DNA from: a virus | Taxonomy: Duplodnaviria; Caudoviricetes | Direction: 5' to 3' (one strand) | Virus record (IMG/VR): IMGVR_UViG_3300028835_000118 | Span: 1 to 60,441 of that record | DNA: 60,441 nt | Shown: piece by piece, positions 1-60,441 of the stretch | How the letters are laid out: every line of letters begins with the position of its first letter | Position numbering within the stretch: position 1 is the first letter of the stretch | Translations under genes and position numbers: made by a program | Notes under the pieces: model-generated | The model's database searches: none | Seen by the model: only the letters and a program-made list of their open reading frames with translations | What the model was told of the DNA's origin: nothing

Positions 1-136
1 AATGACGATACTTGAGTCACGCCCAACTATCACCTTGGAACAATGACCCAAGTCGCCAAAGTTTATTAGGCTTAAGTCATCTCCTGTTTCACCACTAAAG
101 TATTTAGCTCCTACTGACAAAGCTATGTCTTGCATT
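1..136. repeat. Terminal direct repeat, left copy (circular assembly overlap)
   Basis: 1-136 is identical to 60306-60441 and lies inside groEL, which stays in frame across the junction. Confidence 0.95.
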
Positions 137-999
137 AATTCATGTTGCCTATATCCAAAGTCAGGTGGTGCAATGTTAACAAGCTTTAAGTTGTTCTTCA
201 TTACGTTGGCTGCTAATGTATTTATAAAACCTTGTGAGCATGGAGCTATGATTAATAACTTCTTCTGCTCATTGATAATTGGTTTTAAAACATTTTCTAT
301 TTGGAGTATACTATTTATTTCCGTATCACATACCAACACCATCACATCCTCGTGAATACACTCGTCATGCTTTTGGTCGTTTACAAATAGATGAGAAGTA
401 TAACCTCTATCTATTTTAATTCCTTTTGTAGTTTCAAAATAAGTAGTGTTTGTTTTTGATTTCTCAACTGTAACAATTCCATCTTTGCCTACTGACTTAT
501 ATACGTCAGCAATTTGTTTTCCTATATGCTCATCATTGTTAGAAGATATAACAGCAACGTCTTTTAATTTTTTTCCTGTAACCTTCTTACCTTTATTATG
601 AAGAGACTTTACTATTGCATCGCATTCTTTTTGTAGCCAAGATAAAACCTCCGGTGTATTTGCGTCTTCGTCTATCAGCTCCATACCTACCTTGACTAGA
701 GCTTCGGTTAATACAATAGCTGTAGTTGTTCCGTCACCTGCTGTAGTGGCAGTTCGGTCTGCAGCTTCTTTCATTATACGCACAGCAAGATTTTCAACCT
801 CATCCATAAGGAAGATTGATTTAGCTACAGTCACTCCATCTTTGGTGACTGTGATTCCGTGAGTATGTTCGGGGGATTCAATAAGGACTGTATTACCTCT
901 TGGTCCTAGTGTGGACTTTACTGCTTTAGCGATTTGAGAAATTCCGGCTAACAGCTTTTCTCTACCCTCGCTGTCGAAGTGTAGTTGTTTTGGATTCAT
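1..999 (-). CDS. groEL: Chaperonin GroEL, N-terminal part (continues at 60441-59709; about 531 aa in total)
   Basis: Not in the ORF track. Manual translation from ATG 999 gives MNPKQLHFDSEGREKLLAGISQIAKAVKSTLGPRGNTVLIE..VTKDGVTVAKSI..AGDGTTTA. In frame with 59709..60440 (999-135=864). Confidence 0.95.
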   Translation of the reverse strand, partial: MNPKQLHFDSEGREKLLAGISQIAKAVKSTLGPRGNTVLIESPEHTHGITVTKDGVTVAKSIFLMDEVENLAVRIMKEAADRTATTAGDGTTTAIVLTEALVKVGMELIDEDANTPEVLSWLQKECDAIVKSLHNKGKKVTGKKLKDVAVISSNNDEHIGKQIADVYKSVGKDGIVTVEKSKTNTTYFETTKGIKIDRGYTSHLFVNDQKHDECIHEDVMVLVCDTEINSILQIENVLKPIINEQKKLLIIAPCSQGFINTLAANVMKNNLKLVNIAPPDFGYRQHELMQDIALSVGAKYFSGETGDDLSLINFGDLGHCSKVIVGRDSSIVI

Positions 1000-1023
1000 A
1001 AATGTATTTAATTAAATTCTATA

Positions 1024-1031
1024 CAAATGTA
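1024..1031 (-). promoter_or_regulatory. Bacteroidota-type -7 box (TACATTTG) upstream of groEL
   Basis: Matches TAnnTTTG, about 25 nt before the ATG. Confidence 0.55.
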
Positions 1032-1036
1032 TAAAA

Positions 1037-1297
1037 TTATTCTTTAACCTCTCGCTCATTCATTACGGAATTAAAATAGTCTTTATAAAAATTATTAATA
1101 AAGTAAATCTCAATTACCTTTCCTTTATGTCTAATACTATTAATGTAATTAAAGGCTTCGTCTTTGGTATAAAAGACTAAACGCTTTTTATGGTTTTGCA
1201 ACCATTTGTTTTTCTCACATAATATTAGTGGTTTAGTTGGGTGGTGGATTTCATATTCATAATAGTCATCCTCGTAGGAAGTTAGTGGTGTATTCAT
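1037..1297 (-). CDS. Hypothetical protein
   Basis: 86-aa ORF directly downstream of a consensus promoter. Confidence 0.6.
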   Translation of the reverse strand: MNTPLTSYEDDYYEYEIHHPTKPLILCEKNKWLQNHKKRLVFYTKDEAFNYINSIRHKGKVIEIYFINNFYKDYFNSVMNEREVKE

Positions 1298-1320
1298 AAT
1301 GTAGTGATTTTTAATTTAGA

Positions 1321-1352
1321 CAAAGATACGAAAAAAATTCGACATAAACAAA
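1321..1352 (-). promoter_or_regulatory. Bacteroidota sigma70 promoter, TTTG-N20-TATCTTTG
   Basis: -33 and -7 boxes at canonical spacing; spacer contains TGTCGA-N7-TCGTA. Confidence 0.75.
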
Positions 1353-1410
1353 TTAACCTGTTGAGTTCAACTCGCTATACTCTCTCTCTCTCTATTACTA
1401 CACAATAATT

Positions 1411-1526
1411 TTATTTCCATATACGACCCCTTAAAAGTTAACAAGGTTAACAGAAGTCTTGATTATCAAGGAGTTAGGTTTTAAAAGTCAACAGAAAGTC
1501 AACAGAAAGTTAACAGGAAGTTGACA
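1411..1526. repeat. Iteron-like array of AAAGTYRACAG units plus CTTGAT-T-ATCAAG palindrome; candidate origin
   Basis: Four tandem 11-mers at about 1484-1526 and two more at 1433-1453; a related copy lies at 12470-12566. Confidence 0.65.
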
Positions 1527-1533
1527 TATATAT

Positions 1534-1564
1534 AAAAAAAGAAGGGGATGTGAGAGTCCCCTTC
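1534..1564 (-). terminator. Intrinsic terminator after ORF 1624-1830
   Basis: GAAGGGGA/TCCCCTTC stem followed by a T7 tract on the minus strand. Confidence 0.7.
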
Positions 1565-1623
1565 AATTATTAGGATAAGAAAAACACTACTAAAACTTAT
1601 CCCTTACACACACTAAACTTGTG

Positions 1624-1830
1624 TTATCTCTTAAATAGATTGATATTAGCATTTGCTAGTTCATTCCCTTCAGCAATCATTTGCACTTTCTTATATCTTT
1701 TAGCTGAAGCTCTCATGTCTGCTAATTCACTAATACCCATTCGTGGAGATGGAGCCATATTAATAAGTCTACCATCCTTTACCTCGTATCCCTGCATCGA
1801 AGGAGGGATGTTAAAATTACTTCTTTTCAT
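1624..1830 (-). CDS. Hypothetical protein
   Basis: 68-aa ORF with TATCTTTG at 1851-1858 upstream and a terminator downstream. Confidence 0.65.
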   Translation of the reverse strand: MKRSNFNIPPSMQGYEVKDGRLINMAPSPRMGISELADMRASAKRYKKVQMIAEGNELANANINLFKR

Positions 1831-2263
1831 AATGCGATTATTTATATCTACAAAGATAGGAAAAATTTATTTAGATACTTAGGGCATTTGGGTTATATAT
1901 GGGTGCACGCAAGGGGACGGCTTCAGGAAACACAAAATTTTTTCATAGGGGGGGTGATGTTTTCCCTGTTGCACTTCTGATTTTTTTAGCTTTTTTCTAT
2001 GGGGTAGCTCTACTCTGTTGAGTACCTCCTATTTGCTACTCTCCTACAGGTTACGCTGTTATATATATATACTCCTGTTAACCTTCCCTTGATACCTTCC
2101 CTTAATCGTCCCCTGATATGAACATAAAACTCAGGTAATACCTTCCCTTCGTTAGCCCCTGTCCGAAGTGATATATATATAAACAAACCTTAGTAATCGC
2201 ATTGTTAATAAGTCGTTGATAATGAAAATTTTAACCTGTAAACGAAAGAAAGTTATTAACAAA

Positions 2264-2295
2264 TTTGGAAAATTGAAATAGTTGAACTATATTTG
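2264..2295 (+). promoter_or_regulatory. First early promoter, TTTG-N20-TATATTTG
   Basis: Bacteroidota -33/-7 consensus at canonical spacing at the start of the + strand arm. Confidence 0.75.
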
Positions 2296-2338
2296 AACCG
2301 AAATTAAAAATTAATTAATAACAAAAAACACAAAAATT

Positions 2339-2518
2339 ATGAAAAATTTAGTAACAAATCAGGTAGAAATCAGTACAATCGAAGAACAAGCACAAGCTCA
2401 GTTTTTTGCAGAAGACAAGCTCGAAAGAGATTTTCATTCAGGGTTCATCTCTGAAGAAGAGTACAACGAAGGTTTACAGGGTATATTCAGAAACTTTCAA
2501 GATATCTACGGATTCTAA
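2339..2518 (+). CDS. Small acidic protein (59 aa), first early gene
   Basis: Manual translation MKNLVTNQVEISTIEEQAQAQFFAEDKLERDFHSGFISEEEYNEGLQGIFRNFQDIYGF; A-rich leader; below the ORF-track cutoff. Confidence 0.75.
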   Translation: MKNLVTNQVEISTIEEQAQAQFFAEDKLERDFHSGFISEEEYNEGLQGIFRNFQDIYGF

Positions 2519-2540
2519 AAAAACAGGGGGCTATGCCCCC

Positions 2541-2594
2541 TCTGTCGAGAGCTGTGTGGCTCTCCTGATGATGACTCAAAAGAGTCGAAACAGA
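2541..2594 (+). ncRNA. Type III hammerhead ribozyme
   Basis: Stem III TCTGT/ACAGA; cleavage triplet GTC (cut after 2546); stem I GAGAGC-TGTGTG-GCTCTC; core CTGATGA; stem II GACTC-AAAA-GAGTC; GAAA. Confidence 0.88.
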
Positions 2595-2624
2595 AATAAT
2601 TAACTTAAATAAAAACTTAAAATT

Positions 2625-3566
2625 ATGACAACACAGAGTAAAAATGCAGTTCTAAAGAAGGTGAAAGACACCTTGTTAGAAGGGCTTAAGAAGGATGGGC
2701 TACAATGGTTCAAACCTTGGAAATCAGGGGAGAATCACCCCATCAACAACAAATCAGGTAGAGCTTACAGGGGTTTTAATACTTTCATCCTAAACTATCA
2801 GATGGTAACAGAAGAGTATGATTACAACGAATGGGACACCTTCAAGAGCATATCTGCAAGGGGTGGAAAAGTTAAGAAGGGTCAAAGGGGAACGGATATT
2901 TTCTTTTGGTTAATCTCTTACTGCTCGAAGGAAAACTTCGGCACTTGGTACAGAACGAAAGCAGAGTGTATGCAGAAGGAAAATTGTACAGAAGATGAAG
3001 TTTTTACAAACTTCGACTTGAGATATTACAGAGTATGGAATATCGGACAATGTGAAGGGTTAAAGCCCCTGAGAAAATTAGGTGAGACGAAAGAAGTTAA
3101 GCCAATCGAAAGTTGCGAAAAAATCGTAGCGAAGTACAAGAAGATAGCTAAGAAGTTAACCTTCAAAGACGTTGAGCAGGACAGAGCTTACTACTCACCT
3201 TCGAAAGATATGATTGTAATGCCGTTAATGACTCAGTTTGATTCTGAAGATAAATATTATCATACTCTGTTCCACGAGATGATACATTCAACAGGTCACG
3301 ACTCGAGATTAAACAGAGAAGGAGTTGCTACAGCATATCAGTTAAATAAGACCAAACACGACTACGCATTTGAAGAGCTAATTGCAGAGAGTGGTGCGAT
3401 GGTGTTATCAGGTATGGCAGGAATCAACACAGATGACGAAAGCAAGCAATCTCAGGCGTATGTGAACGGATGGGTGAAGGCAGTAGAGAAAGCCGATGAG
3501 AAGGCAGTTGTTTCAGCTCTAACGCAGTCAGCGAAAGCTACTGACTACATCTTAGGGGTTAAGTAA
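2625..3566 (+). CDS. ardC: ArdC-like antirestriction protein (ssDNA-binding N-domain plus zincin metallopeptidase)
   Basis: WxKPW, GRAYRGFN, GGKVKKG, AYYSPSKDMIVMP, HEMIHSTGH and YAFEELIAE motifs. Confidence 0.88.
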   Translation: MTTQSKNAVLKKVKDTLLEGLKKDGLQWFKPWKSGENHPINNKSGRAYRGFNTFILNYQMVTEEYDYNEWDTFKSISARGGKVKKGQRGTDIFFWLISYCSKENFGTWYRTKAECMQKENCTEDEVFTNFDLRYYRVWNIGQCEGLKPLRKLGETKEVKPIESCEKIVAKYKKIAKKLTFKDVEQDRAYYSPSKDMIVMPLMTQFDSEDKYYHTLFHEMIHSTGHDSRLNREGVATAYQLNKTKHDYAFEELIAESGAMVLSGMAGINTDDESKQSQAYVNGWVKAVEKADEKAVVSALTQSAKATDYILGVK

Positions 3567-3576
3567 CCTCTAAGAT

Positions 3577-3620
3577 AGCTGAGAATGGTTGCAAAGGGGT
3601 TCGATTCCCCTTCTCAGCTC
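3577..3620 (+). ncRNA. Mini tRNA-like element 1 (acceptor-like stem, D-loop mimic, T-arm)
   Basis: AGCTGAGA/TCTCAGCT stem enclosing ATGGTTGCAA and AGGGG-TTCGATT-CCCCT. Confidence 0.7.
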
Positions 3621-3623
3621 TAA

Positions 3624-3657
3624 GTGGTCAACAGGGATTACCACAATCAAAATCCCT
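3624..3657 (+). ncRNA. H-type pseudoknot
   Basis: S1 GTGGT(3624-28)/ACCAC(3640-44); S2 AGGGATT(3633-39)/AATCCCT(3651-57). Confidence 0.6.
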
Positions 3658-3679
3658 TTAATTAAATATATATATAACT

Positions 3680-3946
3680 ATGACAAACACACACATTTGG
3701 GAAGGTTGGACGGCTCAAGATTTTATTGACCATCTCGAAGTAACATTTCCCTATGCGACATTCCACACATACGAAGAGCTGAAGGAGTGGTGCATAGCTG
3801 AGCAACCTTACTACAAGAAGCATATACCTGAAGTATATGAACACTTTGTAAGGAAGGTAATTTTTGAGCCAATAGAAGTGCCATCGGATTGGCAAGCAGA
3901 TTTGGAGGCGCAAGAGAATTATTTATGGGGAGATAAAAAAATTTGA
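3680..3946 (+). CDS. Hypothetical acidic early protein
   Basis: 88-aa ORF with TATATATAACT-ATG leader. Confidence 0.75.
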   Translation: MTNTHIWEGWTAQDFIDHLEVTFPYATFHTYEELKEWCIAEQPYYKKHIPEVYEHFVRKVIFEPIEVPSDWQADLEAQENYLWGDKKI

Positions 3947-3963
3947 TTGCAACTTGGCTGTAA

Positions 3964-4004
3964 TTCAGGAATGGTTAAGTGGGGGTTCGATTCCCCCACC
4001 TGAA
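3964..4004 (+). ncRNA. Mini tRNA-like element 2
   Basis: TTCAG/CTGAA stem enclosing GAATGGTTAA and GTGGGGG-TTCGATT-CCCCCAC. Confidence 0.68.
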
Positions 4005-4032
4005 CTAATTTTAATTTAATATATATATAACT

Positions 4033-4380
4033 ATGGGAAAATCTAAAGAGCAATTCTTACAGCTAAGAGAAAGCCGTAAGGCGTATCGAGAGATACAGGA
4101 AATCATTGCCTTTAACAAGGCAAATAAACAGCAAGGCATTACGCTTAGGTGCGTGCATTGTCGCAGTTGTGAAGTAACATATCATCAGAGTGTAGGGGAC
4201 GCATACTGCTCTGATTGTGGAGAGTGGCAAGCAGGCGAAGAGTTTGAGCAAACTGAATTACATATAGCCGAACAAATACAGGAAAATTTGCTAACGCTGT
4301 GTTCTGCATACGGACTGAATGACATAGAATTCCAAGACAAGATGTGCGATATCGTTGTTCAGGGGCTGAAAAAAAATTAA
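4033..4380 (+). CDS. Zn-ribbon-containing hypothetical protein
   Basis: CVHC..CSDC motif; TATATATAACT-ATG leader. Confidence 0.7.
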   Translation: MGKSKEQFLQLRESRKAYREIQEIIAFNKANKQQGITLRCVHCRSCEVTYHQSVGDAYCSDCGEWQAGEEFEQTELHIAEQIQENLLTLCSAYGLNDIEFQDKMCDIVVQGLKKN

Positions 4381-4409
4381 CCTGTTGGCGAAAAAAAAGT
4401 GTTAAAAAA

Positions 4410-4441
4410 TTTGCATATGTCGAAACTTTGTCGTATGTTTG
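4410..4441 (+). promoter_or_regulatory. Promoter TTTG-N20-TATGTTTG upstream of the tRNA-like cluster
   Basis: -33/-7 consensus; spacer contains TGTCGA-N7-TCGTA. Confidence 0.75.
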
Positions 4442-4450
4442 TTCAAAATT

Positions 4451-4519
4451 CGTGGGGAGTCGGTCTAAATTGGGGACTTGAAAACCCTAAGCAAGAAGGT
4501 TCAATTCCTTCCCCCACAA
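4451..4519 (+). ncRNA. D-armless tRNA-like RNA (9-nt anticodon loop centred on TGA)
   Basis: Acceptor CGTGGGG/CCCCACA (C1:A72); arm TTGGGG-ACTTGAAAA-CCCTAA; T-arm GAAGG-TTCAATT-CCTTC; no D-stem. Confidence 0.65.
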
Positions 4520-4542
4520 CTAACTTAAAATCAAAAACCACT

Positions 4543-4674
4543 ATGAGAAATTTAATTAAATATCTTACGTTAGGGAATGTTATAACATTCGCAGTATTAA
4601 CTTTCATCCTTGTCACTTGGAGTGCAGTAGTGTTCCATATCATAGCGACAGGGGGTTCAACAATTTCATTTTAA
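4543..4674 (+). CDS. Small membrane protein (43 aa)
   Basis: Start at the internal ATG (MRNLIKY..), one hydrophobic segment; the longer track ORF overlaps the promoter and the tRNA-like element. Confidence 0.65.
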   Translation: MRNLIKYLTLGNVITFAVLTFILVTWSAVVFHIIATGGSTISF

Positions 4675-4685
4675 TATATATAACT

Positions 4686-4931
4686 ATGAAAGGAAAAGGT
4701 TGGATAAACGACACCACTTACAGAGATTTCCCCTTGAATTTTATAGGGGACTCTGCAGGTGAAGAGCTTAGCTACTACGACAGGTTAGCTAACTATATAA
4801 AACACAATGACTTGCTTGACGAAGAACAAACACTTGAATTATTCGACAGGATTGAATCATTTATTGAGCAAGAGATTGAAGAAATTAAAGTGGAATCATC
4901 CTTAGATAATTGGATGATTCAACAAGGATAA
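4686..4931 (+). CDS. Hypothetical acidic protein
   Basis: Start MKGKGW after a TATATATAACT leader. Confidence 0.7.
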   Translation: MKGKGWINDTTYRDFPLNFIGDSAGEELSYYDRLANYIKHNDLLDEEQTLELFDRIESFIEQEIEEIKVESSLDNWMIQQG

Positions 4932-4939
4932 ATAATAAT

Positions 4940-5013
4940 AGCGAGGTAGAGCAGTTGGTCAGCTCGTTGGGTTCATATTCCAAAGGTCGCAGGTTCGAAT
5001 CCTGCCCTCGCAA
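4940..5013 (+). tRNA. tRNA-Met(CAT), initiator-like
   Basis: Full cloverleaf: AGCGAGG/CCTCGCA (1:72 mismatch), D-stem GAGC/GCTC, TTGGG-TTCATAT-TCCAA, GCAGG-TTCGAAT-CCTGC; CCA not encoded. Confidence 0.9.
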
Positions 5014-5014
5014 C

Positions 5015-5151
5015 AACCGAGTAGAGCAGTAGGTAGCTCGCTCTAACTTAACTGAAGACGGCAAGCAATGAGCTTAATTAACTCAAGCGAGTAGATGCAT
5101 ATACCAATCTTCAGGTTAGAGAAGTCGTGGGTTCGAGTCCCACCTCGGTAG
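5015..5151 (+). ncRNA. tRNA scaffold with a 64-nt structured insertion in the anticodon arm
   Basis: Acceptor AACCGAG/CTCGGTA; D-arm GAGC-AGTAGGTA-GCTC; extended arm CTCTAAC/GTTAGAG plus CTGAAGA/TCTTCAG; T-arm GTGGG-TTCGAGT-CCCAC. Confidence 0.82.
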
Positions 5152-5171
5152 CTAATTTTAATATAATAATT

Positions 5172-5414
5172 ATGGGAATAAAAAACCTGACATTTTGTAA
5201 CGATGAGAATGAACAAGTAGGTTTGTTTCTCTTGAATACCAAGGAAGGACAAACGATTTGGAATTTAAGCGAGCAACATTGCGAGTTAGAATTTCTTGTC
5301 AGAAAATATCACGGAAAAATTGGAATTCCTGATTGGGATTTTGCAGACAACTACGATGAAGGAATCGAGTGGGTTTGCTTTGAAGATTTGTTTAACACAC
5401 TAAATACTATATAA
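5172..5414 (+). CDS. Hypothetical protein
   Basis: Start MGIKNL after an AT-rich leader; the track start overlaps the T-arm. Confidence 0.7.
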   Translation: MGIKNLTFCNDENEQVGLFLLNTKEGQTIWNLSEQHCELEFLVRKYHGKIGIPDWDFADNYDEGIEWVCFEDLFNTLNTI

Positions 5415-5416
5415 CT

Positions 5417-5761
5417 ATGGGAAAAACACACGAAATCAAGCATTATATATTTGATTACTTAGGCACAGCCGATGGATACGAAATCGGTTGGCTACACGAA
5501 GAAGGTCAGAAAAACATTGATGACCCTGATTCAGAATTATTCTATGATAAATATGGGATGATGGATGTAGCGAAAGAACTTATTTTAGAAGGTCACAATT
5601 TCACTAACTATTGGTTAGATGATGAAGACATAGAAGAATGGGAAGAAGAAAGAGACAGATGTGAAGAGTGCGAAGGGGAAGGAACGATTATCTGTTCTAC
5701 TTACGATGACCCATACAACGAAGAGCCGTGTCCTGAATGTTCAGACCCACACGACTTATAA
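5417..5761 (+). CDS. Very acidic protein with a CxxCxGxG...CPEC zinc finger
   Basis: CEECEGEG..CPEC motif; D/E-rich. Confidence 0.7.
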   Translation: MGKTHEIKHYIFDYLGTADGYEIGWLHEEGQKNIDDPDSELFYDKYGMMDVAKELILEGHNFTNYWLDDEDIEEWEEERDRCEECEGEGTIICSTYDDPYNEEPCPECSDPHDL

Positions 5762-5764
5762 TAT

Positions 5765-6024
5765 ATATATAATTACTCACACCCCCCTTCATTTATGAAG
5801 GGTGTGAGTATTATATAAATACGAATCGATTAGGGACGAAGTGCCGATGTTGATTCAACTAACTTTTACTTGTATGAATTGCGAACGACAAGAAGAGTTA
5901 GACCACAGAGCAGATGATACCTTGGAGGTCGGAGTAGTTTTAGGGAACACAACCCAAGTTTGCTACAACGTCAGTTAATCATCTCACGGATGTAAAACAG
6001 GGGTTCGAATCCCCGTCTGCTCTC
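5765..6024 (+). ncRNA. Multi-hairpin structured RNA ending in a tRNA-like domain
   Basis: Three hairpins (about 5765-5817, 5823-5856, 5859-5901), then an AGAGCAGAT/GTCTGCTCT stem enclosing sub-hairpins and GGGG-TTCGAAT-CCCC. Confidence 0.62.
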
Positions 6025-6045
6025 TAACTTTTAAACACTACAAAT

Positions 6046-7266
6046 ATGGAAAAAGCAACCATTAAAAATTATGACCATCTTTTAAAGATAGATTGGTTCA
6101 ATCAGGTCTCTACTATAGAGGTTAACCTACACGAGAAGGGGGATAACTCGAAGACCACAACCTATAACTTTCGTTTGAATGAAGAGCAATCTGTATGTGA
6201 TGTTCTTACTGAACAGAAACTTATCAAAGATACAGACGAGGTTCGTCAACAAATTAACAGCGAAATTAATAAGCATATCAATAGTATTATTCAGAAGCGT
6301 CTAAATAACTATACTACAGCAGTTGACGTTCACAATATGTTAGTGGACTTAGATGTGAAAGACAAGAGACAATGGTCTTGTGGCGAAGCATACGAAGGTA
6401 AAATAAAATGGGGTGACGAAGTAGATTCAAACTTTGCGAGCCATCCATCCGAGGAATCATTTGTGTGTCCTACGGAAAACCTATGTTACTTCAATCCAAA
6501 AGCATTTGTGATTCGAATGGCTTGTCCCTATGACTACGATTGGAAAGCTGATAGATATAAGCATATATATAACAAAGATAAGTGCGTGGTAAATGTTAAT
6601 AGCTTTGGCGTATGCGACCTTGAGTTGCGTTTGGAATTCAAAAGCAAGGACTACAAAACAGGAGAGAGGTTTAACATTCCTAACCCTGCGTTATTCTATA
6701 ACCTTAGACAAAAAGATAATACCATAAGTAAGGTTAGCTTTATCGATGTGGCACTCTCAGAAAATAAATATAAGCCAATGGGAAAAGGACTTACTAAAAC
6801 ATATAAGTTTCAATCTTATTATGTGGGTAACGACTCGAGAAGTTTATCGTTAAATACATTTATAGTATACTGCCGTGAGAAATCTGACACCAACAGAAAG
6901 TTCTTTCTTCAGGATGTAGTTGAATCGGTAAACAAAGAAGAGATGTTAAAAGAGTTGAAAGAAAAGTTTGGTGAGGAGAATGTATTCAAGACAACAGCTT
7001 ACCAAAGCGATGTGAACTTTAAGAAGATGGATAGTTGGGGCAGGTATGGGTCGAAGGTAGTTAAGGTAATCCTGAAAGATGAGAGCTACTTGTTATATGA
7101 TTATACTGAGATAAAAAGAAACAAGAAATTAGAGCTTAGAGGTTTGTGGGATTCAAGCTACACAAAAGAATCAGTTAGTGATGCGTTTGAAAGAGTTATG
7201 AATAAGAATATAGAAGACAAATCTCTTGTCTCTGATATGATAGAAACAACATTTAACAATGAATAA
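6046..7266 (+). CDS. Hypothetical protein (406 aa)
   Basis: Long ORF with no motif I recognise. Confidence 0.8.
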   Translation: MEKATIKNYDHLLKIDWFNQVSTIEVNLHEKGDNSKTTTYNFRLNEEQSVCDVLTEQKLIKDTDEVRQQINSEINKHINSIIQKRLNNYTTAVDVHNMLVDLDVKDKRQWSCGEAYEGKIKWGDEVDSNFASHPSEESFVCPTENLCYFNPKAFVIRMACPYDYDWKADRYKHIYNKDKCVVNVNSFGVCDLELRLEFKSKDYKTGERFNIPNPALFYNLRQKDNTISKVSFIDVALSENKYKPMGKGLTKTYKFQSYYVGNDSRSLSLNTFIVYCREKSDTNRKFFLQDVVESVNKEEMLKELKEKFGEENVFKTTAYQSDVNFKKMDSWGRYGSKVVKVILKDESYLLYDYTEIKRNKKLELRGLWDSSYTKESVSDAFERVMNKNIEDKSLVSDMIETTFNNE

Positions 7267-7415
7267 AATGCTTAAGATAAATAAACTAAGAACCAAAGTG
7301 ATTTGTGTGTTTGATGAGGATGAAGGGGGACGTATAGAAGTGTATCGTCCCTCGGATTCCAAATACCAAATCTATTTAGAAATATATAATAACAATAAAA
7401 ATAAAAACAAATACT

Positions 7416-7802
7416 ATGGGTAGATATTATTACGGAGACATCGAAGGTAAGTTTATGTTCGCTGTCCAACCAAGTGACGCAGGAGAAAGGTTCGGTGCGT
7501 ATGAGACACCACACGAACCATCATCAATTGACTATTCTGTATGCAGAAAAAGTTCATACGATGACCTGTGTAAAGAATTAAAAAAGATAGAAGATTCAGG
7601 TGCAGTAAAGAGGTGCTTGCATATGTATGACGAGCTAGAGAAGGAAGGTCAGTTAGGTTACAACGAGAAAGATTGTGAAAGGTTTGGCGTATCTAAAACC
7701 GACCTATCGGAGTATGCTGATTGGAGGATGGGTACACATATGAAAGATTACTTTGACGAGAATCCTGATGCAGAACATTTATATTTTAATGCAGAGCTAT
7801 GA
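7416..7802 (+). CDS. Hypothetical phage protein (MGRYYYGDIEGKF..)
   Basis: ORF with A-rich leader. Confidence 0.75.
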   Translation: MGRYYYGDIEGKFMFAVQPSDAGERFGAYETPHEPSSIDYSVCRKSSYDDLCKELKKIEDSGAVKRCLHMYDELEKEGQLGYNEKDCERFGVSKTDLSEYADWRMGTHMKDYFDENPDAEHLYFNAEL

Positions 7803-7952
7803 TAAATAAGGAAGAACAAAAACACATTCTAGACAATTGGAAACGCAAGGCGTGTGCCGATGAATTAAGAGAGATAGTTATGTATGGTGAGGACGACAGA
7901 GATTTGGTTGTTCGAGATGCCATGATGATAATAGATAAATACTTTGAATAAT

Positions 7953-8126
7953 ATGGAACTAGCAATAATAAGATATACCGAAGGCAATGGCAGGACGTAT
8001 ATAGTTGACATTACAAATGATGTTGACAAGTGGATAGTCGATAACAATTCTACTAGGGATGAAGACCAACAAGAAAAATTATCTGACTTTAATATAGAAT
8101 ATAAATCAATTAAACTTTATAAATAA
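7953..8126 (+). CDS. Hypothetical protein
   Basis: Internal ATG (MELAII); stop overlaps the next start. Confidence 0.6.
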   Translation: MELAIIRYTEGNGRTYIVDITNDVDKWIVDNNSTRDEDQQEKLSDFNIEYKSIKLYK

Positions 8127-8416
8127 TGAAAGTAAAAATTCAAAACCGAAGTGTCTACCACAAATTTGCTGAGGTAGAAATAGAAGTAGACAAGGATGAC
8201 TTGGAACATTTCATTCTTGATAGAAAAGGAATGGACATCCTTGATTACCTACAATATAACTGCCACCTTTATGATGAGCAGATAGATAAAGCTATGAGTG
8301 AAGCAGAGTATGAATATGGAAGTGGAGTAGATGACTACAGGGGAATGGTAGATGAATTAGATACAAGCGAATGGAGATTCGAGTGTGAAGAATTAAATAC
8401 AGGAGGTCACCTATGA
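8126..8416 (+). CDS. Hypothetical acidic protein
   Basis: Coupled ORF in the operon. Confidence 0.7.
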   Translation: MKVKIQNRSVYHKFAEVEIEVDKDDLEHFILDRKGMDILDYLQYNCHLYDEQIDKAMSEAEYEYGSGVDDYRGMVDELDTSEWRFECEELNTGGHL

Positions 8417-8661
8417 AAAATCTACAATACACTAACAGCGATATAGCTGAAGAGCTTAGCGAGTGTGCATCCGATTTGTTTTTCGAGTTGATGTTAGAGC
8501 TTGAAGGAACAGAGCTATATGATAAATATATAATAGACCACGGAACACACACACAAAGCACAGCTTTAGGTCAGGAATTATTCTACCGAATAGAAGATAG
8601 ATTGTTCAAGCTAAAGCTAACAGATATAGAAGAGCATTCTATATTTGATGTTAAAAAATAA
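8413..8661 (+). CDS. Hypothetical acidic protein
   Basis: ATGA overlap with the previous ORF. Confidence 0.7.
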   Translation: MKNLQYTNSDIAEELSECASDLFFELMLELEGTELYDKYIIDHGTHTQSTALGQELFYRIEDRLFKLKLTDIEEHSIFDVKK

Positions 8662-8726
8662 TTACGAAATGATTAGGAATTGTCGATTTCTTTTCGTAAT
8701 ATTGTCGAACTTAAAATTAAAACACT

Positions 8727-9092
8727 ATGACAAAATTATTATCTTATGAAGGGGCGACCTTCAGAACACTAGAGAAAGACGAAATGTATTTCGATGGTGG
8801 CAGTTGGAAGGTAGGTTCATTAAACAATGTATGCTACCAAGAATTAATTGACCTCTTTGGACAACCCACTTGGAATAGAGAGAGTGGAGATTTCAAAGTG
8901 CAAATGGAATGGGCGATTGAAGTGAACGATGGTGACAAGGTTTATATCCTACGCATCTATGATTGGAAAACTTATGACAGAGATTACACGATGTCACAGC
9001 TTAAAACTTGGAGCATAGGAGGTAACGATGATGGGAATCCATATCTGCTAAAGTCGTTTGTTCATACACATCAATCAGTATTATCTAATTAA
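8727..9092 (+). CDS. Hypothetical phage protein (FGxP..K..EW..IYDWK..WSIGG type)
   Basis: Motif pattern resembles small phage proteins; function unknown. Confidence 0.75.
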   Translation: MTKLLSYEGATFRTLEKDEMYFDGGSWKVGSLNNVCYQELIDLFGQPTWNRESGDFKVQMEWAIEVNDGDKVYILRIYDWKTYDRDYTMSQLKTWSIGGNDDGNPYLLKSFVHTHQSVLSN

Positions 9093-9098
9093 ATATAT

Positions 9099-9459
9099 TA
9101 TGGCTAAAGAAATAAAACACCCACAGGAAGTTATTCAAACAGCAATGAAAGTTCTTGAAGAATGTGGATATGCAACAAGAAACTTATGGCACATAGATGA
9201 TGTTACACAGAGTCATCCACACCTAAACCTAACTAAAGATGAGTGTCTTGAAGTGCTAGACCATACATTATCTAACGAGCAATTAACTGAAGAGACATAT
9301 AGGGTGATGGATGATTCAGTAGCTTGGATGTTTAACCCTGAGAAAGATGATGAAGGTCTTGACATTCCTGTTGATATGTATCCTGATGAAATTCTAAGAA
9401 TGAAAATGGAGGGAGCAAGCAAGAAAGATATACAAAAAAAACAACAGGACAATGAGTAG
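9099..9459 (+). CDS. Hypothetical protein
   Basis: Likely start MAKEIK within the track ORF 9058..9459; start coordinate approximate. Confidence 0.65.
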
Positions 9460-9751
9460 ATTATATACCACAAAAGATAACTTTAGTTGGTGGATAGTCA
9501 CCGATAAAGCTGACAAGATATTTGAGACAGACAGCATTCCTTTATATGTTATATATGAGGACGAGTCTGAAAGTTTAATCGAAAGTTTGGACGAGCTTCA
9601 CGAAGCAATCAATCTTAATCTTCCTGTTGCTATGGAGTTAGGATATATAACAACCCAACCATCCTTGTGGGAGAAATGTGAGAGAGTATTGAGGAATGGG
9701 CATTGGTATGTGAAGCTGTCCGATGTAGTAAAACAATTTAATAATGGTTAA
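9452..9751 (+). CDS. Hypothetical protein
   Basis: Overlapping ORF in the operon. Confidence 0.7.
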   Translation: MSRLYTTKDNFSWWIVTDKADKIFETDSIPLYVIYEDESESLIESLDELHEAINLNLPVAMELGYITTQPSLWEKCERVLRNGHWYVKLSDVVKQFNNG

Positions 9752-10052
9752 GATAGGACATAATTATAAAAACACAGAGGACTTAATTAAAGAGGTAGCA
9801 CGAGATGTAGTTATGCTATTGCTTGAAAAGAATAAAGCGTATGGTGACACAGCTAACAATCCCCCTCAGATTTTTAGTAAGCTGTCAGCACGAGAAGGTA
9901 TACTCGCAAGACTTGATGACAAGTTAAGCAGAGTTAAAAACAAAGGACTGACCGACAAGACAGAGGATACCATTGACGATATCATTGGGTATCTCATCTT
10001 GTATAAAGTTCAAGTTATAAAAGAGGAGTTAAATAAAAAGAAAGACAAATGA
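9744..10052 (+). CDS. Nucleotide modification-associated domain 1 (DUF1599-like) protein
   Basis: LLEKNKAYGD..RLDDKLSR..EDTIDDIIGYLIL motif. Confidence 0.75.
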   Translation: MVKIGHNYKNTEDLIKEVARDVVMLLLEKNKAYGDTANNPPQIFSKLSAREGILARLDDKLSRVKNKGLTDKTEDTIDDIIGYLILYKVQVIKEELNKKKDK

Positions 10053-10342
10053 AATTAAATATTTTTAATGACTATGTTAAAGGGGTAGCTCTCCTATATA
10101 ATATAGAGGAAGAACAGATATTTGAGAAGACAAAAGAGAGAGGAATAGTAGATGCTAGACATTTACTTTACTATCTTTGCTACTATCGACCTATGAAGTT
10201 GAAGTATATTCAGGACTATATGGAACAAAGAGGTTATAGTATCGGTCACTCGAGTATCATTCACGGAATTCAAAGTGTTCAGAAAGCAATTGATGAAGAC
10301 GGAGATTATCAAAAGGTTATTAATCAATTCAATGACAGATAA
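10049..10342 (+). CDS. DnaA C-terminal (domain IV)-like HTH protein
   Basis: IVDARHLLYYLC..GHSSIIHGI resembles the DnaA IV pattern (ARQ.AMYL..DHTTV.HA). Confidence 0.7.
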   Translation: MKLNIFNDYVKGVALLYNIEEEQIFEKTKERGIVDARHLLYYLCYYRPMKLKYIQDYMEQRGYSIGHSSIIHGIQSVQKAIDEDGDYQKVINQFNDR

Positions 10343-10736
10343 ACTAACCTTGAAAGATGTATGGACGGAAGCTAAGAAAGATTCTTATGCGTCAGGACTT
10401 AATGGAGGTTCATACGAAGCACGCATGGTATTCGGAGTCAAGATAGTTTACGACCACGATACCGATAGCGTAACCATTTGGAACACATCAAGAGGTGGAG
10501 ATTTCTACACGGAAGTAGCCAACCTTGAGCCGTTCTTAGAACGAGGATGGAGGTATGGGGTTTACCAAACAGCGTTAACCAACTATAGATTCAAGTTAAA
10601 TAAAGTTGAAGAGTCAATGAGAAACGAAGTAAATGGTAAAAGAAATCCCAAGCAAATCAAATCGTTAAAGAATGCAAGAGTAAGATTACTCAGCAAGTAT
10701 AATAATATAAGTGAAAAATTAAATCAAATAAAATAG
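10332..10736 (+). CDS. Hypothetical protein
   Basis: Likely start MTDKLT inside the track ORF 10275..10736. Confidence 0.7.
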   Translation: MTDKLTLKDVWTEAKKDSYASGLNGGSYEARMVFGVKIVYDHDTDSVTIWNTSRGGDFYTEVANLEPFLERGWRYGVYQTALTNYRFKLNKVEESMRNEVNGKRNPKQIKSLKNARVRLLSKYNNISEKLNQIK

Positions 10737-10738
10737 AT

Positions 10739-11278
10739 ATGGCAAAATTAAAATCAGTAAACATTAAAGGAAAAGAGTATGTGGAAGTACACGAGAGACT
10801 TCGTTACTTCAGAAGTACATACCCAAATTATTCTTTAACATCAGAAGTGTTAGAGAAGACAGACAAATCAATTCTTATTCTCGCTTCTATTATCAATGAA
10901 GATGGTAGGGTTATTGCTTCAGGTATGGCTGAGGAAGAGAAAGGAAGTACATTCATTAACAAGACATCTTATGTAGAGAACTGCGAGACTTCAGCTTGGG
11001 GCAGGGCGTTAGCCAACTTTGGAATCGGACTTGATACCTCAGTTGCTTCGGCTGAAGAAGTGCAGAATGCAATAGCAAATCAAGATACTGCATCCACTAA
11101 AGACGTATTAATGGATTTGAATGATGAGAAGATGATAGACGTTCTTAAGTATGTAGTAGCCAACAAGAGTAAAGGTCTTGAGTGGATTGTGAAAAACATA
11201 GGTAAGAAATATAATGTTACAACTAAGGTAAAGAACACAATAAAAAAGACACTACAAGATGGAGAAAAAGGTAACTAA
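10739..11278 (+). CDS. Single-strand annealing protein (Rad52/Sak-like)
   Basis: IKGKEYVEVHERL..ENCETSAWGRALA; adjacent to an exonuclease. Confidence 0.7.
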   Translation: MAKLKSVNIKGKEYVEVHERLRYFRSTYPNYSLTSEVLEKTDKSILILASIINEDGRVIASGMAEEEKGSTFINKTSYVENCETSAWGRALANFGIGLDTSVASAEEVQNAIANQDTASTKDVLMDLNDEKMIDVLKYVVANKSKGLEWIVKNIGKKYNVTTKVKNTIKKTLQDGEKGN

Positions 11279-12017
11279 AAAAGTAATTAACTTACTTAAA
11301 TCTGATACCGAATATTACACAGGGATTGGAAAACAATTCTTATCCAATTCAGATATCGGCACATTACTTAAGAACCCTCAGCAGTATGGGATTCCTCAAC
11401 CTGATAATAAAAATTTTATTATGGGTAGGTATTTTCATTGCAAGATGTTAGAACCTGAAAAGCTAGGGGATTATTTAATAGCTAATGTGAGTAGCAGAAA
11501 CTCAAAAGCATACAAGGAATTTTGTGCTGAGCATTTGATTCCCTTTGCAATGCTTAAACCTGAACAGGAAATGGTGGATGAGTGGTGTGAAACTATGTTA
11601 GGTAACATGGACTTCTATGATTTGATTCAGCATGGAGATAACACATATGAAGTACCTAATGTAAAGAACATAGGTGAGTACGAGGGTGGAGCTTTATGGA
11701 AAGGTAAAGCTGACATCGTACATAAAGATTATGTGATAGACCTGAAGACAAGTGGGGACATCACTAAATTTAAGAACAGCGTTTATAATTATAATTATGA
11801 TTCACAAGGTTATATATATCGTGAACTCTTTGGGAAACCAATTCTCTTCCTTGTTATTGACAAGTCAACTCAAGTATTGGGAATGTATGAGTTATCTGAA
11901 GAGAGTTACGAGAGAGGTAAGTACAAAGTGGAGCAAGCTCTTGAAGTTTATAAGACTTTCTTTGGAGAGAATAGAACAAAAGATATTGAGCTACACTATC
12001 TTAAGGGTACCATATAA
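11259..12017 (+). CDS. PD-(D/E)XK exonuclease (RecE/ExoVIII, DUF3799-like)
   Basis: LSNSDI..GRYFH..LEP..KGKAD..IDLKT..YDSQGYIY. Confidence 0.8.
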   Translation: MEKKVTKKVINLLKSDTEYYTGIGKQFLSNSDIGTLLKNPQQYGIPQPDNKNFIMGRYFHCKMLEPEKLGDYLIANVSSRNSKAYKEFCAEHLIPFAMLKPEQEMVDEWCETMLGNMDFYDLIQHGDNTYEVPNVKNIGEYEGGALWKGKADIVHKDYVIDLKTSGDITKFKNSVYNYNYDSQGYIYRELFGKPILFLVIDKSTQVLGMYELSEESYERGKYKVEQALEVYKTFFGENRTKDIELHYLKGTI

Positions 12018-12164
12018 ATGGGTAGCTAGTAAGATAAAAAGAAAACAGACACATTTGGTTCTTCAAGTTCCATTGGAATTCAATAGTGTCGAAGACTATA
12101 ACAAGTTTATAGTATTAACAAGTAAATTAATGGAACACAATATTAAAATTAAAAACTATAGACT

Positions 12165-12419
12165 ATGGCACAGACTGAAGAAAAAATCTTTGCTGACGGA
12201 TTCTCTTTCAAGAAGAGAGAGAACGCTCCTGACTTCGTTGTCGGAAGAATTAGTGTGAAAGTAGATGACGCTATTTCTTTTCTGAAGAAACATCAGAAAG
12301 GTGGATGGGTTAATCTAAATTGTAATCAAGCAAAGAGTGGTAACTACTACTTGGAGTTAGATACTTTTGTACCTAAATCTAATGAAACAAAAGAAGAGAA
12401 GGCAGACCTTCCGTTCTAA
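12165..12419 (+). CDS. Putative ssDNA-binding protein
   Basis: Small beta-rich protein with a C-terminal DLPF tail, in the recombination module. Confidence 0.65.
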   Translation: MAQTEEKIFADGFSFKKRENAPDFVVGRISVKVDDAISFLKKHQKGGWVNLNCNQAKSGNYYLELDTFVPKSNETKEEKADLPF

Positions 12420-12426
12420 AAAAAAT

Positions 12427-12457
12427 AGGGAGGGGTTTTTTCCTCTCCCTTTTTTTA
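12427..12457 (+). terminator. Intrinsic terminator
   Basis: AGGGAGGGG/CCTCTCCCT stem followed by a T tract. Confidence 0.75.
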
Positions 12458-12469
12458 TTTATTTTTATT

Positions 12470-12566
12470 TTATTCTTGTATACGAGGGCTAAAAAGTTAA
12501 CAAAGTATACAAGTGACTGATAATCAAGACTAAACTTAACAGAAAGTTGACAGAAAGTCAGCAGGA
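12470..12566. repeat. Second copy of the iteron-like element, upstream of the primase-helicase
   Basis: ATACGA..AAAAGTTAACAA..TGATAATCAAG..TTAACAG-AAAGTTGACAG-AAAGTCAGCAG. Confidence 0.65.
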
Positions 12567-12579
12567 GAACCACTAAAAT

Positions 12580-15000
12580 ATGACATCAGAGCAGAAAATT
12601 ACTATATTCAAAAACATAAAAGAGACAGACACACCATTTCATAGACCTGTCAAGCACATACTTAAAAGAATTAAAGACGGCTCAACTAAGGAGCTTGTTA
12701 AACAAATCAGAGCTGAGAAAAGAAAGGCAGAACGAAACGAATTAAAGAAGAGTTTACCTGCTATATGTTTCTCAGGTATATTTAATAAACGAAACGACTC
12801 ATCAATACAAGAACACACAGGAATTATATGTCTTGACTTTGATGGGTACGAAAAGAACAAAGACTTACTACAAGATAAAGAGAACCTCACCAAGAATAAT
12901 TTTGTTTACTCGGTATTTATTTCTCCTTCAGGTCTTGGCTTAAAGGTATTAGTAAAGATACCAAAGGATGCAGAGAACCACATCAATTACTTTAATGCTT
13001 TATCAAAACACTTTGATAACCCAAGGTTTGATGAGACATGCAAAAACATTTCAAGGGTTTGCTACGAAAGTTATGACCCTCTTATATATATAAACGAGAA
13101 CTCAAGTGAGTGGGATAAGATTGAAGAAAAGGAATACCAAGAGAAACATTCCTTGCGTGACCTTCCCACGATACCAATAACAGACGAGAATAAGATAGTA
13201 GATATACTTACGAAGTGGTGGGTAAAGAAGTATCCTATGGATGAAGGTCAGCGAAACAATAATACATTTGTTTTGGCTTCAGCATTCAATGACTTTGGAG
13301 TTAACAAATCTCTTGCTAGTTATGTGTTAAGTAATTATCAAACCAAAGACTTTGGTCTCAATGAGATACAACGAACTATAGATTCTGCCTATGCACAAAC
13401 TCAAAACTTTGGGACGAAATACTATGAGGATGACGAAAGAATAAATACCATCAAGCTTAAGCTCAGACGAGGGGTTTCGAAAAAAGAAATCAAGAGTCAG
13501 TTATTAGATACTGAAGTGGAAGCAAATGTAATTGACGCAGTCTTACAAAGAGTTGACGAAGAAAACAAAGAGCAGAAGTTTTGGTCAAAGAGTGACAAGG
13601 GTGTAATCAAAATAGTTCACATCTTATTCAAACAATTCTTAGAGGACAATGGGTTCTATAAGTATTGTCCTGAAGGCAGTAAGAACTATGTGTTTGTTAA
13701 GGTAACTAATAACCTCATCGACCATACTGATGAGAAACAAATCAAAGACTTTGTATTGAATCATTTGTTTCAGCTAGATGATGCGAGTATCTACAACTAC
13801 TTTGCTGATAACACAAGGTTCTTTAAGGATGAGTTCTTATCGATGTTATCTACTATAGATATATACTTTATAGAAGATACCAAGAACACCTCTTATTTAT
13901 ACTTTAAAAATTGTGCAGTAAAGATTACTAAAGATTCATTAGACTTACTTGACTATCTAGATTTAGGTGGGTACGTTTGGAAAGACCATGTGATAAATAG
14001 AAACTTTAATGTTTGTGATTTTGAGACAGCAGACTACAAACAATTTGTATCTAACATATGTAAACGAGAAGATGACAGAGTCAAGTCGATGGAATCAACT
14101 ATTGGTTTCTTAATGCAGGGTCACAAGAACCTGAGCTATTGTCCTGCTGTTATATTAAATGATGAGGTTATCTCGGACAACCCTGAAGGTGGAACAGGGA
14201 AGGGGATATTTATGAACGCATTAGCTCAGATGAAGAAGGTAGTTACTATAGATGGGAAATCTTTTTTCTTTGAGAGAAGCTTCGCTTATCAATTGGTTTC
14301 AGCAGACACGCAGATTCTAGTATTCGATGATGTGAAAAAAGCATTTGACTTTGAAAGGTTGTTCTCGGTAGTGACTGAAGGTCTGACCTTAGAAAAGAAA
14401 AATAAAGATGCAATTAAAATTCCTTTTAGTAAGTCTCCTAAGATTGCAATCACAACTAACTATGCAATTAAAGGAGCAGGTAATTCTTTTGCTCGAAGGA
14501 AGTGGGAGCTAGAGTTACACCAACATTACAATAAAAGTTACACCCCTTTAGATGAATTCGAAAAGTTAATGTTTGGTGATTGGGATGATGGAGAGTGGTG
14601 TAAGTTTGACAACTATATGATTAGTTGTTTGCAGTTATATCTAGCGAAAGGATTAGTTAAAAGTAAATTCGTAAATTTAAAGATTAGACAGCTATCGGCT
14701 GAGACCTGTCATGATTTCATAGAATGGTGTGGAGTTATTAATGGTTCGATAGCAAACGATAAACTGCGAGTGGACAATAAGATTAACTTACAGGATTGCT
14801 ACTATGATTTCATAGAACAGTACCCTGACTACGCACCTAAAGCTAAGTTAACTATATCAAGGATTAGGTTTAATAAATGGATGGTTTCATACGCACATTA
14901 TCAAACAGGTGGAGCACCTGATGAAGGAAGAGATGAACACGGAAGATGGATAAGATTAAAAAGACAAGACGAACTTAACACACAAACTAAACTAATATGA
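12580..15000 (+). CDS. Primase-helicase (BT4734/VirE-N primase domain, PriCT, SF3/D5-like P-loop helicase)
   Basis: LPAICFSG, CLDFD, FISPSGLGLK, GQRNN, Walker A GGTGKG, Walker B LVFDD, ITTN. Confidence 0.85.
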   Translation: MTSEQKITIFKNIKETDTPFHRPVKHILKRIKDGSTKELVKQIRAEKRKAERNELKKSLPAICFSGIFNKRNDSSIQEHTGIICLDFDGYEKNKDLLQDKENLTKNNFVYSVFISPSGLGLKVLVKIPKDAENHINYFNALSKHFDNPRFDETCKNISRVCYESYDPLIYINENSSEWDKIEEKEYQEKHSLRDLPTIPITDENKIVDILTKWWVKKYPMDEGQRNNNTFVLASAFNDFGVNKSLASYVLSNYQTKDFGLNEIQRTIDSAYAQTQNFGTKYYEDDERINTIKLKLRRGVSKKEIKSQLLDTEVEANVIDAVLQRVDEENKEQKFWSKSDKGVIKIVHILFKQFLEDNGFYKYCPEGSKNYVFVKVTNNLIDHTDEKQIKDFVLNHLFQLDDASIYNYFADNTRFFKDEFLSMLSTIDIYFIEDTKNTSYLYFKNCAVKITKDSLDLLDYLDLGGYVWKDHVINRNFNVCDFETADYKQFVSNICKREDDRVKSMESTIGFLMQGHKNLSYCPAVILNDEVISDNPEGGTGKGIFMNALAQMKKVVTIDGKSFFFERSFAYQLVSADTQILVFDDVKKAFDFERLFSVVTEGLTLEKKNKDAIKIPFSKSPKIAITTNYAIKGAGNSFARRKWELELHQHYNKSYTPLDEFEKLMFGDWDDGEWCKFDNYMISCLQLYLAKGLVKSKFVNLKIRQLSAETCHDFIEWCGVINGSIANDKLRVDNKINLQDCYYDFIEQYPDYAPKAKLTISRIRFNKWMVSYAHYQTGGAPDEGRDEHGRWIRLKRQDELNTQTKLI

Positions 15001-15233
15001 ACCTTGAAGAATACGTTGACGTAGCCCACAGAAATTCTTATGATGTAATAATTAATGATAAAGAAGCGAAGGATATAGTAATGAGTGACGATGGATATTT
15101 TATTCATCACCCTGCCGAACCTGTTACGAAAGATATTCTTGATGGGTTGAGAGAATACTTTGCTGAAGTAGAAGAGTACGAGAAGTGTATTAGAATAATA
15201 AAATATATAGATGAAAACATTGATAAACTTTGA
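14997..15233 (+). CDS. Hypothetical protein with a UVR-like C-terminus
   Basis: FAEVEEYEKC motif. Confidence 0.6.
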   Translation: MNLEEYVDVAHRNSYDVIINDKEAKDIVMSDDGYFIHHPAEPVTKDILDGLREYFAEVEEYEKCIRIIKYIDENIDKL

Positions 15234-15415
15234 AGGAAAAGGATATAACGATTATGAGTGTCTGCAACAGGCAAAGATATTAAAGAAGGTTATGTTTAAA
15301 ACAACAGAAGTTAAATCAGGCAGGGGTAAGAAAGCAATTGTAACACATAAATTTATTTTTAACACAGAGGCAGATGACGAAGTAAGAGACAAAATAATAA
15401 ACACTATAAAACACT

Positions 15416-16651
15416 ATGAAAATAAATTGGAGACCATACCAAACACGAATAATTAATAAGGCACGAGAAGTCCTACACAAGTATAGATTTGTTTATCTCG
15501 CTATGGAAGTGAGAACAGGGAAGACTCTAACTGCATTGGGTACAGCTCAAGCATGTGCCTTTAGGAATGTAGTTTTTCTTACCAAGAAAAAAGCTATCTC
15601 ATCTATTGTTAAAGATTATGAATTACTTAATCCTAACTTTAAGTTTGATGTAATCAACTATGAGTCTATGCATAAGCTTTATCTTAACCGATGTGACTTC
15701 TTGATACTTGATGAAGCACACGGCTTAGGAGCTTTTCCTAAACCAAGTAAGAGAGCTAAGGCAGTTAAACAGTTTATTAATAAATATAATTGTGCAGTCT
15801 GCTTGATGTCAGGAACTCCTACTCCTGAAAGCTACAGCCAAATGTATCATCAGGTGTATGGCATACCTGCTAATCCTTTTAATCATTTCAAAAACTTCTA
15901 CGCTTTTGCTACTGACTATGTAAAAGTAACACGAAAGAAGATTAACTCTTTATATATAAATGATTATAGTAATGCGAAGACAAGTGTGTTGCGAACAATG
16001 GAACCCTATACCATAAAATATACACAGAAGGAAGCAGGGTTTAAGGTTCAAACAACTGAGCAAGTATTGAAGGTTAAGATGGATGACTCTACTTATCAAG
16101 TAGCTAAGAGATTAAAGCGACACCACATCGTTGAGGGTAAAGAAGAAATTATATTAGGCGATACCCCTGCTAAGCTGATGAATAAATTACACCAACTATA
16201 TTCAGGGACTATTATATTTGAATCTAACAATGCTACTACGCTAGATTTAAGTAAAGCAAATTTTATTAAAGAACATTTTAAAGGAAAGAAGATAGCAATA
16301 TTCTATAAGTTCCGTCAAGAATTAAAAGCTTTGAAGGAAGTTTTTAGTGGTACTTTAACGACAGAGCTAGATGAATTTAATTCAACGGACAAGTGTATTG
16401 CTCTTCAGATTGTTAGTGGGAGGGAAGGGATTAGTTTATCCCAAGCTGAATGTCTTGTTTATTATAACATAGATTTCTCAGCGACCTCCTATTGGCAATC
16501 AAGAGACAGGATGACAACCAAGGAGAGATTAAAGAATAATGTCTATTGGATTTTTGCTGAAGATGGAATTGAGAATGAGATATATAAGACAGTAATTAAG
16601 AAGAAAGACTATACAGTAAATCACTTCAAGAAGGATTTGTTATCTTTGTAA
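15416..16651 (+). CDS. SF2 (SNF2-like) helicase
   Basis: RPYQ, VRTGKT, DEAH, SGTP, GREGISL, QSRDR. Confidence 0.88.
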   Translation: MKINWRPYQTRIINKAREVLHKYRFVYLAMEVRTGKTLTALGTAQACAFRNVVFLTKKKAISSIVKDYELLNPNFKFDVINYESMHKLYLNRCDFLILDEAHGLGAFPKPSKRAKAVKQFINKYNCAVCLMSGTPTPESYSQMYHQVYGIPANPFNHFKNFYAFATDYVKVTRKKINSLYINDYSNAKTSVLRTMEPYTIKYTQKEAGFKVQTTEQVLKVKMDDSTYQVAKRLKRHHIVEGKEEIILGDTPAKLMNKLHQLYSGTIIFESNNATTLDLSKANFIKEHFKGKKIAIFYKFRQELKALKEVFSGTLTTELDEFNSTDKCIALQIVSGREGISLSQAECLVYYNIDFSATSYWQSRDRMTTKERLKNNVYWIFAEDGIENEIYKTVIKKKDYTVNHFKKDLLSL

Positions 16652-16652
16652 T

Positions 16653-16859
16653 ATGAGGTTTATCAAGTTTCTATTGGTTTGGATTAGCCAAAACTTAGCG
16701 ATTCCTTTTTGGGTTGTTGGTCATATACACTTATCCATCCATGATTTTCATGACCTCTACGAGCTATTAAGTTCTATAGCTATGAACATTATAGTAGCCG
16801 TTGGATTTTTAATTGACTATAATAATGACCGAACAGCAGATACAAAGGAAAAGAATTAA
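16653..16859 (+). CDS. Small membrane protein
   Basis: Two hydrophobic segments. Confidence 0.6.
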   Translation: MRFIKFLLVWISQNLAIPFWVVGHIHLSIHDFHDLYELLSSIAMNIIVAVGFLIDYNNDRTADTKEKN

Positions 16860-17064
16860 GGAACTTGAGAGTGAAGGATACTATGTGATAAAACTAACTG
16901 TGACTAACAAGAACGGAATACCTGACTTGATAGCAATACCAAAAGACTCAGAGGTTTTATTTGTAGAATGTAAAAGGAAGAACGGTAAGCTGTCCGAACT
17001 TCAGAAATATAGAATAAAAGAATTAAAAGACTATGCTAAGACAGAAGTATATAGGGGAAGTTAA
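16825..17064 (+). CDS. VRR-NUC nuclease
   Basis: MTEQQIQ..GIPDL..FVECK..LSELQ. Confidence 0.85.
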   Translation: MTEQQIQRKRIKELESEGYYVIKLTVTNKNGIPDLIAIPKDSEVLFVECKRKNGKLSELQKYRIKELKDYAKTEVYRGS

Positions 17065-17398
17065 ACACTACGAGGTAGATGATTACTTTGTTGATAAGAT
17101 TAGAGACCTTCCTACTGAGGTTGGCTTTGATATAGCTAAGCAAATAGACCGAGCTGCTTCTGATTTACCTGAACTAGATTTTTGGGAGCAACAGGTAGCT
17201 GTAGTAACAACAGCTTCACACCACCCAATGTATTTCCTTGTAGAATATATTCACTCGGAAGATGTAGCTCCTGTATTTTTAGACCTACATCAAATAGAAG
17301 TAGATGACTACTTAGATTATTATAATGAAAACAAAGCAATTAAATTAAATATGTATGATAACAGACGCACAGATAAGATACCTAAAGAAAATAGTTGA
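17033..17398 (+). CDS. Hypothetical protein
   Basis: ORF in the operon. Confidence 0.6.
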   Translation: MLRQKYIGEVKHYEVDDYFVDKIRDLPTEVGFDIAKQIDRAASDLPELDFWEQQVAVVTTASHHPMYFLVEYIHSEDVAPVFLDLHQIEVDDYLDYYNENKAIKLNMYDNRRTDKIPKENS

Positions 17399-17798
17399 CA
17401 ACGAATTTGATGTCGACATCCTAGATAAAAAACGCACAATGAATCTAGTGAATGCTCGCTTAGTATATAGTTATATATTAAGGAACAGAGGAACAGGGCT
17501 AGTTAGAATAGCTGAATCTATAAATAAAAACCACGCTACTATAGTATACTTACTTAAAAATGCTCCTTCTTATTTGAAACAAGATGAAGAATTAAACCTC
17601 AAGTATAAGTCGTGCTTAAGTCTTTTTGAAAACCATCACTCACCTCTTATGGACTACACAAGAAGAGAGTTATTGAAAGCATATATAACCCTAGATTCAC
17701 AATATGATATGCTAATTAAACACAATGAAGAGTTGACTCAAGAGAATGAAGAGTTAAAAAAAACTATAGAAGAGCTAGATTTATTAAAAAAATATTAA
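17355..17798 (+). CDS. Second DnaA domain IV-like HTH protein with a coiled coil
   Basis: KKR..LVNARLVYSYILR..IA..INKNHATIVY. Confidence 0.7.
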   Translation: MITDAQIRYLKKIVDNEFDVDILDKKRTMNLVNARLVYSYILRNRGTGLVRIAESINKNHATIVYLLKNAPSYLKQDEELNLKYKSCLSLFENHHSPLMDYTRRELLKAYITLDSQYDMLIKHNEELTQENEELKKTIEELDLLKKY

Positions 17799-17814
17799 TA
17801 AATTAGACATCGCT

Positions 17815-18045
17815 ATGGAATACACCATTAAAGATATTGACAAGATTATTGATTTCAAATCTTGGAGCAGTCGCAGAAAGCTTGATGAGCTTCTCAGAAT
17901 TGATTGCCAACAATACACCAATCTAGGTAGTGATTCTTCGAAAGCAGAAAGAGAAGAAGTAAAAAAATATTCACGCAAAATTTATCGTTTAATTAGAACT
18001 ATAGATAAGAAACTCGGTGATGAGTTCTTACACTATATGGATTAG
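17815..18045 (+). CDS. Hypothetical protein
   Basis: 76-aa ORF in the operon. Confidence 0.7.
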   Translation: MEYTIKDIDKIIDFKSWSSRRKLDELLRIDCQQYTNLGSDSSKAEREEVKKYSRKIYRLIRTIDKKLGDEFLHYMD

Positions 18046-18050
18046 AGATT

Positions 18051-18236
18051 ATGATGACAGCATTAGAGCAGGAGAGAATAACATACATCAACACCTTGAT
18101 GAATGACCTCCACTCTGATAATGTAATCATATATGAGTCATTGTGTGACCGAGAATATGGAGATACTAAACTTGCTATTGCAAGAATGCAAGAAAGATTA
18201 AAGGCTCTTAGCGAGTCTATTCAGGATGAAATATAA
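18051..18236 (+). CDS. Hypothetical protein
   Basis: 61-aa ORF in the operon. Confidence 0.6.
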   Translation: MMTALEQERITYINTLMNDLHSDNVIIYESLCDREYGDTKLAIARMQERLKALSESIQDEI

Positions 18237-18618
18237 AAAGTGTTTGAAGTGTTTAAAGAAAAAACCTACAACCTCTTTTTATGGTTCAGGTAAGTATAAC
18301 AGTCAGGGAGTAGAATATCTTTCTCGTCTGTGTAAAAAATGCAAACATGCCTACAAAACTCAAAGGAGAAAAGAAAGAAAGGCATGGATGGATAAAATTA
18401 AATTAGAATTAGAATGCACCAAATGTGGATACTCCAAAGAAACCCATCCAAACTTTACAACCAAAGCGTTAGAGTTTCATCACGCACAAAACAACAAAGT
18501 GTTTGCTATTGGAGATGCAGTACACCGAGGGTATTCTAAAGAAAAAATAATGAAAGAGATGAGCAAGTGTGTAGTTCTCTGCACACGATGTCATACAGAA
18601 ATACATTATGGAGAATAG
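18226..18618 (+). CDS. HNH endonuclease with zinc fingers
   Basis: CxxC pairs; CTKCG..LEFHH..KCVVLCTRCH. Confidence 0.85.
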   Translation: MKYKKCLKCLKKKPTTSFYGSGKYNSQGVEYLSRLCKKCKHAYKTQRRKERKAWMDKIKLELECTKCGYSKETHPNFTTKALEFHHAQNNKVFAIGDAVHRGYSKEKIMKEMSKCVVLCTRCHTEIHYGE

Positions 18619-18699
18619 ATATAAACATAAAATGAGAGCTTTGTTTATTAGCTACTTAGGGGTAATAGTTACATTGCTTTACATTTATTTTACTCGTAC

Positions 18700-19113
18700 A
18701 TGAGATTTGAAAAGGATAAAGATTTAGCAAGAGAAAAGAGAGCTATTGAATATTTTGTTAAAAGATTTAAAGGCTCTTATAAAAAGCTAGGACCTAACGA
18801 TGTGGACTATAAGGTCTTTGATGAAGACAAAAATCTTATTGCTTATGCTGAAGTAAAGGGACGATACCGAAGCTTAGCTAACTGCTATCCCTTACCTATT
18901 GCGTGTCGCAAGGTTGTGAAGCTATGTGATAAACGCTTAAATCCTGTAATGATATGGGCTTGTGATGATGGTATAGTGTATGGACAACCTGCACAACTTG
19001 ATGGATATGTTAAGTGGGGTGGAAGAAAACCAAGAGAGGGAGCAGTTAATGACCAAGAGCTTATGATATATTATGATAAGCAAAAGAAACTCCGATACTT
19101 TAGGTACTACTAA
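18700..19113 (+). CDS. PD-(D/E)XK-family nuclease-like protein
   Basis: VDY..AYAEVKGR motif. Confidence 0.6.
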   Translation: MRFEKDKDLAREKRAIEYFVKRFKGSYKKLGPNDVDYKVFDEDKNLIAYAEVKGRYRSLANCYPLPIACRKVVKLCDKRLNPVMIWACDDGIVYGQPAQLDGYVKWGGRKPREGAVNDQELMIYYDKQKKLRYFRYY

Positions 19114-19265
19114 CGACCATATCTTTTCCCCGGTCTTAATCCTCTAGGTTTCTTGGGAGATTTTTTAAACCCATCAGTAGCATAATACAATCGCACCTGT
19201 GCCTCAGTAAAGGTTCTTCCACTTGGACTTTGATATTTGTTGTCTCCTATTTTTTTAAATGGCAT
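19110..19265 (-). CDS. Small basic protein (51 aa)
   Basis: Manual translation MPFKKIGDNKYQSPSGRTFTEAQVRLYYATDGFKKSPKKPRGLRPGKRYGR; its stop overlaps the stop of the convergent gene. Confidence 0.7.
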   Translation of the reverse strand: MPFKKIGDNKYQSPSGRTFTEAQVRLYYATDGFKKSPKKPRGLRPGKRYGR

Positions 19266-19267
19266 CT

Positions 19268-22200
19268 CTATTGTATTGGGTCGAACACATTTTTTCTTGT
19301 TCTTCTAGTTCGAGTTCTATTTCTTTGGTTGATTGGTGCGAACACATCACTATTGTTTAGATTATTGCTTTGTCTTTTCTTTCTTTCTTGTTCTTTGTAA
19401 TACTCTGCATTCTGTTCAGCTATACTTTTTGTTTTTTTGGTAGACTTTTTTTGTCCCCCTTCAATTACATAATCAGAAAAGTTGAACAATCTTAAAATGT
19501 CTGTACCTATATCACCTGTCTTACCCATTTTCTCTAAGTTATTTACAAACCTAGTTACTTGAGTGGCAGGTAAACCTGTGGTGTTTACTATCTCTATATA
19601 TAACTTAGCAAAGTTTGCTGCTCTTTTCTCAGGGTCTTTAGTATTTAAAGCTCTTGTTGCAAGTTGAGAAATTCTAGCGATAGACATTAGTGGAGCAATA
19701 CTTTTACCTTGCTTACCTGCGTATGGCTTCTGCTGTATTACATCAGCAATTTGATTTACAGCATCACCCACGATAAACAAAGCATTCAGGTTACCAATAA
19801 CCATAGCTCTAATTAAATCTTCTTCATCATCAGGACGCACAGGTCTAAGTAATCCCGGTAATCCTAATGCTACATATTGGAATAGAGTAGGAGCTAATAA
19901 ATGATAAGTAATAAAGGTTCTTAAGTTTTCACCTAGTGTACCTTTACCTGCGTTTCTATCCCAAGCTTTTAACTTTCTCCAAAGATTACGAGTAGATTGA
20001 ATTTCTTTTCTTAAGTATTGTTTAGGTGTAGTTAAGAACATATTCAAACCTCTTTGTAATGCACCTGCAGTTTGGTAGTAGTCTCTATCCTGTAAGTCCA
20101 TCGACTGCTGTGTTCTCTTGGTATCTTTTTCAAATTTAATTATAGCTTCTTTCTGTGCTTGTTCTTCAGATAACCCACGCTTTAATGCTTGGTCTTTGTA
20201 GTATAAATAGTTAGGCATACCTCCAAGATAGATAGCTGCCTTATCTCCAAACTTAGTTGAGTACATAATAAAGTTTACATAGAAATCCCAATACTGATTA
20301 GGAACAAACTCTGTCATTCCATCCTCGGTGTAAGACTCAATAACTCTAGTAATCGATTGTCGGTTTCTGTCTTGCATATAAACAGAGTTCTCAGATATTT
20401 CTTTAAACGTCTTCTTAATCTGAGGAATATTTTTTAGAGAATACTTTAACCAATTCCTAAAGCCGATATCATTTGCATATGTAATCATAGATGTTAACTG
20501 CTTTAACATAACAGTTGGGTTCAAACCAATTCTAGAAAATATAAATAGGTTGTTCATATAGTTAACGAATCTATCTGCTCGGTTATCCCTCACTCCTTTG
20601 TTAGCTATCTTACCTATCATATCCCTAATCAATCTGTTTACATAGTCTCCATGAATAGCACCGATAGCATCTTTAACTTGCTTGTTGGTAAACATTTTGT
20701 ATATGTCTCTAATGGTTTCACCATAAGCTGCAAAGTATTCCATGTCTCTTAGGTACGTTGCCATTACATTCATATTGTTCATCTTTCTAATAGGAAGATT
20801 GTTTTGGGTTCGAGACTTAGTAGACGAAGCACCAACCGAGGTATTCATAATAGATTTGTCAGACAACATATCAAGAGGTTGTTGTTCAATTGGATTACCT
20901 TGAGTGTCGTTTCTATATATCATCCCTGCATAAAATCTATTCCAAGGAAGATTAGTTCTATATAATGCTTTATATGTTTTGTTATAGTGCTCATACAACG
21001 AAGGGTAGAATTCATTTACTTGCCAATCAGCAAACTCTTTTACCTCATCTTCCATTTTAGATTCTATCTCCTCCATAATTCTTACATAGTCTTTTCCAAA
21101 AGTAGCTTTGAACGAACCTGCATTAGCAGGGTCTTTGTAAAGGTTATAGTAATACATCATTTCATTTTGACTAAGATGTACTGAGTTTTCTAGAAGAGCT
21201 TTTTCTAAAGCTTGCTTGTTTTCTAAACTTGGATTAGTATTAAAATCATTTTCTGCTTTAGCAACTGCATCAGGGTCTAATAAATAAGTAGCTTCTTTTG
21301 CAGGCTTATTATTATCTCTTACTTTATTTCTCCATTTTTTCCCATATAACTCTTCAAACTTTTTAGATATAATACCTTCTTGTTCCATCATCCTTCTCTT
21401 AAACATTCTACTAGACGCATCAACTCTTCCGGTTACCATCTCCTGCAGTCTACCTCCAAACATTTCCCCGGGCAAAGTAGATATCAAATCCATAAGACCA
21501 TCTAAGGCTTCAGCTTCATTAAAGAATTTAGTAACCATTGTGTTAAGCTTGGTTGTAAATTTTCTTAATACCCCTTTAAGTTTATTTCTTTTAGCGTTTA
21601 ATCTTTTCTGATTTTTAAGGTCCACTTCGGAACGAGTACCTTTATCTCCTAAGTCTGTCTTCTCACCTGTAACTTCTTCATAAGCGATAGACGCATCTTC
21701 ATTATATTTATTATGTTGGTCTTCAAGCTGTTGCTTTAACTCACTCCTACCTATTTCAATCATCTCCTCTAATGCTGCAAGAGCTGTATCTAAAGAACCT
21801 GTCTTATTGACATCTGTATTCTCCATTAACAATGAGTTGTTTAGATTAATTAAAATTTGAAGGTCAACCATACGGCTAAAATCTCCTTCAGTCGTTTGAG
21901 ATTTTGCTGCTATACTATTAAACTCTTGAGTTAGTGCTTCGTTCTCAGCCTCTATTTGTTTGGCTGTGGAATTCTTGCCTAACCTATCTTGTTTAATCTT
22001 TTCAATTCTTTCTTTAATATTTAAACTAATCTTAGTCCCCTTCTTTCTGCCTGATACTTTAGTTTCATACTTACCGTTAAGAATATTTTCAATTTTATTC
22101 TCTAGCCTTGCATTATTTTTTTTGTTTACAAACTCTAACACTTCCTCAAATATATTCTCAAGGTTTGTTTCGTTTGCATTAGTAACTTTTCTAATAAGGC

Positions 22201-25200
22201 TCATCACTTCACTACGAGTATATATATCTGCAGGTAAAGATTTTCTGATAAAGTTTCTTATAGCTGCCTTAGCTTTCTGTAAATCTTTAGCACCACGCTT
22301 TCTTTGTTGTACCATTCTACGAGCAGCAGTAAGCTTCTCTTGTACGTTTTCACTTGTCCTAGTACCCACAGCTCTTTGGAACTCCACTTGAAGCATAGCT
22401 TGTTTAGTAGTTAGATTTTTAGTTCCATCACCTTCGTTCTTATATTCAGGTTGTTGAGTTAGGAATTCAATAGTTTGGTCTGCTATTTGCTGTTCTGTAA
22501 GCTTGACCTTTCTCCTCTTATTTCCTTTAATAAGTTTTTGTTCAAAAGCTTTTACTCTTTTAAACAACTTGACACCTGCTTCCATACCACCCTGTATGTT
22601 GGCAAATGTTTTAGGTAAAGTGTTAAATAAATCTACATCGATATTCATTAGCTTGTTAACTACACTTGCAGGATATCCCTTAACTCTAACCAAATAATCT
22701 TTGATAAGTTCATCTCGGAAATTGTATTCAGTTCTACCTTCTACAATTATATCTACTATATCTTTTTGCTCTCGTCCTCTAGGACTCAAGATAATCTTTT
22801 TAGTTTGAGCTTCATCTAATATTTTACCTGTTAATGGAGTGTTTTCTTGAATAGCTTTTTCAACTCGGTGATGTCCATCTATTAACAACAAACCATCTTT
22901 GGTTGTAGCAATAATAACAGGCTGACTAAGGTCTGCATTTTCAATTCCCTCTTCAGTCTTTGTAACAAAAGCATAGGTCATCTTAGGAAGAATATCCATA
23001 GGTAATTTTACAGACTGAGTTTCTTGAGTGTTAACTATATTCATGGCACCATCTATGTCATAATTTGTTTCTCCAAAAGTAAACACCTGACCATCTGCTT
23101 CTTGCTGTTGTTCTCTACCCCTAGGCTTAGCAATTATTTTTTCAGTTATCTGCTCAAATAATGGGGGTTTAGATTGTGCAATTAAACTTGTCGCTGAAGC
23201 CTGCCCTACTACCATTAAGTCTTTGTTCTTATATTTAAACTCTACTTTATTCTCACCTTTAAGGTCGGTGTAAGTACGCTGTGATAAAGGTTTATTTCTT
23301 ACTTCCGGCTTATAAAACTTATCATCTTGATATTGCTCTATTACTCTTTCATTAATCTCCACCTCTTTAGTCTTATCCTTCAATAAAGTTTCAGGCATAA
23401 AAGGTTGTAACGATTCCTTCACGCTATATAGTCCATCAAATATTACTGCTGAGTTAGCCTCGGAAGGAACTTTACCAACAAAGAAAGGATGAGTGATTCC
23501 TTTATCTTGTGTTTCTTCCACTAAAGATTTGGTGTCTTCCGGAACTACATAAGTAAATCCACCTACTACATATCCTCCCTTGTTTTCTTTTAAAACTGTT
23601 TCGCCTAGCAATGCTTTATCTCCATACTCTAAGTTAAAGTCTTGAGTGTTAGTTCCATTATCAAGTAATGCTTTTTTATAGGCAGGAGTAGACTTGTTTG
23701 TTTTTAATGAAGGTGAACTTGGTATAATACCCTGCATATAATATCTTCTTCTATCAAAGCTTTCATTCTTCATAGCGTCTGTGAATTCAGTTTCAGAAAA
23801 AGAACTTGGGTCTATAATTATAGCTTGAACTTCCGGGGAAAGAGCTCCACCCATTCTACTGTTTGAATAGGAAGCCATCTCTTTAGAATACTTCTTATAC
23901 GCAGCAGGGTCTTTTCTTTGTAAGTCTTCTAATGCATCATATAAAAATTCTGACCCATACATATTTCCATACATAGCATCAGGGGTCTGTATCATAATTG
24001 CCACACCAACCCTATCGCCTGCCTTGTATTTATTTTTAAGCTTATTCATATTGCTTAAAGCTTTGCCGGCATTCTCAGATGCAAACCCTACACCATTCTC
24101 ATTGTTATCTTTTAGAGCTGCATAACCAAAACCACCAAGTAAATCTTTTTCAGGGTCTAAAGCTGTAGCATCAGAATTAATTACATAAATATTTCCATTG
24201 TGTTGCGCAGCAAAATCGTTAAGAGTAGTTGTAGGTAGGTCGGATACATTCTCTCCTTTATAAACTTGCTGTTCTCTGCCCGGAACTTTTTCAGCTTTAG
24301 CTTTAGGATTTACTGTAGCTGCTACTCCATTATCAGAATAAGGCTCTGACTTTTCTAGTACCTTAAAGTCATTAACAAAAACTTCTTGACCCATTGCCAC
24401 TTTATCTGCCAAAGTGTTAAGTAAATCTACTACTGCTGCATCGTCTTGAGTTATATTAGGACTAATGTCTATTAGCTTATCTATTCCTAAAGTTCTAGCT
24501 GTAGATTTTAAAAAGTTTAATATAGCATTTTGCGCAGGTCTCTCTAGTCGCTGATAGTTGCTTGACATAATACCAAATAATTCTGCTAATCTCTCCTCGT
24601 TTTGAACAGTCATTCCTTGGCTTTTATATTGCTTCGCAAATGCGTCAGCTTTTTTATAAAGCATTGTGTTTTTATCTACAGCACTCATTACCCCTTTAGT
24701 AAGCATGTTAACTGCCTTTGCTATATTGGCTTCGCCTAATCTTTCAAACAACATAGCGTGAAAAGCTTCATGAGCCACGGTAGTTTCAATAGCTTTATTC
24801 ATATCTATATGAATGGTATTAGTATCAAAGTCGTAAAACCCTCTACCTTTTCTACCTGTAGCATTATTAAACTCATCCGAAGATTCGTGTAAAACTATTT
24901 TAGTTTTAAAATTTTTAGCTAATGACTTAGCTGCTTTCACGGCTCTATTTATAACCTTGTTACGCATAGAAGTTTGTTCCTTATCTAAAGCACCTTTAGG
25001 TTTACCTTTTCTATTAAAGAATAAATTATTTGTTACTCCTGTTTGGTCTTCTTTACTTCCAAAAGCTTCTTCAATGTCTTGCTTTTCTTCTATAGTTATA
25101 TCTCCATCACTATCCGTTTCTTCTGTTTCTGTTTGGGTTGCAACTGTACCTAACTCCGGTATACTTGCCTCTGCTTTTGCAGCAGCTTCTTGTTGTTGGG

Positions 25201-28108
25201 CAGCAATAACTGTAATGTTTTCAAGTTGCTCATTTATTTCAGCTATTCTGTCTTGGTCTTTTTTGGTTAGCTGTTTATTTTTACCATCAATTTTATTCTC
25301 TAGGTTTTGTTTTTCTAACAATAAGTTTAAGGCTACTCTTGATTGTTGAACTGTATAATCAGTCGGAATAGATGGCATCAAGGCTTCTATCTGATTATAG
25401 TTAGCTAATAAACCATCAGCACCTGCCTGAGTTAGTGGGTCGTTAGGGTCAGCTACTCTTTGTTTTAGATTGGTAACAAACATTTTTTTGTATGAGGGGT
25501 CTTTCAACATCTCTTGATACCACGCAAAAGCTTCGTCAGAAACTAAATCTAAATCGTTAGGGTTACTTGCCATAGCAGATATAGCTGTAGGTACTGCCAT
25601 TACTTTACCACCAAGAGCTTCAAGATATCCTTGATACGCTACCTCTTTAAAAAATGCTCCTACTGATTGAGGAGTATTAAACGCTGCATCTTTTCCTAAA
25701 AGTTTTTCTCTAGCTAAGTTATATATATACTCTGAACTTAATTCAGCTACAGTTTGTAAAGCTCCTGTTTCAAATTCAGTCGCTGCACCTGCACCTAATA
25801 CTAATCCACCTTGAGCTGCTGCAATTTTCCACGCATCTTTACCTTGGTCACGCATCAGGTTTTTTAAATCTTTTCTAATAAATTCAGCAAAGGTTTTACT
25901 TGTTGTTGTTTTATTAGTTTTTAATAAAGCTCTTCCTACTAAACCATTTACAAACCCTTGTTGTGTTAGTAAGTTTCTGAAACCATAATCTTCTAATATA
26001 GCAGTAGCAATAGCTACAGGATATGCAATTATTCTTTTTTCTCCTTCATTTATGTTGTCAAAGTTTGGATTCATTGCCATCTTTTGCAATTGAGCGTCTG
26101 TACTTTGAGCCATTAATCTTACAATCCTCGTAGTCTTGTTTATATTTTTACGATTCTGAATCAATTTTTTCCCAAGCTCAGGACCATACTTCATCGTAAG
26201 TTCTCCTGTTTTTTTGGCACCTGTTTTTAAAATACCAATGAAAGCCGGAATAGAATAGGTCACCCCATGCATAGCTTTTTGAAAATCATTCCCTTTATTT
26301 TTATAGGCTTTTCTTAAAAATTCTTGTGGGGTATCTTCTTGTCCTAAATATCTAGTAAATATGGAATTAAATGCTTCTCTACTTCCTGACTCTAACTCTC
26401 TTCCAATAAAACCTGCTTGTCCCGTGTAAGGATTACGATTAAAAGCATCACCCCTCGCTGCACTTTTAGCTCTATCTACCCCTGTAATAATTTCTCCTGT
26501 ACCAATTCTAATTCCACCTTCTCCCTTCTGTGTGTCAAGTATATCGGTTGCATAAAAACCGGTAGGGTCTCCCCCTCTTTCTTGAAAAGATTTTCTATAA
26601 ACTTGATTCATTGCATTTACGGTATAGTCTCGTAAATCATCACCATCTGCATTCTCTATGCTTTGAAACAAAGCCTTACCATTAGTGCTTCCAATTTCTA
26701 GCATTAATTTTTTTAACCTCTCTTGGTCATAAGCATCAAGATTAGTTCCCTTATCTAATATTCCTTTTATCTGTGCTACCTCATCAGCATACTCGCCTCC
26801 TAGTATATTGACATCATCTACCTTATATTTCTGCTCTCTATTTTGGGACAATAAATCTATAGCAAAATCTACATGAGAATCAAAATCTTCATCTACATCT
26901 ACAGGGTTAAGTGCGTATTCTATAGGTGCTATAATTCCTGAATATAATTCATTAGGTAACGAAGTAATAGCTCCACCAACACCACCTAAAAAAGATTTAA
27001 GAAGTCGTTCTATACCTAACAATCCTCCCTTGGCTTCTGTAGCAGCATAACGAGCATCTACAAATTCTCCTACCATCAAGTCAAACTCTCTTCCTTTCTG
27101 CTGAAAACTTAATTGACGCTTATGCAATGCGTCTTGCACCATATCAAGACGGTCTGAAGCCATCTTATAGGTGTTGTAGTTAGGGTCGGCAGCTAGTTCT
27201 TGAGGAGTTTTTCCGGCAAAAGAGTTCTTATATATTTTTTCTAATCTAATTTTTTCTGCTGAATAAGCTTTTACATCTTCAGCAAACCTATCCACTTGTG
27301 TATTAAACAAAGTGTTTAAAGCCATCAACTCTTTTTCGTCTTGAATTTTATTTAGCTTAAATTCTTCCTTTTTCAGACCTTCAGCAAAAGCTAGTTCAGA
27401 TGCTTCTCTATTATCTTGTAGAAACTTTTTAAGTTCATTAGCTCTTTTCTTTGCATTAATTTCTAGACCTTCAAAGAATGGCATACCAAAAGCATCTAAT
27501 GGTACAGTCATTTCCTCACCGTTGGCTGAGGTTACTTTCATTTTATCACCTGCACCTGTCTCTTCAAACTTAAAACCATACTGCCCAAACTTGTAGTTCA
27601 TTTCAGGGACTACTGATTCTTCTTCTCTATCTGAGGTTAGCTTTTCATCAATAAAATCTATATTAGCTTGAAAGACATTATCGTCTAAATTTTCCCCGTA
27701 CTCTTTTGATAAAATAGTATTTGCAAATGGGTCAGAGGTATCAAATGTTCTCTGAGTTAAATATGATTCCGAAGTAATATCGTCTCCCGTTAAACCGGAA
27801 GGAGATGCCGGAGGTGTAAGGGGGGTTTGTTCCGGAGGTAGATTGATTTCGTTTGGCTGATTTAAGTCTACGTTTAGATTTTTTTTTTCATCCACATCTG
27901 TCGATACTATTTCTACAGATTCACCTCCAAAACCTATATCATTTTTAAAAGTATTCATGTCAGGCATATCAAAATGCTGCAGCATACTTTCTCTAAACCT
28001 TGCTAGCTTCTCTTCGTCTTGCATATCTACCACAAACTGTTCGTAGGGTGGCATATCAAAATGTTGTTGCGCACTTTGGTAGACTCTTTGTAATACTTCC
28101 TCATTCAT
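19268..28108 (-). CDS. Giant polyvalent-type ejection/internal virion protein with a zincin metallopeptidase and a ParB-like domain
   Basis: RGFYD..IHID..TVAHEAFH..NEERLAE; PVIIA..LLLIDGHHRV; last large gene of the virion module. Confidence 0.75.
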   Translation of the reverse strand: MNEEVLQRVYQSAQQHFDMPPYEQFVVDMQDEEKLARFRESMLQHFDMPDMNTFKNDIGFGGESVEIVSTDVDEKKNLNVDLNQPNEINLPPEQTPLTPPASPSGLTGDDITSESYLTQRTFDTSDPFANTILSKEYGENLDDNVFQANIDFIDEKLTSDREEESVVPEMNYKFGQYGFKFEETGAGDKMKVTSANGEEMTVPLDAFGMPFFEGLEINAKKRANELKKFLQDNREASELAFAEGLKKEEFKLNKIQDEKELMALNTLFNTQVDRFAEDVKAYSAEKIRLEKIYKNSFAGKTPQELAADPNYNTYKMASDRLDMVQDALHKRQLSFQQKGREFDLMVGEFVDARYAATEAKGGLLGIERLLKSFLGGVGGAITSLPNELYSGIIAPIEYALNPVDVDEDFDSHVDFAIDLLSQNREQKYKVDDVNILGGEYADEVAQIKGILDKGTNLDAYDQERLKKLMLEIGSTNGKALFQSIENADGDDLRDYTVNAMNQVYRKSFQERGGDPTGFYATDILDTQKGEGGIRIGTGEIITGVDRAKSAARGDAFNRNPYTGQAGFIGRELESGSREAFNSIFTRYLGQEDTPQEFLRKAYKNKGNDFQKAMHGVTYSIPAFIGILKTGAKKTGELTMKYGPELGKKLIQNRKNINKTTRIVRLMAQSTDAQLQKMAMNPNFDNINEGEKRIIAYPVAIATAILEDYGFRNLLTQQGFVNGLVGRALLKTNKTTTSKTFAEFIRKDLKNLMRDQGKDAWKIAAAQGGLVLGAGAATEFETGALQTVAELSSEYIYNLAREKLLGKDAAFNTPQSVGAFFKEVAYQGYLEALGGKVMAVPTAISAMASNPNDLDLVSDEAFAWYQEMLKDPSYKKMFVTNLKQRVADPNDPLTQAGADGLLANYNQIEALMPSIPTDYTVQQSRVALNLLLEKQNLENKIDGKNKQLTKKDQDRIAEINEQLENITVIAAQQQEAAAKAEASIPELGTVATQTETEETDSDGDITIEEKQDIEEAFGSKEDQTGVTNNLFFNRKGKPKGALDKEQTSMRNKVINRAVKAAKSLAKNFKTKIVLHESSDEFNNATGRKGRGFYDFDTNTIHIDMNKAIETTVAHEAFHAMLFERLGEANIAKAVNMLTKGVMSAVDKNTMLYKKADAFAKQYKSQGMTVQNEERLAELFGIMSSNYQRLERPAQNAILNFLKSTARTLGIDKLIDISPNITQDDAAVVDLLNTLADKVAMGQEVFVNDFKVLEKSEPYSDNGVAATVNPKAKAEKVPGREQQVYKGENVSDLPTTTLNDFAAQHNGNIYVINSDATALDPEKDLLGGFGYAALKDNNENGVGFASENAGKALSNMNKLKNKYKAGDRVGVAIMIQTPDAMYGNMYGSEFLYDALEDLQRKDPAAYKKYSKEMASYSNSRMGGALSPEVQAIIIDPSSFSETEFTDAMKNESFDRRRYYMQGIIPSSPSLKTNKSTPAYKKALLDNGTNTQDFNLEYGDKALLGETVLKENKGGYVVGGFTYVVPEDTKSLVEETQDKGITHPFFVGKVPSEANSAVIFDGLYSVKESLQPFMPETLLKDKTKEVEINERVIEQYQDDKFYKPEVRNKPLSQRTYTDLKGENKVEFKYKNKDLMVVGQASATSLIAQSKPPLFEQITEKIIAKPRGREQQQEADGQVFTFGETNYDIDGAMNIVNTQETQSVKLPMDILPKMTYAFVTKTEEGIENADLSQPVIIATTKDGLLLIDGHHRVEKAIQENTPLTGKILDEAQTKKIILSPRGREQKDIVDIIVEGRTEYNFRDELIKDYLVRVKGYPASVVNKLMNIDVDLFNTLPKTFANIQGGMEAGVKLFKRVKAFEQKLIKGNKRRKVKLTEQQIADQTIEFLTQQPEYKNEGDGTKNLTTKQAMLQVEFQRAVGTRTSENVQEKLTAARRMVQQRKRGAKDLQKAKAAIRNFIRKSLPADIYTRSEVMSLIRKVTNANETNLENIFEEVLEFVNKKNNARLENKIENILNGKYETKVSGRKKGTKISLNIKERIEKIKQDRLGKNSTAKQIEAENEALTQEFNSIAAKSQTTEGDFSRMVDLQILINLNNSLLMENTDVNKTGSLDTALAALEEMIEIGRSELKQQLEDQHNKYNEDASIAYEEVTGEKTDLGDKGTRSEVDLKNQKRLNAKRNKLKGVLRKFTTKLNTMVTKFFNEAEALDGLMDLISTLPGEMFGGRLQEMVTGRVDASSRMFKRRMMEQEGIISKKFEELYGKKWRNKVRDNNKPAKEATYLLDPDAVAKAENDFNTNPSLENKQALEKALLENSVHLSQNEMMYYYNLYKDPANAGSFKATFGKDYVRIMEEIESKMEDEVKEFADWQVNEFYPSLYEHYNKTYKALYRTNLPWNRFYAGMIYRNDTQGNPIEQQPLDMLSDKSIMNTSVGASSTKSRTQNNLPIRKMNNMNVMATYLRDMEYFAAYGETIRDIYKMFTNKQVKDAIGAIHGDYVNRLIRDMIGKIANKGVRDNRADRFVNYMNNLFIFSRIGLNPTVMLKQLTSMITYANDIGFRNWLKYSLKNIPQIKKTFKEISENSVYMQDRNRQSITRVIESYTEDGMTEFVPNQYWDFYVNFIMYSTKFGDKAAIYLGGMPNYLYYKDQALKRGLSEEQAQKEAIIKFEKDTKRTQQSMDLQDRDYYQTAGALQRGLNMFLTTPKQYLRKEIQSTRNLWRKLKAWDRNAGKGTLGENLRTFITYHLLAPTLFQYVALGLPGLLRPVRPDDEEDLIRAMVIGNLNALFIVGDAVNQIADVIQQKPYAGKQGKSIAPLMSIARISQLATRALNTKDPEKRAANFAKLYIEIVNTTGLPATQVTRFVNNLEKMGKTGDIGTDILRLFNFSDYVIEGGQKKSTKKTKSIAEQNAEYYKEQERKKRQSNNLNNSDVFAPINQRNRTRTRRTRKNVFDPIQ

Positions 28109-28109
28109 T

Positions 28110-30080
28110 TTAGTAGGATTTCGGTTTACCTTTTCCTGATTGTCTTGGACCTATAAGTTTTGCCAATAAAGCTTCGTTAGCTGCAATATTCTCGGCAGCA
28201 ACTGCGCCCATTATATATGTATTTAATGCGTTCAACTGCCTTTGCATCTCTTCAGGTTCCTTGTTTGTATAAAGTATAAACCCTTCATCTGTAGCTCCCT
28301 GTGGTCTGATTTGAACACTATTGCTCCAATTGCTATAGTTATTAGTCTCTAAACCTAATGCATCTAGATAAGGTGTTAACTTATTCATTACTTCTATATC
28401 ATCTGTTATCTGTCCACCTCCTGTATCTTGAAGAACATTGTTGTAAGTTAAGGCTGTTTGTAAGTACCTGTTTAAGTATTGTTGGTCGCCTTCCTCAGTA
28501 GTTGCTCCTGCTCCTGCACCTGTAGGTGTAATAGAACCTAACTGATATGTTTCACCTATTTTGAAAAGCTTGGTAACATCAGCATCTTTACCAAGGGTTC
28601 TTACCTCTTCTCGAACAGAGCCATCCGGTAGTCTGAACTTGATTACATAGTCACCCTCTTTTTCTCCTGCTTTAACGCTTGCAACTTTACCACTTCGTAC
28701 ACCACCTGCTAAGTCAACACTATCTCCAATGTTAGATACACCTGTTAATAATGCTGCAGATTCTGCAAAGGTTTCAAAATCCATTATGTTACCACTTGAA
28801 TCTACCATTGGAACAGGTTTAGTTACTCCGTCTTTAGTTACATATATTATGTTTCCTTTCTTTTGTACATCGTCTGCACCTAATACATCTCTAAAGTAAG
28901 TCTCGGCTGCATCCACTTCTTTTTGGTTACCGTAAAAGATATCACCCAACATATTAAAGGTCTTTTGATTTTTCTTATCAGTCTCTCCTTTTATAATATT
29001 ACTTGCTGATTCAAATGGTTGTCTGCTTGCTGAAGCTTTAATCTTTTTATCTACTGAATCATTTAATCTTTCTATAATAGCGTCTTTTACTGCTTTCTTT
29101 TGGTCGTCAGTAAACTCAGGTTGTCCACCCATATCGGTGTCTCGGTTCAAATATATCTCATTTGCTTTTCTTTTATTGGGGTCTTTCTCATAAGTAAAAG
29201 TATAAGGAACTTTTTTACCCCCTACTTCAACCGTTAAGTTTTCATTAGTTAAAATAGAAGTTACGTTGAATGGATTAGCCATCATTGCATCTGCCGTGTA
29301 ACCTGCCCACTCGTTATATTCTTTAATTAATTGTGCGTCTCCACTATATTTTCCACCTTGAGAAGTGGTAGTAATAATCCTATCTAACCCTCCTTCTTTT
29401 CCTGATAATTCTATAGACAATTCATCAATCAATCCTAAATCATCTACAGCAGCATTAACATCGGCACGCACATCATAATAATTATAAGTACCTTTTAGAT
29501 TAGACATTAACTCAGGTACTGTTTGAAAGCTTGATGGGTCTGTATCCATTTTCCCATCTTTCCATAATCCAATTGACACCATACCATTATTAGGATTGAT
29601 TAAGGCTTTGGTGTTTCGTAAGTTATATAGTCCTTCTGCTTGCTCCATCTTCCATTGCTCTAGCATTTGAGAACGAGTAGCCGGGTCAGCCGAATTCATT
29701 CTCTCCATCTTAAGCTTATACGCTTCTTGATAAGCCTCGCCTAACTTAAACATCTGCTTGTTTGAGTCATTAAGATTGGCTCTAACTATAGAATATTCTC
29801 TAGGTTTTAAAATACCTTGTCTTAAAAGTCTGTCTTGTGTAAGTAGAACTTGCTGTGCAGAAGAAGCATAGTCAGCTACAAAGGTATTTCCATCTACATA
29901 GTCTCCGGTTGGAGCATTCTGTAATGTTTCCACCATCTCTCTAGAAGCCTTGTCAATCTCAGCCTTTTGGTTTTCTCTTGACTTTGCTTCTTCATTTAAT
30001 ATTGTGGTAAACTGTGTAGCTACTGCACCCCAATCTACTTGGTCGGTTGCTTCTCTTCTTACATATCCAAATTTGCTCAT
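28110..30080 (-). CDS. Putative internal virion/ejection protein
   Basis: Position between tail genes and the giant protein; helical, charged N-terminus. Confidence 0.55.
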   Translation of the reverse strand: MSKFGYVRREATDQVDWGAVATQFTTILNEEAKSRENQKAEIDKASREMVETLQNAPTGDYVDGNTFVADYASSAQQVLLTQDRLLRQGILKPREYSIVRANLNDSNKQMFKLGEAYQEAYKLKMERMNSADPATRSQMLEQWKMEQAEGLYNLRNTKALINPNNGMVSIGLWKDGKMDTDPSSFQTVPELMSNLKGTYNYYDVRADVNAAVDDLGLIDELSIELSGKEGGLDRIITTTSQGGKYSGDAQLIKEYNEWAGYTADAMMANPFNVTSILTNENLTVEVGGKKVPYTFTYEKDPNKRKANEIYLNRDTDMGGQPEFTDDQKKAVKDAIIERLNDSVDKKIKASASRQPFESASNIIKGETDKKNQKTFNMLGDIFYGNQKEVDAAETYFRDVLGADDVQKKGNIIYVTKDGVTKPVPMVDSSGNIMDFETFAESAALLTGVSNIGDSVDLAGGVRSGKVASVKAGEKEGDYVIKFRLPDGSVREEVRTLGKDADVTKLFKIGETYQLGSITPTGAGAGATTEEGDQQYLNRYLQTALTYNNVLQDTGGGQITDDIEVMNKLTPYLDALGLETNNYSNWSNSVQIRPQGATDEGFILYTNKEPEEMQRQLNALNTYIMGAVAAENIAANEALLAKLIGPRQSGKGKPKSY

Positions 30081-30087
30081 ACTAATT

Positions 30088-31143
30088 TTAATTTATAGAA
30101 TTTCTTAAATTAGCTAACTCTGTTTGTTCCTCTAGTGTTAACCCACCACCAAAACTCATTTTATTCATAAGCTCTTTTAGTCTAGCCATTTTTACCTCAT
30201 TAGTATTTGTTATGGTTAAATCCTTTGTTGGAGTTCCATCTACAACTGCTGACTCAACTGTAGTATCAACTTGTGTGGTTGGGTCAAAATTTCGTGCAGC
30301 AGATAAAGTATTATTTGCCGACAAACCTAAAGCATATTGGTCTTGAAAAGATTGACTTCCAAATAACAGAGCTGATTGCTCGTTAGTTAAACCTCTTTTA
30401 AATTGTCTAAACTCTTTGTTAGACATACCCGGAATCGTGGTTAAATCTAAATTTGTAAATCCATCAGTCCCTGCTTCACCCATACCTTTCGATACGTTTC
30501 CTATCGCTGCAAATTCATCAGCCGTCAATTGTGTATTTCCTAAAGCTGATTTTTGAAGTGCCATGTTTTGTTGATATAAAGGAATTTGAGATAACCCTTG
30601 CTGTAATGCTGTACCTGCAGCCTGTATACCTGCTTGAGTGGATGCAGCAGCAGCTCGTTGAGCATCAGCAGCAGCTTTTTGTTGTCCTTCTATTTCTCCT
30701 AAATCTAATTGTACATTAAGGTCTCTTAATCTTGAATCTTCTTTTGCAATAGCCATCTCAATCATTTGCTGTTCTTTGCTCATAGCAGCACGGGTTTGAC
30801 CTTGCGCTTGGTTTTGTGCTTGTTGTAATCTTCCTGCCGTTGCAGCAACTCCTCTTTGGTCTCCTTCTCTCGCAGCATCTAAAGCCGTAGCTCCTGATTG
30901 TAACATTGCTTCTCTCTGTAATTCATATGGTTCTTTTTTAATTGATAACTGTTCCATATAATTTACATCTAATCTTCTACGAGCTGTACGCATCATAGCT
31001 TCTGCTTCTGATTCTGCGTCTCTCATAGCTCTTTTACTTTTACCGGCTTGAGCAAACGAGGCACCTGCTGAACCTGCAGCAATTGCTGTAGAACCAATAG
31101 CTAACCACGCTGTTAAACCAAGACCTGTTGCGACTCCTGACAT
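30088..31143 (-). CDS. Putative ejection (pilot) protein
   Basis: Hydrophobic G/A-rich N-terminus followed by an A/Q-rich coiled coil. Confidence 0.6.
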   Translation of the reverse strand: MSGVATGLGLTAWLAIGSTAIAAGSAGASFAQAGKSKRAMRDAESEAEAMMRTARRRLDVNYMEQLSIKKEPYELQREAMLQSGATALDAAREGDQRGVAATAGRLQQAQNQAQGQTRAAMSKEQQMIEMAIAKEDSRLRDLNVQLDLGEIEGQQKAAADAQRAAAASTQAGIQAAGTALQQGLSQIPLYQQNMALQKSALGNTQLTADEFAAIGNVSKGMGEAGTDGFTNLDLTTIPGMSNKEFRQFKRGLTNEQSALLFGSQSFQDQYALGLSANNTLSAARNFDPTTQVDTTVESAVVDGTPTKDLTITNTNEVKMARLKELMNKMSFGGGLTLEEQTELANLRNSIN

Positions 31144-31658
31144 ATTTTTACTGCTTTATTTATTACTTCTTGTGGCAGTTCCATAAATGAATCTGCATAA
31201 ATTTCTTTCTCTGCATCCTCTACGTTTGTTTTATCAGTTTTATAAACACAAATCCAAATTGAATCTTTGTGTACATAAAACACTCTTTGAGTTCCTACCT
31301 GAGTAAAAACTGTATGAGGTGCTTCTATAATTTCTACTTGACCTTCGTCAGTCAAGTAAGATAATTTTCCCTTTACTAAAAAAGAAGGGTGTTGTTGTCG
31401 ATGTATCATACTCACAAGCATCATTCCTTGTGGCATAAATAGTTCACGAGTATAAAGCCCTCCTTCAAAATGATGTTTCAAAGGAAGAATTTTTTTCATC
31501 TCTTTACTTTGTTCATCACCGGCTTTATGAGTGACCACTCCTTCAATCTCTTCTAATTGAGATTGAAACTCAGCTATTTTTTCCCACAACAAACCTGTTA
31601 ACTGTGGGATACCTCCTAATACCTTTTTTGCAAGGACTGATTCATGTCCATCAACCAT
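31113..31658 (-). CDS. Cupin-fold protein
   Basis: HHFEGGLYTRELFMPQG..IHRQQH..GTQRV pattern. Confidence 0.65.
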   Translation of the reverse strand: MVDGHESVLAKKVLGGIPQLTGLLWEKIAEFQSQLEEIEGVVTHKAGDEQSKEMKKILPLKHHFEGGLYTRELFMPQGMMLVSMIHRQQHPSFLVKGKLSYLTDEGQVEIIEAPHTVFTQVGTQRVFYVHKDSIWICVYKTDKTNVEDAEKEIYADSFMELPQEVINKAVKICQESQQVLV

Positions 31659-31676
31659 GTAGCAAAGATACTAAAT

Positions 31677-32513
31677 TTAAGGAAAACTTTTCATTACATC
31701 CGATTCTACAACAAATAACTCCGATGGGGTTGTAACATCCAATGTTAGCTCAAACACACAATAATGACCTAAAACTCCGTGAGATTCAGCTATAGGATTC
31801 TTAATAAAGAACCAATAATTATTACTTAAAGGTAAAACTGTAGGCTGTGGTGAAGGGAACGGAGGGTTAATTGTCGAATTTATTGTAATAGTATATACAG
31901 CTCCATTTCTTGTTATGCTTGTTAATACTCCTGCAAACTGAGGGGTGTCATAGTTAGGAGCTATAGCGAAATACATAAAGTCTCCGACACTAATTATACT
32001 TCCCACACTTATGCCTGCCGGAAAAGTTATAATTATATTAGCAGGGTCAGCCGTGTTGAAGGAATCACTAACGCCAATACCGTTAACGCTTCTTAACTCC
32101 CATTGACTTTCATCTGTATTAGGTCCTGTTGGTCCATCGTTTCTTACAAACGCAAACCACGCTCCTTCTTTTTGTTCAAAGTATGCTGCCTCTATTTCTC
32201 CATCAATCTGTATATCTGTTTGTAGAGTAGCACTCCACGCATCATCACCTTCAAGGTTTAAAGTTTTAAATATTTTATTTTCTAATGGTTGCTCGTTAAA
32301 TACACTCGTAATTCGTGAAGGATATTGGTCTCCATAATATTCATTTCTTGTCTCATTTGTATTATGTCTCCACAAATTTCCATTTTTAAATGTATATAAA
32401 TATTGATTCATTCCTTTTATAAATTCAGGACAATAAGTATAGAATGAAGGAAATCCTTTCGAGTCTTCGCTATAAGTAATAGTACATTTATTTTGGTCGG
32501 TTATTGGTATCAT
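31677..32513 (-). CDS. Putative tail protein
   Basis: GFPSFY..YLYTFKNGNLWRH..KIFKTLNLE; located in the virion module. Confidence 0.6.
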   Translation of the reverse strand: MIPITDQNKCTITYSEDSKGFPSFYTYCPEFIKGMNQYLYTFKNGNLWRHNTNETRNEYYGDQYPSRITSVFNEQPLENKIFKTLNLEGDDAWSATLQTDIQIDGEIEAAYFEQKEGAWFAFVRNDGPTGPNTDESQWELRSVNGIGVSDSFNTADPANIIITFPAGISVGSIISVGDFMYFAIAPNYDTPQFAGVLTSITRNGAVYTITINSTINPPFPSPQPTVLPLSNNYWFFIKNPIAESHGVLGHYCVFELTLDVTTPSELFVVESDVMKSFP

Positions 32514-32514
32514 A

Positions 32515-33444
32515 TTATGGACAGTTTACTAAATTAGTTATTACTCCGTTAGCATCCACCGTCATTTGTTTTTGACCTGATGGTGGATTTATTGTGTAGT
32601 CACCTGCAGCTAATTTTGTTACCCCACTAGAATCAGTAAAGGCAAACTCAAATATAGCAGGCTCACCTGCTGTACCTCCTCTGTTTGGTGCAGCATAAAA
32701 TATATCTTCGGTAACAGCACAATTTTCTCCTTCCACTCCTAGAGGTGTAGAAGTTAATGGTTCGGGACAAGCAATTTCAATATCCCATGCTGTACTACAA
32801 AAACCTACTATCTGTACTAGACATTCGGTAGCAGTATTACTTGGTCTTGGTATTACCATTGTACAATAACCCGGAGGACCTGCTGTTAAATTTACATCTG
32901 TTCCTGTACCGGTAACAACTCCTGAGTTTCCTACTAAATCAAAAACCAATGTGCTAGGATTAAATTCATATTCATCTAAATTGGTATATCCTCCTGCATT
33001 TAATGTAACTGCAACTCCGGGGGTACAATCACTACCTGAGTTTCCAAGCACCACATAATTTCCGGGTGTGGCAGATGCTAAATATCCAAAGTTAGGACTT
33101 GTCACTTCATTGTAAGTAACTCCATCAAATATAGCTCTAAGACCATCAGGGACGCTTTGAGGGTCAAAGTATATTAACATTGCTCCTAAATCCTCACCTG
33201 TAGAATAAGTTACGTCATAAATCCCTGTACCTCCTGAAGCTGATATGGTGGTTGTACATGGTGCTACACAACTTGGACACGAAGCTGCTGCTTGTAAAAG
33301 GCAATTAAATTGATATCTAACAGTTGTACCATCAGAATACCATCCATCTGCTGCACATATCGTTAAATCAATATCGGTATATACTGCAGTTGCTGTCGCT
33401 AATGTTGGTCCGTCTATATAATAATTTCCTAAAGTTGCTGCCAT
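32515..33444 (-). CDS. Cys/Thr/Gly-rich putative tail appendage protein
   Basis: Composition and position. Confidence 0.55.
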   Translation of the reverse strand: MAATLGNYYIDGPTLATATAVYTDIDLTICAADGWYSDGTTVRYQFNCLLQAAASCPSCVAPCTTTISASGGTGIYDVTYSTGEDLGAMLIYFDPQSVPDGLRAIFDGVTYNEVTSPNFGYLASATPGNYVVLGNSGSDCTPGVAVTLNAGGYTNLDEYEFNPSTLVFDLVGNSGVVTGTGTDVNLTAGPPGYCTMVIPRPSNTATECLVQIVGFCSTAWDIEIACPEPLTSTPLGVEGENCAVTEDIFYAAPNRGGTAGEPAIFEFAFTDSSGVTKLAAGDYTINPPSGQKQMTVDANGVITNLVNCP

Positions 33445-33454
33445 ATCTTAATTT

Positions 33455-36400
33455 TTAACTTGAACATCCACATCCATACCATGTTACACTAAAGTTGATT
33501 TGAGGTACGGTGTATGATTTAACACATCTAATAGCTACCTCTGTTGGTAGTAATGTAACTGTTTGTACTAGGTCACTACAATCTGTATATGTAAAGGTTG
33601 CACTTTCTAATCCTACATTTTCAATAGTATACTCGTCACATGCACACTCTGCTACGATAGTATTTAAAACTGCAGTTTGCCCTATGTTAGACGATTGTAT
33701 TACCTCAAAGGTACATGCACCAAATCCTTGTAAAGTTACAATATCTCCTATCATTACTACTCCATCTTGCTGTATATATTCTGTTACCACAGGACCTGTA
33801 GCGTTAGGTAGTAAACATCTTTCTACTTCCCAAGTAAGAATACATCCACAATCCATCTCTGCAGTTACATTAGTTAAACTTAACTGTCTTGCACAAATTT
33901 GAATGGTACTTCCTTCGGTTAGCTCTCCTGATTGAGAGGTGCTACTACAATCTATATAAGTATAGGTACCACCACCGACTCCACCTGTTAAAGTGTAAGT
34001 GCTACATACTTCATTACAATCAGTAATTGTCGGAAGGATAGTGCTAACTACTGCATTGGACGCATTCACCGTTTCAGCACCAACTACATACACACAATTT
34101 GGGTCTGAAGTAATTTGAATAAATGTACCTGAAGTAACCCCCGATGTTGGTGGAATTACTACTTCTGTTCGCTGACCACTTGCAGGAGTTGCTTCTGCAT
34201 CTATACATAATGCAGCAAATCTATTTGCATCCGGCACAGGTTCTCCATCACAATCACAACAAGCTTCAAATGCCGAAACATTAGAGTAGCATAAGTCTAC
34301 ATTGGTTGGTTTTCTGTAATCCCATATTAAATAAAGTTTATTATCTGTAGTCGCAGGCATAGTAAATAAAGCCTCATAGGTGTTAGGTCCACCCACAATA
34401 GGAGTAGCATCTAAGGTGCTTGGATTTGCTAGTAATGCAGCTACAGAAGCTTGACTATTAGTGTACACCGTATTGGTTCTTAGATATTTAAACTTATTTA
34501 CTAGAGGGTTGAAAATAAAATCATCACCATCAGGAATAATTTTATTACTAAGAATCCTAATAGTAGCTCCATTTGCAGGTACTAAGTTTCCTCCTTGTGG
34601 AGCTTGAGTTTGTGAAAACTGAGATACAATTAAACCTGTACCTCCACCAAACACAACTTGCTCTGACTGTAACGCACTTACAAATACACCATCGGTCCAT
34701 CTATATTCATCATGAATTAATTGACCGGCTTCATTGTTTGAGGTAACAGCTACTTGAATAATATCTATTAATGGAGCGTCAGGACAAGTTACTGTAAACT
34801 CAATAGTAACATTATCGTTAGTCATCAGCACAGCTCCAAATTGTAAAAACAATTCCTCTTCCGACACCACATCTTTGTCGAAGTTAAAACTAAATGCTCC
34901 ATCTGCATTTAAGACATCATTAATAACATTAACACCATTATAAACTCCTAATATTGGAATTGGAGTTCCATCATAACCTGTCACAAAGACAGTTACATCT
35001 ACCGGTCCTACTAATGCACCAAGGTTATATATATATTGTTGGTCATTTTCTCCTGTCCAAAGTATAGTTTGAGTTAATCCACACTCAATAATCTCAGGCT
35101 CTCGAGGTTGAAGTCTATCAGAACGAGTTAAAACATATTCATTCATATAAGGGTCATAACCTCCAAACTTAAAAGTATTAAAACTTTCAATAAAATAATC
35201 TCTGAAGAAAGACCTCATCCCTGTCTCCGATATTATGAGTAGCTGCTCATTTTGTGCTGCACTACCTTTAAGCTGAAGTACAGCTCCACGCTTGGCATCA
35301 GTAAAGAACTTATCTGAACCCCATTGAACATAACTTTCAGGGTTATTACTATTTCCATAGTCTTCTACTCTTGCTATCTGAGTTCCCAATACTTCAGGTA
35401 CAGAAGCAATAGACCCACCACCTGCAGAATCCGAAAGTAAATTTTTCCCTGTTAATACATAAGAAATCTTATCTTCTTGTAAACATAATATATCAGTCTC
35501 TCTCCCGTCTAAAACTGTAATAGGACCATATTTGTCTTCAAGAGGTTTAAAGTTGAGTAACCCTAGATTAAACTGATTTAATCTATTTACATTAGTTTCA
35601 TCGTTTATTACTCCACTATATGTTATATCGGCAAATCGATGAGCTTCTTTATAGTCCTGTTCTGAGGTACTTGTTACCCTATTCCCAAGCTCTAAAGGTT
35701 TCCCAATTATAGAATCTTGAATTTTATAACTCTCTACTCCGTTACCAAATGTATAGCAATTAAAAAATAAACTATCAACTATTGCAGGTTGTGTAGGAGT
35801 TTGGTCTTGAATATTACCTGTATGAATTGCTGCCGGTAAAGGAGTGTCTGTAATTGTAACATTAGCAGGGTCTACAGGAGGAGTGCCTGCGCTAACTGCT
35901 GCCGAACCACAGTCTCCATAAACCACTTGTGTTGCTCCGGGATTTACTGTAACACTTTCTGTAACTCCTTGAACCGTATATTCTATTATTAAAGGACTAG
36001 GCTCTGCTGCGTCTACACTAATTTCAATAGAACACTCTTCACTAAAAATAGGATAGGTTTTACTAGACTCATACCATAAATCAGGCTGTGCATCTTGTGG
36101 GTCTGACTCGAAAATAATTAAAGTATTAGTTCTAATAATTGTTATTTCTACATCTAAGGTAGACCTTCTATTTCTGTTTCTTCCACACCCTTTGGTACCT
36201 GTCATAGCTAGAGTTTGCTGCCCTGAATAATCAGTATCAGCTCCATCGTATTCTAAAAATCTAATATAGTTAGTACCCAACGAACAACCAATATCTGTAG
36301 TAGTACGGACAAGTAATCCAAAAATAGTAATGTAGTCAAAACCACCTAATGCAGAATCATATGACCAAGTAGAAGGTGCGTCAGAAGTATCTGTCCTACA

Positions 36401-38953
36401 TTCAGCTTGGCTTGTTAAGCCAAATATATTATCCCCATCCCACCAATCTTTTACACTAGCATAGTCTTGAGAAGCTGTAGCTGTAGTTTCCCATATACAT
36501 TCTCTAAGTTCACACGCTTGTCCTGAACCTCCATTTCTTCTATTAAAATATTCTATTCGCATAGTGGAACCTGCAGGAATATCTATAGGTAAAAATGCCC
36601 AAGTTGTAGGGTCTAATGGGTCATAAGTTGCAGGGTCATAGTCAGGATTAGGAATGGTACAAACATTCATAAATACTCTAGGACACTCATCCCTATTTCC
36701 TCTACCATCTTGAGTGTCCGATATCACAGGATTATCTCCTAGCTCGGTTGCAATTTGGTTAGTGGAAATAAGCATATATGTTCCTTTAGGTACTACAGCT
36801 TGGTCTCCGGCTGAATCCACAGGGAAAGGGTTTATAAAGTCTGCCGGTTGAGCCTCTTTTTCTAATACAGTTACTTCTGTACATCTTAACTTTGGTCCAT
36901 TGGTATCAGCCTTTACAAATAATGTATCTCCGGCTTCTATCTTTTGCGAGTTTTCCCCTTCAAGCCTAAACCATGTTGCACCTAAAGCTTGGTCTCTAAA
37001 GAATAAATTTGTATAAATAATATCATAACCTTCTTTATCAGGCTTTATGCATAGCTTATAATATTTAGCATAAGCAGGTGGAAGCTGAGTAGTTGGTATT
37101 TCTACTCTAATTTTGTTTTGAGTTATAGACTTGTCGCAAGACACATACTGTGTATTGTTAGGACTCACTAGAGCTGTTGAAGCTCTAAGGTATTCATCTA
37201 AATATATAATACCAACCTCATAACCTCTGTTGCTTTTTAAGCTTGTAGCATTAGCCACCTTAGTGTACTCGGCTTCAGCTAATGCAATATTAAGATATTC
37301 ATAAGCTATGTTTGCCGGATTAGTAGTATCAACATACTGAGCAGCGTTGATTTGAATTAGTAAAGTGTCGGGATTACCCGGAGCATCTGTGGCTACCGAA
37401 AATGGTTCGTTAATACCTGTTATACCTGTCCCTGTTTTTTCGTAATTTGTATCTAATGTTAATTGCAAAGCACAATTAAACTCATCAGTTAATGAAGTGC
37501 CATCACATGCATCAGCAAAAACCGGCTCAAGTAACTGTATTGCCTCAGTAAATGCAGGGTCGGCAACTAAGTCTGCTAGAGAAGCATAGTCTTGTGTAAG
37601 GATATAAACAAATGTAAGTCCTATATTGCTATTAGTTTCTGTCAATGAATTACCCGTAGCTCCCCATGAGTCGTGTACTAAATCCATATCTATAGCAATA
37701 CTTGCACCTGCAACTAAATCTATACCGGTGAAGTCTATTTCTAGTACGGTGTCAATTATAGTTACTGCCGGTCCTGCCTCTATGGTATATGTTCCGGCAC
37801 TTTTGGATGATTCTAAAACTTGAAACTCTACAGCTTCACTTAATAATTCTGTAGTGTATTCTAATTTTATTGGGATGCCGTCAGCATCAACTAAATCATA
37901 ACCTTCAAAATAATTTCCATACATCAATCGATTTCCCATTAAGGTTTGAGCCTTTGCTTTTAATGGTACATTATCATAAAGTCTTAGAATTTCTGAGTCA
38001 GCTAGTATAGTAAAAATTTTACTATTACTAAAAGTATATAGCTCCTCACTATTATCAGGTATACCTAGGTCTGCCTTATCAAGTTTTTCAATAACTTTTA
38101 TTGTACCTGTATTCATATCTTTGAATAACAAGTCTATTGCTACCACTAATTCTCCACCTGAGTTATAAGTTATCTCAGCAATGTTAGTGGTATTCAACAT
38201 TCCTTCGTTCAAATACGTTGCCGTAGAAAAAGAAAAAGGACCGGGTATAAAAGATGGAGGTGAAAAAGGTGATGTTGCAGAATACTCATTGTCTGCGTAC
38301 TTATATCTATATCCAAAACAAACAAATCTATCTTCTAAATAATTATTCTGTCCTCCGGATGTTGGTACAATTGATGGTGCTGTATAAGGGGGACGCTTAA
38401 TTACTAATAAAGCTTCTGCAGTAAATTGGTCTACAAAGCTTCCGTTAGGATTAGCGTAGTTTCTTTCTATATTAATAAACCTAGGAGGGTTATTGTTGTC
38501 GGTAAAAAATAAAAGGTTATCTACCCAATCTACTCCTAAAGCTAAATACTCAGGGTCAAAATTTAAAGTAGTGTTTACACCTCCTCCATCATCAATACTA
38601 ATCACATGATAAACTAAAGTTTGAGTGTTAGTATTAAATGATACTATCATATCACATTTACCTGTTGCGCCTTGTGTATACGATGGGTCATGAACAAACC
38701 AAAACATTGTTTCTTGTTCTCCCAAAGCATAAGCTCCAATACAGATAGCGTCTGCTGACAGAGCTACTCCATCATAATTAAGGGTAGTTAATTGCTCATT
38801 ACCTTTGGAGTTTTCAACTGCACCAATTTCCGTAGTCTCAGTTGAACCCAAACGAACATTAACAGCATCAATATACTGCCCATTAGGTAAGAGTCTTTCG
38901 TCAAGACCCTTATTCATTTTTCCTGCTACAAAGTTTCTGCTTGTATTTGCCAT
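33455..38953 (-). CDS. Large tail/stabilization (nozzle-like) protein with a Cys-rich C-terminus
   Basis: N-terminal GKMNKGLDERLLPNGQYIDAVNVR resembles Bacteroidota podovirus tail stabilization proteins. Confidence 0.7.
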   Translation of the reverse strand: MANTSRNFVAGKMNKGLDERLLPNGQYIDAVNVRLGSTETTEIGAVENSKGNEQLTTLNYDGVALSADAICIGAYALGEQETMFWFVHDPSYTQGATGKCDMIVSFNTNTQTLVYHVISIDDGGGVNTTLNFDPEYLALGVDWVDNLLFFTDNNNPPRFINIERNYANPNGSFVDQFTAEALLVIKRPPYTAPSIVPTSGGQNNYLEDRFVCFGYRYKYADNEYSATSPFSPPSFIPGPFSFSTATYLNEGMLNTTNIAEITYNSGGELVVAIDLLFKDMNTGTIKVIEKLDKADLGIPDNSEELYTFSNSKIFTILADSEILRLYDNVPLKAKAQTLMGNRLMYGNYFEGYDLVDADGIPIKLEYTTELLSEAVEFQVLESSKSAGTYTIEAGPAVTIIDTVLEIDFTGIDLVAGASIAIDMDLVHDSWGATGNSLTETNSNIGLTFVYILTQDYASLADLVADPAFTEAIQLLEPVFADACDGTSLTDEFNCALQLTLDTNYEKTGTGITGINEPFSVATDAPGNPDTLLIQINAAQYVDTTNPANIAYEYLNIALAEAEYTKVANATSLKSNRGYEVGIIYLDEYLRASTALVSPNNTQYVSCDKSITQNKIRVEIPTTQLPPAYAKYYKLCIKPDKEGYDIIYTNLFFRDQALGATWFRLEGENSQKIEAGDTLFVKADTNGPKLRCTEVTVLEKEAQPADFINPFPVDSAGDQAVVPKGTYMLISTNQIATELGDNPVISDTQDGRGNRDECPRVFMNVCTIPNPDYDPATYDPLDPTTWAFLPIDIPAGSTMRIEYFNRRNGGSGQACELRECIWETTATASQDYASVKDWWDGDNIFGLTSQAECRTDTSDAPSTWSYDSALGGFDYITIFGLLVRTTTDIGCSLGTNYIRFLEYDGADTDYSGQQTLAMTGTKGCGRNRNRRSTLDVEITIIRTNTLIIFESDPQDAQPDLWYESSKTYPIFSEECSIEISVDAAEPSPLIIEYTVQGVTESVTVNPGATQVVYGDCGSAAVSAGTPPVDPANVTITDTPLPAAIHTGNIQDQTPTQPAIVDSLFFNCYTFGNGVESYKIQDSIIGKPLELGNRVTSTSEQDYKEAHRFADITYSGVINDETNVNRLNQFNLGLLNFKPLEDKYGPITVLDGRETDILCLQEDKISYVLTGKNLLSDSAGGGSIASVPEVLGTQIARVEDYGNSNNPESYVQWGSDKFFTDAKRGAVLQLKGSAAQNEQLLIISETGMRSFFRDYFIESFNTFKFGGYDPYMNEYVLTRSDRLQPREPEIIECGLTQTILWTGENDQQYIYNLGALVGPVDVTVFVTGYDGTPIPILGVYNGVNVINDVLNADGAFSFNFDKDVVSEEELFLQFGAVLMTNDNVTIEFTVTCPDAPLIDIIQVAVTSNNEAGQLIHDEYRWTDGVFVSALQSEQVVFGGGTGLIVSQFSQTQAPQGGNLVPANGATIRILSNKIIPDGDDFIFNPLVNKFKYLRTNTVYTNSQASVAALLANPSTLDATPIVGGPNTYEALFTMPATTDNKLYLIWDYRKPTNVDLCYSNVSAFEACCDCDGEPVPDANRFAALCIDAEATPASGQRTEVVIPPTSGVTSGTFIQITSDPNCVYVVGAETVNASNAVVSTILPTITDCNEVCSTYTLTGGVGGGTYTYIDCSSTSQSGELTEGSTIQICARQLSLTNVTAEMDCGCILTWEVERCLLPNATGPVVTEYIQQDGVVMIGDIVTLQGFGACTFEVIQSSNIGQTAVLNTIVAECACDEYTIENVGLESATFTYTDCSDLVQTVTLLPTEVAIRCVKSYTVPQINFSVTWYGCGCSS

Positions 38954-38954
38954 A

Positions 38955-39878
38955 CTATTTTATCCATTTATCTCTACCTCTAAGATTCATTAACAATCTT
39001 CCCGGGTGTATATTGCTTATTCTAATTTTTGCGTTGCGTAGCAATGAAGCTTTCTTTTTTCTTACTCTATTAACTATGTACTCTTGCACACCAACCTTTG
39101 AACTTAGAATAGCATATTCGATATATGCATAAATATAATCTTCAAATAATTTATTTACCGTAACCAATGAGTCGTCACCATTCTCCATACCATCTGATAC
39201 ATATTCTAAGATACATTTTTCGTTAGCCATACCGGAGCTAAAATTAATTACTCCCCCTTTTCTATCAATAGAAAAAGTCGGGTTAGCATTTGCTGTCTCG
39301 GTGTTTAACCCAAACCTTGCTCCAATTGCATAATCAAAATACCAATACCCATCACAACACCAACCTTCATAGCCATAGAAAATACTATTTTTATTTAAGT
39401 AAATGCTTTTTAATCCTGACGTAATTCTTTCATAATCTAAATCTGAATACTGAGGCTTCAATACATTTCCATCTTGGTCGAATAAAATTCTACAATCGTG
39501 GTCTTGAAGATAGGCATCACTATAATTTGTCTGTATGTTTTCTACTAATGGATATAATAATCCATCTCTAAATACTTGTATTCTCACCCAATTAACATAG
39601 TCAGGTGGTAGTACAAATCTTAATGTGTTACACACATCAAGTTCTAAAATTTTAATTTCTTTGAATGCATCATAATTTAATTCTTGTATCCCTCGTTTTG
39701 CATGGAATAAAATTCTGTATCTTTCTTCGTTGTTAACCAATGAATGATTTCCTGCGTACATTAACTGAAAGTTAGTAACTATGTCTTCTAAACTGACATA
39801 TTGATATGACCCCCAATTAGCATTCTCAGGTGGATTACCTCCGTTTTCATAATATTGATAAGCTGATATATAAGTCAT
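38955..39878 (-). CDS. Putative tail ring/adaptor protein
   Basis: Position downstream of the capsid genes. Confidence 0.55.
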   Translation of the reverse strand: MTYISAYQYYENGGNPPENANWGSYQYVSLEDIVTNFQLMYAGNHSLVNNEERYRILFHAKRGIQELNYDAFKEIKILELDVCNTLRFVLPPDYVNWVRIQVFRDGLLYPLVENIQTNYSDAYLQDHDCRILFDQDGNVLKPQYSDLDYERITSGLKSIYLNKNSIFYGYEGWCCDGYWYFDYAIGARFGLNTETANANPTFSIDRKGGVINFSSGMANEKCILEYVSDGMENGDDSLVTVNKLFEDYIYAYIEYAILSSKVGVQEYIVNRVRKKKASLLRNAKIRISNIHPGRLLMNLRGRDKWIK

Positions 39879-39884
39879 AGTCTA

Positions 39885-40844
39885 CTATTTTTCTTCTTGA
39901 TTTTCTAATTGGTCTAATTGTGTTCCAAACTGAACAGCCGTTACTTCCCTAATCGACATACCTGCAAACTGTAATATCTTCATCACTAATGCATACTCAT
40001 CATCTATCGGTAATTCAAAATCCTGATACGATGGATTCGATTGATTGAATACAGGTTCTCCTCCGGTCAAAGTAGTATAAGTCCATTGTGGGTCTCTAGG
40101 ATATCTAATGTATTGACATTGCACTCCTCCCACTTCATTAATACTATTTGGGAATACCGTTAGTAAAGATTCTTGTTGTGTATATGCAGGATATAAATTG
40201 TTTGGAGTAGTAAGTAAAGACCTGTTAAGTAAAGTGATTTTACTATGAGTAACTTTTTCTGCTTCTGCAACTACACTTGCATCATAAACTAGATAAGACT
40301 CAGCAAGATTTAAAAATATATCTGCCGGATTTCCGAAAGCATCTACTAAAGTTAAAGTAGTAGCCGTCACTACTGAAACAAATGCTGTTTGGTTAGTTGT
40401 GGTATTTGCAACTATATCACCCACCTCAACACCATCAGCTACGAATGTTGCTCCTCCATCTACCAAATCATTAACTTGAACTAAGGTGTTTGTGCCTGAT
40501 GCCAATATCGTAGGGTATACAAGAACTTTATTAAGCAAATAGTAATCACTATTTGTTGTGGCTAAACTTGGAGTAAAGAATGTATTATTATAACTATGTA
40601 ATAAAAAATCAGTTACTGAAAACAAATCTATAACTTCTTCATATCCCTTTTTAATATCTGCATATCCGGTACCGGATTGCCTTGCATTTTCTTTAATGAC
40701 TTGATAGTTGTACTGATAAAAATAATCCTCAAAGATATCTAACTGAGCTTGTTTAGCATAAAGGTTAAAATCTTGTGGAGATATGTATCCATAATTATTT
40801 TTATTAAGTATAGCTAATACCGTGTTTCGGACTGAGTTTATCAT
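39885..40844 (-). CDS. Putative head-tail adaptor/ring protein
   Basis: LNKNNYGYISPQDFNLYAKQAQ N-terminus; position. Confidence 0.6.
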   Translation of the reverse strand: MINSVRNTVLAILNKNNYGYISPQDFNLYAKQAQLDIFEDYFYQYNYQVIKENARQSGTGYADIKKGYEEVIDLFSVTDFLLHSYNNTFFTPSLATTNSDYYLLNKVLVYPTILASGTNTLVQVNDLVDGGATFVADGVEVGDIVANTTTNQTAFVSVVTATTLTLVDAFGNPADIFLNLAESYLVYDASVVAEAEKVTHSKITLLNRSLLTTPNNLYPAYTQQESLLTVFPNSINEVGGVQCQYIRYPRDPQWTYTTLTGGEPVFNQSNPSYQDFELPIDDEYALVMKILQFAGMSIREVTAVQFGTQLDQLENQEEK

Positions 40845-40860
40845 CTATAAATCTTTTTTA

Positions 40861-40906
40861 CAAAGATAAACAAAAAAAAAAGAGGACTATTTTTTTTAGC
40901 CCTCTC
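40861..40906 (-). promoter_or_regulatory. Terminator-like hairpin with T tract, followed by a TATCTTTG -7 box
   Basis: AGAGG/CCTCT stem with an A10 run on +; CAAAGATA at 40861-40868. Confidence 0.55.
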
Positions 40907-40930
40907 TTCATTTCTTTAACAAAACAATTG

Positions 40931-41173
40931 TTATGCAACTGTTGTTATTGCTTGACTTAAGGTTACGTCAATGGTTGAGTCAGTATACGATTGAGCCCAA
41001 ACAGCTACAAGTGCGTTTTCAACTGCAGTTTTATCTGCTGCTCCAAAACTTCCTGCTCCTGTAAGGTCAATTTGCTTGTCGTCATAATTTAGAGTTAAAG
41101 TTCCTCCACTTACACCAACATAGTTTACACTTCCTCCAAAAACATAATCTCCCATTTTTAAAAATTTATTCAT
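40931..41173 (-). CDS. Small putative virion protein
   Basis: 80 aa; resembles its upstream neighbour. Confidence 0.65.
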   Translation of the reverse strand: MNKFLKMGDYVFGGSVNYVGVSGGTLTLNYDDKQIDLTGAGSFGAADKTAVENALVAVWAQSYTDSTIDVTLSQAITTVA

Positions 41174-41185
41174 AGTTTCTAAGTT

Positions 41186-41479
41186 TTAAAAGGTGAATGT
41201 TACTGCGTTTACGTCTTCGCTTAATGCAGGTATCGTATACTTTACCTTGCTCCACTTTTGTTGTTGAGCTTGTTTAATAACACCGAACACTATATCTGCG
41301 TCTGCTTGTACTAATGCTACAAGCCCACCTGTTATAGTGATACTCGAACCGTTATTATAATCAATGATTACATCATCTGCTGCGTCAAGATAGCAAGATG
41401 CAACATTGGTTAATGAAATAAGTCCTGAGGTTTGTACTCCAAGACCATCCGTTGTGGTTATTTCTCCATACTTGTTCAT
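41186..41479 (-). CDS. Small putative virion protein
   Basis: 97 aa in the capsid region. Confidence 0.65.
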   Translation of the reverse strand: MNKYGEITTTDGLGVQTSGLISLTNVASCYLDAADDVIIDYNNGSSITITGGLVALVQADADIVFGVIKQAQQQKWSKVKYTIPALSEDVNAVTFTF

Positions 41480-41523
41480 AATAAAAAAATTTATGAGGTT
41501 AATAAAGTATAAAGATACAAAAT

Positions 41524-42270
41524 TTAATCAAGCAATTTTTCCAAGTATTCTAACTTCTCCACTCCCTCATCAGTCTTGAAATAAGCCGACATTACACGCA
41601 AAGGTTCTTCGCCAAAAGGAATAGTTAAAAGCCTCTTTTTATTAGAAGGAAGATTAAAGTATACATCTTTCTTTTTATTTCTGTATGTTATTAATCTTTC
41701 TTCAAAGAACTTTTGTATAGTAGAATGAAGTTTCAATGCAGGGTCATCAATAGCTTGTAAAAATTCTGCAGGATAATTGCGAGCATATACTAACATATCT
41801 CTTTTCAATTCAGCCGTTGACATCTTATTGACATCACCTTGAAGTAATACCCTACCTACACTTTCCATTACATCTACCGTCATTTGTTTAGCTGCAATTA
41901 AAGCATCTACTTCTACATTCATCTCTGCAACCTCTTGAGCTGCATCTCTCGCTGTGTCTACCTCTTCAAACTTTTTACCATTTAAAGGGTGATAGGCTAA
42001 GAATTTCTGTAATGCTTGGTTTTCTTTTCTAACTGTTAGTAATCCTGATTCAAAAATAATTGGTCTTACAATAGCGTTGCCATCTTGCTCATCTTTAAAA
42101 GGACTCGGTTGATTAGTTGCGTATCTGATTTCTCTATTCTCCCCTGTATCTTCATCAAAATAAAGTAAGGGTCTACGCTTGGAGCTTTTGGAAGGAAGCA
42201 TAAAGCTCAATGGAGCTGCTCCTCTTTTGAGTCTATAGACTCTGTTTTTTAATTCTTTTTTTTCTTTCAT
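41524..42270 (-). CDS. Hypothetical protein following the major capsid protein
   Basis: 248-aa ORF. Confidence 0.75.
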   Translation of the reverse strand: MKEKKELKNRVYRLKRGAAPLSFMLPSKSSKRRPLLYFDEDTGENREIRYATNQPSPFKDEQDGNAIVRPIIFESGLLTVRKENQALQKFLAYHPLNGKKFEEVDTARDAAQEVAEMNVEVDALIAAKQMTVDVMESVGRVLLQGDVNKMSTAELKRDMLVYARNYPAEFLQAIDDPALKLHSTIQKFFEERLITYRNKKKDVYFNLPSNKKRLLTIPFGEEPLRVMSAYFKTDEGVEKLEYLEKLLD

Positions 42271-42296
42271 TTCAGTAAAATTTAATTCAATTAATA

Positions 42297-42332
42297 AATA
42301 AAAAGATAGGGGTGCCCGAAGGCACCCTTATC
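42297..42332 (-). terminator. Intrinsic terminator after the major capsid gene
   Basis: GATAAGGGTGCC-TTCG-GGCACCCCTATC followed by a T tract on the minus strand. Confidence 0.85.
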
Positions 42333-42346
42333 AATATATATAGGTA

Positions 42347-43828
42347 TTATTCTTCAAATAATACGAAGTTGTTAGCACCCATAACACAAACACATCTTTC
42401 TGATAAGAAGTTAACTCTCATCTCATCAATGTCTGTAGTAGCTGCTCCACCTGCTGAACCTGTTATCCAAGTCTTGTAACGTCTGTCTTCAGTTTCTGAA
42501 GCTCTATAACGTACATGAAGGAAAGGTCTCTTAGCGTTTTTACCAAGAACTTGGTCATAAACACTTGTAGAACCTGCCGGTACTAATAAACCTGTGATAG
42601 CACCTGAACCTGCAACTGCCGGAGTGCTTGTTAAGCCACCTCTCATTGTTGGGTCATTCAGATACTTCCAATCAGACTTATAGAAGTCATAACCTCTACG
42701 GAATCCTGTGAATCCTAAGTTAAGAGCCATCTCCTCATCGTTGTCAAATAGTCCGTAAGACGTACCACCTGCACCATATGAGTTTTGAGCTGCTAACATA
42801 TCATCAATATCAAATCCGTATTGTCTGTTAACGAAGATTACATTTTCTTCGATTGCTCCTTGCTTGTCTAATCTATCAATAACTGCATCAAAGTCAGCTA
42901 ATGCATCAGGGTTACCACCACTCCACAGATTTCCTCTAGTTCCTACAGCGTGGAATACACCTTCTGAACCTAGTAAACCTGCTGTTGCTGCACCTGAACC
43001 TGCTTCTGCCGGTACTGCTTCAATCATTGCAGTCTCTAAATAGTCATCGAATCTTAATCTAGTTTCGTGCTCTGATTTTAGATACCATAAGTATCCTGTA
43101 GCACCATCTTCTGTAGTAATCTCAACCCATCCAATTTGAGCCATGTCCGAACCATTTACAAGATAAGTATCTTTTAAAATGATTGGCTTGTTCTCAAAGA
43201 TGTAGTCATCAGACTCTAAAGAACCTTGCATTCCTGCAGTTCCTTTTTCGAATTCAGAACCATAGATGAATACTGTAACATCAGCATTACCTAATCCTGT
43301 ACCTGCAGTTACTAAACCACCTGCTTCGTAGAAAGCTACATCGAATTGAAGAATATTACCACCAACATCTACTGCTGTAATAATACCTTTGTTTTCACCT
43401 GAGCCATCGTTCTGACTTATCACAACTGTTTGACCTACTCTTAGACCCGGAGACCCTTGAGCATCAAACGGATTGCTACCTGTTATAACTGTCCCTGCCG
43501 GGTTTGCACCGATTGCCGGGTCGTTAATTTGGAACGTAGCATTGTTTGCTGCTGCTGCTGCTGCTGTTCCAACTTCTACATATTTAATATGTAGTCTACC
43601 TTGCTCTGCCCACTTGATAAGGTCAGAGTTAGAAGGCATCTCAGCTCCCACCATTCTTAGGAACGAGCTAAGTGTACGATTACCATACCTTTCAAATTCT
43701 TTCTCATATGTATCAGGAAGATACTGATTTAAGAAGTCAAAGTTGGTAATGTAATTTGTTTCCAACGGGACTCTCTGCGCTGAAGGCTGTAGAGACCATG
43801 TTGGATTTGCTGCTAAATTACCTGCCAT
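42347..43828 (-). CDS. Major capsid protein
   Basis: 493 aa, downstream of portal and scaffold, followed by a strong terminator; QYLPD.YEKEFERYGNRT..WAEQGRLH. Confidence 0.8.
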   Translation of the reverse strand: MAGNLAANPTWSLQPSAQRVPLETNYITNFDFLNQYLPDTYEKEFERYGNRTLSSFLRMVGAEMPSNSDLIKWAEQGRLHIKYVEVGTAAAAAANNATFQINDPAIGANPAGTVITGSNPFDAQGSPGLRVGQTVVISQNDGSGENKGIITAVDVGGNILQFDVAFYEAGGLVTAGTGLGNADVTVFIYGSEFEKGTAGMQGSLESDDYIFENKPIILKDTYLVNGSDMAQIGWVEITTEDGATGYLWYLKSEHETRLRFDDYLETAMIEAVPAEAGSGAATAGLLGSEGVFHAVGTRGNLWSGGNPDALADFDAVIDRLDKQGAIEENVIFVNRQYGFDIDDMLAAQNSYGAGGTSYGLFDNDEEMALNLGFTGFRRGYDFYKSDWKYLNDPTMRGGLTSTPAVAGSGAITGLLVPAGSTSVYDQVLGKNAKRPFLHVRYRASETEDRRYKTWITGSAGGAATTDIDEMRVNFLSERCVCVMGANNFVLFEE

Positions 43829-43851
43829 TTTTTCTAATTTTTAAATGATTA

Positions 43852-45000
43852 TTATTTACTTTTTTTACTTTTAATTTTGAGTCCTCTTCCCTCACTAGGG
43901 TTAAGAGCTCTAATTGTCATACCATCCTTCTTCGTAACTTGAGGTGTATTCCTCGTAGACATATTGACATTTTTAATTTTCTTTGTCACATCTGTCGTTG
44001 CGTCAGCTAAACCTTGTTCATAAAAGAACTTGGCAAACCTTTCAGGATTTTGAGCAACGGATGCAGCTCTATGGTAACCTACTGCGTCTTTAATTAAACC
44101 TGTCTCTGTATCAAGAAATCTTTTTACAAAATTTGTTGAATCAGAATTTAAGGCTTTCATCTCCGACACATTCGTAGAAGGTAAAAAAGTAATCACTTTG
44201 TCTTCACCAACTTTGAAGTCAAAACCTTTGAACTCCGGGGAAAAAACAGAATCGGTTTCTTTTAAAAACCATTCTCGTTTCCTTTTTGCTTCCTCTTCAT
44301 AGGTCTGAGCATCCTTTACATATTGATTATAAGCTTCAATTGCTTTTTGTTGCTCTTCAGAAATAGATGCCGGACTTGACTCAAGTGGCTCTTTATACAT
44401 TTCTTTTTGAGCTTCGAAAAACTTTCTTGCTTTACCAATCTCTTTTTTAAAAGCTAACTTCTTTTTCTTTATTACGTTTTCTTCATCAACATCTGCATCA
44501 TATGCAAAGTCTTCAAGCATGTAATTAATATCATCTCCATCTAATGAATCTTCAGTAGCATGATAATATTCTCTAAGAAGCTGCTTTTCATCCATAGCTT
44601 TAAAGTCTCTATTCAACTTTGAATAGTCTTCAAAACTACGTCCTGTCTTTTTTCTATACTCCAAATATGCAGCAACGTCTTCAGGTATTTCTTGGTTTGC
44701 TTCTTTTTCAGCAAACAAATCTGAAACTGATGCAACATCTTTGTCGTATCTATTCTTAATAAACGAAAGAACATCTTCCTCTTTTAACTCTGAGGATTGA
44801 GTAACTTCTTCAGGTGCTTCACCTTCCGGCTGCACACTTTCTTCAACTTGTGGAGTAGGCTCGCTAGCTGTGCTTGCATCTGCTTCTTCCACTTTTGGTG
44901 CTGCTTCTTCTTTAGCTGCAGCATTATCAAGAACTTCTTGTTCTTTTTGAGCTATGGATTTTTCCTCCACAGACCCAAGGTCTTTTACTTTTATTTCCAT
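43852..45000 (-). CDS. Capsid scaffolding protein (putative)
   Basis: Acidic, helical, basic C-terminus; lies between portal and capsid genes. Confidence 0.7.
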   Translation of the reverse strand: MEIKVKDLGSVEEKSIAQKEQEVLDNAAAKEEAAPKVEEADASTASEPTPQVEESVQPEGEAPEEVTQSSELKEEDVLSFIKNRYDKDVASVSDLFAEKEANQEIPEDVAAYLEYRKKTGRSFEDYSKLNRDFKAMDEKQLLREYYHATEDSLDGDDINYMLEDFAYDADVDEENVIKKKKLAFKKEIGKARKFFEAQKEMYKEPLESSPASISEEQQKAIEAYNQYVKDAQTYEEEAKRKREWFLKETDSVFSPEFKGFDFKVGEDKVITFLPSTNVSEMKALNSDSTNFVKRFLDTETGLIKDAVGYHRAASVAQNPERFAKFFYEQGLADATTDVTKKIKNVNMSTRNTPQVTKKDGMTIRALNPSEGRGLKIKSKKSK

Positions 45001-45151
45001 TAGATTAAATTTTATACAAAGTTAATAAATATTTTTCGTTCAAATTATTTACTATCTAGGGTCAAATTCTGCCAAGTCGAATCCGTCTAGACTATCCTCA
45101 TTTGATTCAAAATTTTGAGGTGGTAAATTATTTTTACGTTGAGCAATCATT

Positions 45152-47410
45152 TTAGATTGTTCTACCACGAAGCTGTTGATTATAATTAAACTCTTCTTCC
45201 ATTAGTTTACTTTTCAATGCAGCTTCATTGTTCATCTTTTCTATTTCAAAAGCAATCTCAGCTTGTTTAAGTTGCATCTTGCCTTGTATTTCTTGTTGTG
45301 ACTTTTGCATTGCCATTTGTGCAGCCATCTGTTGTGATTGCATTTGAGCTTGAGCTTGAGCTTGTTGCTGTTGCATTTTCATTTTCTGCTCTTGTTCTGC
45401 TTTTTGTTTACGTTTCAATTTCAATAATTGATTCGCTAGCTTGAGATTCTTTAACTCTCTTATGTCAATTGCATCTTCTAGGTTTATATCATTTTTAGAT
45501 AAAGCCATTTGGATGTTTTGCTCTAACTGTTGTCTTTGCTCTTCATCCGGTGCTACATCAATAAAGATTCCAAAATCATATATATATAAGTCTGAGATAT
45601 CATTCAAAATACTTACATTGTATTTACCAATCTTATTTATAAAGTCATCTTTAAAATCTGAATACTCAAGAATGTCAGCTACTCTGTAAGTTAAAGCTTC
45701 GGCTACACTTCTATAGATATATAGTGCTCCGTCAAGAATATGACGAGTAGCTACATTAGAGTTTAGTGCTGCAAGTTTTTGTAAACCTACTAAAGAGTTA
45801 GGGTCAGGTATACTTGCGTCTCGAGCTTCATTTAAACCTGTTACTTGCCTAATCATTCCTAGATAATGATTATAGTTAGCAATTAACATTTGTGCTTTAG
45901 AGGCACCTGAACTACTAGAAATTTCTTTAATCGGAACTCTACCTTGATTAAACTCTCCATCCTGAGTATAACTTCTACCAATAACAGAACCTGTTTGAAA
46001 ATACAAACGTAATGCATCTTCCGGATTGTAAGCGTTTCCTGTCCCAAGGTCTACTTCATTTAATCCATCTGCATCTATATATACACCATCCGGTACAGTT
46101 CGTGCTATTACTTGCTGAAGTTTTAAATGAGTCATTTGTATTAAATCAGCAAATGGAATCATTCTTCTAACTAATGATTCAACCACTCCTTTGTACATTC
46201 TTGGAGCTACAGCCACATAGTTTGGTAATGCATGTTGAGAAGCAGACTTAGGTCTAACCATATTATGAGCCAACTCCCATTTTAATAAAATGTTTGTACC
46301 CATAACCATTACTCCATCATACCATACATCAATAGTTTTTTCTAGCTTTTCAAAGTTACCTTCTTCCATAACCTCTACAGGTGGATTAAATTGGTCATCC
46401 TTTTCAATAACCTTATTACCACCGGTAGCTAATATTTTTTTCTTATATACTATTTTTTTAGTTGTCTTATAGTTAAAGTAAAGTAAAGTACAGGTATCTC
46501 TATAAAACATATCGTTTTCATAGTATTGAGCTACATTGTAATAGTCATACCAATTCTGACTATACTTGCTTATCTCATCTAAATCTTCATTAGTTAAAGA
46601 TGGGTCTATCTTCATCAACTCAATAATAGGAAGAGTCTTAACTTCTCCCCAATAAAAACAATCTTTAAAGTGAGGGTCTTCCGTATAACTATATACTATA
46701 TTTGCAGGGTCAACATATTTAACTTCAACTCCTGCTCCCGGTAAGAACTCATGTTTAGTAACTGCGATACCTAAAACGGTTAAGTCATAGTCTAATCTTT
46801 TTCTTAAATCTATATAGTGGTTCTCCTCAAAGATTGTATTGATAGCTTCTTCTTCTGCAATTTCAATTGCCGGTTTATAGTTAAGCTCCATGTATAAAGA
46901 TAACTCCTCATCGGATTGAGGTAGCTGTTCAGGTGAAACCATAAACGGGTCAAAGCCTGAGTTTGCCTGTAAGCTTTGTAAGAAATCTTTTGAAACCATT
47001 TGAGCCTCTACCATATCTTGATACTTGCTCCTTTTGGATTGTGACATTGCGTCTTGCGCATATGCCTTAACCTTGAATAACCTGTCGGACATTCCGTTGA
47101 CAACTATATCTACAAACTTAGGAATGACAGGAACCGGTGTCCAATCTAAGTTTAAATAACTTAAATCTCCATCGATAGCTAATTCATTCTTGTATTTCCC
47201 TACAGATTGTTCTCCTCTTGCGTATAGCCGAAGTCTATGGAATTGTCTGAATTGGTCATAGAATCTACAACTAACCCCATCCCTACGGAACCATTCGTAT
47301 TGTATTGCTTGACCTATTTGCAAGCCATACTCCTGAGTTTCTTTTTCTGCGTCAGATACAAATTGACTTGGGAAAGCTGCTTCGGTTATGTTTACTTTTA
47401 CATCTTTCAT
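45152..47410 (-). CDS. Portal protein (C-terminus apparently frameshifted)
   Basis: Follows the terminase; IPKFVDIVVNG; Q-rich coiled-coil end. Confidence 0.8.
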   Translation of the reverse strand: MKDVKVNITEAAFPSQFVSDAEKETQEYGLQIGQAIQYEWFRRDGVSCRFYDQFRQFHRLRLYARGEQSVGKYKNELAIDGDLSYLNLDWTPVPVIPKFVDIVVNGMSDRLFKVKAYAQDAMSQSKRSKYQDMVEAQMVSKDFLQSLQANSGFDPFMVSPEQLPQSDEELSLYMELNYKPAIEIAEEEAINTIFEENHYIDLRKRLDYDLTVLGIAVTKHEFLPGAGVEVKYVDPANIVYSYTEDPHFKDCFYWGEVKTLPIIELMKIDPSLTNEDLDEISKYSQNWYDYYNVAQYYENDMFYRDTCTLLYFNYKTTKKIVYKKKILATGGNKVIEKDDQFNPPVEVMEEGNFEKLEKTIDVWYDGVMVMGTNILLKWELAHNMVRPKSASQHALPNYVAVAPRMYKGVVESLVRRMIPFADLIQMTHLKLQQVIARTVPDGVYIDADGLNEVDLGTGNAYNPEDALRLYFQTGSVIGRSYTQDGEFNQGRVPIKEISSSSGASKAQMLIANYNHYLGMIRQVTGLNEARDASIPDPNSLVGLQKLAALNSNVATRHILDGALYIYRSVAEALTYRVADILEYSDFKDDFINKIGKYNVSILNDISDLYIYDFGIFIDVAPDEEQRQQLEQNIQMALSKNDINLEDAIDIRELKNLKLANQLLKLKRKQKAEQEQKMKMQQQQAQAQAQMQSQQMAAQMAMQKSQQEIQGKMQLKQAEIAFEIEKMNNEAALKSKLMEEEFNYNQQLRGRTI

Positions 47411-49629
47411 CTAATTAATTCGCTTTGTATGCCGGTATTAGTATACCTTGCAAAGTTAAGTTTTATTTTTGAATCTTTTCTTTCAGGCACATACAAATGC
47501 TTCTGACAAGCCATTATAGCTAAACCTGAGCTAATACTAGCATCATACTTAGTTCTATGGTTAATATCAAACTTTGCCCAATCTAAAAGAGTTCTATTAA
47601 AAGGCATAGTCCCCATCTCGTCTTGTGGTCTAAAGATGTTTTCAAAATCAATTCCAATATGTTTTTCAATATAAGATTCGAGGGCAGCAGCATGTGCTTG
47701 CTTTACTTCCTCACTTGTGTTTGGAATACCCCCTAATTCTTTTTCGGTTTTAGATAATTTATTAAACTGTTTGTCAGGTCGATTCATACAATACTTTCTA
47801 TATCCTCTATTTTTAAAATGGTATAACAGTCTAGGTTTATTATTTTCTATTAAGATTGGCATACCATAAAATACACAAGCCATTAGAACATCTTCAAAAA
47901 ATATTTCAGCAGTTTGTGGTCTTGCAATATACTCCAAAAAAAACTCATTACTTGGAGCATCATCTACGTTGAACTTTGTTAGTCCGTGTAAAGCTCCATT
48001 AGAACCACCACCACCAACTACTCCACTAATATCATAGGAGTCACAACCAAAAGCACCTAAGTGTTCGTTGCCGGGAATCTTTAGTCCGTTTCTTTCATGA
48101 GCATGGTTTTGAATATTAGCTGAAGGCAACCACGAAATATTAAACCTTCCCTTTTTGTCCGGAATCCATATTACTTGTGAATCTTTAATTCCATCCTTCC
48201 ATACAAATTTACCTGTAGTGATGTGGTGCTCCTTAATCATAGAGTCATTATAATCTATTTGCTGATATAACTTACTTAGATTAAATATAGATGAAACACT
48301 TTCATCTCTGAATGCGTGAGCTGTGGTTCTAGGAAACTGTCTATAAAATTCATTTAGATTATCAGGGTCTGACTTTAACGAGTCAACCTCACCCTTCCAA
48401 TACTCTATAGCACTTGTATATATAGGCTGTCCATCCACTCCTTCTGCTTCTACTTTTGGAACTTCTAGAACAGGCATTCCATACCTATCAATAAACCCCT
48501 CCATATTCCACTCCATAGGAATAAACAAATTATATAATCCACTTTTAGTCTGACCATTAGCATTTCTTTCCGATGCAATAGAATCATCAAATAGCTTTTT
48601 AAAATTACTCCCTCCTTTTTCTAAAGCATTAGATGTAGAACCCATCATACATTTGCCGATAATTTTACTACCTAATCTTAAACAAGTTTTAGTTACATTC
48701 CAATTGTTTAAAATGTTATTTGGCTTTACCCACTTACCACTTTCATCGTGTACTAAAAGCAAAAGCTTCTCTCCATCATAAGAGTTGTCGTCAGTATTTT
48801 TCCAATCAATAGTAGTATCTAATCCCTGCATATCATCTTCAAAAACCTCGTGCATGTTTTTCTTGGTAATCTTAGATGCCGGAACCCTATACGCAAGTTC
48901 CGATTTAGGCTTATCCATTCCGTCTTGAATAGGTTTAAAAAAGAAAGGAAGTCGATTGGAGATTGGCACTACCTTATCGGTAAACATCTTTTTAGCATCA
49001 GCACCTGTCTTAGATAGTATTCCTATTCTTGAATCTTTAGCTAAGGTTGCTGTATTAACACATTCAGAAGAACCCATAAACGAAAATCCTGAACGTCTTA
49101 TTTTAAGATATATCATTCCATAACTTCTTGGGTCAGCTTTGCAGGCTTCCCAAAAAATAAAGAATGCTCTATTAGCTTCACGATAGTCAGGATAACCTAC
49201 GTCAATTTTAGTCCATTGAAGATACATATAATGTGAGCCTGTAATATAAGTAGGCACACCTCTATTCATAAACCAATATCCTTGTTCTCTATAATCAAAC
49301 TCTTGTTCTATGTAATCAACATATTTATCTTTGAATGAGTTAGGCATTTCATTCCATTGAAATATAGATTTAATTCTAGATAAGTTTTTAGGCAGCTCTT
49401 GTCTTTCCCAATATTGTTTTAATTTACTTTCATGTCTTTTGTAAACTTCTTTAGGAATTTTAGGTAGTGCTATTTTTAAATCAGAGATTTTTACAATCTC
49501 ACCTATCTGACCATTCTTTGAGATAATTACTATATCATATTTTTTATCATAACCATACAGCCAACTTCTAGCTCTGTTTTTATTAGAGACTACGTTTTTA
49601 GGTATATAGCTTTTTAATACTTCAATCAT
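47407..49629 (-). CDS. terL: Terminase large subunit
   Basis: LKIRRSGFS Walker A, LVHDESGK Walker B, GSTS, GCDSYD nuclease motif, YDASISSG. Confidence 0.9.
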   Translation of the reverse strand: MIEVLKSYIPKNVVSNKNRARSWLYGYDKKYDIVIISKNGQIGEIVKISDLKIALPKIPKEVYKRHESKLKQYWERQELPKNLSRIKSIFQWNEMPNSFKDKYVDYIEQEFDYREQGYWFMNRGVPTYITGSHYMYLQWTKIDVGYPDYREANRAFFIFWEACKADPRSYGMIYLKIRRSGFSFMGSSECVNTATLAKDSRIGILSKTGADAKKMFTDKVVPISNRLPFFFKPIQDGMDKPKSELAYRVPASKITKKNMHEVFEDDMQGLDTTIDWKNTDDNSYDGEKLLLLVHDESGKWVKPNNILNNWNVTKTCLRLGSKIIGKCMMGSTSNALEKGGSNFKKLFDDSIASERNANGQTKSGLYNLFIPMEWNMEGFIDRYGMPVLEVPKVEAEGVDGQPIYTSAIEYWKGEVDSLKSDPDNLNEFYRQFPRTTAHAFRDESVSSIFNLSKLYQQIDYNDSMIKEHHITTGKFVWKDGIKDSQVIWIPDKKGRFNISWLPSANIQNHAHERNGLKIPGNEHLGAFGCDSYDISGVVGGGGSNGALHGLTKFNVDDAPSNEFFLEYIARPQTAEIFFEDVLMACVFYGMPILIENNKPRLLYHFKNRGYRKYCMNRPDKQFNKLSKTEKELGGIPNTSEEVKQAHAAALESYIEKHIGIDFENIFRPQDEMGTMPFNRTLLDWAKFDINHRTKYDASISSGLAIMACQKHLYVPERKDSKIKLNFARYTNTGIQSELIR

Positions 49630-49898
49630 TTAGAACGGCTTTCTGCAAATCCTTGTTTAGACCTCGGCTTTCCTTCCCCCATTTCAATAGCTTCCTTTTC
49701 AGCTTCTATGCGTGTAAGTATTTCAAACGCATCGAAGATGGCTAATTTTTTTGTAGCTGCAGCATTCTTTAATCTATCAGCAGCTAAGTCATCATCATTA
49801 TCTAATTTTATAATATCTTCTTTAGCAACTTTAATAAGTTGCTCTACTGCTCTATATCCGGCATTTATTATCTTAAGTTTAGTCTCTTTTAGATTCAT
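49626..49898 (-). CDS. Putative terminase small subunit
   Basis: Small helical ORF overlapping the terL start. Confidence 0.45.
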   Translation of the reverse strand: MNLKETKLKIINAGYRAVEQLIKVAKEDIIKLDNDDDLAADRLKNAAATKKLAIFDAFEILTRIEAEKEAIEMGEGKPRSKQGFAESRSK

Positions 49899-50454
49899 AA
49901 GCTATTATATTTTTAGAACGAATACGATAAAGTATTCTGTCATCTAATCTAAATTCATATTCAGAGTCAGGCATAAAAGTAACTATATCTCCTTGTTTTA
50001 TTCCCTGACTATCAATTGAGGGACAAGTATATTCCATCACCCCCATTAAAGGTTCATTAGTTATATTCTTATATATATATGTATCAATTTTTGGCAATGG
50101 TGCTACAAAACAAAAAGGCTCAACAGCTATCCATTGAGTCATTTTTTTATACATAAAATATTGAGTGTCGTCTACAAAAAACTTGTTATCACGAAAAAAA
50201 CTTTTGCCACTTTGCCTTCTTCCATGCATATCATTAAAGAATTTAAAAACATTGTGATGAACTAAAATAGTATCACCTTCTTCAATGGGTCCTTGATAAT
50301 CAATCGGTGTGGAAAAAACAACAGCCTCACGGTTTGAAAAAGAATGTGATTCTTCTGAGGAATCTAAAATAACTTGAGTACCTCCTATATCTTTTATATT
50401 GTCGTACCTTCTGTCATTTTTAGGGACAACTATAAATTGATTGGGTGACTTCAT
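49879..50454 (-). CDS. Tandem GroES-like domain protein
   Basis: Two repeats: FIVVP..GGTQVIL..IEEGDTILV and FVAP..GIKQGDIVTF..EFRLDDRILYRIRSKNII. Confidence 0.6.
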   Translation of the reverse strand: MKSPNQFIVVPKNDRRYDNIKDIGGTQVILDSSEESHSFSNREAVVFSTPIDYQGPIEEGDTILVHHNVFKFFNDMHGRRQSGKSFFRDNKFFVDDTQYFMYKKMTQWIAVEPFCFVAPLPKIDTYIYKNITNEPLMGVMEYTCPSIDSQGIKQGDIVTFMPDSEYEFRLDDRILYRIRSKNIIAYESKRD

Positions 50455-50468
50455 TATATTTCATTTGA

Positions 50469-50699
50469 TTAAAAGTGGATATTAAATTCTAGAGATATAG
50501 GCATAGTTCCATTAAATTGTTTCCACAACAGAACTTCTTGCTCATCTTTATCTTCTATGTAGATTTGATAAGCATCCTGTGCATCGCTATATTTAATTAA
50601 GTGAATAGTATGCCTACCATTAAGAACTGATTGACCTACCAAATAGTGCATTCCTCCTGATTTATAATCAGGACCTATAGAAATTTTTCTTATTTCCAT
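50469..50699 (-). CDS. Hypothetical protein (MEIRKISIGPDYK..)
   Basis: Likely start at the internal ATG. Confidence 0.7.
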   Translation of the reverse strand: MEIRKISIGPDYKSGGMHYLVGQSVLNGRHTIHLIKYSDAQDAYQIYIEDKDEQEVLLWKQFNGTMPISLEFNIHF

Positions 50700-50709
50700 T
50701 TGATTAAAA

Positions 50710-52443
50710 TTACTTTCCTGCCTTACACTCGTCAAGCTCTGCCTTGAGTTCTTGAATAGCTTTTACTAACACAGGTATAAGTGCTGCGTTACCAACTTCC
50801 CAAGCGTCAGGATTATTTTTATTTACTAAAGAGGGTAATATATCTTCTGCTTCCCACTCTTGAACAGTCTCATCAATTTCTTGAGCTACAAAGCCGGAAC
50901 CTTTTTTACCCTTCATAGTTCCATCTCTTCTTTCCCAATCCCATGATACAGGTTCTAAGTCCATTATAAAATCTAGACCACAAGATAATTCTTCAATGTT
51001 ATCTTTATCTCTTACATCAGAAAGACCTGAAATAACCGGAGTGTTACATCTTAAAGTTGTAACTGCATTATCTCCTAATACTATCTCATCATTGGCTTGT
51101 GGTTGAGAGTTATGTCCTACAGAAGTTGTGTTACTAAAGTTTACATTCGTAGAACCTGCTGCTTTACCAACAGCCGTATTATTAGTAGCAGTTGTCATTT
51201 GCTGTAACGCATCATTACCTATAGCTACATTAAAGTCTCCACCTGTCTGACTCTGTAAAGAGTTTACACCCACGGCTGTATTATAAAACCCTAGGTTTGA
51301 TGCAGCGTTGGAGTTTTGCCCAATCCCTACATTACCTACGCCTTCTGCTTCAGCTCCTGCGTCTGACCCTATATATATGTTATGCTCATAAGCTACAACA
51401 TTATTATTAGCACCTGCCCAACCTGCTCGATATCCAATTAAAACATTATCATTGATAGGCTGTCCATTAGGACTGTTACCAAGTCCTAAATTAAGTGCAG
51501 CTCTAGAGCCAAGGACTGTATTCCTTTGATTTGCATTCTGAACATTAGTGCTCTGATTTGAATTCGCCATAGCAAACGTACCGATAAAAACATTTTCAGA
51601 TACTAACTCGTCACCTATTTGGGCTCCAACTCCATATCCAATAGCTACCGTTTCATTTAATCTTGTTTCAATTAATCCTCCACCTCCTGAATAGTTTAAA
51701 TCTTTAAAGACATCTCTACCTATCACTACACTTTGAAGAACCTCCTCAGCTTGCTGAAGACAAGAACGACCTATAACAATCGTGTCTTGTATCTCTTTAG
51801 GACCTGAAGCTGTAAAGTCACCGAGCACTATAGTGTCCTCACAAATGGATAAATCGTTTGACAAGGAAGCATGTCCTATAGCAATAATTCCATCAAAATT
51901 TCCTGTAGCATTATTACCTGTATTTCTACCAATCATAACGGTATTTAATATACTTCCGGCATTAGATGCAAGACCTTGACCCAAGGCTTCCATAGATGTT
52001 ACACCTGTGGCAATGTCTGCAATATTTTTACCCACCAAAGTTACATTTTGAGGGTTAGCAATTCCTGTGAAGTTAATATCTTGTCCATACATAATTGAGT
52101 TGCTATGAATCTGCTCTATGTTAGAACCAATATTTAAGGAGTCTTTATCATTAATAGATGATGCTGTTAATGACATTGTCCCGTCAATAACTACAGTATC
52201 TTCATTAACTGAACCTAACCCACCTTGTATATACGATAGCTTATCTGTGTCTACACCTATACCTGCAGCGTCACCATAAAGCAACTTTGTAGGTAAAATT
52301 TTAACATCAGTAGGAACTAAATCGATTATACTCTGAACTGTAATGTTCTTAGTAACATCCGGTGGAGTACCGTTGACTTGTGTGATTATAATTTTATCTC
52401 CACCTACGGGATTTACTACGGGGTATAGTTCTATTTTACTCAT
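50710..52443 (-). CDS. Tail fiber/spike with a C-terminal intramolecular chaperone (peptidase S74)
   Basis: N-x-A-I/V-G beta-helix repeats; SDVRDKDNI..GFVAQE..LVKAIQEL. Confidence 0.85.
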   Translation of the reverse strand: MSKIELYPVVNPVGGDKIIITQVNGTPPDVTKNITVQSIIDLVPTDVKILPTKLLYGDAAGIGVDTDKLSYIQGGLGSVNEDTVVIDGTMSLTASSINDKDSLNIGSNIEQIHSNSIMYGQDINFTGIANPQNVTLVGKNIADIATGVTSMEALGQGLASNAGSILNTVMIGRNTGNNATGNFDGIIAIGHASLSNDLSICEDTIVLGDFTASGPKEIQDTIVIGRSCLQQAEEVLQSVVIGRDVFKDLNYSGGGGLIETRLNETVAIGYGVGAQIGDELVSENVFIGTFAMANSNQSTNVQNANQRNTVLGSRAALNLGLGNSPNGQPINDNVLIGYRAGWAGANNNVVAYEHNIYIGSDAGAEAEGVGNVGIGQNSNAASNLGFYNTAVGVNSLQSQTGGDFNVAIGNDALQQMTTATNNTAVGKAAGSTNVNFSNTTSVGHNSQPQANDEIVLGDNAVTTLRCNTPVISGLSDVRDKDNIEELSCGLDFIMDLEPVSWDWERRDGTMKGKKGSGFVAQEIDETVQEWEAEDILPSLVNKNNPDAWEVGNAALIPVLVKAIQELKAELDECKAGK

Positions 52444-52678
52444 CTGTCTTTTGTTTTACAATTCCTGTATTCATATTGATAATGGAATCTTGTCCATATT
52501 TTTCAATTAGTTTATTTTCCATCTGAGCAAACGCTTGTTGTAGTTTGGTTACAGAGTCAAATAAACTTTTCTTTTGCAGTTCTAAATCACCTATGGCTAA
52601 TTTATATCTATCTAATTCAAGCTTTGCTTCTTTTAGTTCTGCTAATTCTTTTTCTTCTAGTTTTACTTCTTTACTCAT
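52436..52678 (-). CDS. Coiled-coil hypothetical protein
   Basis: 80-aa ORF; -7 box at 52699-52706. Confidence 0.7.
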   Translation of the reverse strand: MSKEVKLEEKELAELKEAKLELDRYKLAIGDLELQKKSLFDSVTKLQQAFAQMENKLIEKYGQDSIINMNTGIVKQKTDE

Positions 52679-52706
52679 TTTATTAAATTTTATTTATACA
52701 AAGATA

Positions 52707-53114
52707 CTATTTTTTATTTTTACCTTGTTTTATCTTTTCAAAACTACGCCCACCAAAGTAAGCTGAAATTACGGTAATTAAAGTAAGCTGCAAAAGGTCT
52801 GTCCATTTGTCTTCTACTTCAAATGTTATCATGCCTGCGTCAATAAATATCATTACCACCGTAGACACCACAAGAAACAATAATACTATAGGTCTTATGT
52901 TTTGTGTTAGTTTGGATGCTGAGTTGTCCGAAACCCAACGGTCAGTTATATTCTTTTCTATATCAGCCTCATGTTTCATAAAGAGCTGTGTCATTTCTTT
53001 TTCGAATTCATCTCGCTCATCAGGAGTTCTTACAAACTTATCTACTATTCCTGAAAGCCCATCAGCTACATTGCTAGCTGCACCCCCAAATATTTTACCT
53101 AATATATCTTTCAT
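52707..53114 (-). CDS. Holin (3TM/GTA-holin-like)
   Basis: RW.SD..LTQNIRP followed by TM segments and YFGGRSFEK; adjacent to the amidase. Confidence 0.8.
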   Translation of the reverse strand: MKDILGKIFGGAASNVADGLSGIVDKFVRTPDERDEFEKEMTQLFMKHEADIEKNITDRWVSDNSASKLTQNIRPIVLLFLVVSTVVMIFIDAGMITFEVEDKWTDLLQLTLITVISAYFGGRSFEKIKQGKNKK

Positions 53115-53530
53115 AATGTTTCATATTCTTTAGTGGCATCAAAACTTGGACAAGCTTTATTAGCAAAATCTCTATGTCCATGAATCTTTGCTTTAGGTTG
53201 TAATAATTTTAAAAAGTATAATAGATACTCTAAAGCTTCTTTTTGTTTTTGAGTCCTAGTATCCTTTGGAGTCTTTCCATCTTTTTCAACTCCACCGATA
53301 TAACACACTCCCCACGACTTGCAATTAATTCCTTTTGTGTGAGCTCCACACTCATCAATCTTTCTTCCGGTTTCTATTTTACCATCCATCAAAACAATAA
53401 AATGATATCCGTTTCCTTTCCATCCCCTAGCCTTATGCCATCTATCTATTACTTCTGCATTTACTGAGTCGTCTCCTTCTCTTGTTGCAGAACAATGTAC
53501 TATTATTTTTTCTACGTCTTGTGCTTTCAT
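53111..53530 (-). CDS. Endolysin, N-acetylmuramoyl-L-alanine amidase (T7 lysozyme-like)
   Basis: IVHCSAT, GYHF, GAH, GHRD, KACPSFD. Confidence 0.92.
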   Translation of the reverse strand: MKAQDVEKIIVHCSATREGDDSVNAEVIDRWHKARGWKGNGYHFIVLMDGKIETGRKIDECGAHTKGINCKSWGVCYIGGVEKDGKTPKDTRTQKQKEALEYLLYFLKLLQPKAKIHGHRDFANKACPSFDATKEYETL

Positions 53531-53649
53531 CTTCCTTGTCCTTTATATGGTTTCTTATATCCTGTTTGCCCTCTACTAGCATTCTTGCTATGAGGGTGGG
53601 ATTTACGTTTTGGTTTTACATATGTTACTACGTTTGCTCTTCTTGCCAT
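53527..53649 (-). CDS. Small basic protein (40 aa) ending in KPYKGQGR
   Basis: Manual translation MARRANVVTYVKPKRKSHPHSKNASRGQTGYKKPYKGQGR; coupled to both neighbours. Confidence 0.7.
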   Translation of the reverse strand: MARRANVVTYVKPKRKSHPHSKNASRGQTGYKKPYKGQGR

Positions 53650-54896
53650 TATAATCTTAAATTAATTCCTATTGAACTGTTATATAATTTGGAGTCCCAA
53701 AATTTAGTATACTCTGCTTCAACAAATACACCTAGGGTTCGGGAAAGTTTCCATCCTACAATTAAGCCTGCCTGATAATCATCCCATTGTTCTAGCTCAG
53801 CATCTTGTATTAATCCTCCGAGTCCCCAATTATTTCTGTTAAGATAAGAAAAATCTTCATTGCCTTGTATGTATTTATGATAAGGGAGTATCCAATTTCC
53901 ATATGCGTGTAACCAAAAGTTTTTCTTATACTCATAAAAATCAAATCCAACCACCGGTGCAATTTCACCAAACACATCTAGTTCAGACCATGCTTCTTCA
54001 TTAAACCTGTTCATTAAAGAACCAAATATTAAATCCCTAAATTGTACATCCGTATGGGCAACTACTTCGCCTTGTGGGTCTATCCAATACCAATCATAAG
54101 TTTCATTTCCATAAGCATCTGTTTGAGTATATCCTATGTCTTCATATCCATACTCATACCCTAAGCTATACCATGGGTTTACAGGCATACCATCATCATT
54201 GGTTTCATTTAACCATATCTCAATTGGATTGTATCCATAAGGACGTTGGTGAGTACGATATATAACTCCGGCTGAAATACTAAACTTCTTTCCGATTGGA
54301 AGTCTTGCTCTAACTTCTCCTGACATATATTTAAAACCTACATTCCCTTGTTCTCTTTGCTCAAACTTTACAATATGATAATCTCCTGTATGTCTTACAA
54401 AATATCTTGTATTAATAAACTCTTGACTTCTTTCTCTTTCTTTTTCATAGTGAACAAGATACTCAAACCCTTTTACTGCTGAGGTAGGAGAAGATAGAGC
54501 GATGTTGTTTTCTTTTCCATCATAATAGTTCTTTGCTTTTATCTCATAGTCAAACCTTGCTAGCTTACGAAAACCAATTCCCATTCTATAATCAAAAGGG
54601 TGATAAACTGTATTGTCAATCACTTGGGGTACAGCGTAAAGATTGTCGGGGTTTGTTCTTACAAAGTAACTTGGGCTTTGTGTTTCATATGCGTTTGAAA
54701 CTTCACCGGCTACATATACGGTTCCGTATTTTAAAAAATCATTATAAAACTTATTAAATAAATTTTCTTTTTGTTCCTGTGCTTGTGCTCCTACTGCAAA
54801 GAATGCTAGTAATAAAAAAACTATTATATATAGCAGAGCATTGGTTGCAAACCTTTCTGTTTGTTTTTTTCTATCCATGTTAAAACTTGCTTTCAA
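53649..54896 (-). CDS. Exported protein, possible outer-membrane beta-barrel
   Basis: Signal-like N-terminus (..AVGAQA-QE), aromatic-rich alternating strands, C-terminal SIGINLRL. Confidence 0.55.
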   Translation of the reverse strand: MKASFNMDRKKQTERFATNALLYIIVFLLLAFFAVGAQAQEQKENLFNKFYNDFLKYGTVYVAGEVSNAYETQSPSYFVRTNPDNLYAVPQVIDNTVYHPFDYRMGIGFRKLARFDYEIKAKNYYDGKENNIALSSPTSAVKGFEYLVHYEKERERSQEFINTRYFVRHTGDYHIVKFEQREQGNVGFKYMSGEVRARLPIGKKFSISAGVIYRTHQRPYGYNPIEIWLNETNDDGMPVNPWYSLGYEYGYEDIGYTQTDAYGNETYDWYWIDPQGEVVAHTDVQFRDLIFGSLMNRFNEEAWSELDVFGEIAPVVGFDFYEYKKNFWLHAYGNWILPYHKYIQGNEDFSYLNRNNWGLGGLIQDAELEQWDDYQAGLIVGWKLSRTLGVFVEAEYTKFWDSKLYNSSIGINLRL

Positions 54897-55215
54897 TTAT
54901 TAAATCAATCTCTTCTTGAATAACGTCTAAAGCATCTTCAGGAAGCTTTAAAGTTATGTCACTTTCTACTCTAACAATTTCTTTGCCGTTGTGATATAAA
55001 ACAAGGGTTGGCAGAAAAATAATTTTTTCTCTTTCAAAAACGTCAGGGTGTTTGCCCATTAATAAAAGATGTGTGCCTGCATCTTTAATAGGGTCTAAGG
55101 AAATAGTGTTTTCGGATAAAAAGGCAGCGTTGAATTGTACAACTGATATGCCCTCTTTAAAATCTTGGGAGAATAAAGATTGAGAATATAGCAGAAAAAT
55201 TATTAGCCATCTCAT
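54880..55215 (-). CDS. Exported thioredoxin-fold protein without CxxC
   Basis: Signal peptide; VVQFNA.F and IFLPTLVLYHNGKEIVR. Confidence 0.6.
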   Translation of the reverse strand: MRWLIIFLLYSQSLFSQDFKEGISVVQFNAAFLSENTISLDPIKDAGTHLLLMGKHPDVFEREKIIFLPTLVLYHNGKEIVRVESDITLKLPEDALDVIQEEIDLIIESKF

Positions 55216-55217
55216 CT

Positions 55218-55532
55218 TTACTTCTTGCTCATTTCATAAAGACGTTCATCCATTTTTTCTAAGGACTTTTTGATTTCACTTACATCTTCTTTTACTGTGG
55301 TTACATCAGCATCAATCTTTTCAATGGTCGACCTTATTAATTTGTCTTTATATTCGAATTCAACTTTTTGAATTTCCGGCTTTGGAAGTTCCATGGCTTC
55401 TTGGATTTGAGCCTGAAGAGTAAAGTACATCCCCATTAAGGAAGACAAGCCTATTACTACTGCTATTATTTCTTTTATAGATAAATTAAACTTCGTATCT
55501 GAGCTGAGTTGTTGTTCCTTTTGATTTGCCAT
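55218..55532 (-). CDS. Membrane-anchored coiled-coil protein
   Basis: One TM segment followed by a coiled coil. Confidence 0.65.
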   Translation of the reverse strand: MANQKEQQLSSDTKFNLSIKEIIAVVIGLSSLMGMYFTLQAQIQEAMELPKPEIQKVEFEYKDKLIRSTIEKIDADVTTVKEDVSEIKKSLEKMDERLYEMSKK

Positions 55533-55646
55533 TTTCTTTTTTATCCGACTTTACTAATTCATATATTACTACTATGTCCATTAAATAAGAGTTAGTTTGA
55601 ATAAATTCCATTTAGCAAAGATAAAGAAAAAAATGCAGAGAGTTTT

Positions 55647-56450
55647 TTAGTTTATATACTCTACGCAAATGTTAGTAACAAGGTTGTTATCTACGGAAGG
55701 GAAAGGACTTGGAGCTCCTGTACCACCGGTAAATTTTATACGGAATTCAATAGCGTCATTAGCTGTAGCTGAGAAGGTACCGGATGCTGAATAGTTAATA
55801 TCTGTCTTAGCTCCGGATGCTGCATTACCTACATCATCAATCATTCCATAGTCTTGACTTCCTGCTGTTATGTTTCTAATAAATCCTTCTACTATGATAC
55901 CGTTAGCTTGGTCAAAGAAGTGCATGTTGACTGTAGCTTTGTACCGTCCTGTCTTTGGTACATTCCAATTTGTATTACCTAATGAACCGGCTAACCCATT
56001 CCAATTAAACGTACATGCGCCTGCTACCGAGTCGGTTGAGATATTTGTTATAGCATTATTAAAAGGCACATTAATGTCAGCACCATTAGTAAAGTTGAAG
56101 TAGTTTACATTACCTGCACCGGGTAAATATTCAGCGCAGAGTGTGATTCTTACCGGTACTCCCGGAAGTTGAGATGGGTTTATAAATGCAGCTACATTAC
56201 TAGGACCTGAACCATCAATATATAATATGTCATTTGCTACTTGACTAGCAGCATCGGTTAATGCATCTAAAGCTAAAGGTTGCGTAGTTTGTCCTGTACC
56301 ACCATTTAAAATTGATAAAGGTAGTCCTGTAAGATTACTTATATCTATATCTCCTACTGCAAACTTTGCGTTTGACCCTCCATCTAAACCTACTATCTCG
56401 GTAGTTGCTGATGGACCTACTGCCGGAAATGCTGAAAATTTTGTTGCCAT
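55647..56450 (-). CDS. Putative tail fiber/adhesin with a C1q/BclA-like C-terminus
   Basis: LSILNGGTG motif; VPKTGRYKATVNM. Confidence 0.55.
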   Translation of the reverse strand: MATKFSAFPAVGPSATTEIVGLDGGSNAKFAVGDIDISNLTGLPLSILNGGTGQTTQPLALDALTDAASQVANDILYIDGSGPSNVAAFINPSQLPGVPVRITLCAEYLPGAGNVNYFNFTNGADINVPFNNAITNISTDSVAGACTFNWNGLAGSLGNTNWNVPKTGRYKATVNMHFFDQANGIIVEGFIRNITAGSQDYGMIDDVGNAASGAKTDINYSASGTFSATANDAIEFRIKFTGGTGAPSPFPSVDNNLVTNICVEYIN

Positions 56451-56453
56451 ATT

Positions 56454-56609
56454 CTATTCTACTATTAAAGGTACTCCACCTTCGGTTTCTATTATATCAT
56501 TTGGAGGGACAAAGGCAGCTTCTGTAATTATATAGTTTAATACAGGTGGTGTTGTTCCAACTTGTTGCTGAAACGGTATCCCTATCCCTATTCCTATTCC
56601 TAACGGCAT
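56454..56609 (-). CDS. Small protein starting MPLGIGIGIGIP (51 aa)
   Basis: Manual translation; fills the gap between neighbours exactly. Confidence 0.65.
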   Translation of the reverse strand: MPLGIGIGIGIPFQQQVGTTPPVLNYIITEAAFVPPNDIIETEGGVPLIVE

Positions 56610-56610
56610 A

Positions 56611-57075
56611 TTACCAAAGTGCTAATATGTCACTAGCTGTTGTATCGGTAGCCCATACTTTAATACAGTTAACAGGAATAAATGTTCCTGCCGGCACTCC
56701 AACAAATGTTACATCATCGTTTCCTGCAGTAAGAACTCTTAAGTCTCCTGTGGTTCCAACATACAATACTGCTCCATTATTTTCTCCCCCATATATTTGG
56801 TATGCATTACCAATTACAAATACATTGGCATTAACCGTCAGCGTATCACCACTTACTGCTAGTATAATAGTTGAAGCGTTGGTAGTAGTATTAACTAATA
56901 TCATTCCACGCTTAACTCCTAGTGTAAGAAAATCTTGAGTGTTATCTGTTACGGTAGTTGCAGTTGTTCCTGTAGCTGTGCCGTTTCCATCCCTTACCAT
57001 TATCTGTGGAATGGGTGCGTCATCACTTGGGGTTACTGCCCATGCTCTGCTTGCATTTAACTTTTGATAAGCCAT
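56611..57075 (-). CDS. Putative virion (spike/decoration) protein
   Basis: AVTPSD..LYVGTTGDLRV..VTFVGVPAGTFIPV..TTASDILALW. Confidence 0.65.
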   Translation of the reverse strand: MAYQKLNASRAWAVTPSDDAPIPQIMVRDGNGTATGTTATTVTDNTQDFLTLGVKRGMILVNTTTNASTIILAVSGDTLTVNANVFVIGNAYQIYGGENNGAVLYVGTTGDLRVLTAGNDDVTFVGVPAGTFIPVNCIKVWATDTTASDILALW

Positions 57076-57084
57076 AATTCTTTT

Positions 57085-57252
57085 TTATTTGTTATAAGGA
57101 AAAACTCTATTTAAAGTATCTCTCCTTTTGTTACATCCACATTCACTATTGGTGATAGTAGATACTGTGTTTACAACTTTCTTAATTCCGGTGGCAGTTG
57201 TTATCTTTTCCACCGTGTCACCTAGACCTCTCGATTTAGATTTCCATTTCAT
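57085..57252 (-). CDS. Small protein with GLGDTVEKIT..CGC..RR..LN
   Basis: Start MKWKSKS, 4 nt after a -7 box. Confidence 0.7.
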   Translation of the reverse strand: MKWKSKSRGLGDTVEKITTATGIKKVVNTVSTITNSECGCNKRRDTLNRVFPYNK

Positions 57253-57415
57253 TGTACAAAGATAATCTTTATTTTTTACACATACATTTAGATACCGGGC
57301 AAGTGTCAACTTTAACAATGAGCTTTGACACTAACCAATTCCATTTGCATAGCATCTTAATCCAAGTCTTAGAAATCCAAGTCCCTATCTTAATCAATAA
57401 TTTTCCCATACTGTT

Positions 57416-57613
57416 TTATTTACTACAGCCGAAGTTCTTAGCAAAGTTTGCCATCTTGACTACAGGAGCTTTGTACTTCTTTTTGTTTTTCATAACTGCT
57501 GTTGCAGCAGCACAAACAGATTTACCCGGCATATTCCTTTTAGCCCATGCCGTGAACTTGCCCTGATTATCTTTGCTAATCATTTCGCCTAAAGGTTTCT
57601 TTTCCTTAGCCAT
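57416..57613 (-). CDS. Small basic protein
   Basis: GKFTAWAK..KMANFAKN. Confidence 0.7.
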   Translation of the reverse strand: MAKEKKPLGEMISKDNQGKFTAWAKRNMPGKSVCAAATAVMKNKKKYKAPVVKMANFAKNFGCSK

Positions 57614-57619
57614 AAGTAA

Positions 57620-57832
57620 TTATTTTTTGATTACTCTAGTTAAGTGACCGTGCACATCTTTTGGATAGTGCTTGTCTTCTGTCATTGAGTGATTGCCTGA
57701 ATAAGCATGACCTGTCATTTTTTTAGCCATACCTTTAGACTCGTCTCTCCTATCTTTTAAAGATTGTTTATGAGCACCTCTGTGCTTCATTCCTAAAGAC
57801 TCATCTAGTCTTGCGTTATATCCTTGTTTCAT
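57620..57832 (-). CDS. Small basic protein
   Basis: QGYNARLDESLG..DRRDESKG; -7 box at 57865-57872. Confidence 0.7.
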   Translation of the reverse strand: MKQGYNARLDESLGMKHRGAHKQSLKDRRDESKGMAKKMTGHAYSGNHSMTEDKHYPKDVHGHLTRVIKK

Positions 57833-58018
57833 GATAATTTATTTTTAATGATTATTACTGTTTACAAATATACTAATTATTTGCTTGTCTATTTTTCGGT
57901 TTCTTTTTTTAATGCCTCCATTACATTCATCAGTTCTACATAATTGTTTACCCATTCTTCAGGGGTTCTATTTCTGTTGTACTGTTGAACGTACCATTCT
58001 TTAGAATGACCTGTGTTA

Positions 58019-58180
58019 TTAATACCCACTTTCCGTCATAGGTTTATCAGGGTTGTCTTTACCTGACCCATCCATTAATCTTTGTAAAGTATCAGCTTGT
58101 GCTTTTCCTACGGCATTGTAAGGAAAAGACTTTGTCATTTTTTTTCCCGTCTTCGGGCAAGTGTAGCTTACTGTTGGCAT
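58019..58180 (-). CDS. Small protein (53 aa)
   Basis: Manual translation MPTVSYTCPKTGKKMTKSFPYNAVGKAQA.. Confidence 0.6.
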   Translation of the reverse strand: MPTVSYTCPKTGKKMTKSFPYNAVGKAQADTLQRLMDGSGKDNPDKPMTESGY

Positions 58181-58190
58181 AACTATTTAT

Positions 58191-58487
58191 TTATGTTAAT
58201 TTCTTTTTTGGTTTAGTAGAACCCATAAAGCCTTGTAGCTTAGCTAGACCTATAATCGTTCTACTCTTGTTATCTCTTGATGGCTTGGTAATGTTATCGG
58301 TATTACTTTTCTTTGTCCCTTTATCTATAGCTGCTGCTTGAGCATTGCTTACAGCAAGCTTAGCTGCGTCTTGAAATTTTAATAGGGAAGATTGTATATC
58401 TGCCGAAGATGAACTCCATCCTGTCTCACTTTGATTAGCTCTATCTATGATAGAGTCAATTGTTTTTTTGTTATCTTTATCTGCCAT
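58191..58487 (-). CDS. Hypothetical protein, apparently leaderless
   Basis: TAAATTTG-N4-ATG. Confidence 0.65.
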   Translation of the reverse strand: MADKDNKKTIDSIIDRANQSETGWSSSSADIQSSLLKFQDAAKLAVSNAQAAAIDKGTKKSNTDNITKPSRDNKSRTIIGLAKLQGFMGSTKPKKKLT

Positions 58488-58514
58488 AGTACAAATTTAC
58501 TAAATTAATTTAAC

Positions 58515-58919
58515 TTGAATTCAGAAGATTATCTTAAGTATTGGAGAGTCGTAAGATACTATATAAAAAAGAAATACAAACTAACTACATCAGAATTAGA
58601 AACTCTTTTGTTTTTAAAAACTGAAGGAAGGTTTTCTAGAGATGACTTTCAAAAGTTTAATGAAGTCATTAGTTGGAATAAAGACCGATTTGAAAAACTA
58701 CGCAGAGATGGGTGGATAGTGGTCTTTAGAAAACGAGTAGGAAAACGTAGAGCCTTGTATGAATTATCGTATAAGTCAAAGAGAGTTATCTCTTCAGTTT
58801 ATTCAAAACTAAATGGCAGCGAGATTCCTACTTCTGTATTTAATGATAAGAAGTATACAGATAAAGTATATAGGAATTTTATAAAACAACTACGACATCT
58901 CTCTCCTGAATCACAGTAA
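58515..58919 (+). CDS. Putative winged-helix DNA-binding protein
   Basis: YKLTTSELETLLFL..FEKLRRDGWIV..ALYELS.K, MarR-like; TTG start. Confidence 0.6.
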   Translation: MNSEDYLKYWRVVRYYIKKKYKLTTSELETLLFLKTEGRFSRDDFQKFNEVISWNKDRFEKLRRDGWIVVFRKRVGKRRALYELSYKSKRVISSVYSKLNGSEIPTSVFNDKKYTDKVYRNFIKQLRHLSPESQ

Positions 58920-59136
58920 CTTTCTTTCCTTCTATCAATAGTGTATGCGCATTACGGAAGTCATAATATATTTCTTCCGTTGGAATGATAGTACACACTT
59001 CATTACCTACAGCTAAGACTTTACCTTTATGGTATCTGCGTCTTTGGGCTTCATCATTAGTTAACAAGATTCCCGATTCTGTTTTGAGCTCTTCATCAAT
59101 TTGCTCAATCAGAATGTATTTAGATATTGGTCTCAT
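58879..59136 (-). CDS. groES: Co-chaperonin GroES
   Basis: MRPI..ILIE..KTESGILL..GKVLAVG..IQERDVVVVL. Confidence 0.88.
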   Translation of the reverse strand: MRPISKYILIEQIDEELKTESGILLTNDEAQRRRYHKGKVLAVGNEVCTIIPTEEIYYDFRNAHTLLIEGKKVTVIQERDVVVVL

Positions 59137-59251
59137 GTTGTTTGTCTTTATTAAAAACTATATACCCGTTATCTTCTAATAACTTTTTAGCTTTTGCAAG
59201 TTCTCTTGCGTTTGCTCTAAAGTGTTCAAATATTTGATTTGTTATCGGCAT
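59120..59251 (-). CDS. Small hypothetical protein (43 aa)
   Basis: Manual translation MPITNQIFEHFRANARELAKAKKLLEDNGYIVF.. Confidence 0.55.
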   Translation of the reverse strand: MPITNQIFEHFRANARELAKAKKLLEDNGYIVFNKDKQHETNI

Positions 59252-59256
59252 AATAA

Positions 59257-59616
59257 TTATTTTAATTTTGGATGTCTGTAATCAACTACAATCTCCTCGT
59301 CTTTTAAAATATCTTCTAAGGCATATCCTACTACGTCTTCATTTACTTTAATAAATTCTATGTTAGGATTTTTGCTATGGTTAGTATATCTAGCTAGTGG
59401 AGTTCTGTTGTCTTTAATAGAAGCAACTCCTACAACTGCACCTTTTTCAATATCGGTTAAGGCAAACAAACCTTCACCATGGATATTAGAATTGCTTTTA
59501 TAATAAACATCACTTGGGATATCTATATAATAATAGTTATCCATATAAGTCATCCAATCAATTAATTGTTGTTCAGATATTTTATTTTCTTCTAAGTACA
59601 ATTTAAAGTCAGACAT
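59257..59616 (-). CDS. SET-domain protein (putative lysine methyltransferase)
   Basis: SNIHGEGLFA, RYTNHSKNPN, EEIVVDY. Confidence 0.88.
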   Translation of the reverse strand: MSDFKLYLEENKISEQQLIDWMTYMDNYYYIDIPSDVYYKSNSNIHGEGLFALTDIEKGAVVGVASIKDNRTPLARYTNHSKNPNIEFIKVNEDVVGYALEDILKDEEIVVDYRHPKLK

Positions 59617-59708
59617 TATTTATTTTCTTTAGTCCATAATACTAATAGTCCCCATCCGATAAATTGGACAACTACTATTGCTAACATTGTTTGTTCAAAG
59701 GAGCTCAT
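59616..59708 (-). CDS. Tiny membrane peptide (30 aa)
   Basis: MSSFEQTMLAIVVVQFIGWGLLVLWTKENK, coupled between groEL and the SET gene. Confidence 0.5.
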   Translation of the reverse strand: MSSFEQTMLAIVVVQFIGWGLLVLWTKENK

Positions 59709-60441
59709 TTATTTTTTTTGTCTATGCATAGTTATAATAGCATTAGTGGATAGCAGAGTTATTGCAACACTAATTGCATTTTGTAAAGCTGACCTAGTTA
59801 CTTTAACCGGGTCAATCACTCCCATACTAATCATATCTCCCCACTCTTCGTTCTTAACATCATATCCTTGTCCCCATTCTAAATCATCTTCCTTTTCATA
59901 TAGGTAACTATCTCTACCTGCATTATTCAAAATCTGTACTAGAGGTGTCTTTAAAGCACGACCTAAAATTGCGTAAGCAATTTTTCGAGCCGAATTTTTT
60001 AAGGACATAGATTTATCTTCATACTCTAATCCTAGATAATATAAAGACAATCCACCTCCCGGAAGTATACCTTCTTCAAGAGCAGACTTAACAGCACATA
60101 CTGCATCGTCCACTCTATCGTACAACTCTTTCTGTTCTAGGTCGGTGTTACCACCAACATGGATTACACCTATACCACCTGTAAGCGAAGCTATTCTTTT
60201 CTCAATAAAGTTTTTAAGTGCTTTATCTTGAGTTGCCTCATGCTGTACCCATAGGTCATTTACTCTTTCATCAATAGCCTCTTGGTTTTCTGCAGCCTCA
60301 TCTTTAATGACGATACTTGAGTCACGCCCAACTATCACCTTGGAACAATGACCCAAGTCGCCAAAGTTTATTAGGCTTAAGTCATCTCCTGTTTCACCAC
60401 TAAAGTATTTAGCTCCTACTGACAAAGCTATGTCTTGCATT
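59709..60441 (-). CDS. groEL: Chaperonin GroEL, C-terminal part
   Basis: EKRIASLTGGIGVIHVGG, DRVDDAVCAVKSALEEGILPGGG, GVIDPVKVTRSALQNA. Confidence 0.95.
   Translation of the reverse strand, partial: MQDIALSVGAKYFSGETGDDLSLINFGDLGHCSKVIVGRDSSIVIKDEAAENQEAIDERVNDLWVQHEATQDKALKNFIEKRIASLTGGIGVIHVGGNTDLEQKELYDRVDDAVCAVKSALEEGILPGGGLSLYYLGLEYEDKSMSLKNSARKIAYAILGRALKTPLVQILNNAGRDSYLYEKEDDLEWGQGYDVKNEEWGDMISMGVIDPVKVTRSALQNAISVAITLLSTNAIITMHRQKK
60306..60441. repeat. Terminal direct repeat, right copy
   Basis: Identical to 1-136. Confidence 0.95.

Follow-up and report, generated by a model that had tools for sequence, protein, structure and literature searches.

Positions 2541 to 2594 (plus strand) of the phage genome analyzed here, between gene 1 and the anti-restriction gene ardC, are very likely a real hammerhead ribozyme. 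On the reading that we consider probable, the element is a genuine type III hammerhead that is under purifying selection, is transcribed as part of a rightward early operon, and cuts itself as a portable processing cassette. The window referred to below is the entire stretch of DNA that was analyzed, namely the complete record IMGVR_UViG_3300028835_000118, which represents a marine phage genome of 60,441 bp with an exact terminal repeat of 136 bp.

Architecture and detection of the element

The element reads TCTGTCGAGAGCTGTGTGGCTCTCCTGATGATGACTCAAAAGAGTCGAAACAGA, and its predicted cut lies between C2546 and G2547. Stem III is formed by positions 2541-2545 with 2590-2594 (5 bp, including the U16.1-A15.1 pair, U2545-A2590), and the cleavage triplet GUC at 2544-2546 fits the pattern N-U-H, where H is not G. 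Stem I consists of 6 perfect base pairs (2547-2552 with 2559-2564) and has a UGUGUG loop with a possible U-G closing pair. It is followed by the core segment CUGAUGA (C3 to A9) at 2565-2571, by one extra U at 2572 between A9 and G10.1, and by stem II, which has 5 perfect base pairs (2573-2577 with 2582-2586) and an AAAA loop. The second core segment, GAAA (G12 to A15.1), occupies 2587-2590 and runs into the 3' strand of stem III, which ends at 2594. The conserved core, the N-U-H triplet, the loop-capped stems I and II, and the open stem III are those of a type III hammerhead. Stem II is usually taken to begin directly after A9, and U2572 intervenes here; accepted natural members also carry an extra base there, so that this feature counts as quasi-conserved and not as strictly defining.

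Immediately 5' of the ribozyme is a GC-rich hairpin of 7 bp with a UAU loop (2525-2541, plus strand), which abuts stem III and shares U2541 with it. The hairpin ends 5 nt from the cleavage site, on the predicted upstream product. A preliminary description of this DNA had named the full core, the GUC triplet, three perfect stems with UGUGUG and AAAA loops, the extra U between A9 and stem II, and the adjoining GC hairpin, and all of these are indeed present.

The cistron 5' of the ribozyme is gene 1 (2339-2518, plus strand), an ORF for a conserved protein of 59 amino acids that has no match in Pfam or PHROG; its stop codon lies 22 nt before the ribozyme. On the other side, an AU-rich leader of 30 nt (2595-2624, plus strand), which contains no Shine-Dalgarno-like purine run, connects the end of the ribozyme with the ATG of ardC at 2625. 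The cistron that follows (2625-3566, plus strand) encodes an anti-restriction protein of 313 amino acids, whose assignment to ArdC, already made in the preliminary description together with the distance of 30 nt, is borne out by both Pfam and PHROG. In particular, the protein combines an N-terminal ArdC domain (PF08401 ArdcN, 1.9e-20, 73.8 bits) with a C-terminal zincin-like metallopeptidase domain (PF18818 MPTase-PolyVal, 4.1e-28, 98.4 bits), both above their cut-offs, which is the composition that defines ArdC, and it matches phrog_7245 (anti-restriction protein) at 6.3e-58. Its HExxH-type motif (H217, E218, H221) is invariant across 10 homologues.

All genes from 2339 to about 19.4 kb lie on the plus strand. 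The Bacteroidota promoter consensus is of the -33/-7 type, and a candidate early promoter, to which we attach low weight, is found at 2264-2295 on the plus strand (TTTG at 2264-2267, a spacer of 20 nt, and TATATTTG at 2288-2295). A sigma-70-type scan flagged 2265-2293, in a run whose total number of sites was not above that of shuffled sequences. With this candidate promoter, gene 1 would be the first cistron. A blastn search of positions 2300-3600 against GenBank phages gave no match. The primase/helicase of the phage is nearest those of Flavobacterium, Polaribacter, Cellulophaga, and related phages, and the hosts of the cassette-bearing phages are probably Flavobacteriia, which would fit leaders that are devoid of Shine-Dalgarno sequences.

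The descriptor used to scan for hammerheads covers types I and III on both strands, leaves N7 free, and allows 0 or 1 base to be inserted after A9. In the 60-kb window it identifies exactly one site, 2541-2594. Our own model R1 scores this site at 59.4 bits, a value to be read with the fact that the window sequence is part of the R1 training set; when R1 is run with filters off on the whole window, nothing else exceeds 18.9 bits. The next R1 matches, at 9367-9409 and 13693-13741, have no proper stems and were rejected as hammerheads. R1 likewise gives no match in two close relatives, MW202828.1, whose primase/helicase is 72.8% identical, and Maribacter phage Panino.

The 54-mer has a more stable fold than any of 200 shuffled sequences (z = -3.13). 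Nearest-neighbor folding does not favor the active fold, since the canonical fold has an energy of -18.7 kcal/mol versus -19.0 for the minimum free energy structure, in which the CUG of the core is paired with the CAG of the 3' strand of stem III; the pair probabilities of stem III are 0.30-0.46.

The preliminary description had also suggested a check against the Rfam family Hammerhead_3 (RF00008), and the outcome depends on the length of the input. On 74 nt, RF00008 gives a full-length match (positions 1-54, 33.0 bits, E 3.7e-6) in which U2572 appears as an insertion. This score does not reach the gathering score of the family, 48.5 bits, and the site is missed on longer inputs: the hammerhead is absent from the Rfam matches to the whole window at the gathering threshold, a search of 260 nt at E<=10 gives no hammerhead match, and an RF00008 search of the genome scored 12 candidates and returned 0 matches. 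Since the 74-nt input does match, these earlier misses are considered to be filter losses, and the sub-threshold score is attributed to the inserted U and to the lengths of stem II and the loops, not to the core. In the relatives, RF00008 scores range from 48.5 bits in L001, which equals the gathering score, through 39.5 bits in L003:3972-4026 and 37.4 bits in L006, to 24.7 bits in L003:2921-2968 (L numbers denote loci). As a practical point, a standard Rfam scan overlooked the element entirely, owing to filter loss combined with a single inserted base.

Related loci, modules, and covariation

Among the first nine IMG/VR ArdC loci, six have a hammerhead directly 5' of ardC: those in L001, L002, L003, L004, and L006 are of type III, and that in L009 is a circularly permuted type I hammerhead. 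In L005 the hammerhead lies just 3' of ardC, and in L007 and L008 none was found. A profile made from ten ArdC sequences then yielded 80 loci, and in 78 of them ardC is preceded by 150 nt or more. In 9 of these 78 loci the end of a hammerhead lies 0-150 nt 5' of ardC (seven of type III, and type I in L066 and L117), and an upstream hammerhead was not found in the other 69. Six loci (L054, L056, L057, L058, L072, and L124) have a hammerhead just 3' of ardC, and in L003 and L038 the gene is flanked by hammerheads on both sides. Every hammerhead adjacent to ardC has the same orientation as the gene; scanned on their minus strands, the 80 loci contain 0 descriptor matches. Note that the type I calls in L009, L066, and L117 come from our own descriptor alone: Rfam does not recognize L009 even on 81 nt and does not report L066 and L117 at gathering. 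When 40 of the 80 ArdC loci were searched with Rfam at gathering, a pistol ribozyme (67.5 bits) was found in L082 and L083, where it lies 5' of a 39-aa ORF that overlaps the start of ardC.

The gene order of the window, that is, gene 1, ribozyme, and ardC, is kept in 6 other loci, and homologues of gene 1 are located directly 5' of the hairpin and hammerhead in L001, L002, L003, L004, L006, and L038. In L002, gene 1 and ardC are separated by an additional ORF of 47 aa that has a hammerhead of its own; this arrangement looks like an inserted unit consisting of a ribozyme plus a gene. Five related genomes of 57-61 kb have 1, 2, 2, 3, and 3 copies, which cluster within the early region, whereas in the window and in L001 the hammerhead before ardC is the only one in the genome.

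In total, 39 modules were compared. In these modules 21-41 nt separate the upstream stop codon from the ribozyme, and the spacer between the ribozyme and the ATG is 19-30 nt long in 36 of the 39. The leaders are AU-rich and have no Shine-Dalgarno sequence, with the exception of L035. A hairpin, defined as having at least 5 bp and at least 3 G-C pairs and as ending at most 8 nt from the cleavage site, adjoins the ribozyme in 32 of the 39 modules, compared with 7 of 195 positions drawn at random from these loci. Moreover, in 27 of the 39 the distance from the end of the hairpin to the cut is exactly 5 or 6 nt. Because the register between hairpin and ribozyme is fixed in this way, we treat the two as one joint unit.

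The closest relative is L001, whose ArdC is 94% identical and which has an orthologous site 5' of ardC. Between L001 and the window, stem I differs by one compensatory pair, and stem II of L001 is a different canonical helix of 4 bp without the extra U. To widen the comparison, IMG/VR was searched with a pattern that fixed only CCTCTGTC, CTGATGA, and GAAACAG, i.e., the core and the stem III flanks. This search returned 37 stretches, in 30 of which stems I and II also form. L013, L014, L020, L022, L024, L032, and L043 were rejected as hammerheads, as they fail the stem descriptor; they are near-identical copies of one sequence.

The alignment used for the covariation analysis is composed of 37 distinct type III sequences selected by a descriptor that requires the stems. 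In this alignment 94.7% of the cells are paired, versus 70.6% in shuffled alignments, a percentage that is partly circular because of the stem requirement; the independent part is the result of the pattern search, 30 of 37. Changes on both sides occur in 13 of 16 pairs (134 cells), none of 500 shuffles attains any of the five covariation measures, and slid registers pair at 30-46%. In stem I, compensatory changes are seen in 7 of 7 pairs. The core columns are invariant in the 37 sequences except for the U7 column, which is at least 90% conserved, and GAAAC is invariant. The type III identity proposed in the preliminary description is thus supported by comparison, through an orthologue in L001 that attains the Rfam gathering score and through 37 members that covary in all three stems. 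The loops are also conserved in the family: loop I is mostly UGUGUG or UGAGUG, and loop II is mostly AAAA, GAAA, or CAAA. This conservation is suggestive of a tertiary contact between loops I and II that may allow fast cleavage at physiological Mg2+, although it is suggestive only.

Variation within the population was followed in metagenomic data, in which 20 sequencing runs matched, one of them RNA, with 5% of the words. The RNA contig comes from a relative and spans only 2718-3174, outside the ribozyme site, at about 87% identity (60 differences). Among the DNA contigs, 2530 G>A in the hairpin is accompanied by 2536 C>T, and the two form a compensatory pair. A variant without 2572 also lacks 2576 and 2583, which make up one stem II base pair, and another contig bears a stem II of the L001 type.

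Predicted processing and alternative readings

On the proposed mechanism, transcription past 2594 would complete stem III, the RNA would fold into a three-way junction, and it would cut itself after C2546. The upstream product would be the mRNA of gene 1, ending in the GC hairpin followed by 5 nt with a 2',3'-cyclic phosphate, and this hairpin-capped 3' end should resist 3' exonucleases. The downstream product would begin with a 5'-OH at G2547 and would contain the hairpins of stems I and II, an unpaired A-rich leader of about 38 nt, and ardC. The chemistry of the two ends is taken from the known mechanism of hammerheads. Hairpin, ribozyme, and leader would together constitute a portable cassette, which would provide the downstream gene with a constant 5' end and leader regardless of what precedes the cassette. 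The sequences themselves show the motif, its conservation and covariation, the build of the cassette, and its repeated placement beside ardC, and from these we infer cleavage by the window copy, protection by the hairpin, and a benefit of the 5'-OH for the expression of ardC; the window copy is probably active.

A different reading, which we regard as rather unlikely, accepts that the element belongs to the hammerhead family and supposes that the copy in the window is attenuated or dead because U2572 disturbs the catalytic metal site. In that case it would be an allele in decay, or else a variant that is slow by design and leaves some of the transcripts uncut. The base does sit next to the A9/G10.1 metal site, the RF00008 score falls from that of L001 to that of the window by the difference given above (48.5 to 33.0 bits), and a bulged U is present in only 2 of the 37 distinct type III members. 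Canonical alleles without U2572 coexist with it in the same metagenomes, so U2572 could be a mildly harmful polymorphism. The preliminary description had stated that single insertions at this position occur in natural hammerheads, and the CChMVd(+) ribozyme, which has an extra A10 between A9 and G10.1, is such a case (PMC3705267). According to the accounts of the work of De la Pena and Flores (2001) in PMC3705267 and PMC1636495, A10 lowers the rate of trans-cleavage moderately, and C or G at the extra position is strongly harmful; slower phage variants are, according to Perreault et al., possibly regulated (PMC3088659). However, the change of A10 to U, the base found here, is described as raising the trans-cleavage rate 3-4 fold (PMC3705267). 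Besides, stem II of the window is unlike that of L001 and yet has 5 perfect base pairs, which would be unexpected in a dead copy, and the extra U after A9 has arisen separately in L023:5673-5724 and in the type I hammerhead 5' of ardC in L009. We keep the reading as a probably active hammerhead, in which the extra U2572 is likely to be tolerated.

Two further readings deny the ribozyme its role altogether or make it secondary. If the GC hairpin were a terminator or attenuator, acting either on the minus strand or on the plus strand without a U-tract, the hammerhead would only trim read-through transcripts or would have no role. The hairpin does lie just past a stop codon, the usual place of a terminator, and on the minus strand it is followed by GTTTTTTT, a sequence that was called terminator-like. 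However, the T-run on the minus strand is missing in L001, and no minus-strand gene reads into the site, given the plus-strand run of genes described above; the sequence after the hairpin on the plus strand, CUGUCGAG, contains no U-tract, and both forms of intrinsic terminator were rejected. Together with the fixed register of hairpin and ribozyme in the modules and the covariation of the ribozyme itself, these points make this explanation very improbable. Even less credible is the idea that the hammerhead consensus is matched here by chance and without function. When the window was shuffled 1000 times with its dinucleotides preserved, the descriptor found 44 matches at minimal stem lengths, so look-alikes of this kind are expected at about 0.044 per shuffled genome, and Rfam at standard settings is silent on the site; but when the stems had to be as long as observed (stem I at least 6, stem II at least 5, and stem III at least 5 bp), only 1 match was found in the 1000 shuffles. 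That relatives have the element at this gene junction too, and with compensatory changes, effectively refutes the chance explanation.

Relation to known hammerheads and significance

Hammerheads occur widely in phages. Perreault et al. (2011) described hundreds of them from bacteria and phages and proposed that they cut long phage transcripts into gene-length mRNAs (PMC3088659). Among the cases presented there are a triple hammerhead arrangement around ardA in an Agrobacterium tumefaciens prophage, which cleaves in vitro and in E. coli, and three Legionella strains in which ardA is located immediately 3' of a hammerhead (PMC3088659). The element in the window resembles these ardA hammerheads, as they are described in that paper, in that it is a phage intergenic element immediately 5' of an anti-restriction gene and has the same proposed role (PMC3088659). 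Unlike them, it precedes ardC, which belongs to an unrelated anti-restriction family, its hosts are likely Flavobacteriia, and it is of type III, has a fixed 5' hairpin and an AU-rich leader without a Shine-Dalgarno sequence, and is predicted to be active. The novelty of the element is reduced by the fact that phage hammerheads beside anti-restriction genes are already in print (PMC3088659). We found no literature that joins hammerheads with ArdC, with the proviso that Dataset S1 of PMC3088659 may already list the family, and none that joins self-cleaving ribozymes with Flavobacterium phages. Four things seem new here: the association with ArdC, the constant hairpin on the 5' side, the architecture of the cassette, and the junction variants.

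With CChMVd(+) the element shares a one-nucleotide insertion at the identical core position of a natural type III hammerhead, where catalysis tolerates a U (PMC3705267). CChMVd(+) is a viroid RNA replicon, in which the extra A contributes to the overall fold of the viroid as well (PMC3705267, PMC1636495), whereas the window element would act in the mRNA of a DNA phage, and its extra base is U and is polymorphic in the population. Another comparison is offered by the HHphage element of the haloviruses HF1 and HF2, which lies 13 nt 5' of the start codon of an early helicase gene and for which the mapped 5' end is at most 3 nt from the cleavage site (PMC3088659). As in HF1/HF2, the window element belongs to the leader of an early gene and precedes the start codon by a few tens of nucleotides; HHphage, for its part, belongs to an archaeal virus, has a variant core and a high Mg2+ need, and precedes the first ORF (PMC3088659). 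The window element, in contrast, is situated between two cistrons.

The predicted behavior of the cassette can also be compared with that of an engineered device in another respect, namely the leader that it would leave on the downstream gene. RiboJ-type synthetic insulators consist of a hammerhead and a hairpin and are used to standardize 5' UTRs; RiboJ is engineered, and its hairpin is 3' of the ribozyme. As with RiboJ, cleavage at the window site would strip off variable upstream RNA and give the downstream gene a constant leader. Unlike RiboJ, the natural cassette has its hairpin on the 5' side, where it would cap the upstream product.

These considerations lead to a broader proposal, which we put forward tentatively as a possibility that is less probable than not: the element may be a natural, portable, RiboJ-like cassette of Bacteroidota phages that is carried along with early 'moron' genes, with tuned cleavage and with a general link between ribozymes and anti-restriction genes. 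If this is true, the cassette would serve above all anti-restriction genes and would make their mRNA ends independent of the insertion site. The junction between A9 and stem II is seen in the states G-C, A.A, U.U, and bulged U, and variation at this junction would tune the rate of cleavage and so expression. Likewise, the type III, type I, and pistol ribozymes before ardC, taken together with the ardA cases, would then amount to a general functional link.

For the study of such elements, the junction variants (bulged U, A.A, and U.U) form a natural allelic series for the tuning of cleavage rate, and a type III hammerhead is present at 28914-28966 (minus strand) of the cultured Flavobacterium phage MT497078.1 (vB_FspP_elemoE_10-3D, host Flavobacterium sp. 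BAL314), which offers a laboratory system. The window and L001, each with a single ribozyme at the conserved junction between gene 1 and ardC, provide a clean case for the role of phage hammerheads, and the ardA observation of 2011 is extended to a second, unrelated family of anti-restriction genes.

Stem II variants and ribozyme cassettes

The family alignment contains 37 distinct type III hammerheads, and in 12 of them stem II has A.A or U.U at its base instead of the quasi-conserved G10.1-C11.1 pair, with the remainder of the ribozyme intact. These hammerheads are located on related contigs at L002:2932-2982, L004:2938-2990, L005:1296-1346, L015:1639-1687, L015:2875-2925, L021:2204-2254, L025:12755-12803, L031:9653-9703, L031:12555-12605, L034:5976-6024, L037:309-357 (minus strand), and L042:5458-5506. 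Together, they could form a naturally occurring series in which the ribozyme has been tuned or slowed.

On L002 (2469-3936), the order is gene 1, a hammerhead, a 47-aa ORF, a second hammerhead, and ardC; in comparison with the window, it looks as if a "ribozyme + small gene" unit has been inserted at the gene 1/ardC junction. One stem I/loop I sequence, GATAGGTGTGTGCCTATC, is identical across several contigs (L012, L023:5673-5724, L025, L027, L028, L030, L036, L038:11652-11702, and L044). Because this sequence is shared even though the stem II sequences differ and the downstream genes are unrelated to one another between contigs, the pattern suggests that ribozyme cassettes have recombined or spread between phages.

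Other ribozymes and candidate ribozymes, several of them preceding ardC homologues

Candidate type I (circularly permuted) hammerheads, all with perfect stems and a stem III capped by a tetraloop, were found at L009:2931-2981, L066:640-691, L117:636-689, L003:4648-4705, and L003:6306-6368. The candidates on L009, L066, and L117 directly precede ardC genes whose products are distant homologues (38-45% identity). Rfam gave no report for the L009 candidate and none at gathering for those on L066 and L117; on L003, its scores were 22.4 bits for 4650-4693 with Hammerhead_1 and 29.4 bits for 6288-6368 with RAGATH-1-hammerhead.

In L082 and L083, a pistol ribozyme (RF02679; 67.5 bits versus a gathering score of 34.5) is matched on the plus strand at 488-554 of each contig. 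Downstream of it, a 39-aa ORF (576-695) runs into the first bases of an ArdC homologue (692-1579). By this match, the pistol is a second ribozyme class at the same place relative to ardC.

Surroundings of the window ribozyme

On the minus strand, the GC hairpin at 2525-2541 is followed by GTTTTTTT, which is the textbook form of an intrinsic terminator. We considered and rejected a terminator role: the arrangement is not conserved in the closest relative (L001), and no minus-strand gene enters it. The resemblance is probably a by-product of the TAA stop codon and an A-run.

Tandem iteron-like repeats of GTCAACAGAAA-like units occur at 1486-1527, adjoined by a minus-strand terminator-like hairpin (1541-1564), and CCTTCCCTT motifs are repeated at 2083-2150, within a long ORF-poor stretch (approximately 1883-2338) preceding the early operon. 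The repeats and this stretch may constitute an origin or operator region. Elsewhere, the window carries a tRNA-Met (CAT) gene (4940-5014, plus strand), a 2946-aa ORF (19268-28108, minus strand), and a GroEL/Cpn60-like chaperonin gene (1-999, minus strand; Pfam PF00118, phrog_5725) whose ORF remains open where the window begins.

Detection and a cultured phage

With its filters on, the Infernal/Rfam search lost the 33-bit window hammerhead when given 60 kb or 260 nt of sequence; only a 74-nt input (2531-2604) recovered it. Gathering-threshold scans would overlook variants of this type.

A type III hammerhead also occurs in the cultured Flavobacterium phage vB_FspP_elemoE_10-3D (Elemovirus), at MT497078.1 28914-28966 on the minus strand (L051:1015-1067, minus strand). 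It scores 37.5 bits with R1, the covariance model built in this analysis, and has a GUA cleavage site, a CUGAAGA core, and no GC hairpin on its 5' side. It is located in a divergent intergenic region, with the first gene of a leftward operon starting approximately 15 nt downstream. It could serve as a laboratory model.

What the first reader, a model, noticed from the sequence alone, without database searches (positions are those of the whole stretch)
5765..6024. About 260-nt ORF-free multi-hairpin RNA with an expanded cloverleaf 3' domain
Seen: hairpins TACTCACA..CCCTTCAT/ATGAAGGG-TGTGAGTA, GAATCGA/TTGATTC and CTAACTTTT-A-CTTGT/ACAAG-AAGAGTTAG. They are followed by a 9-bp closing stem (5907-6023) containing ACCT-TGG-AGGT, GTAG..GGG-AACACAA-CCC..CTAC, CATCT/GGATG and a canonical T-arm. 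It matches no ncRNA family I recognise. Inference: a novel phage ncRNA with a tRNA-like 3' end.
Basis: partly seen in the sequence, partly recalled or inferred. Interest (0 to 1): 0.72.

Follow-up and report, generated by a model that had tools for sequence, protein, structure and literature searches.

The report
Phage tRNA-like gene-boundary RNA element
The flagged stretch holds a real, conserved tRNA-shaped RNA that cannot decode; it is one of five such elements beside one true tRNA between this marine phage's early genes, and it most likely marks where host tRNA-cutting enzymes cut the phage's long messages.

Summary
The hairpins and the cloverleaf-like domain are in the sequence as described. 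They are not one conserved 260-nt RNA.

- **Modules.** Hairpin 1 is a separate module. Hairpins 2 and 3 are an 87-nt insertion, absent from the closest relative and from a natural variant.
- **Conserved core (5908-6022).** This is a tRNA-like element with an 8-bp acceptor stem, a small D hairpin with GG in its loop, and a 4-bp T stem with a canonical T loop. In 5 orthologues 75 of 75 stem cells pair and 10 of 15 pairs show compensatory change. The anticodon-like and variable arms decay freely, so it is not a decoding tRNA.
- **Known families.** Rfam and ARAGORN do not call it.
- **Family in this phage.** It is one of five tRNA-like elements, plus a true tRNA-Met, lying between early genes at 3.5-6.1 kb. 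The simplest members are 41-nt acceptor/T-arm minihelices.
- **Wider class.** A loose motif search finds the same minihelix in many unrelated viral contigs (locus GC 27-66%) with very strong covariation.
- **Best reading (about 0.5, inferred).** These are processing signals like plant-mitochondrial t-elements, cut by host RNase P and RNase Z. No RNA data were available.

I found no description of this in print.

The parts
5766..5818 (+). Hairpin 1. The core stem is 5775-5813, extended by A-U pairs. It starts 5 nt after the stop of ORF 5417-5761. It is terminator-like but has no U tract.
   Evidence: Searches show the fold. It is 93% identical in L004 3301-3359. A like hairpin precedes a different tRNA-like element in L006, at 1317-1346 before the minihelix 1357-1397. 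The terminator scan did not call it.
5818..5904 (+). An 87-nt insertion that carries hairpin 2 (5823-5857) and hairpin 3 (5859-5901). Hairpin 3 begins with CTAACTTTTA, the same 10-mer that follows the tRNA-like element at 6024.
   Evidence: It is absent in L004. A DNA contig of run X4 joins 5817 to 5905. The 10-mer is found at 5859 and 6024. blastn and nhmmer matched no other locus over it, apart from a weak nhmmer match in L006 (E 0.0041) that starts in hairpin 1 and runs on to query position 109.
5908..6022 (+). tRNA-like element TLS-B (my label). It has an 8-bp acceptor stem (5908-5915 with 6015-6022), a D hairpin at 5919-5929 with GG in its loop, and a bipartite anticodon-like arm (5934-5937/5963-5966 and 5943-5945/5953-5955, loop AACACAA). 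It also has a variable arm at 5980-5992 and a T arm (6000-6003/6011-6014, loop TTCGAAT).
   Evidence: Orthologues are L004, L005, L063, L006 and the minimal form L010. In 5 sequences 75 of 75 cells pair and 10 of 15 pairs change on both sides. Natural variants show compensatory pairs at 5936/5964, 5945/5953 and 6001/6013.
6023..6048 (+). Discriminator-like T6023, then the conserved trailer CTAACTTTTAAACACTACAAAT and the ATG of ORF 6046-7266.
   Evidence: The trailer is conserved in all 6 aligned sequences, although the downstream protein differs. N-CTAA follows most family members.
3578..3618 (+). A 41-nt acceptor/T-arm minihelix with linker AATGGTTGCA. It lies 11 nt after the stop of the ArdC-like gene and is preceded by a hairpin over that stop codon.
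   Evidence: Model R2 scores it 72.2 bits. The upstream hairpin has z = -4.1.
3964..4004 (+). A second 41-nt minihelix (6-bp acceptor, 6-bp T stem), 28 nt before the ATG at 4033.
   Evidence: Model R2 scores it 66.7 bits. Position.
4452..4517 (+). An intermediate tRNA-like element: a 6-bp acceptor stem, one inner hairpin, and T arm GAAGG-TTCAATT-CCTTC. It starts about 10 nt after a TTTG-N20-TATGTTTG promoter-like site at 4410-4441.
   Evidence: It gives a weak tRNA-Sec hit of 23.6 bits, below the 47-bit threshold.
4940..5014 (+). A true tRNA-Met (anticodon CAT).
   Evidence: ARAGORN and Rfam at 62.9 bits.
5016..5149 (+). Expanded tRNA-like element TLS-A (my label). It has a canonical D arm and T arm, with a long helix and a roughly 60-nt insert in place of the anticodon arm. 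It lies directly after tRNA-Met.
   Evidence: Neither ARAGORN nor Rfam at gathering scores calls it.

Best explanation
5908-6022 is a tRNA-derived RNA element that does not decode. It keeps only what tRNA-processing enzymes read: the 12-bp acceptor/T coaxial helix, here split 8/4, the T loop, and a GG-bearing D-loop mimic that builds the tRNA elbow.

Together with four other tRNA-like elements and one true tRNA, it sits between early genes on the + strand. I infer that host RNase P cuts at its 5' end (about 5907/5908). I also infer that RNase Z cuts after the discriminator (about 6023/6024), because the trailer is CTA and not CCA. These cuts would split the polycistronic early transcript into single messages, as t-elements and tRNAs do in organelles.

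The hairpin just upstream would then cap the new 3' end of the upstream message. The conserved A/T-rich trailer would become the 5' leader of the downstream gene.

Shown here: the structure, its conservation and covariation, its strand bias, and its position at gene boundaries. Inferred: transcription through it, the two cleavages, and their effect.
For: - **Covariation in orthologues.** In 5 orthologues 75 of 75 stem cells pair, 10 of 15 pairs change on both sides, and the covariation score is 0.69 against 0.28 in shuffles, with 0 of 500 shuffles as high.
- **Natural variants.** DNA contigs carry compensatory pairs at 6001G>A with 6013C>T and 5936A>G with 5964T>C (runs X3 and X4), and at 5945G>A with 5953C>T (X4). 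The other differences, including indels, fall in the central domain 5936-5990.
- **A minimal orthologue.** L010 keeps only acceptor stem, GG linker and T arm.
- **Strand bias.** A scan for a T loop plus a 12-bp acceptor/T stack over the window and 81 loci (1.365 Mb) gives 35 hits on the gene strand and 0 on the other. An earlier version gave 31 against 1, with 0.2 expected from shuffles.
- **Position.** Most hits lie within about 50 nt after a stop codon, and 15 of 35 lie 20-35 nt before the next ATG.
- **Minihelix model R2.** All 23 hits are on the + strand. 93.6% of cells pair against 63.8% in shuffles.
- **Wider class.** A motif that fixes only the linker and T loop gives 36 matches, and 32 of them form perfect 6+6-bp stems. 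On the 32 distinct rows the covariation score is 1.105 against 0.20, and the T stem is 100% paired.
- **RNA rather than DNA.** In the 12 core pairs there are 13 G.U pairs against 2 A.C and 1 A.G (with rows read). This favours an RNA fold on this strand.
- **Upstream hairpins.** 13 of 30 elements have a strong hairpin (z < -2) in the 50 nt upstream, in several cases ending 1-6 nt before the element. The four minihelices downstream of the ArdC-like gene each have a hairpin of different sequence over the stop codon.
- **No promoter at the trailer.** No TTTG-N17-23-TANNTTTG site lies at TLS-B or its trailer. Such sites lie at 2264 and 4410, so minihelices 1 and 2 are internal to an operon.
- **Equivalent true tRNA.** A true tRNA-Thr in L082 sits in the equivalent place with the same trailer.
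- **No phage enzyme.** The Pfam and PHROGs scans I ran found no tRNA-processing enzyme. They covered 21 ORFs, about 15 of them among the roughly 30 + strand early ORFs, so many small early ORFs were not scanned.

That RNase P, RNase Z and the CCA-adding enzyme accept acceptor/T minihelices, and that CCA blocks RNase Z, is recalled knowledge and comes from no call.
Against: - No transcript or cleavage data exist for this phage. No RNA run holds it, so every step after 'it folds' is inference.
- Presence is patchy. Only 21 of 82 sources have such an element. The nearest GenBank relative MW202828.1 and 4 cultured or named phages have no minihelix in their whole records. The elements are therefore dispensable for this gene order.
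- Plain processing needs less conservation than is seen in the linker AATGGTTGCA across very different phages. This may point to another binding partner.
- The trailer travels with the element as a cassette, next to different genes in L063. That also fits a role in expression of the downstream gene, or in recombination.
- Minihelices are almost purely Watson-Crick, with 1 G.U in 174 cells in the phage-family set. The RNA-versus-DNA argument therefore rests on the wider set.
Confidence: 0.5

Rival explanations
1. It is a decoy or sponge that acts in trans. Once released, or within the message, the elements bind a host factor that reads the tRNA elbow or acceptor end. Candidates are a tRNA-directed defence nuclease, a toxin that modifies the CCA end, SmpB, or a tRNA-modifying enzyme. 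This would protect the host's or phage's tRNAs during takeover.
For: There are several copies in the earliest region, next to an anti-restriction-like gene (ArdC-N plus MPTase-PolyVal). The linker AATGGTTGCA is conserved across phages with locus GC 27-66%, more than processing alone seems to need. Copies sit inside the tRNA arrays of large phages (L101, L104). The anticodon arm is lost, so the element cannot itself be a target of anticodon nucleases.
Against: No partner is identified. The tight placement just after stop codons and before starts, on the gene strand only, suggests a cis role. Acceptor sequences differ freely, so nothing sequence-specific in the acceptor stem is being mimicked.
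Confidence: 0.17
2. It is a 3' tRNA-like end or a coupling device. The element stays on the upstream message after an RNase Z cut, where it stabilises the message or holds the terminating ribosome, so that the next gene 20-35 nt downstream is translated.
For: In many unrelated contigs the minihelix starts only 4-16 nt after the upstream stop codon. Of 35 elements, 15 lie 20-35 nt before the next ATG. The trailer and start form a conserved cassette.
Against: This reading gives the strong hairpin directly upstream no role. Some copies lie far from any ORF, or in tRNA arrays. It was not tested.
Confidence: 0.1
3. It is a DNA-level boundary module. The repeated units would serve as recombination sites for shuffling early genes, or as signals for a phage polymerase, in the manner of the promoter/stem-loop cassettes of T4-type phages (recalled).
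For: The elements mark gene boundaries in a fast-changing region. The downstream protein is 40% identical in L004, where the primase is 96% identical. In L063 the flanking genes are rearranged around the element. The motif CTAACTTTTA borders the 87-nt insertion and the element. A hairpin-1-like module precedes a different element in L006.
Against: Keeping the tRNA T-loop consensus and the GG of the D-loop mimic has no DNA-level reason. G.U outnumbers A.C by 13 to 2 in the stems. There is no Bacteroidota-type promoter pattern at the trailer. Shuffling could simply be a side effect of repeated sequence.
Confidence: 0.1
4. It is a decaying tRNA gene with no present function.
For: The central domain drifts. 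The anticodon-like hairpin is lost in L005 and L063, and the variable arm is present only in the window and L004. The loop is AACACAA here but AUCAUAA in L004 and in natural variants. Its presence among relatives is patchy.
Against: The acceptor and T stems are kept through complete sequence turnover, which neutral decay would not do. The reduced 41-nt form recurs in unrelated phages.
Confidence: 0.08
5. It is an unusual working tRNA: an 8/4 'allo-tRNA'-like species, charged and used in decoding with a CAU-type anticodon.
For: The 8/4 acceptor/T geometry is known for real tRNAs of bacteria and phages (PMC5389517; abstract and passages seen). L004 and natural variants have the loop A-U-CAU-A-A.
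Against: The window's loop lacks U33. The inner stem has 3 bp between large internal loops. The hairpin is absent in L005 and L063. The acceptor pairs and the discriminator are not conserved. ARAGORN finds nothing, even with introns allowed, and gives only poor models at lowered thresholds. There is no Rfam tRNA hit even at E <= 10.
Confidence: 0.05

Closest known systems
t-elements of plant mitochondria, also reported in haloarchaea. These are tRNA-like structures at mRNA ends, cut by RNase P and RNase Z. Source: PMC1920247, of which I saw only the title and the start of the abstract in the listing; the rest is recalled.
   Same: An acceptor stem plus T arm without a working anticodon domain. 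They lie at the borders of protein-coding messages. The proposed use of the tRNA 5' and 3' endonucleases to make mRNA ends is the same.
   Different: Here the elements are in DNA phages of bacteria. They have a strongly conserved 10-nt GG linker, occur in series with graded reduction from about 130 to 41 nt, and are often paired with an upstream hairpin. Cleavage is not shown here.
The tRNA punctuation model of animal mitochondria, and mascRNA released from the MALAT1 transcript (both recalled).
   Same: A tRNA or tRNA-like fold inside a long transcript defines where it is cut.
   Different: Those are full cloverleaves. Here the elements are minihelices or expanded, degenerate cloverleaves, in a bacterial host whose messages are normally not processed this way.
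The tRNA-like domain of tmRNA.
   Same: An acceptor stem, a T arm and a short D-loop mimic with GG, with no anticodon arm. Relatives of this phage (L055) and phi14:2 carry real tmRNA genes in the same kind of region.
   Different: There is no message-like reading frame and there are no pseudoknots. ARAGORN's tmRNA mode finds nothing. Rfam's tmRNA model matches only the T loop, at 12 bits against a threshold of 47. Position 3:70 is G-C and not G.U.
8/4 and 9/3 'allo-tRNAs' (PMC5389517; abstract and three passages seen).
   Same: A 12-bp acceptor/T branch split 8/4. A long variable arm is present in the window and in L004. They are found in phages.
   Different: Allo-tRNAs have working anticodon arms and were shown to be charged and to decode. 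Here the anticodon domain is irregular, or missing in orthologues.
YrlA / bacterial Y RNA (Rfam RF02553; PMC4201824, seen in search listings only).
   Same: It mimics the tRNA elbow with a T arm and a D arm, and it is often phage- or tRNA-linked.
   Different: YrlA is circularly permuted, with its ends in the anticodon-stem position and the acceptor stem capped by a loop, and it has a Ro-binding stem (recalled). TLS-B gives no hit. The only weak hit, 25.2 bits against 69, spans the tRNA-Met/TLS-A junction.

Membership tests
Canonical tRNA (Rfam RF00005) | Recognised by the covariance model at its gathering score, or by ARAGORN | tested here: not met
   No RF00005 hit on 5600-6200 even at E <= 10. 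ARAGORN in default and intron modes finds nothing, and only poor alternative models appear at lowered thresholds.
Canonical tRNA (Rfam RF00005) | A 5-bp anticodon stem with a 7-nt loop, U33 and a conserved anticodon | tested here: not met
   The window has a 3-bp inner stem with loop AACACAA, so position 33 is A. The loop is AUCAUAA in L004 and in variants. The hairpin is absent in L005 and L063.
Canonical tRNA (Rfam RF00005) | T arm with loop TTCRANY closed by G-C, and GG in the D loop | tested here: met
   GGGG-TTCGAAT-CCCC at 6000-6014 and TTGG at 5922-5925. The GGTTCGA.TCC core is invariant across the orthologues.
Canonical tRNA (Rfam RF00005) | Aminoacylation and use on the ribosome | not testable with these tools
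   The acceptor pairs and the discriminator vary among orthologues, which argues against one synthetase identity. This is inference only.
8/4 allo-tRNA | A 12-bp acceptor/T branch split 8/4 | tested here: met
   The eighth pair 5915/6015 is U.G in 4 orthologues and U-A in 1. The T stem has 4 bp, and the would-be fifth T pair is mismatched.
8/4 allo-tRNA | A long variable arm and a working anticodon arm | tested here: not met
   The variable arm is present only in the window and L004, and the anticodon arm is irregular or absent.
tmRNA | A tRNA-like domain with G3.U70, a tag reading frame and pseudoknots | tested here: not met
   ARAGORN -m finds nothing. Rfam's tmRNA model gives 12 bits on the T loop only. 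Position 3:70 is G-C.
YrlA / Y RNA | A permuted tRNA-like module on a Ro-binding stem, matching RF02553 | tested here: not met
   There is no hit on TLS-B. Its ends are in the acceptor stem, not the anticodon stem.
t-element-type processing signal | An acceptor stem plus T arm with an elbow and no decoding domain | tested here: met
t-element-type processing signal | Lies at the borders of protein-coding genes, on the coding strand | tested here: met
   35 elements on the gene strand and 0 on the other. Gaps to the neighbouring ORFs are listed. One search gives the context in unrelated contigs, which is unclear in high-GC ones.
t-element-type processing signal | Cut in vivo by RNase P at the 5' end and by RNase Z at the 3' end | not testable with these tools
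   No RNA run holds the stretch.
Intrinsic terminator (hairpin 1) | A G+C-rich stem followed by a U tract | tested here: not met
   The stem is present. The tail is TTATATAAATA, and the scan did not call it.

The most novel reading that the evidence does not exclude
The finding is the expanded end of a widespread class of phage RNAs that has not been named. The class is a 41-nt 'tRNA-elbow minihelix': a 6-7-bp acceptor stem, the linker AAUGGUUGCA, a 6-bp T stem and the loop UUCGAUU. It occurs in unrelated phages of very different GC content and in large-phage tRNA arrays. Through it, phages would borrow the host's tRNA-maturation enzymes to punctuate their messages. Alternatively, it would soak up a host factor that reads the tRNA elbow or acceptor end.
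Probability: 0.35. Interest if true: 0.82.

Novelty: new variant of a known kind. Interest (0 to 1): 0.68.

Why it matters
Bacterial messages are thought to be shaped mainly by promoters, terminators and RNase E or Y. Punctuation by tRNA-like folds is textbook for organelles but not for phages.

If these elements are cut by RNase P and RNase Z, phages of several bacterial phyla use the host's tRNA machinery to tailor early messages. That would also explain why tRNA-finders miss many 'almost tRNAs' in phage genomes.

The 41-nt form is small and strongly covarying, so it can be tested directly in vitro. If it is instead a decoy, it would be a new kind of RNA-based counter-defence.

Tried and rejected
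**Searches for relatives and known families**
- blastn of 5700-6100 against the phage collection gave no match.
- The 406-aa neighbour gave no related loci in viral contigs.
- An exact 27-mer of the T arm plus acceptor strand gave none.
- Relatives cannot be drawn for a virus record (error), so I used the primase to fetch 80 loci.
- ARAGORN with introns allowed, at lowered thresholds and in tmRNA and mitochondrial modes gave nothing, or only poor conflicting models.
- Rfam in E-value mode on 5600-6200 and on 3400-5300 gave only sub-threshold hits: microRNA models on hairpin 1, tmRNA on T loops, tRNA-Sec at 23.6 bits on 4452-4517, and YrlA at 25.2 bits across the tRNA-Met/TLS-A junction.

**Expression data**
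- No RNA holder is listed for 3400-6400. Only DNA contigs could be laid.

**Other phages**
- Model R2 on the whole records of MT497078.1, PP540027.1, ON950054.1, NC_021806.1 and MW202828.1 gave one hit, which is the 3' half of a real tRNA-His.
- The looser motif TGGTTGCA-N5-GTTCRAWTC gave 33 new loci. Of these, 28 are ordinary tRNA 3' halves and 5 are minihelices.

**Promoter and polymerase ideas**
- The idea that the giant 2946-aa protein is a crAss-type virion RNA polymerase whose promoters are these hairpins found no support. It has no Pfam family, only a weak PHROG of unknown function, and no DFDxD motif.
- Promoter reading of the trailer: there is no TTTG-N17-23-TANNTTTG match at or after TLS-B. 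Window-wide the pattern is not clearly enriched, with 8 matches against 3.6 expected and 6 of 100 shuffles as high.

**Other points**
- A possible pairing of the internal GTTAG with the trailer CTAAC was seen by eye only. It is broken in the window (GTCAG) and cannot apply to the minihelices, so I dropped it.

**Literature**
- Seven searches found no description of such phage minihelices.
- The catalogue of 10,006 candidate viral structured RNAs (PMC10690425; passages seen) may list them in its supplements, which I could not open.

Full report
**What is there.** The window is a complete 60,441-bp viral genome with direct terminal repeats. Its relatives are uncultured marine podovirus-like phages. 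More distant relatives are Flavobacterium 'elemo' phages. One tail protein carries a crAss 'muzzle' domain.

After the stop of ORF 5417-5761 the + strand runs as follows:
- hairpin 1 (5775-5813)
- hairpin 2 (5823-5857)
- hairpin 3 (5859-5901)
- a cloverleaf-like domain (5907-6023)
- 22 nt later, the ATG of ORF 6046-7266

The stretch folds far better than shuffles, with z = -5.3 and 0 of 200 shuffles as good.

**Not a curated family.** Rfam at gathering scores finds only tRNA-Met (4940-5013) in the whole window. In E-value mode nothing on 5600-6200 comes near a threshold. The best hits are microRNA models on hairpin 1 and 12 bits of tmRNA on the T loop. ARAGORN finds nothing, even with introns allowed.

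**Relatives show which parts matter.** Through the primase I fetched 80 related loci.
- L004 (primase 96% identical) has hairpin 1 followed directly by the tRNA-like domain.
- L005 has the tRNA-like domain alone and in shorter form.
- L063 and L006 have it with wholly different acceptor sequences.
- L010 has only an acceptor stem, a GG linker and a T arm.

On the 5 full orthologues all 75 stem cells pair, and 10 of 15 pairs change on both sides. No shuffle reaches the observed score, and slid partners give 39-48% pairing. The helix is split 8/4: the eighth acceptor pair is U.G in four sequences and U-A in one.

The anticodon-like hairpin is missing in L005 and L063. The variable arm is present only in the window and L004.

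DNA contigs from four other metagenome runs add population evidence:
- One variant joins 5817 to 5905, so it lacks hairpins 2 and 3.
- Compensatory pairs occur at 6001/6013, 5936/5964 and 5945/5953.
- Indels of 1, 2 and 11 nt fall in the central domain.
- The loop AACACAA is AUCAUAA in variants, as it is in L004.

The '260-nt RNA' is therefore three modules. Only the acceptor/T/elbow core of the last module is under clear constraint.

**It is one of a series.** Reading 3400-5420 shows the following elements:
- 41-nt minihelices at 3578-3618 and 3964-4004
- an intermediate form at 4452-4517
- tRNA-Met at 4940-5014
- an expanded element at 5016-5149

Each lies between + strand genes. Four of the five, and TLS-B among them, are followed within 0-2 nt by CTAA; at 5016-5149 it comes one base further on.

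A scan for a T loop plus a 12-bp acceptor/T stack over the window and 81 loci gives 35 hits on the gene strand and none on the other. An earlier version gave 31 against 1, with 0.2 expected from shuffles. The hits come from 21 of the 82 sources. Most lie within about 50 nt after a stop, and 15 of 35 lie 20-35 nt before the next ATG.

A covariance model of the minihelix finds 23 matches, all on the + strand, with strong covariation.

Thirteen of 30 elements have a strong hairpin in the 50 nt upstream. The minihelices that follow the ArdC-like gene each have a hairpin of different sequence over the stop codon.

Sites of the Bacteroidota promoter pattern (the consensus is recalled) lie at 2264-2295 and 4410-4441 on the + strand. 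None lies at TLS-B or its trailer.

**A wider class.** The motif AATGGTTGCA-N5-GTTCGATTC fixes only the linker and T loop.
- It matches 28 viral and 7 genome stretches, 36 matches in all.
- 32 of the 36 form perfect 6+6-bp stems, and the other 4 have one mismatch.
- Four of the viral contigs are the relatives already fetched. The rest are unrelated, with locus GC from 0.33 to 0.66.
- Two lie inside the tRNA arrays of large phages.
- The upstream genes are diverse.

On the 32 distinct rows the T stem is 100% paired. Eleven of the 12 core pairs, all but the invariant G-C that closes the T loop, show all four Watson-Crick types. The covariation score is 1.105 against 0.20 in shuffles. G.U outnumbers A.C by 13 to 2, which favours an RNA fold on this strand. 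The rows are not all independent.

A looser motif mostly finds ordinary tRNA halves: 28 of 33 new loci, against 5 minihelices. The motif therefore does not force the fold.

In high-GC contigs I could not tell whether the element is intergenic.

**How it most likely works.** What survives reduction is exactly what RNase P, RNase Z and the CCA-adding enzyme read on a tRNA. That they accept minihelices is recalled and comes from no call. The trailer avoids CCA: across the 32 rows position 74 is C in 23, but position 75 is rarely C (by eye).

I therefore read the elements as t-element-like cutting signals in early polycistronic messages. The upstream hairpin would guard the new 3' end, and the trailer would become the next leader.

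This is inference, because no RNA data exist. The rival readings are a decoy for an elbow-binding host factor, a 3' tRNA-like end or coupling device, a DNA-level shuffling module, neutral decay, and a working 8/4 tRNA. I weigh each in its own section of the report.

Three observations count against my reading:
- Presence is patchy, and five named phages lack the minihelix.
- The linker is more conserved than simple processing would require.
- The element travels with its trailer next to different genes.

**Known or new.** The closest known things are plant-mitochondrial t-elements, tRNA punctuation, the tRNA-like domain of tmRNA, 8/4 allo-tRNAs and YrlA. The membership tests show it is none of the curated families.

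Seven literature searches found no description. The supplements of a large catalogue of viral structured RNAs could not be opened.

I rate it a new variant of a known kind, namely tRNA-like processing or mimic elements. The wider minihelix class is the more interesting lead.

Noticed in passing
L055 8119-8882: A relative carries a tmRNA gene (ARAGORN, 8292-8652) flanked by two expanded tRNA-like elements (8119-8214 and 8777-8882), about 1.5 kb before its primase.
   Followed up: partly
L084 (NC_021806.1, Cellulophaga phage phi14:2) 4031-4500 and about 1830: ARAGORN calls a tmRNA at 4031-4500. This lies inside the long gene-free early region whose abundant transcripts a preprint left unexplained (10.1101/2020.03.07.982082; passages seen). 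A T-arm-like site also lies near 1830.
   Followed up: partly
window 6046-7266: The 406-aa protein after the element has no family and evolves very fast. It is 40% identical in L004, where the primase is 96% identical, and 26-30% identical in L005 and L063.
   Followed up: partly
window 1321-1352 (-) and 4410-4441 (+): Two promoter-like sites share an extended motif, TTTG..TATGTCGAA..TCGTAT.TTTG. One faces left and one faces right. The rightward one ends about 10 nt before the tRNA-like element at 4452. A like sequence follows a minihelix in L006.
   Followed up: partly
window 3671, 4024, 4677, 5408: TATATAACTATG occurs four times exactly, each time ending in the start codon of an early gene. 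About 1.04 matches with up to one mismatch are expected by chance, against 5 found, and 0 of 100 shuffles reach 5.
   Followed up: no
window 33455-38953 and 19268-28108 (- strand): The 1832-aa protein has a crAss 'muzzle' N-terminal domain (Pfam PF25731, 34.5 bits). The 2946-aa protein has no Pfam family and no DFDxD motif.
   Followed up: partly
window 2625-3566: The first large early gene combines ArdC-N and a zincin-like MPTase-PolyVal domain, so it is anti-restriction-like. The first minihelix follows it in the window, L004, L005 and L063.
   Followed up: partly
L053 6815-6936 and L059 8646-8767: Two expanded elements share a tRNA-Leu-like D arm and a nearly identical insert of about 65 nt, but their acceptor and T stems are entirely different. 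The insert may be a functional domain of its own.
   Followed up: no
window 4985-5039: There is a sub-threshold YrlA match (25.2 bits against 69) across the junction of tRNA-Met and the next tRNA-like element. The 3' acceptor strand of the first can pair with the 5' acceptor strand of the second.
   Followed up: no
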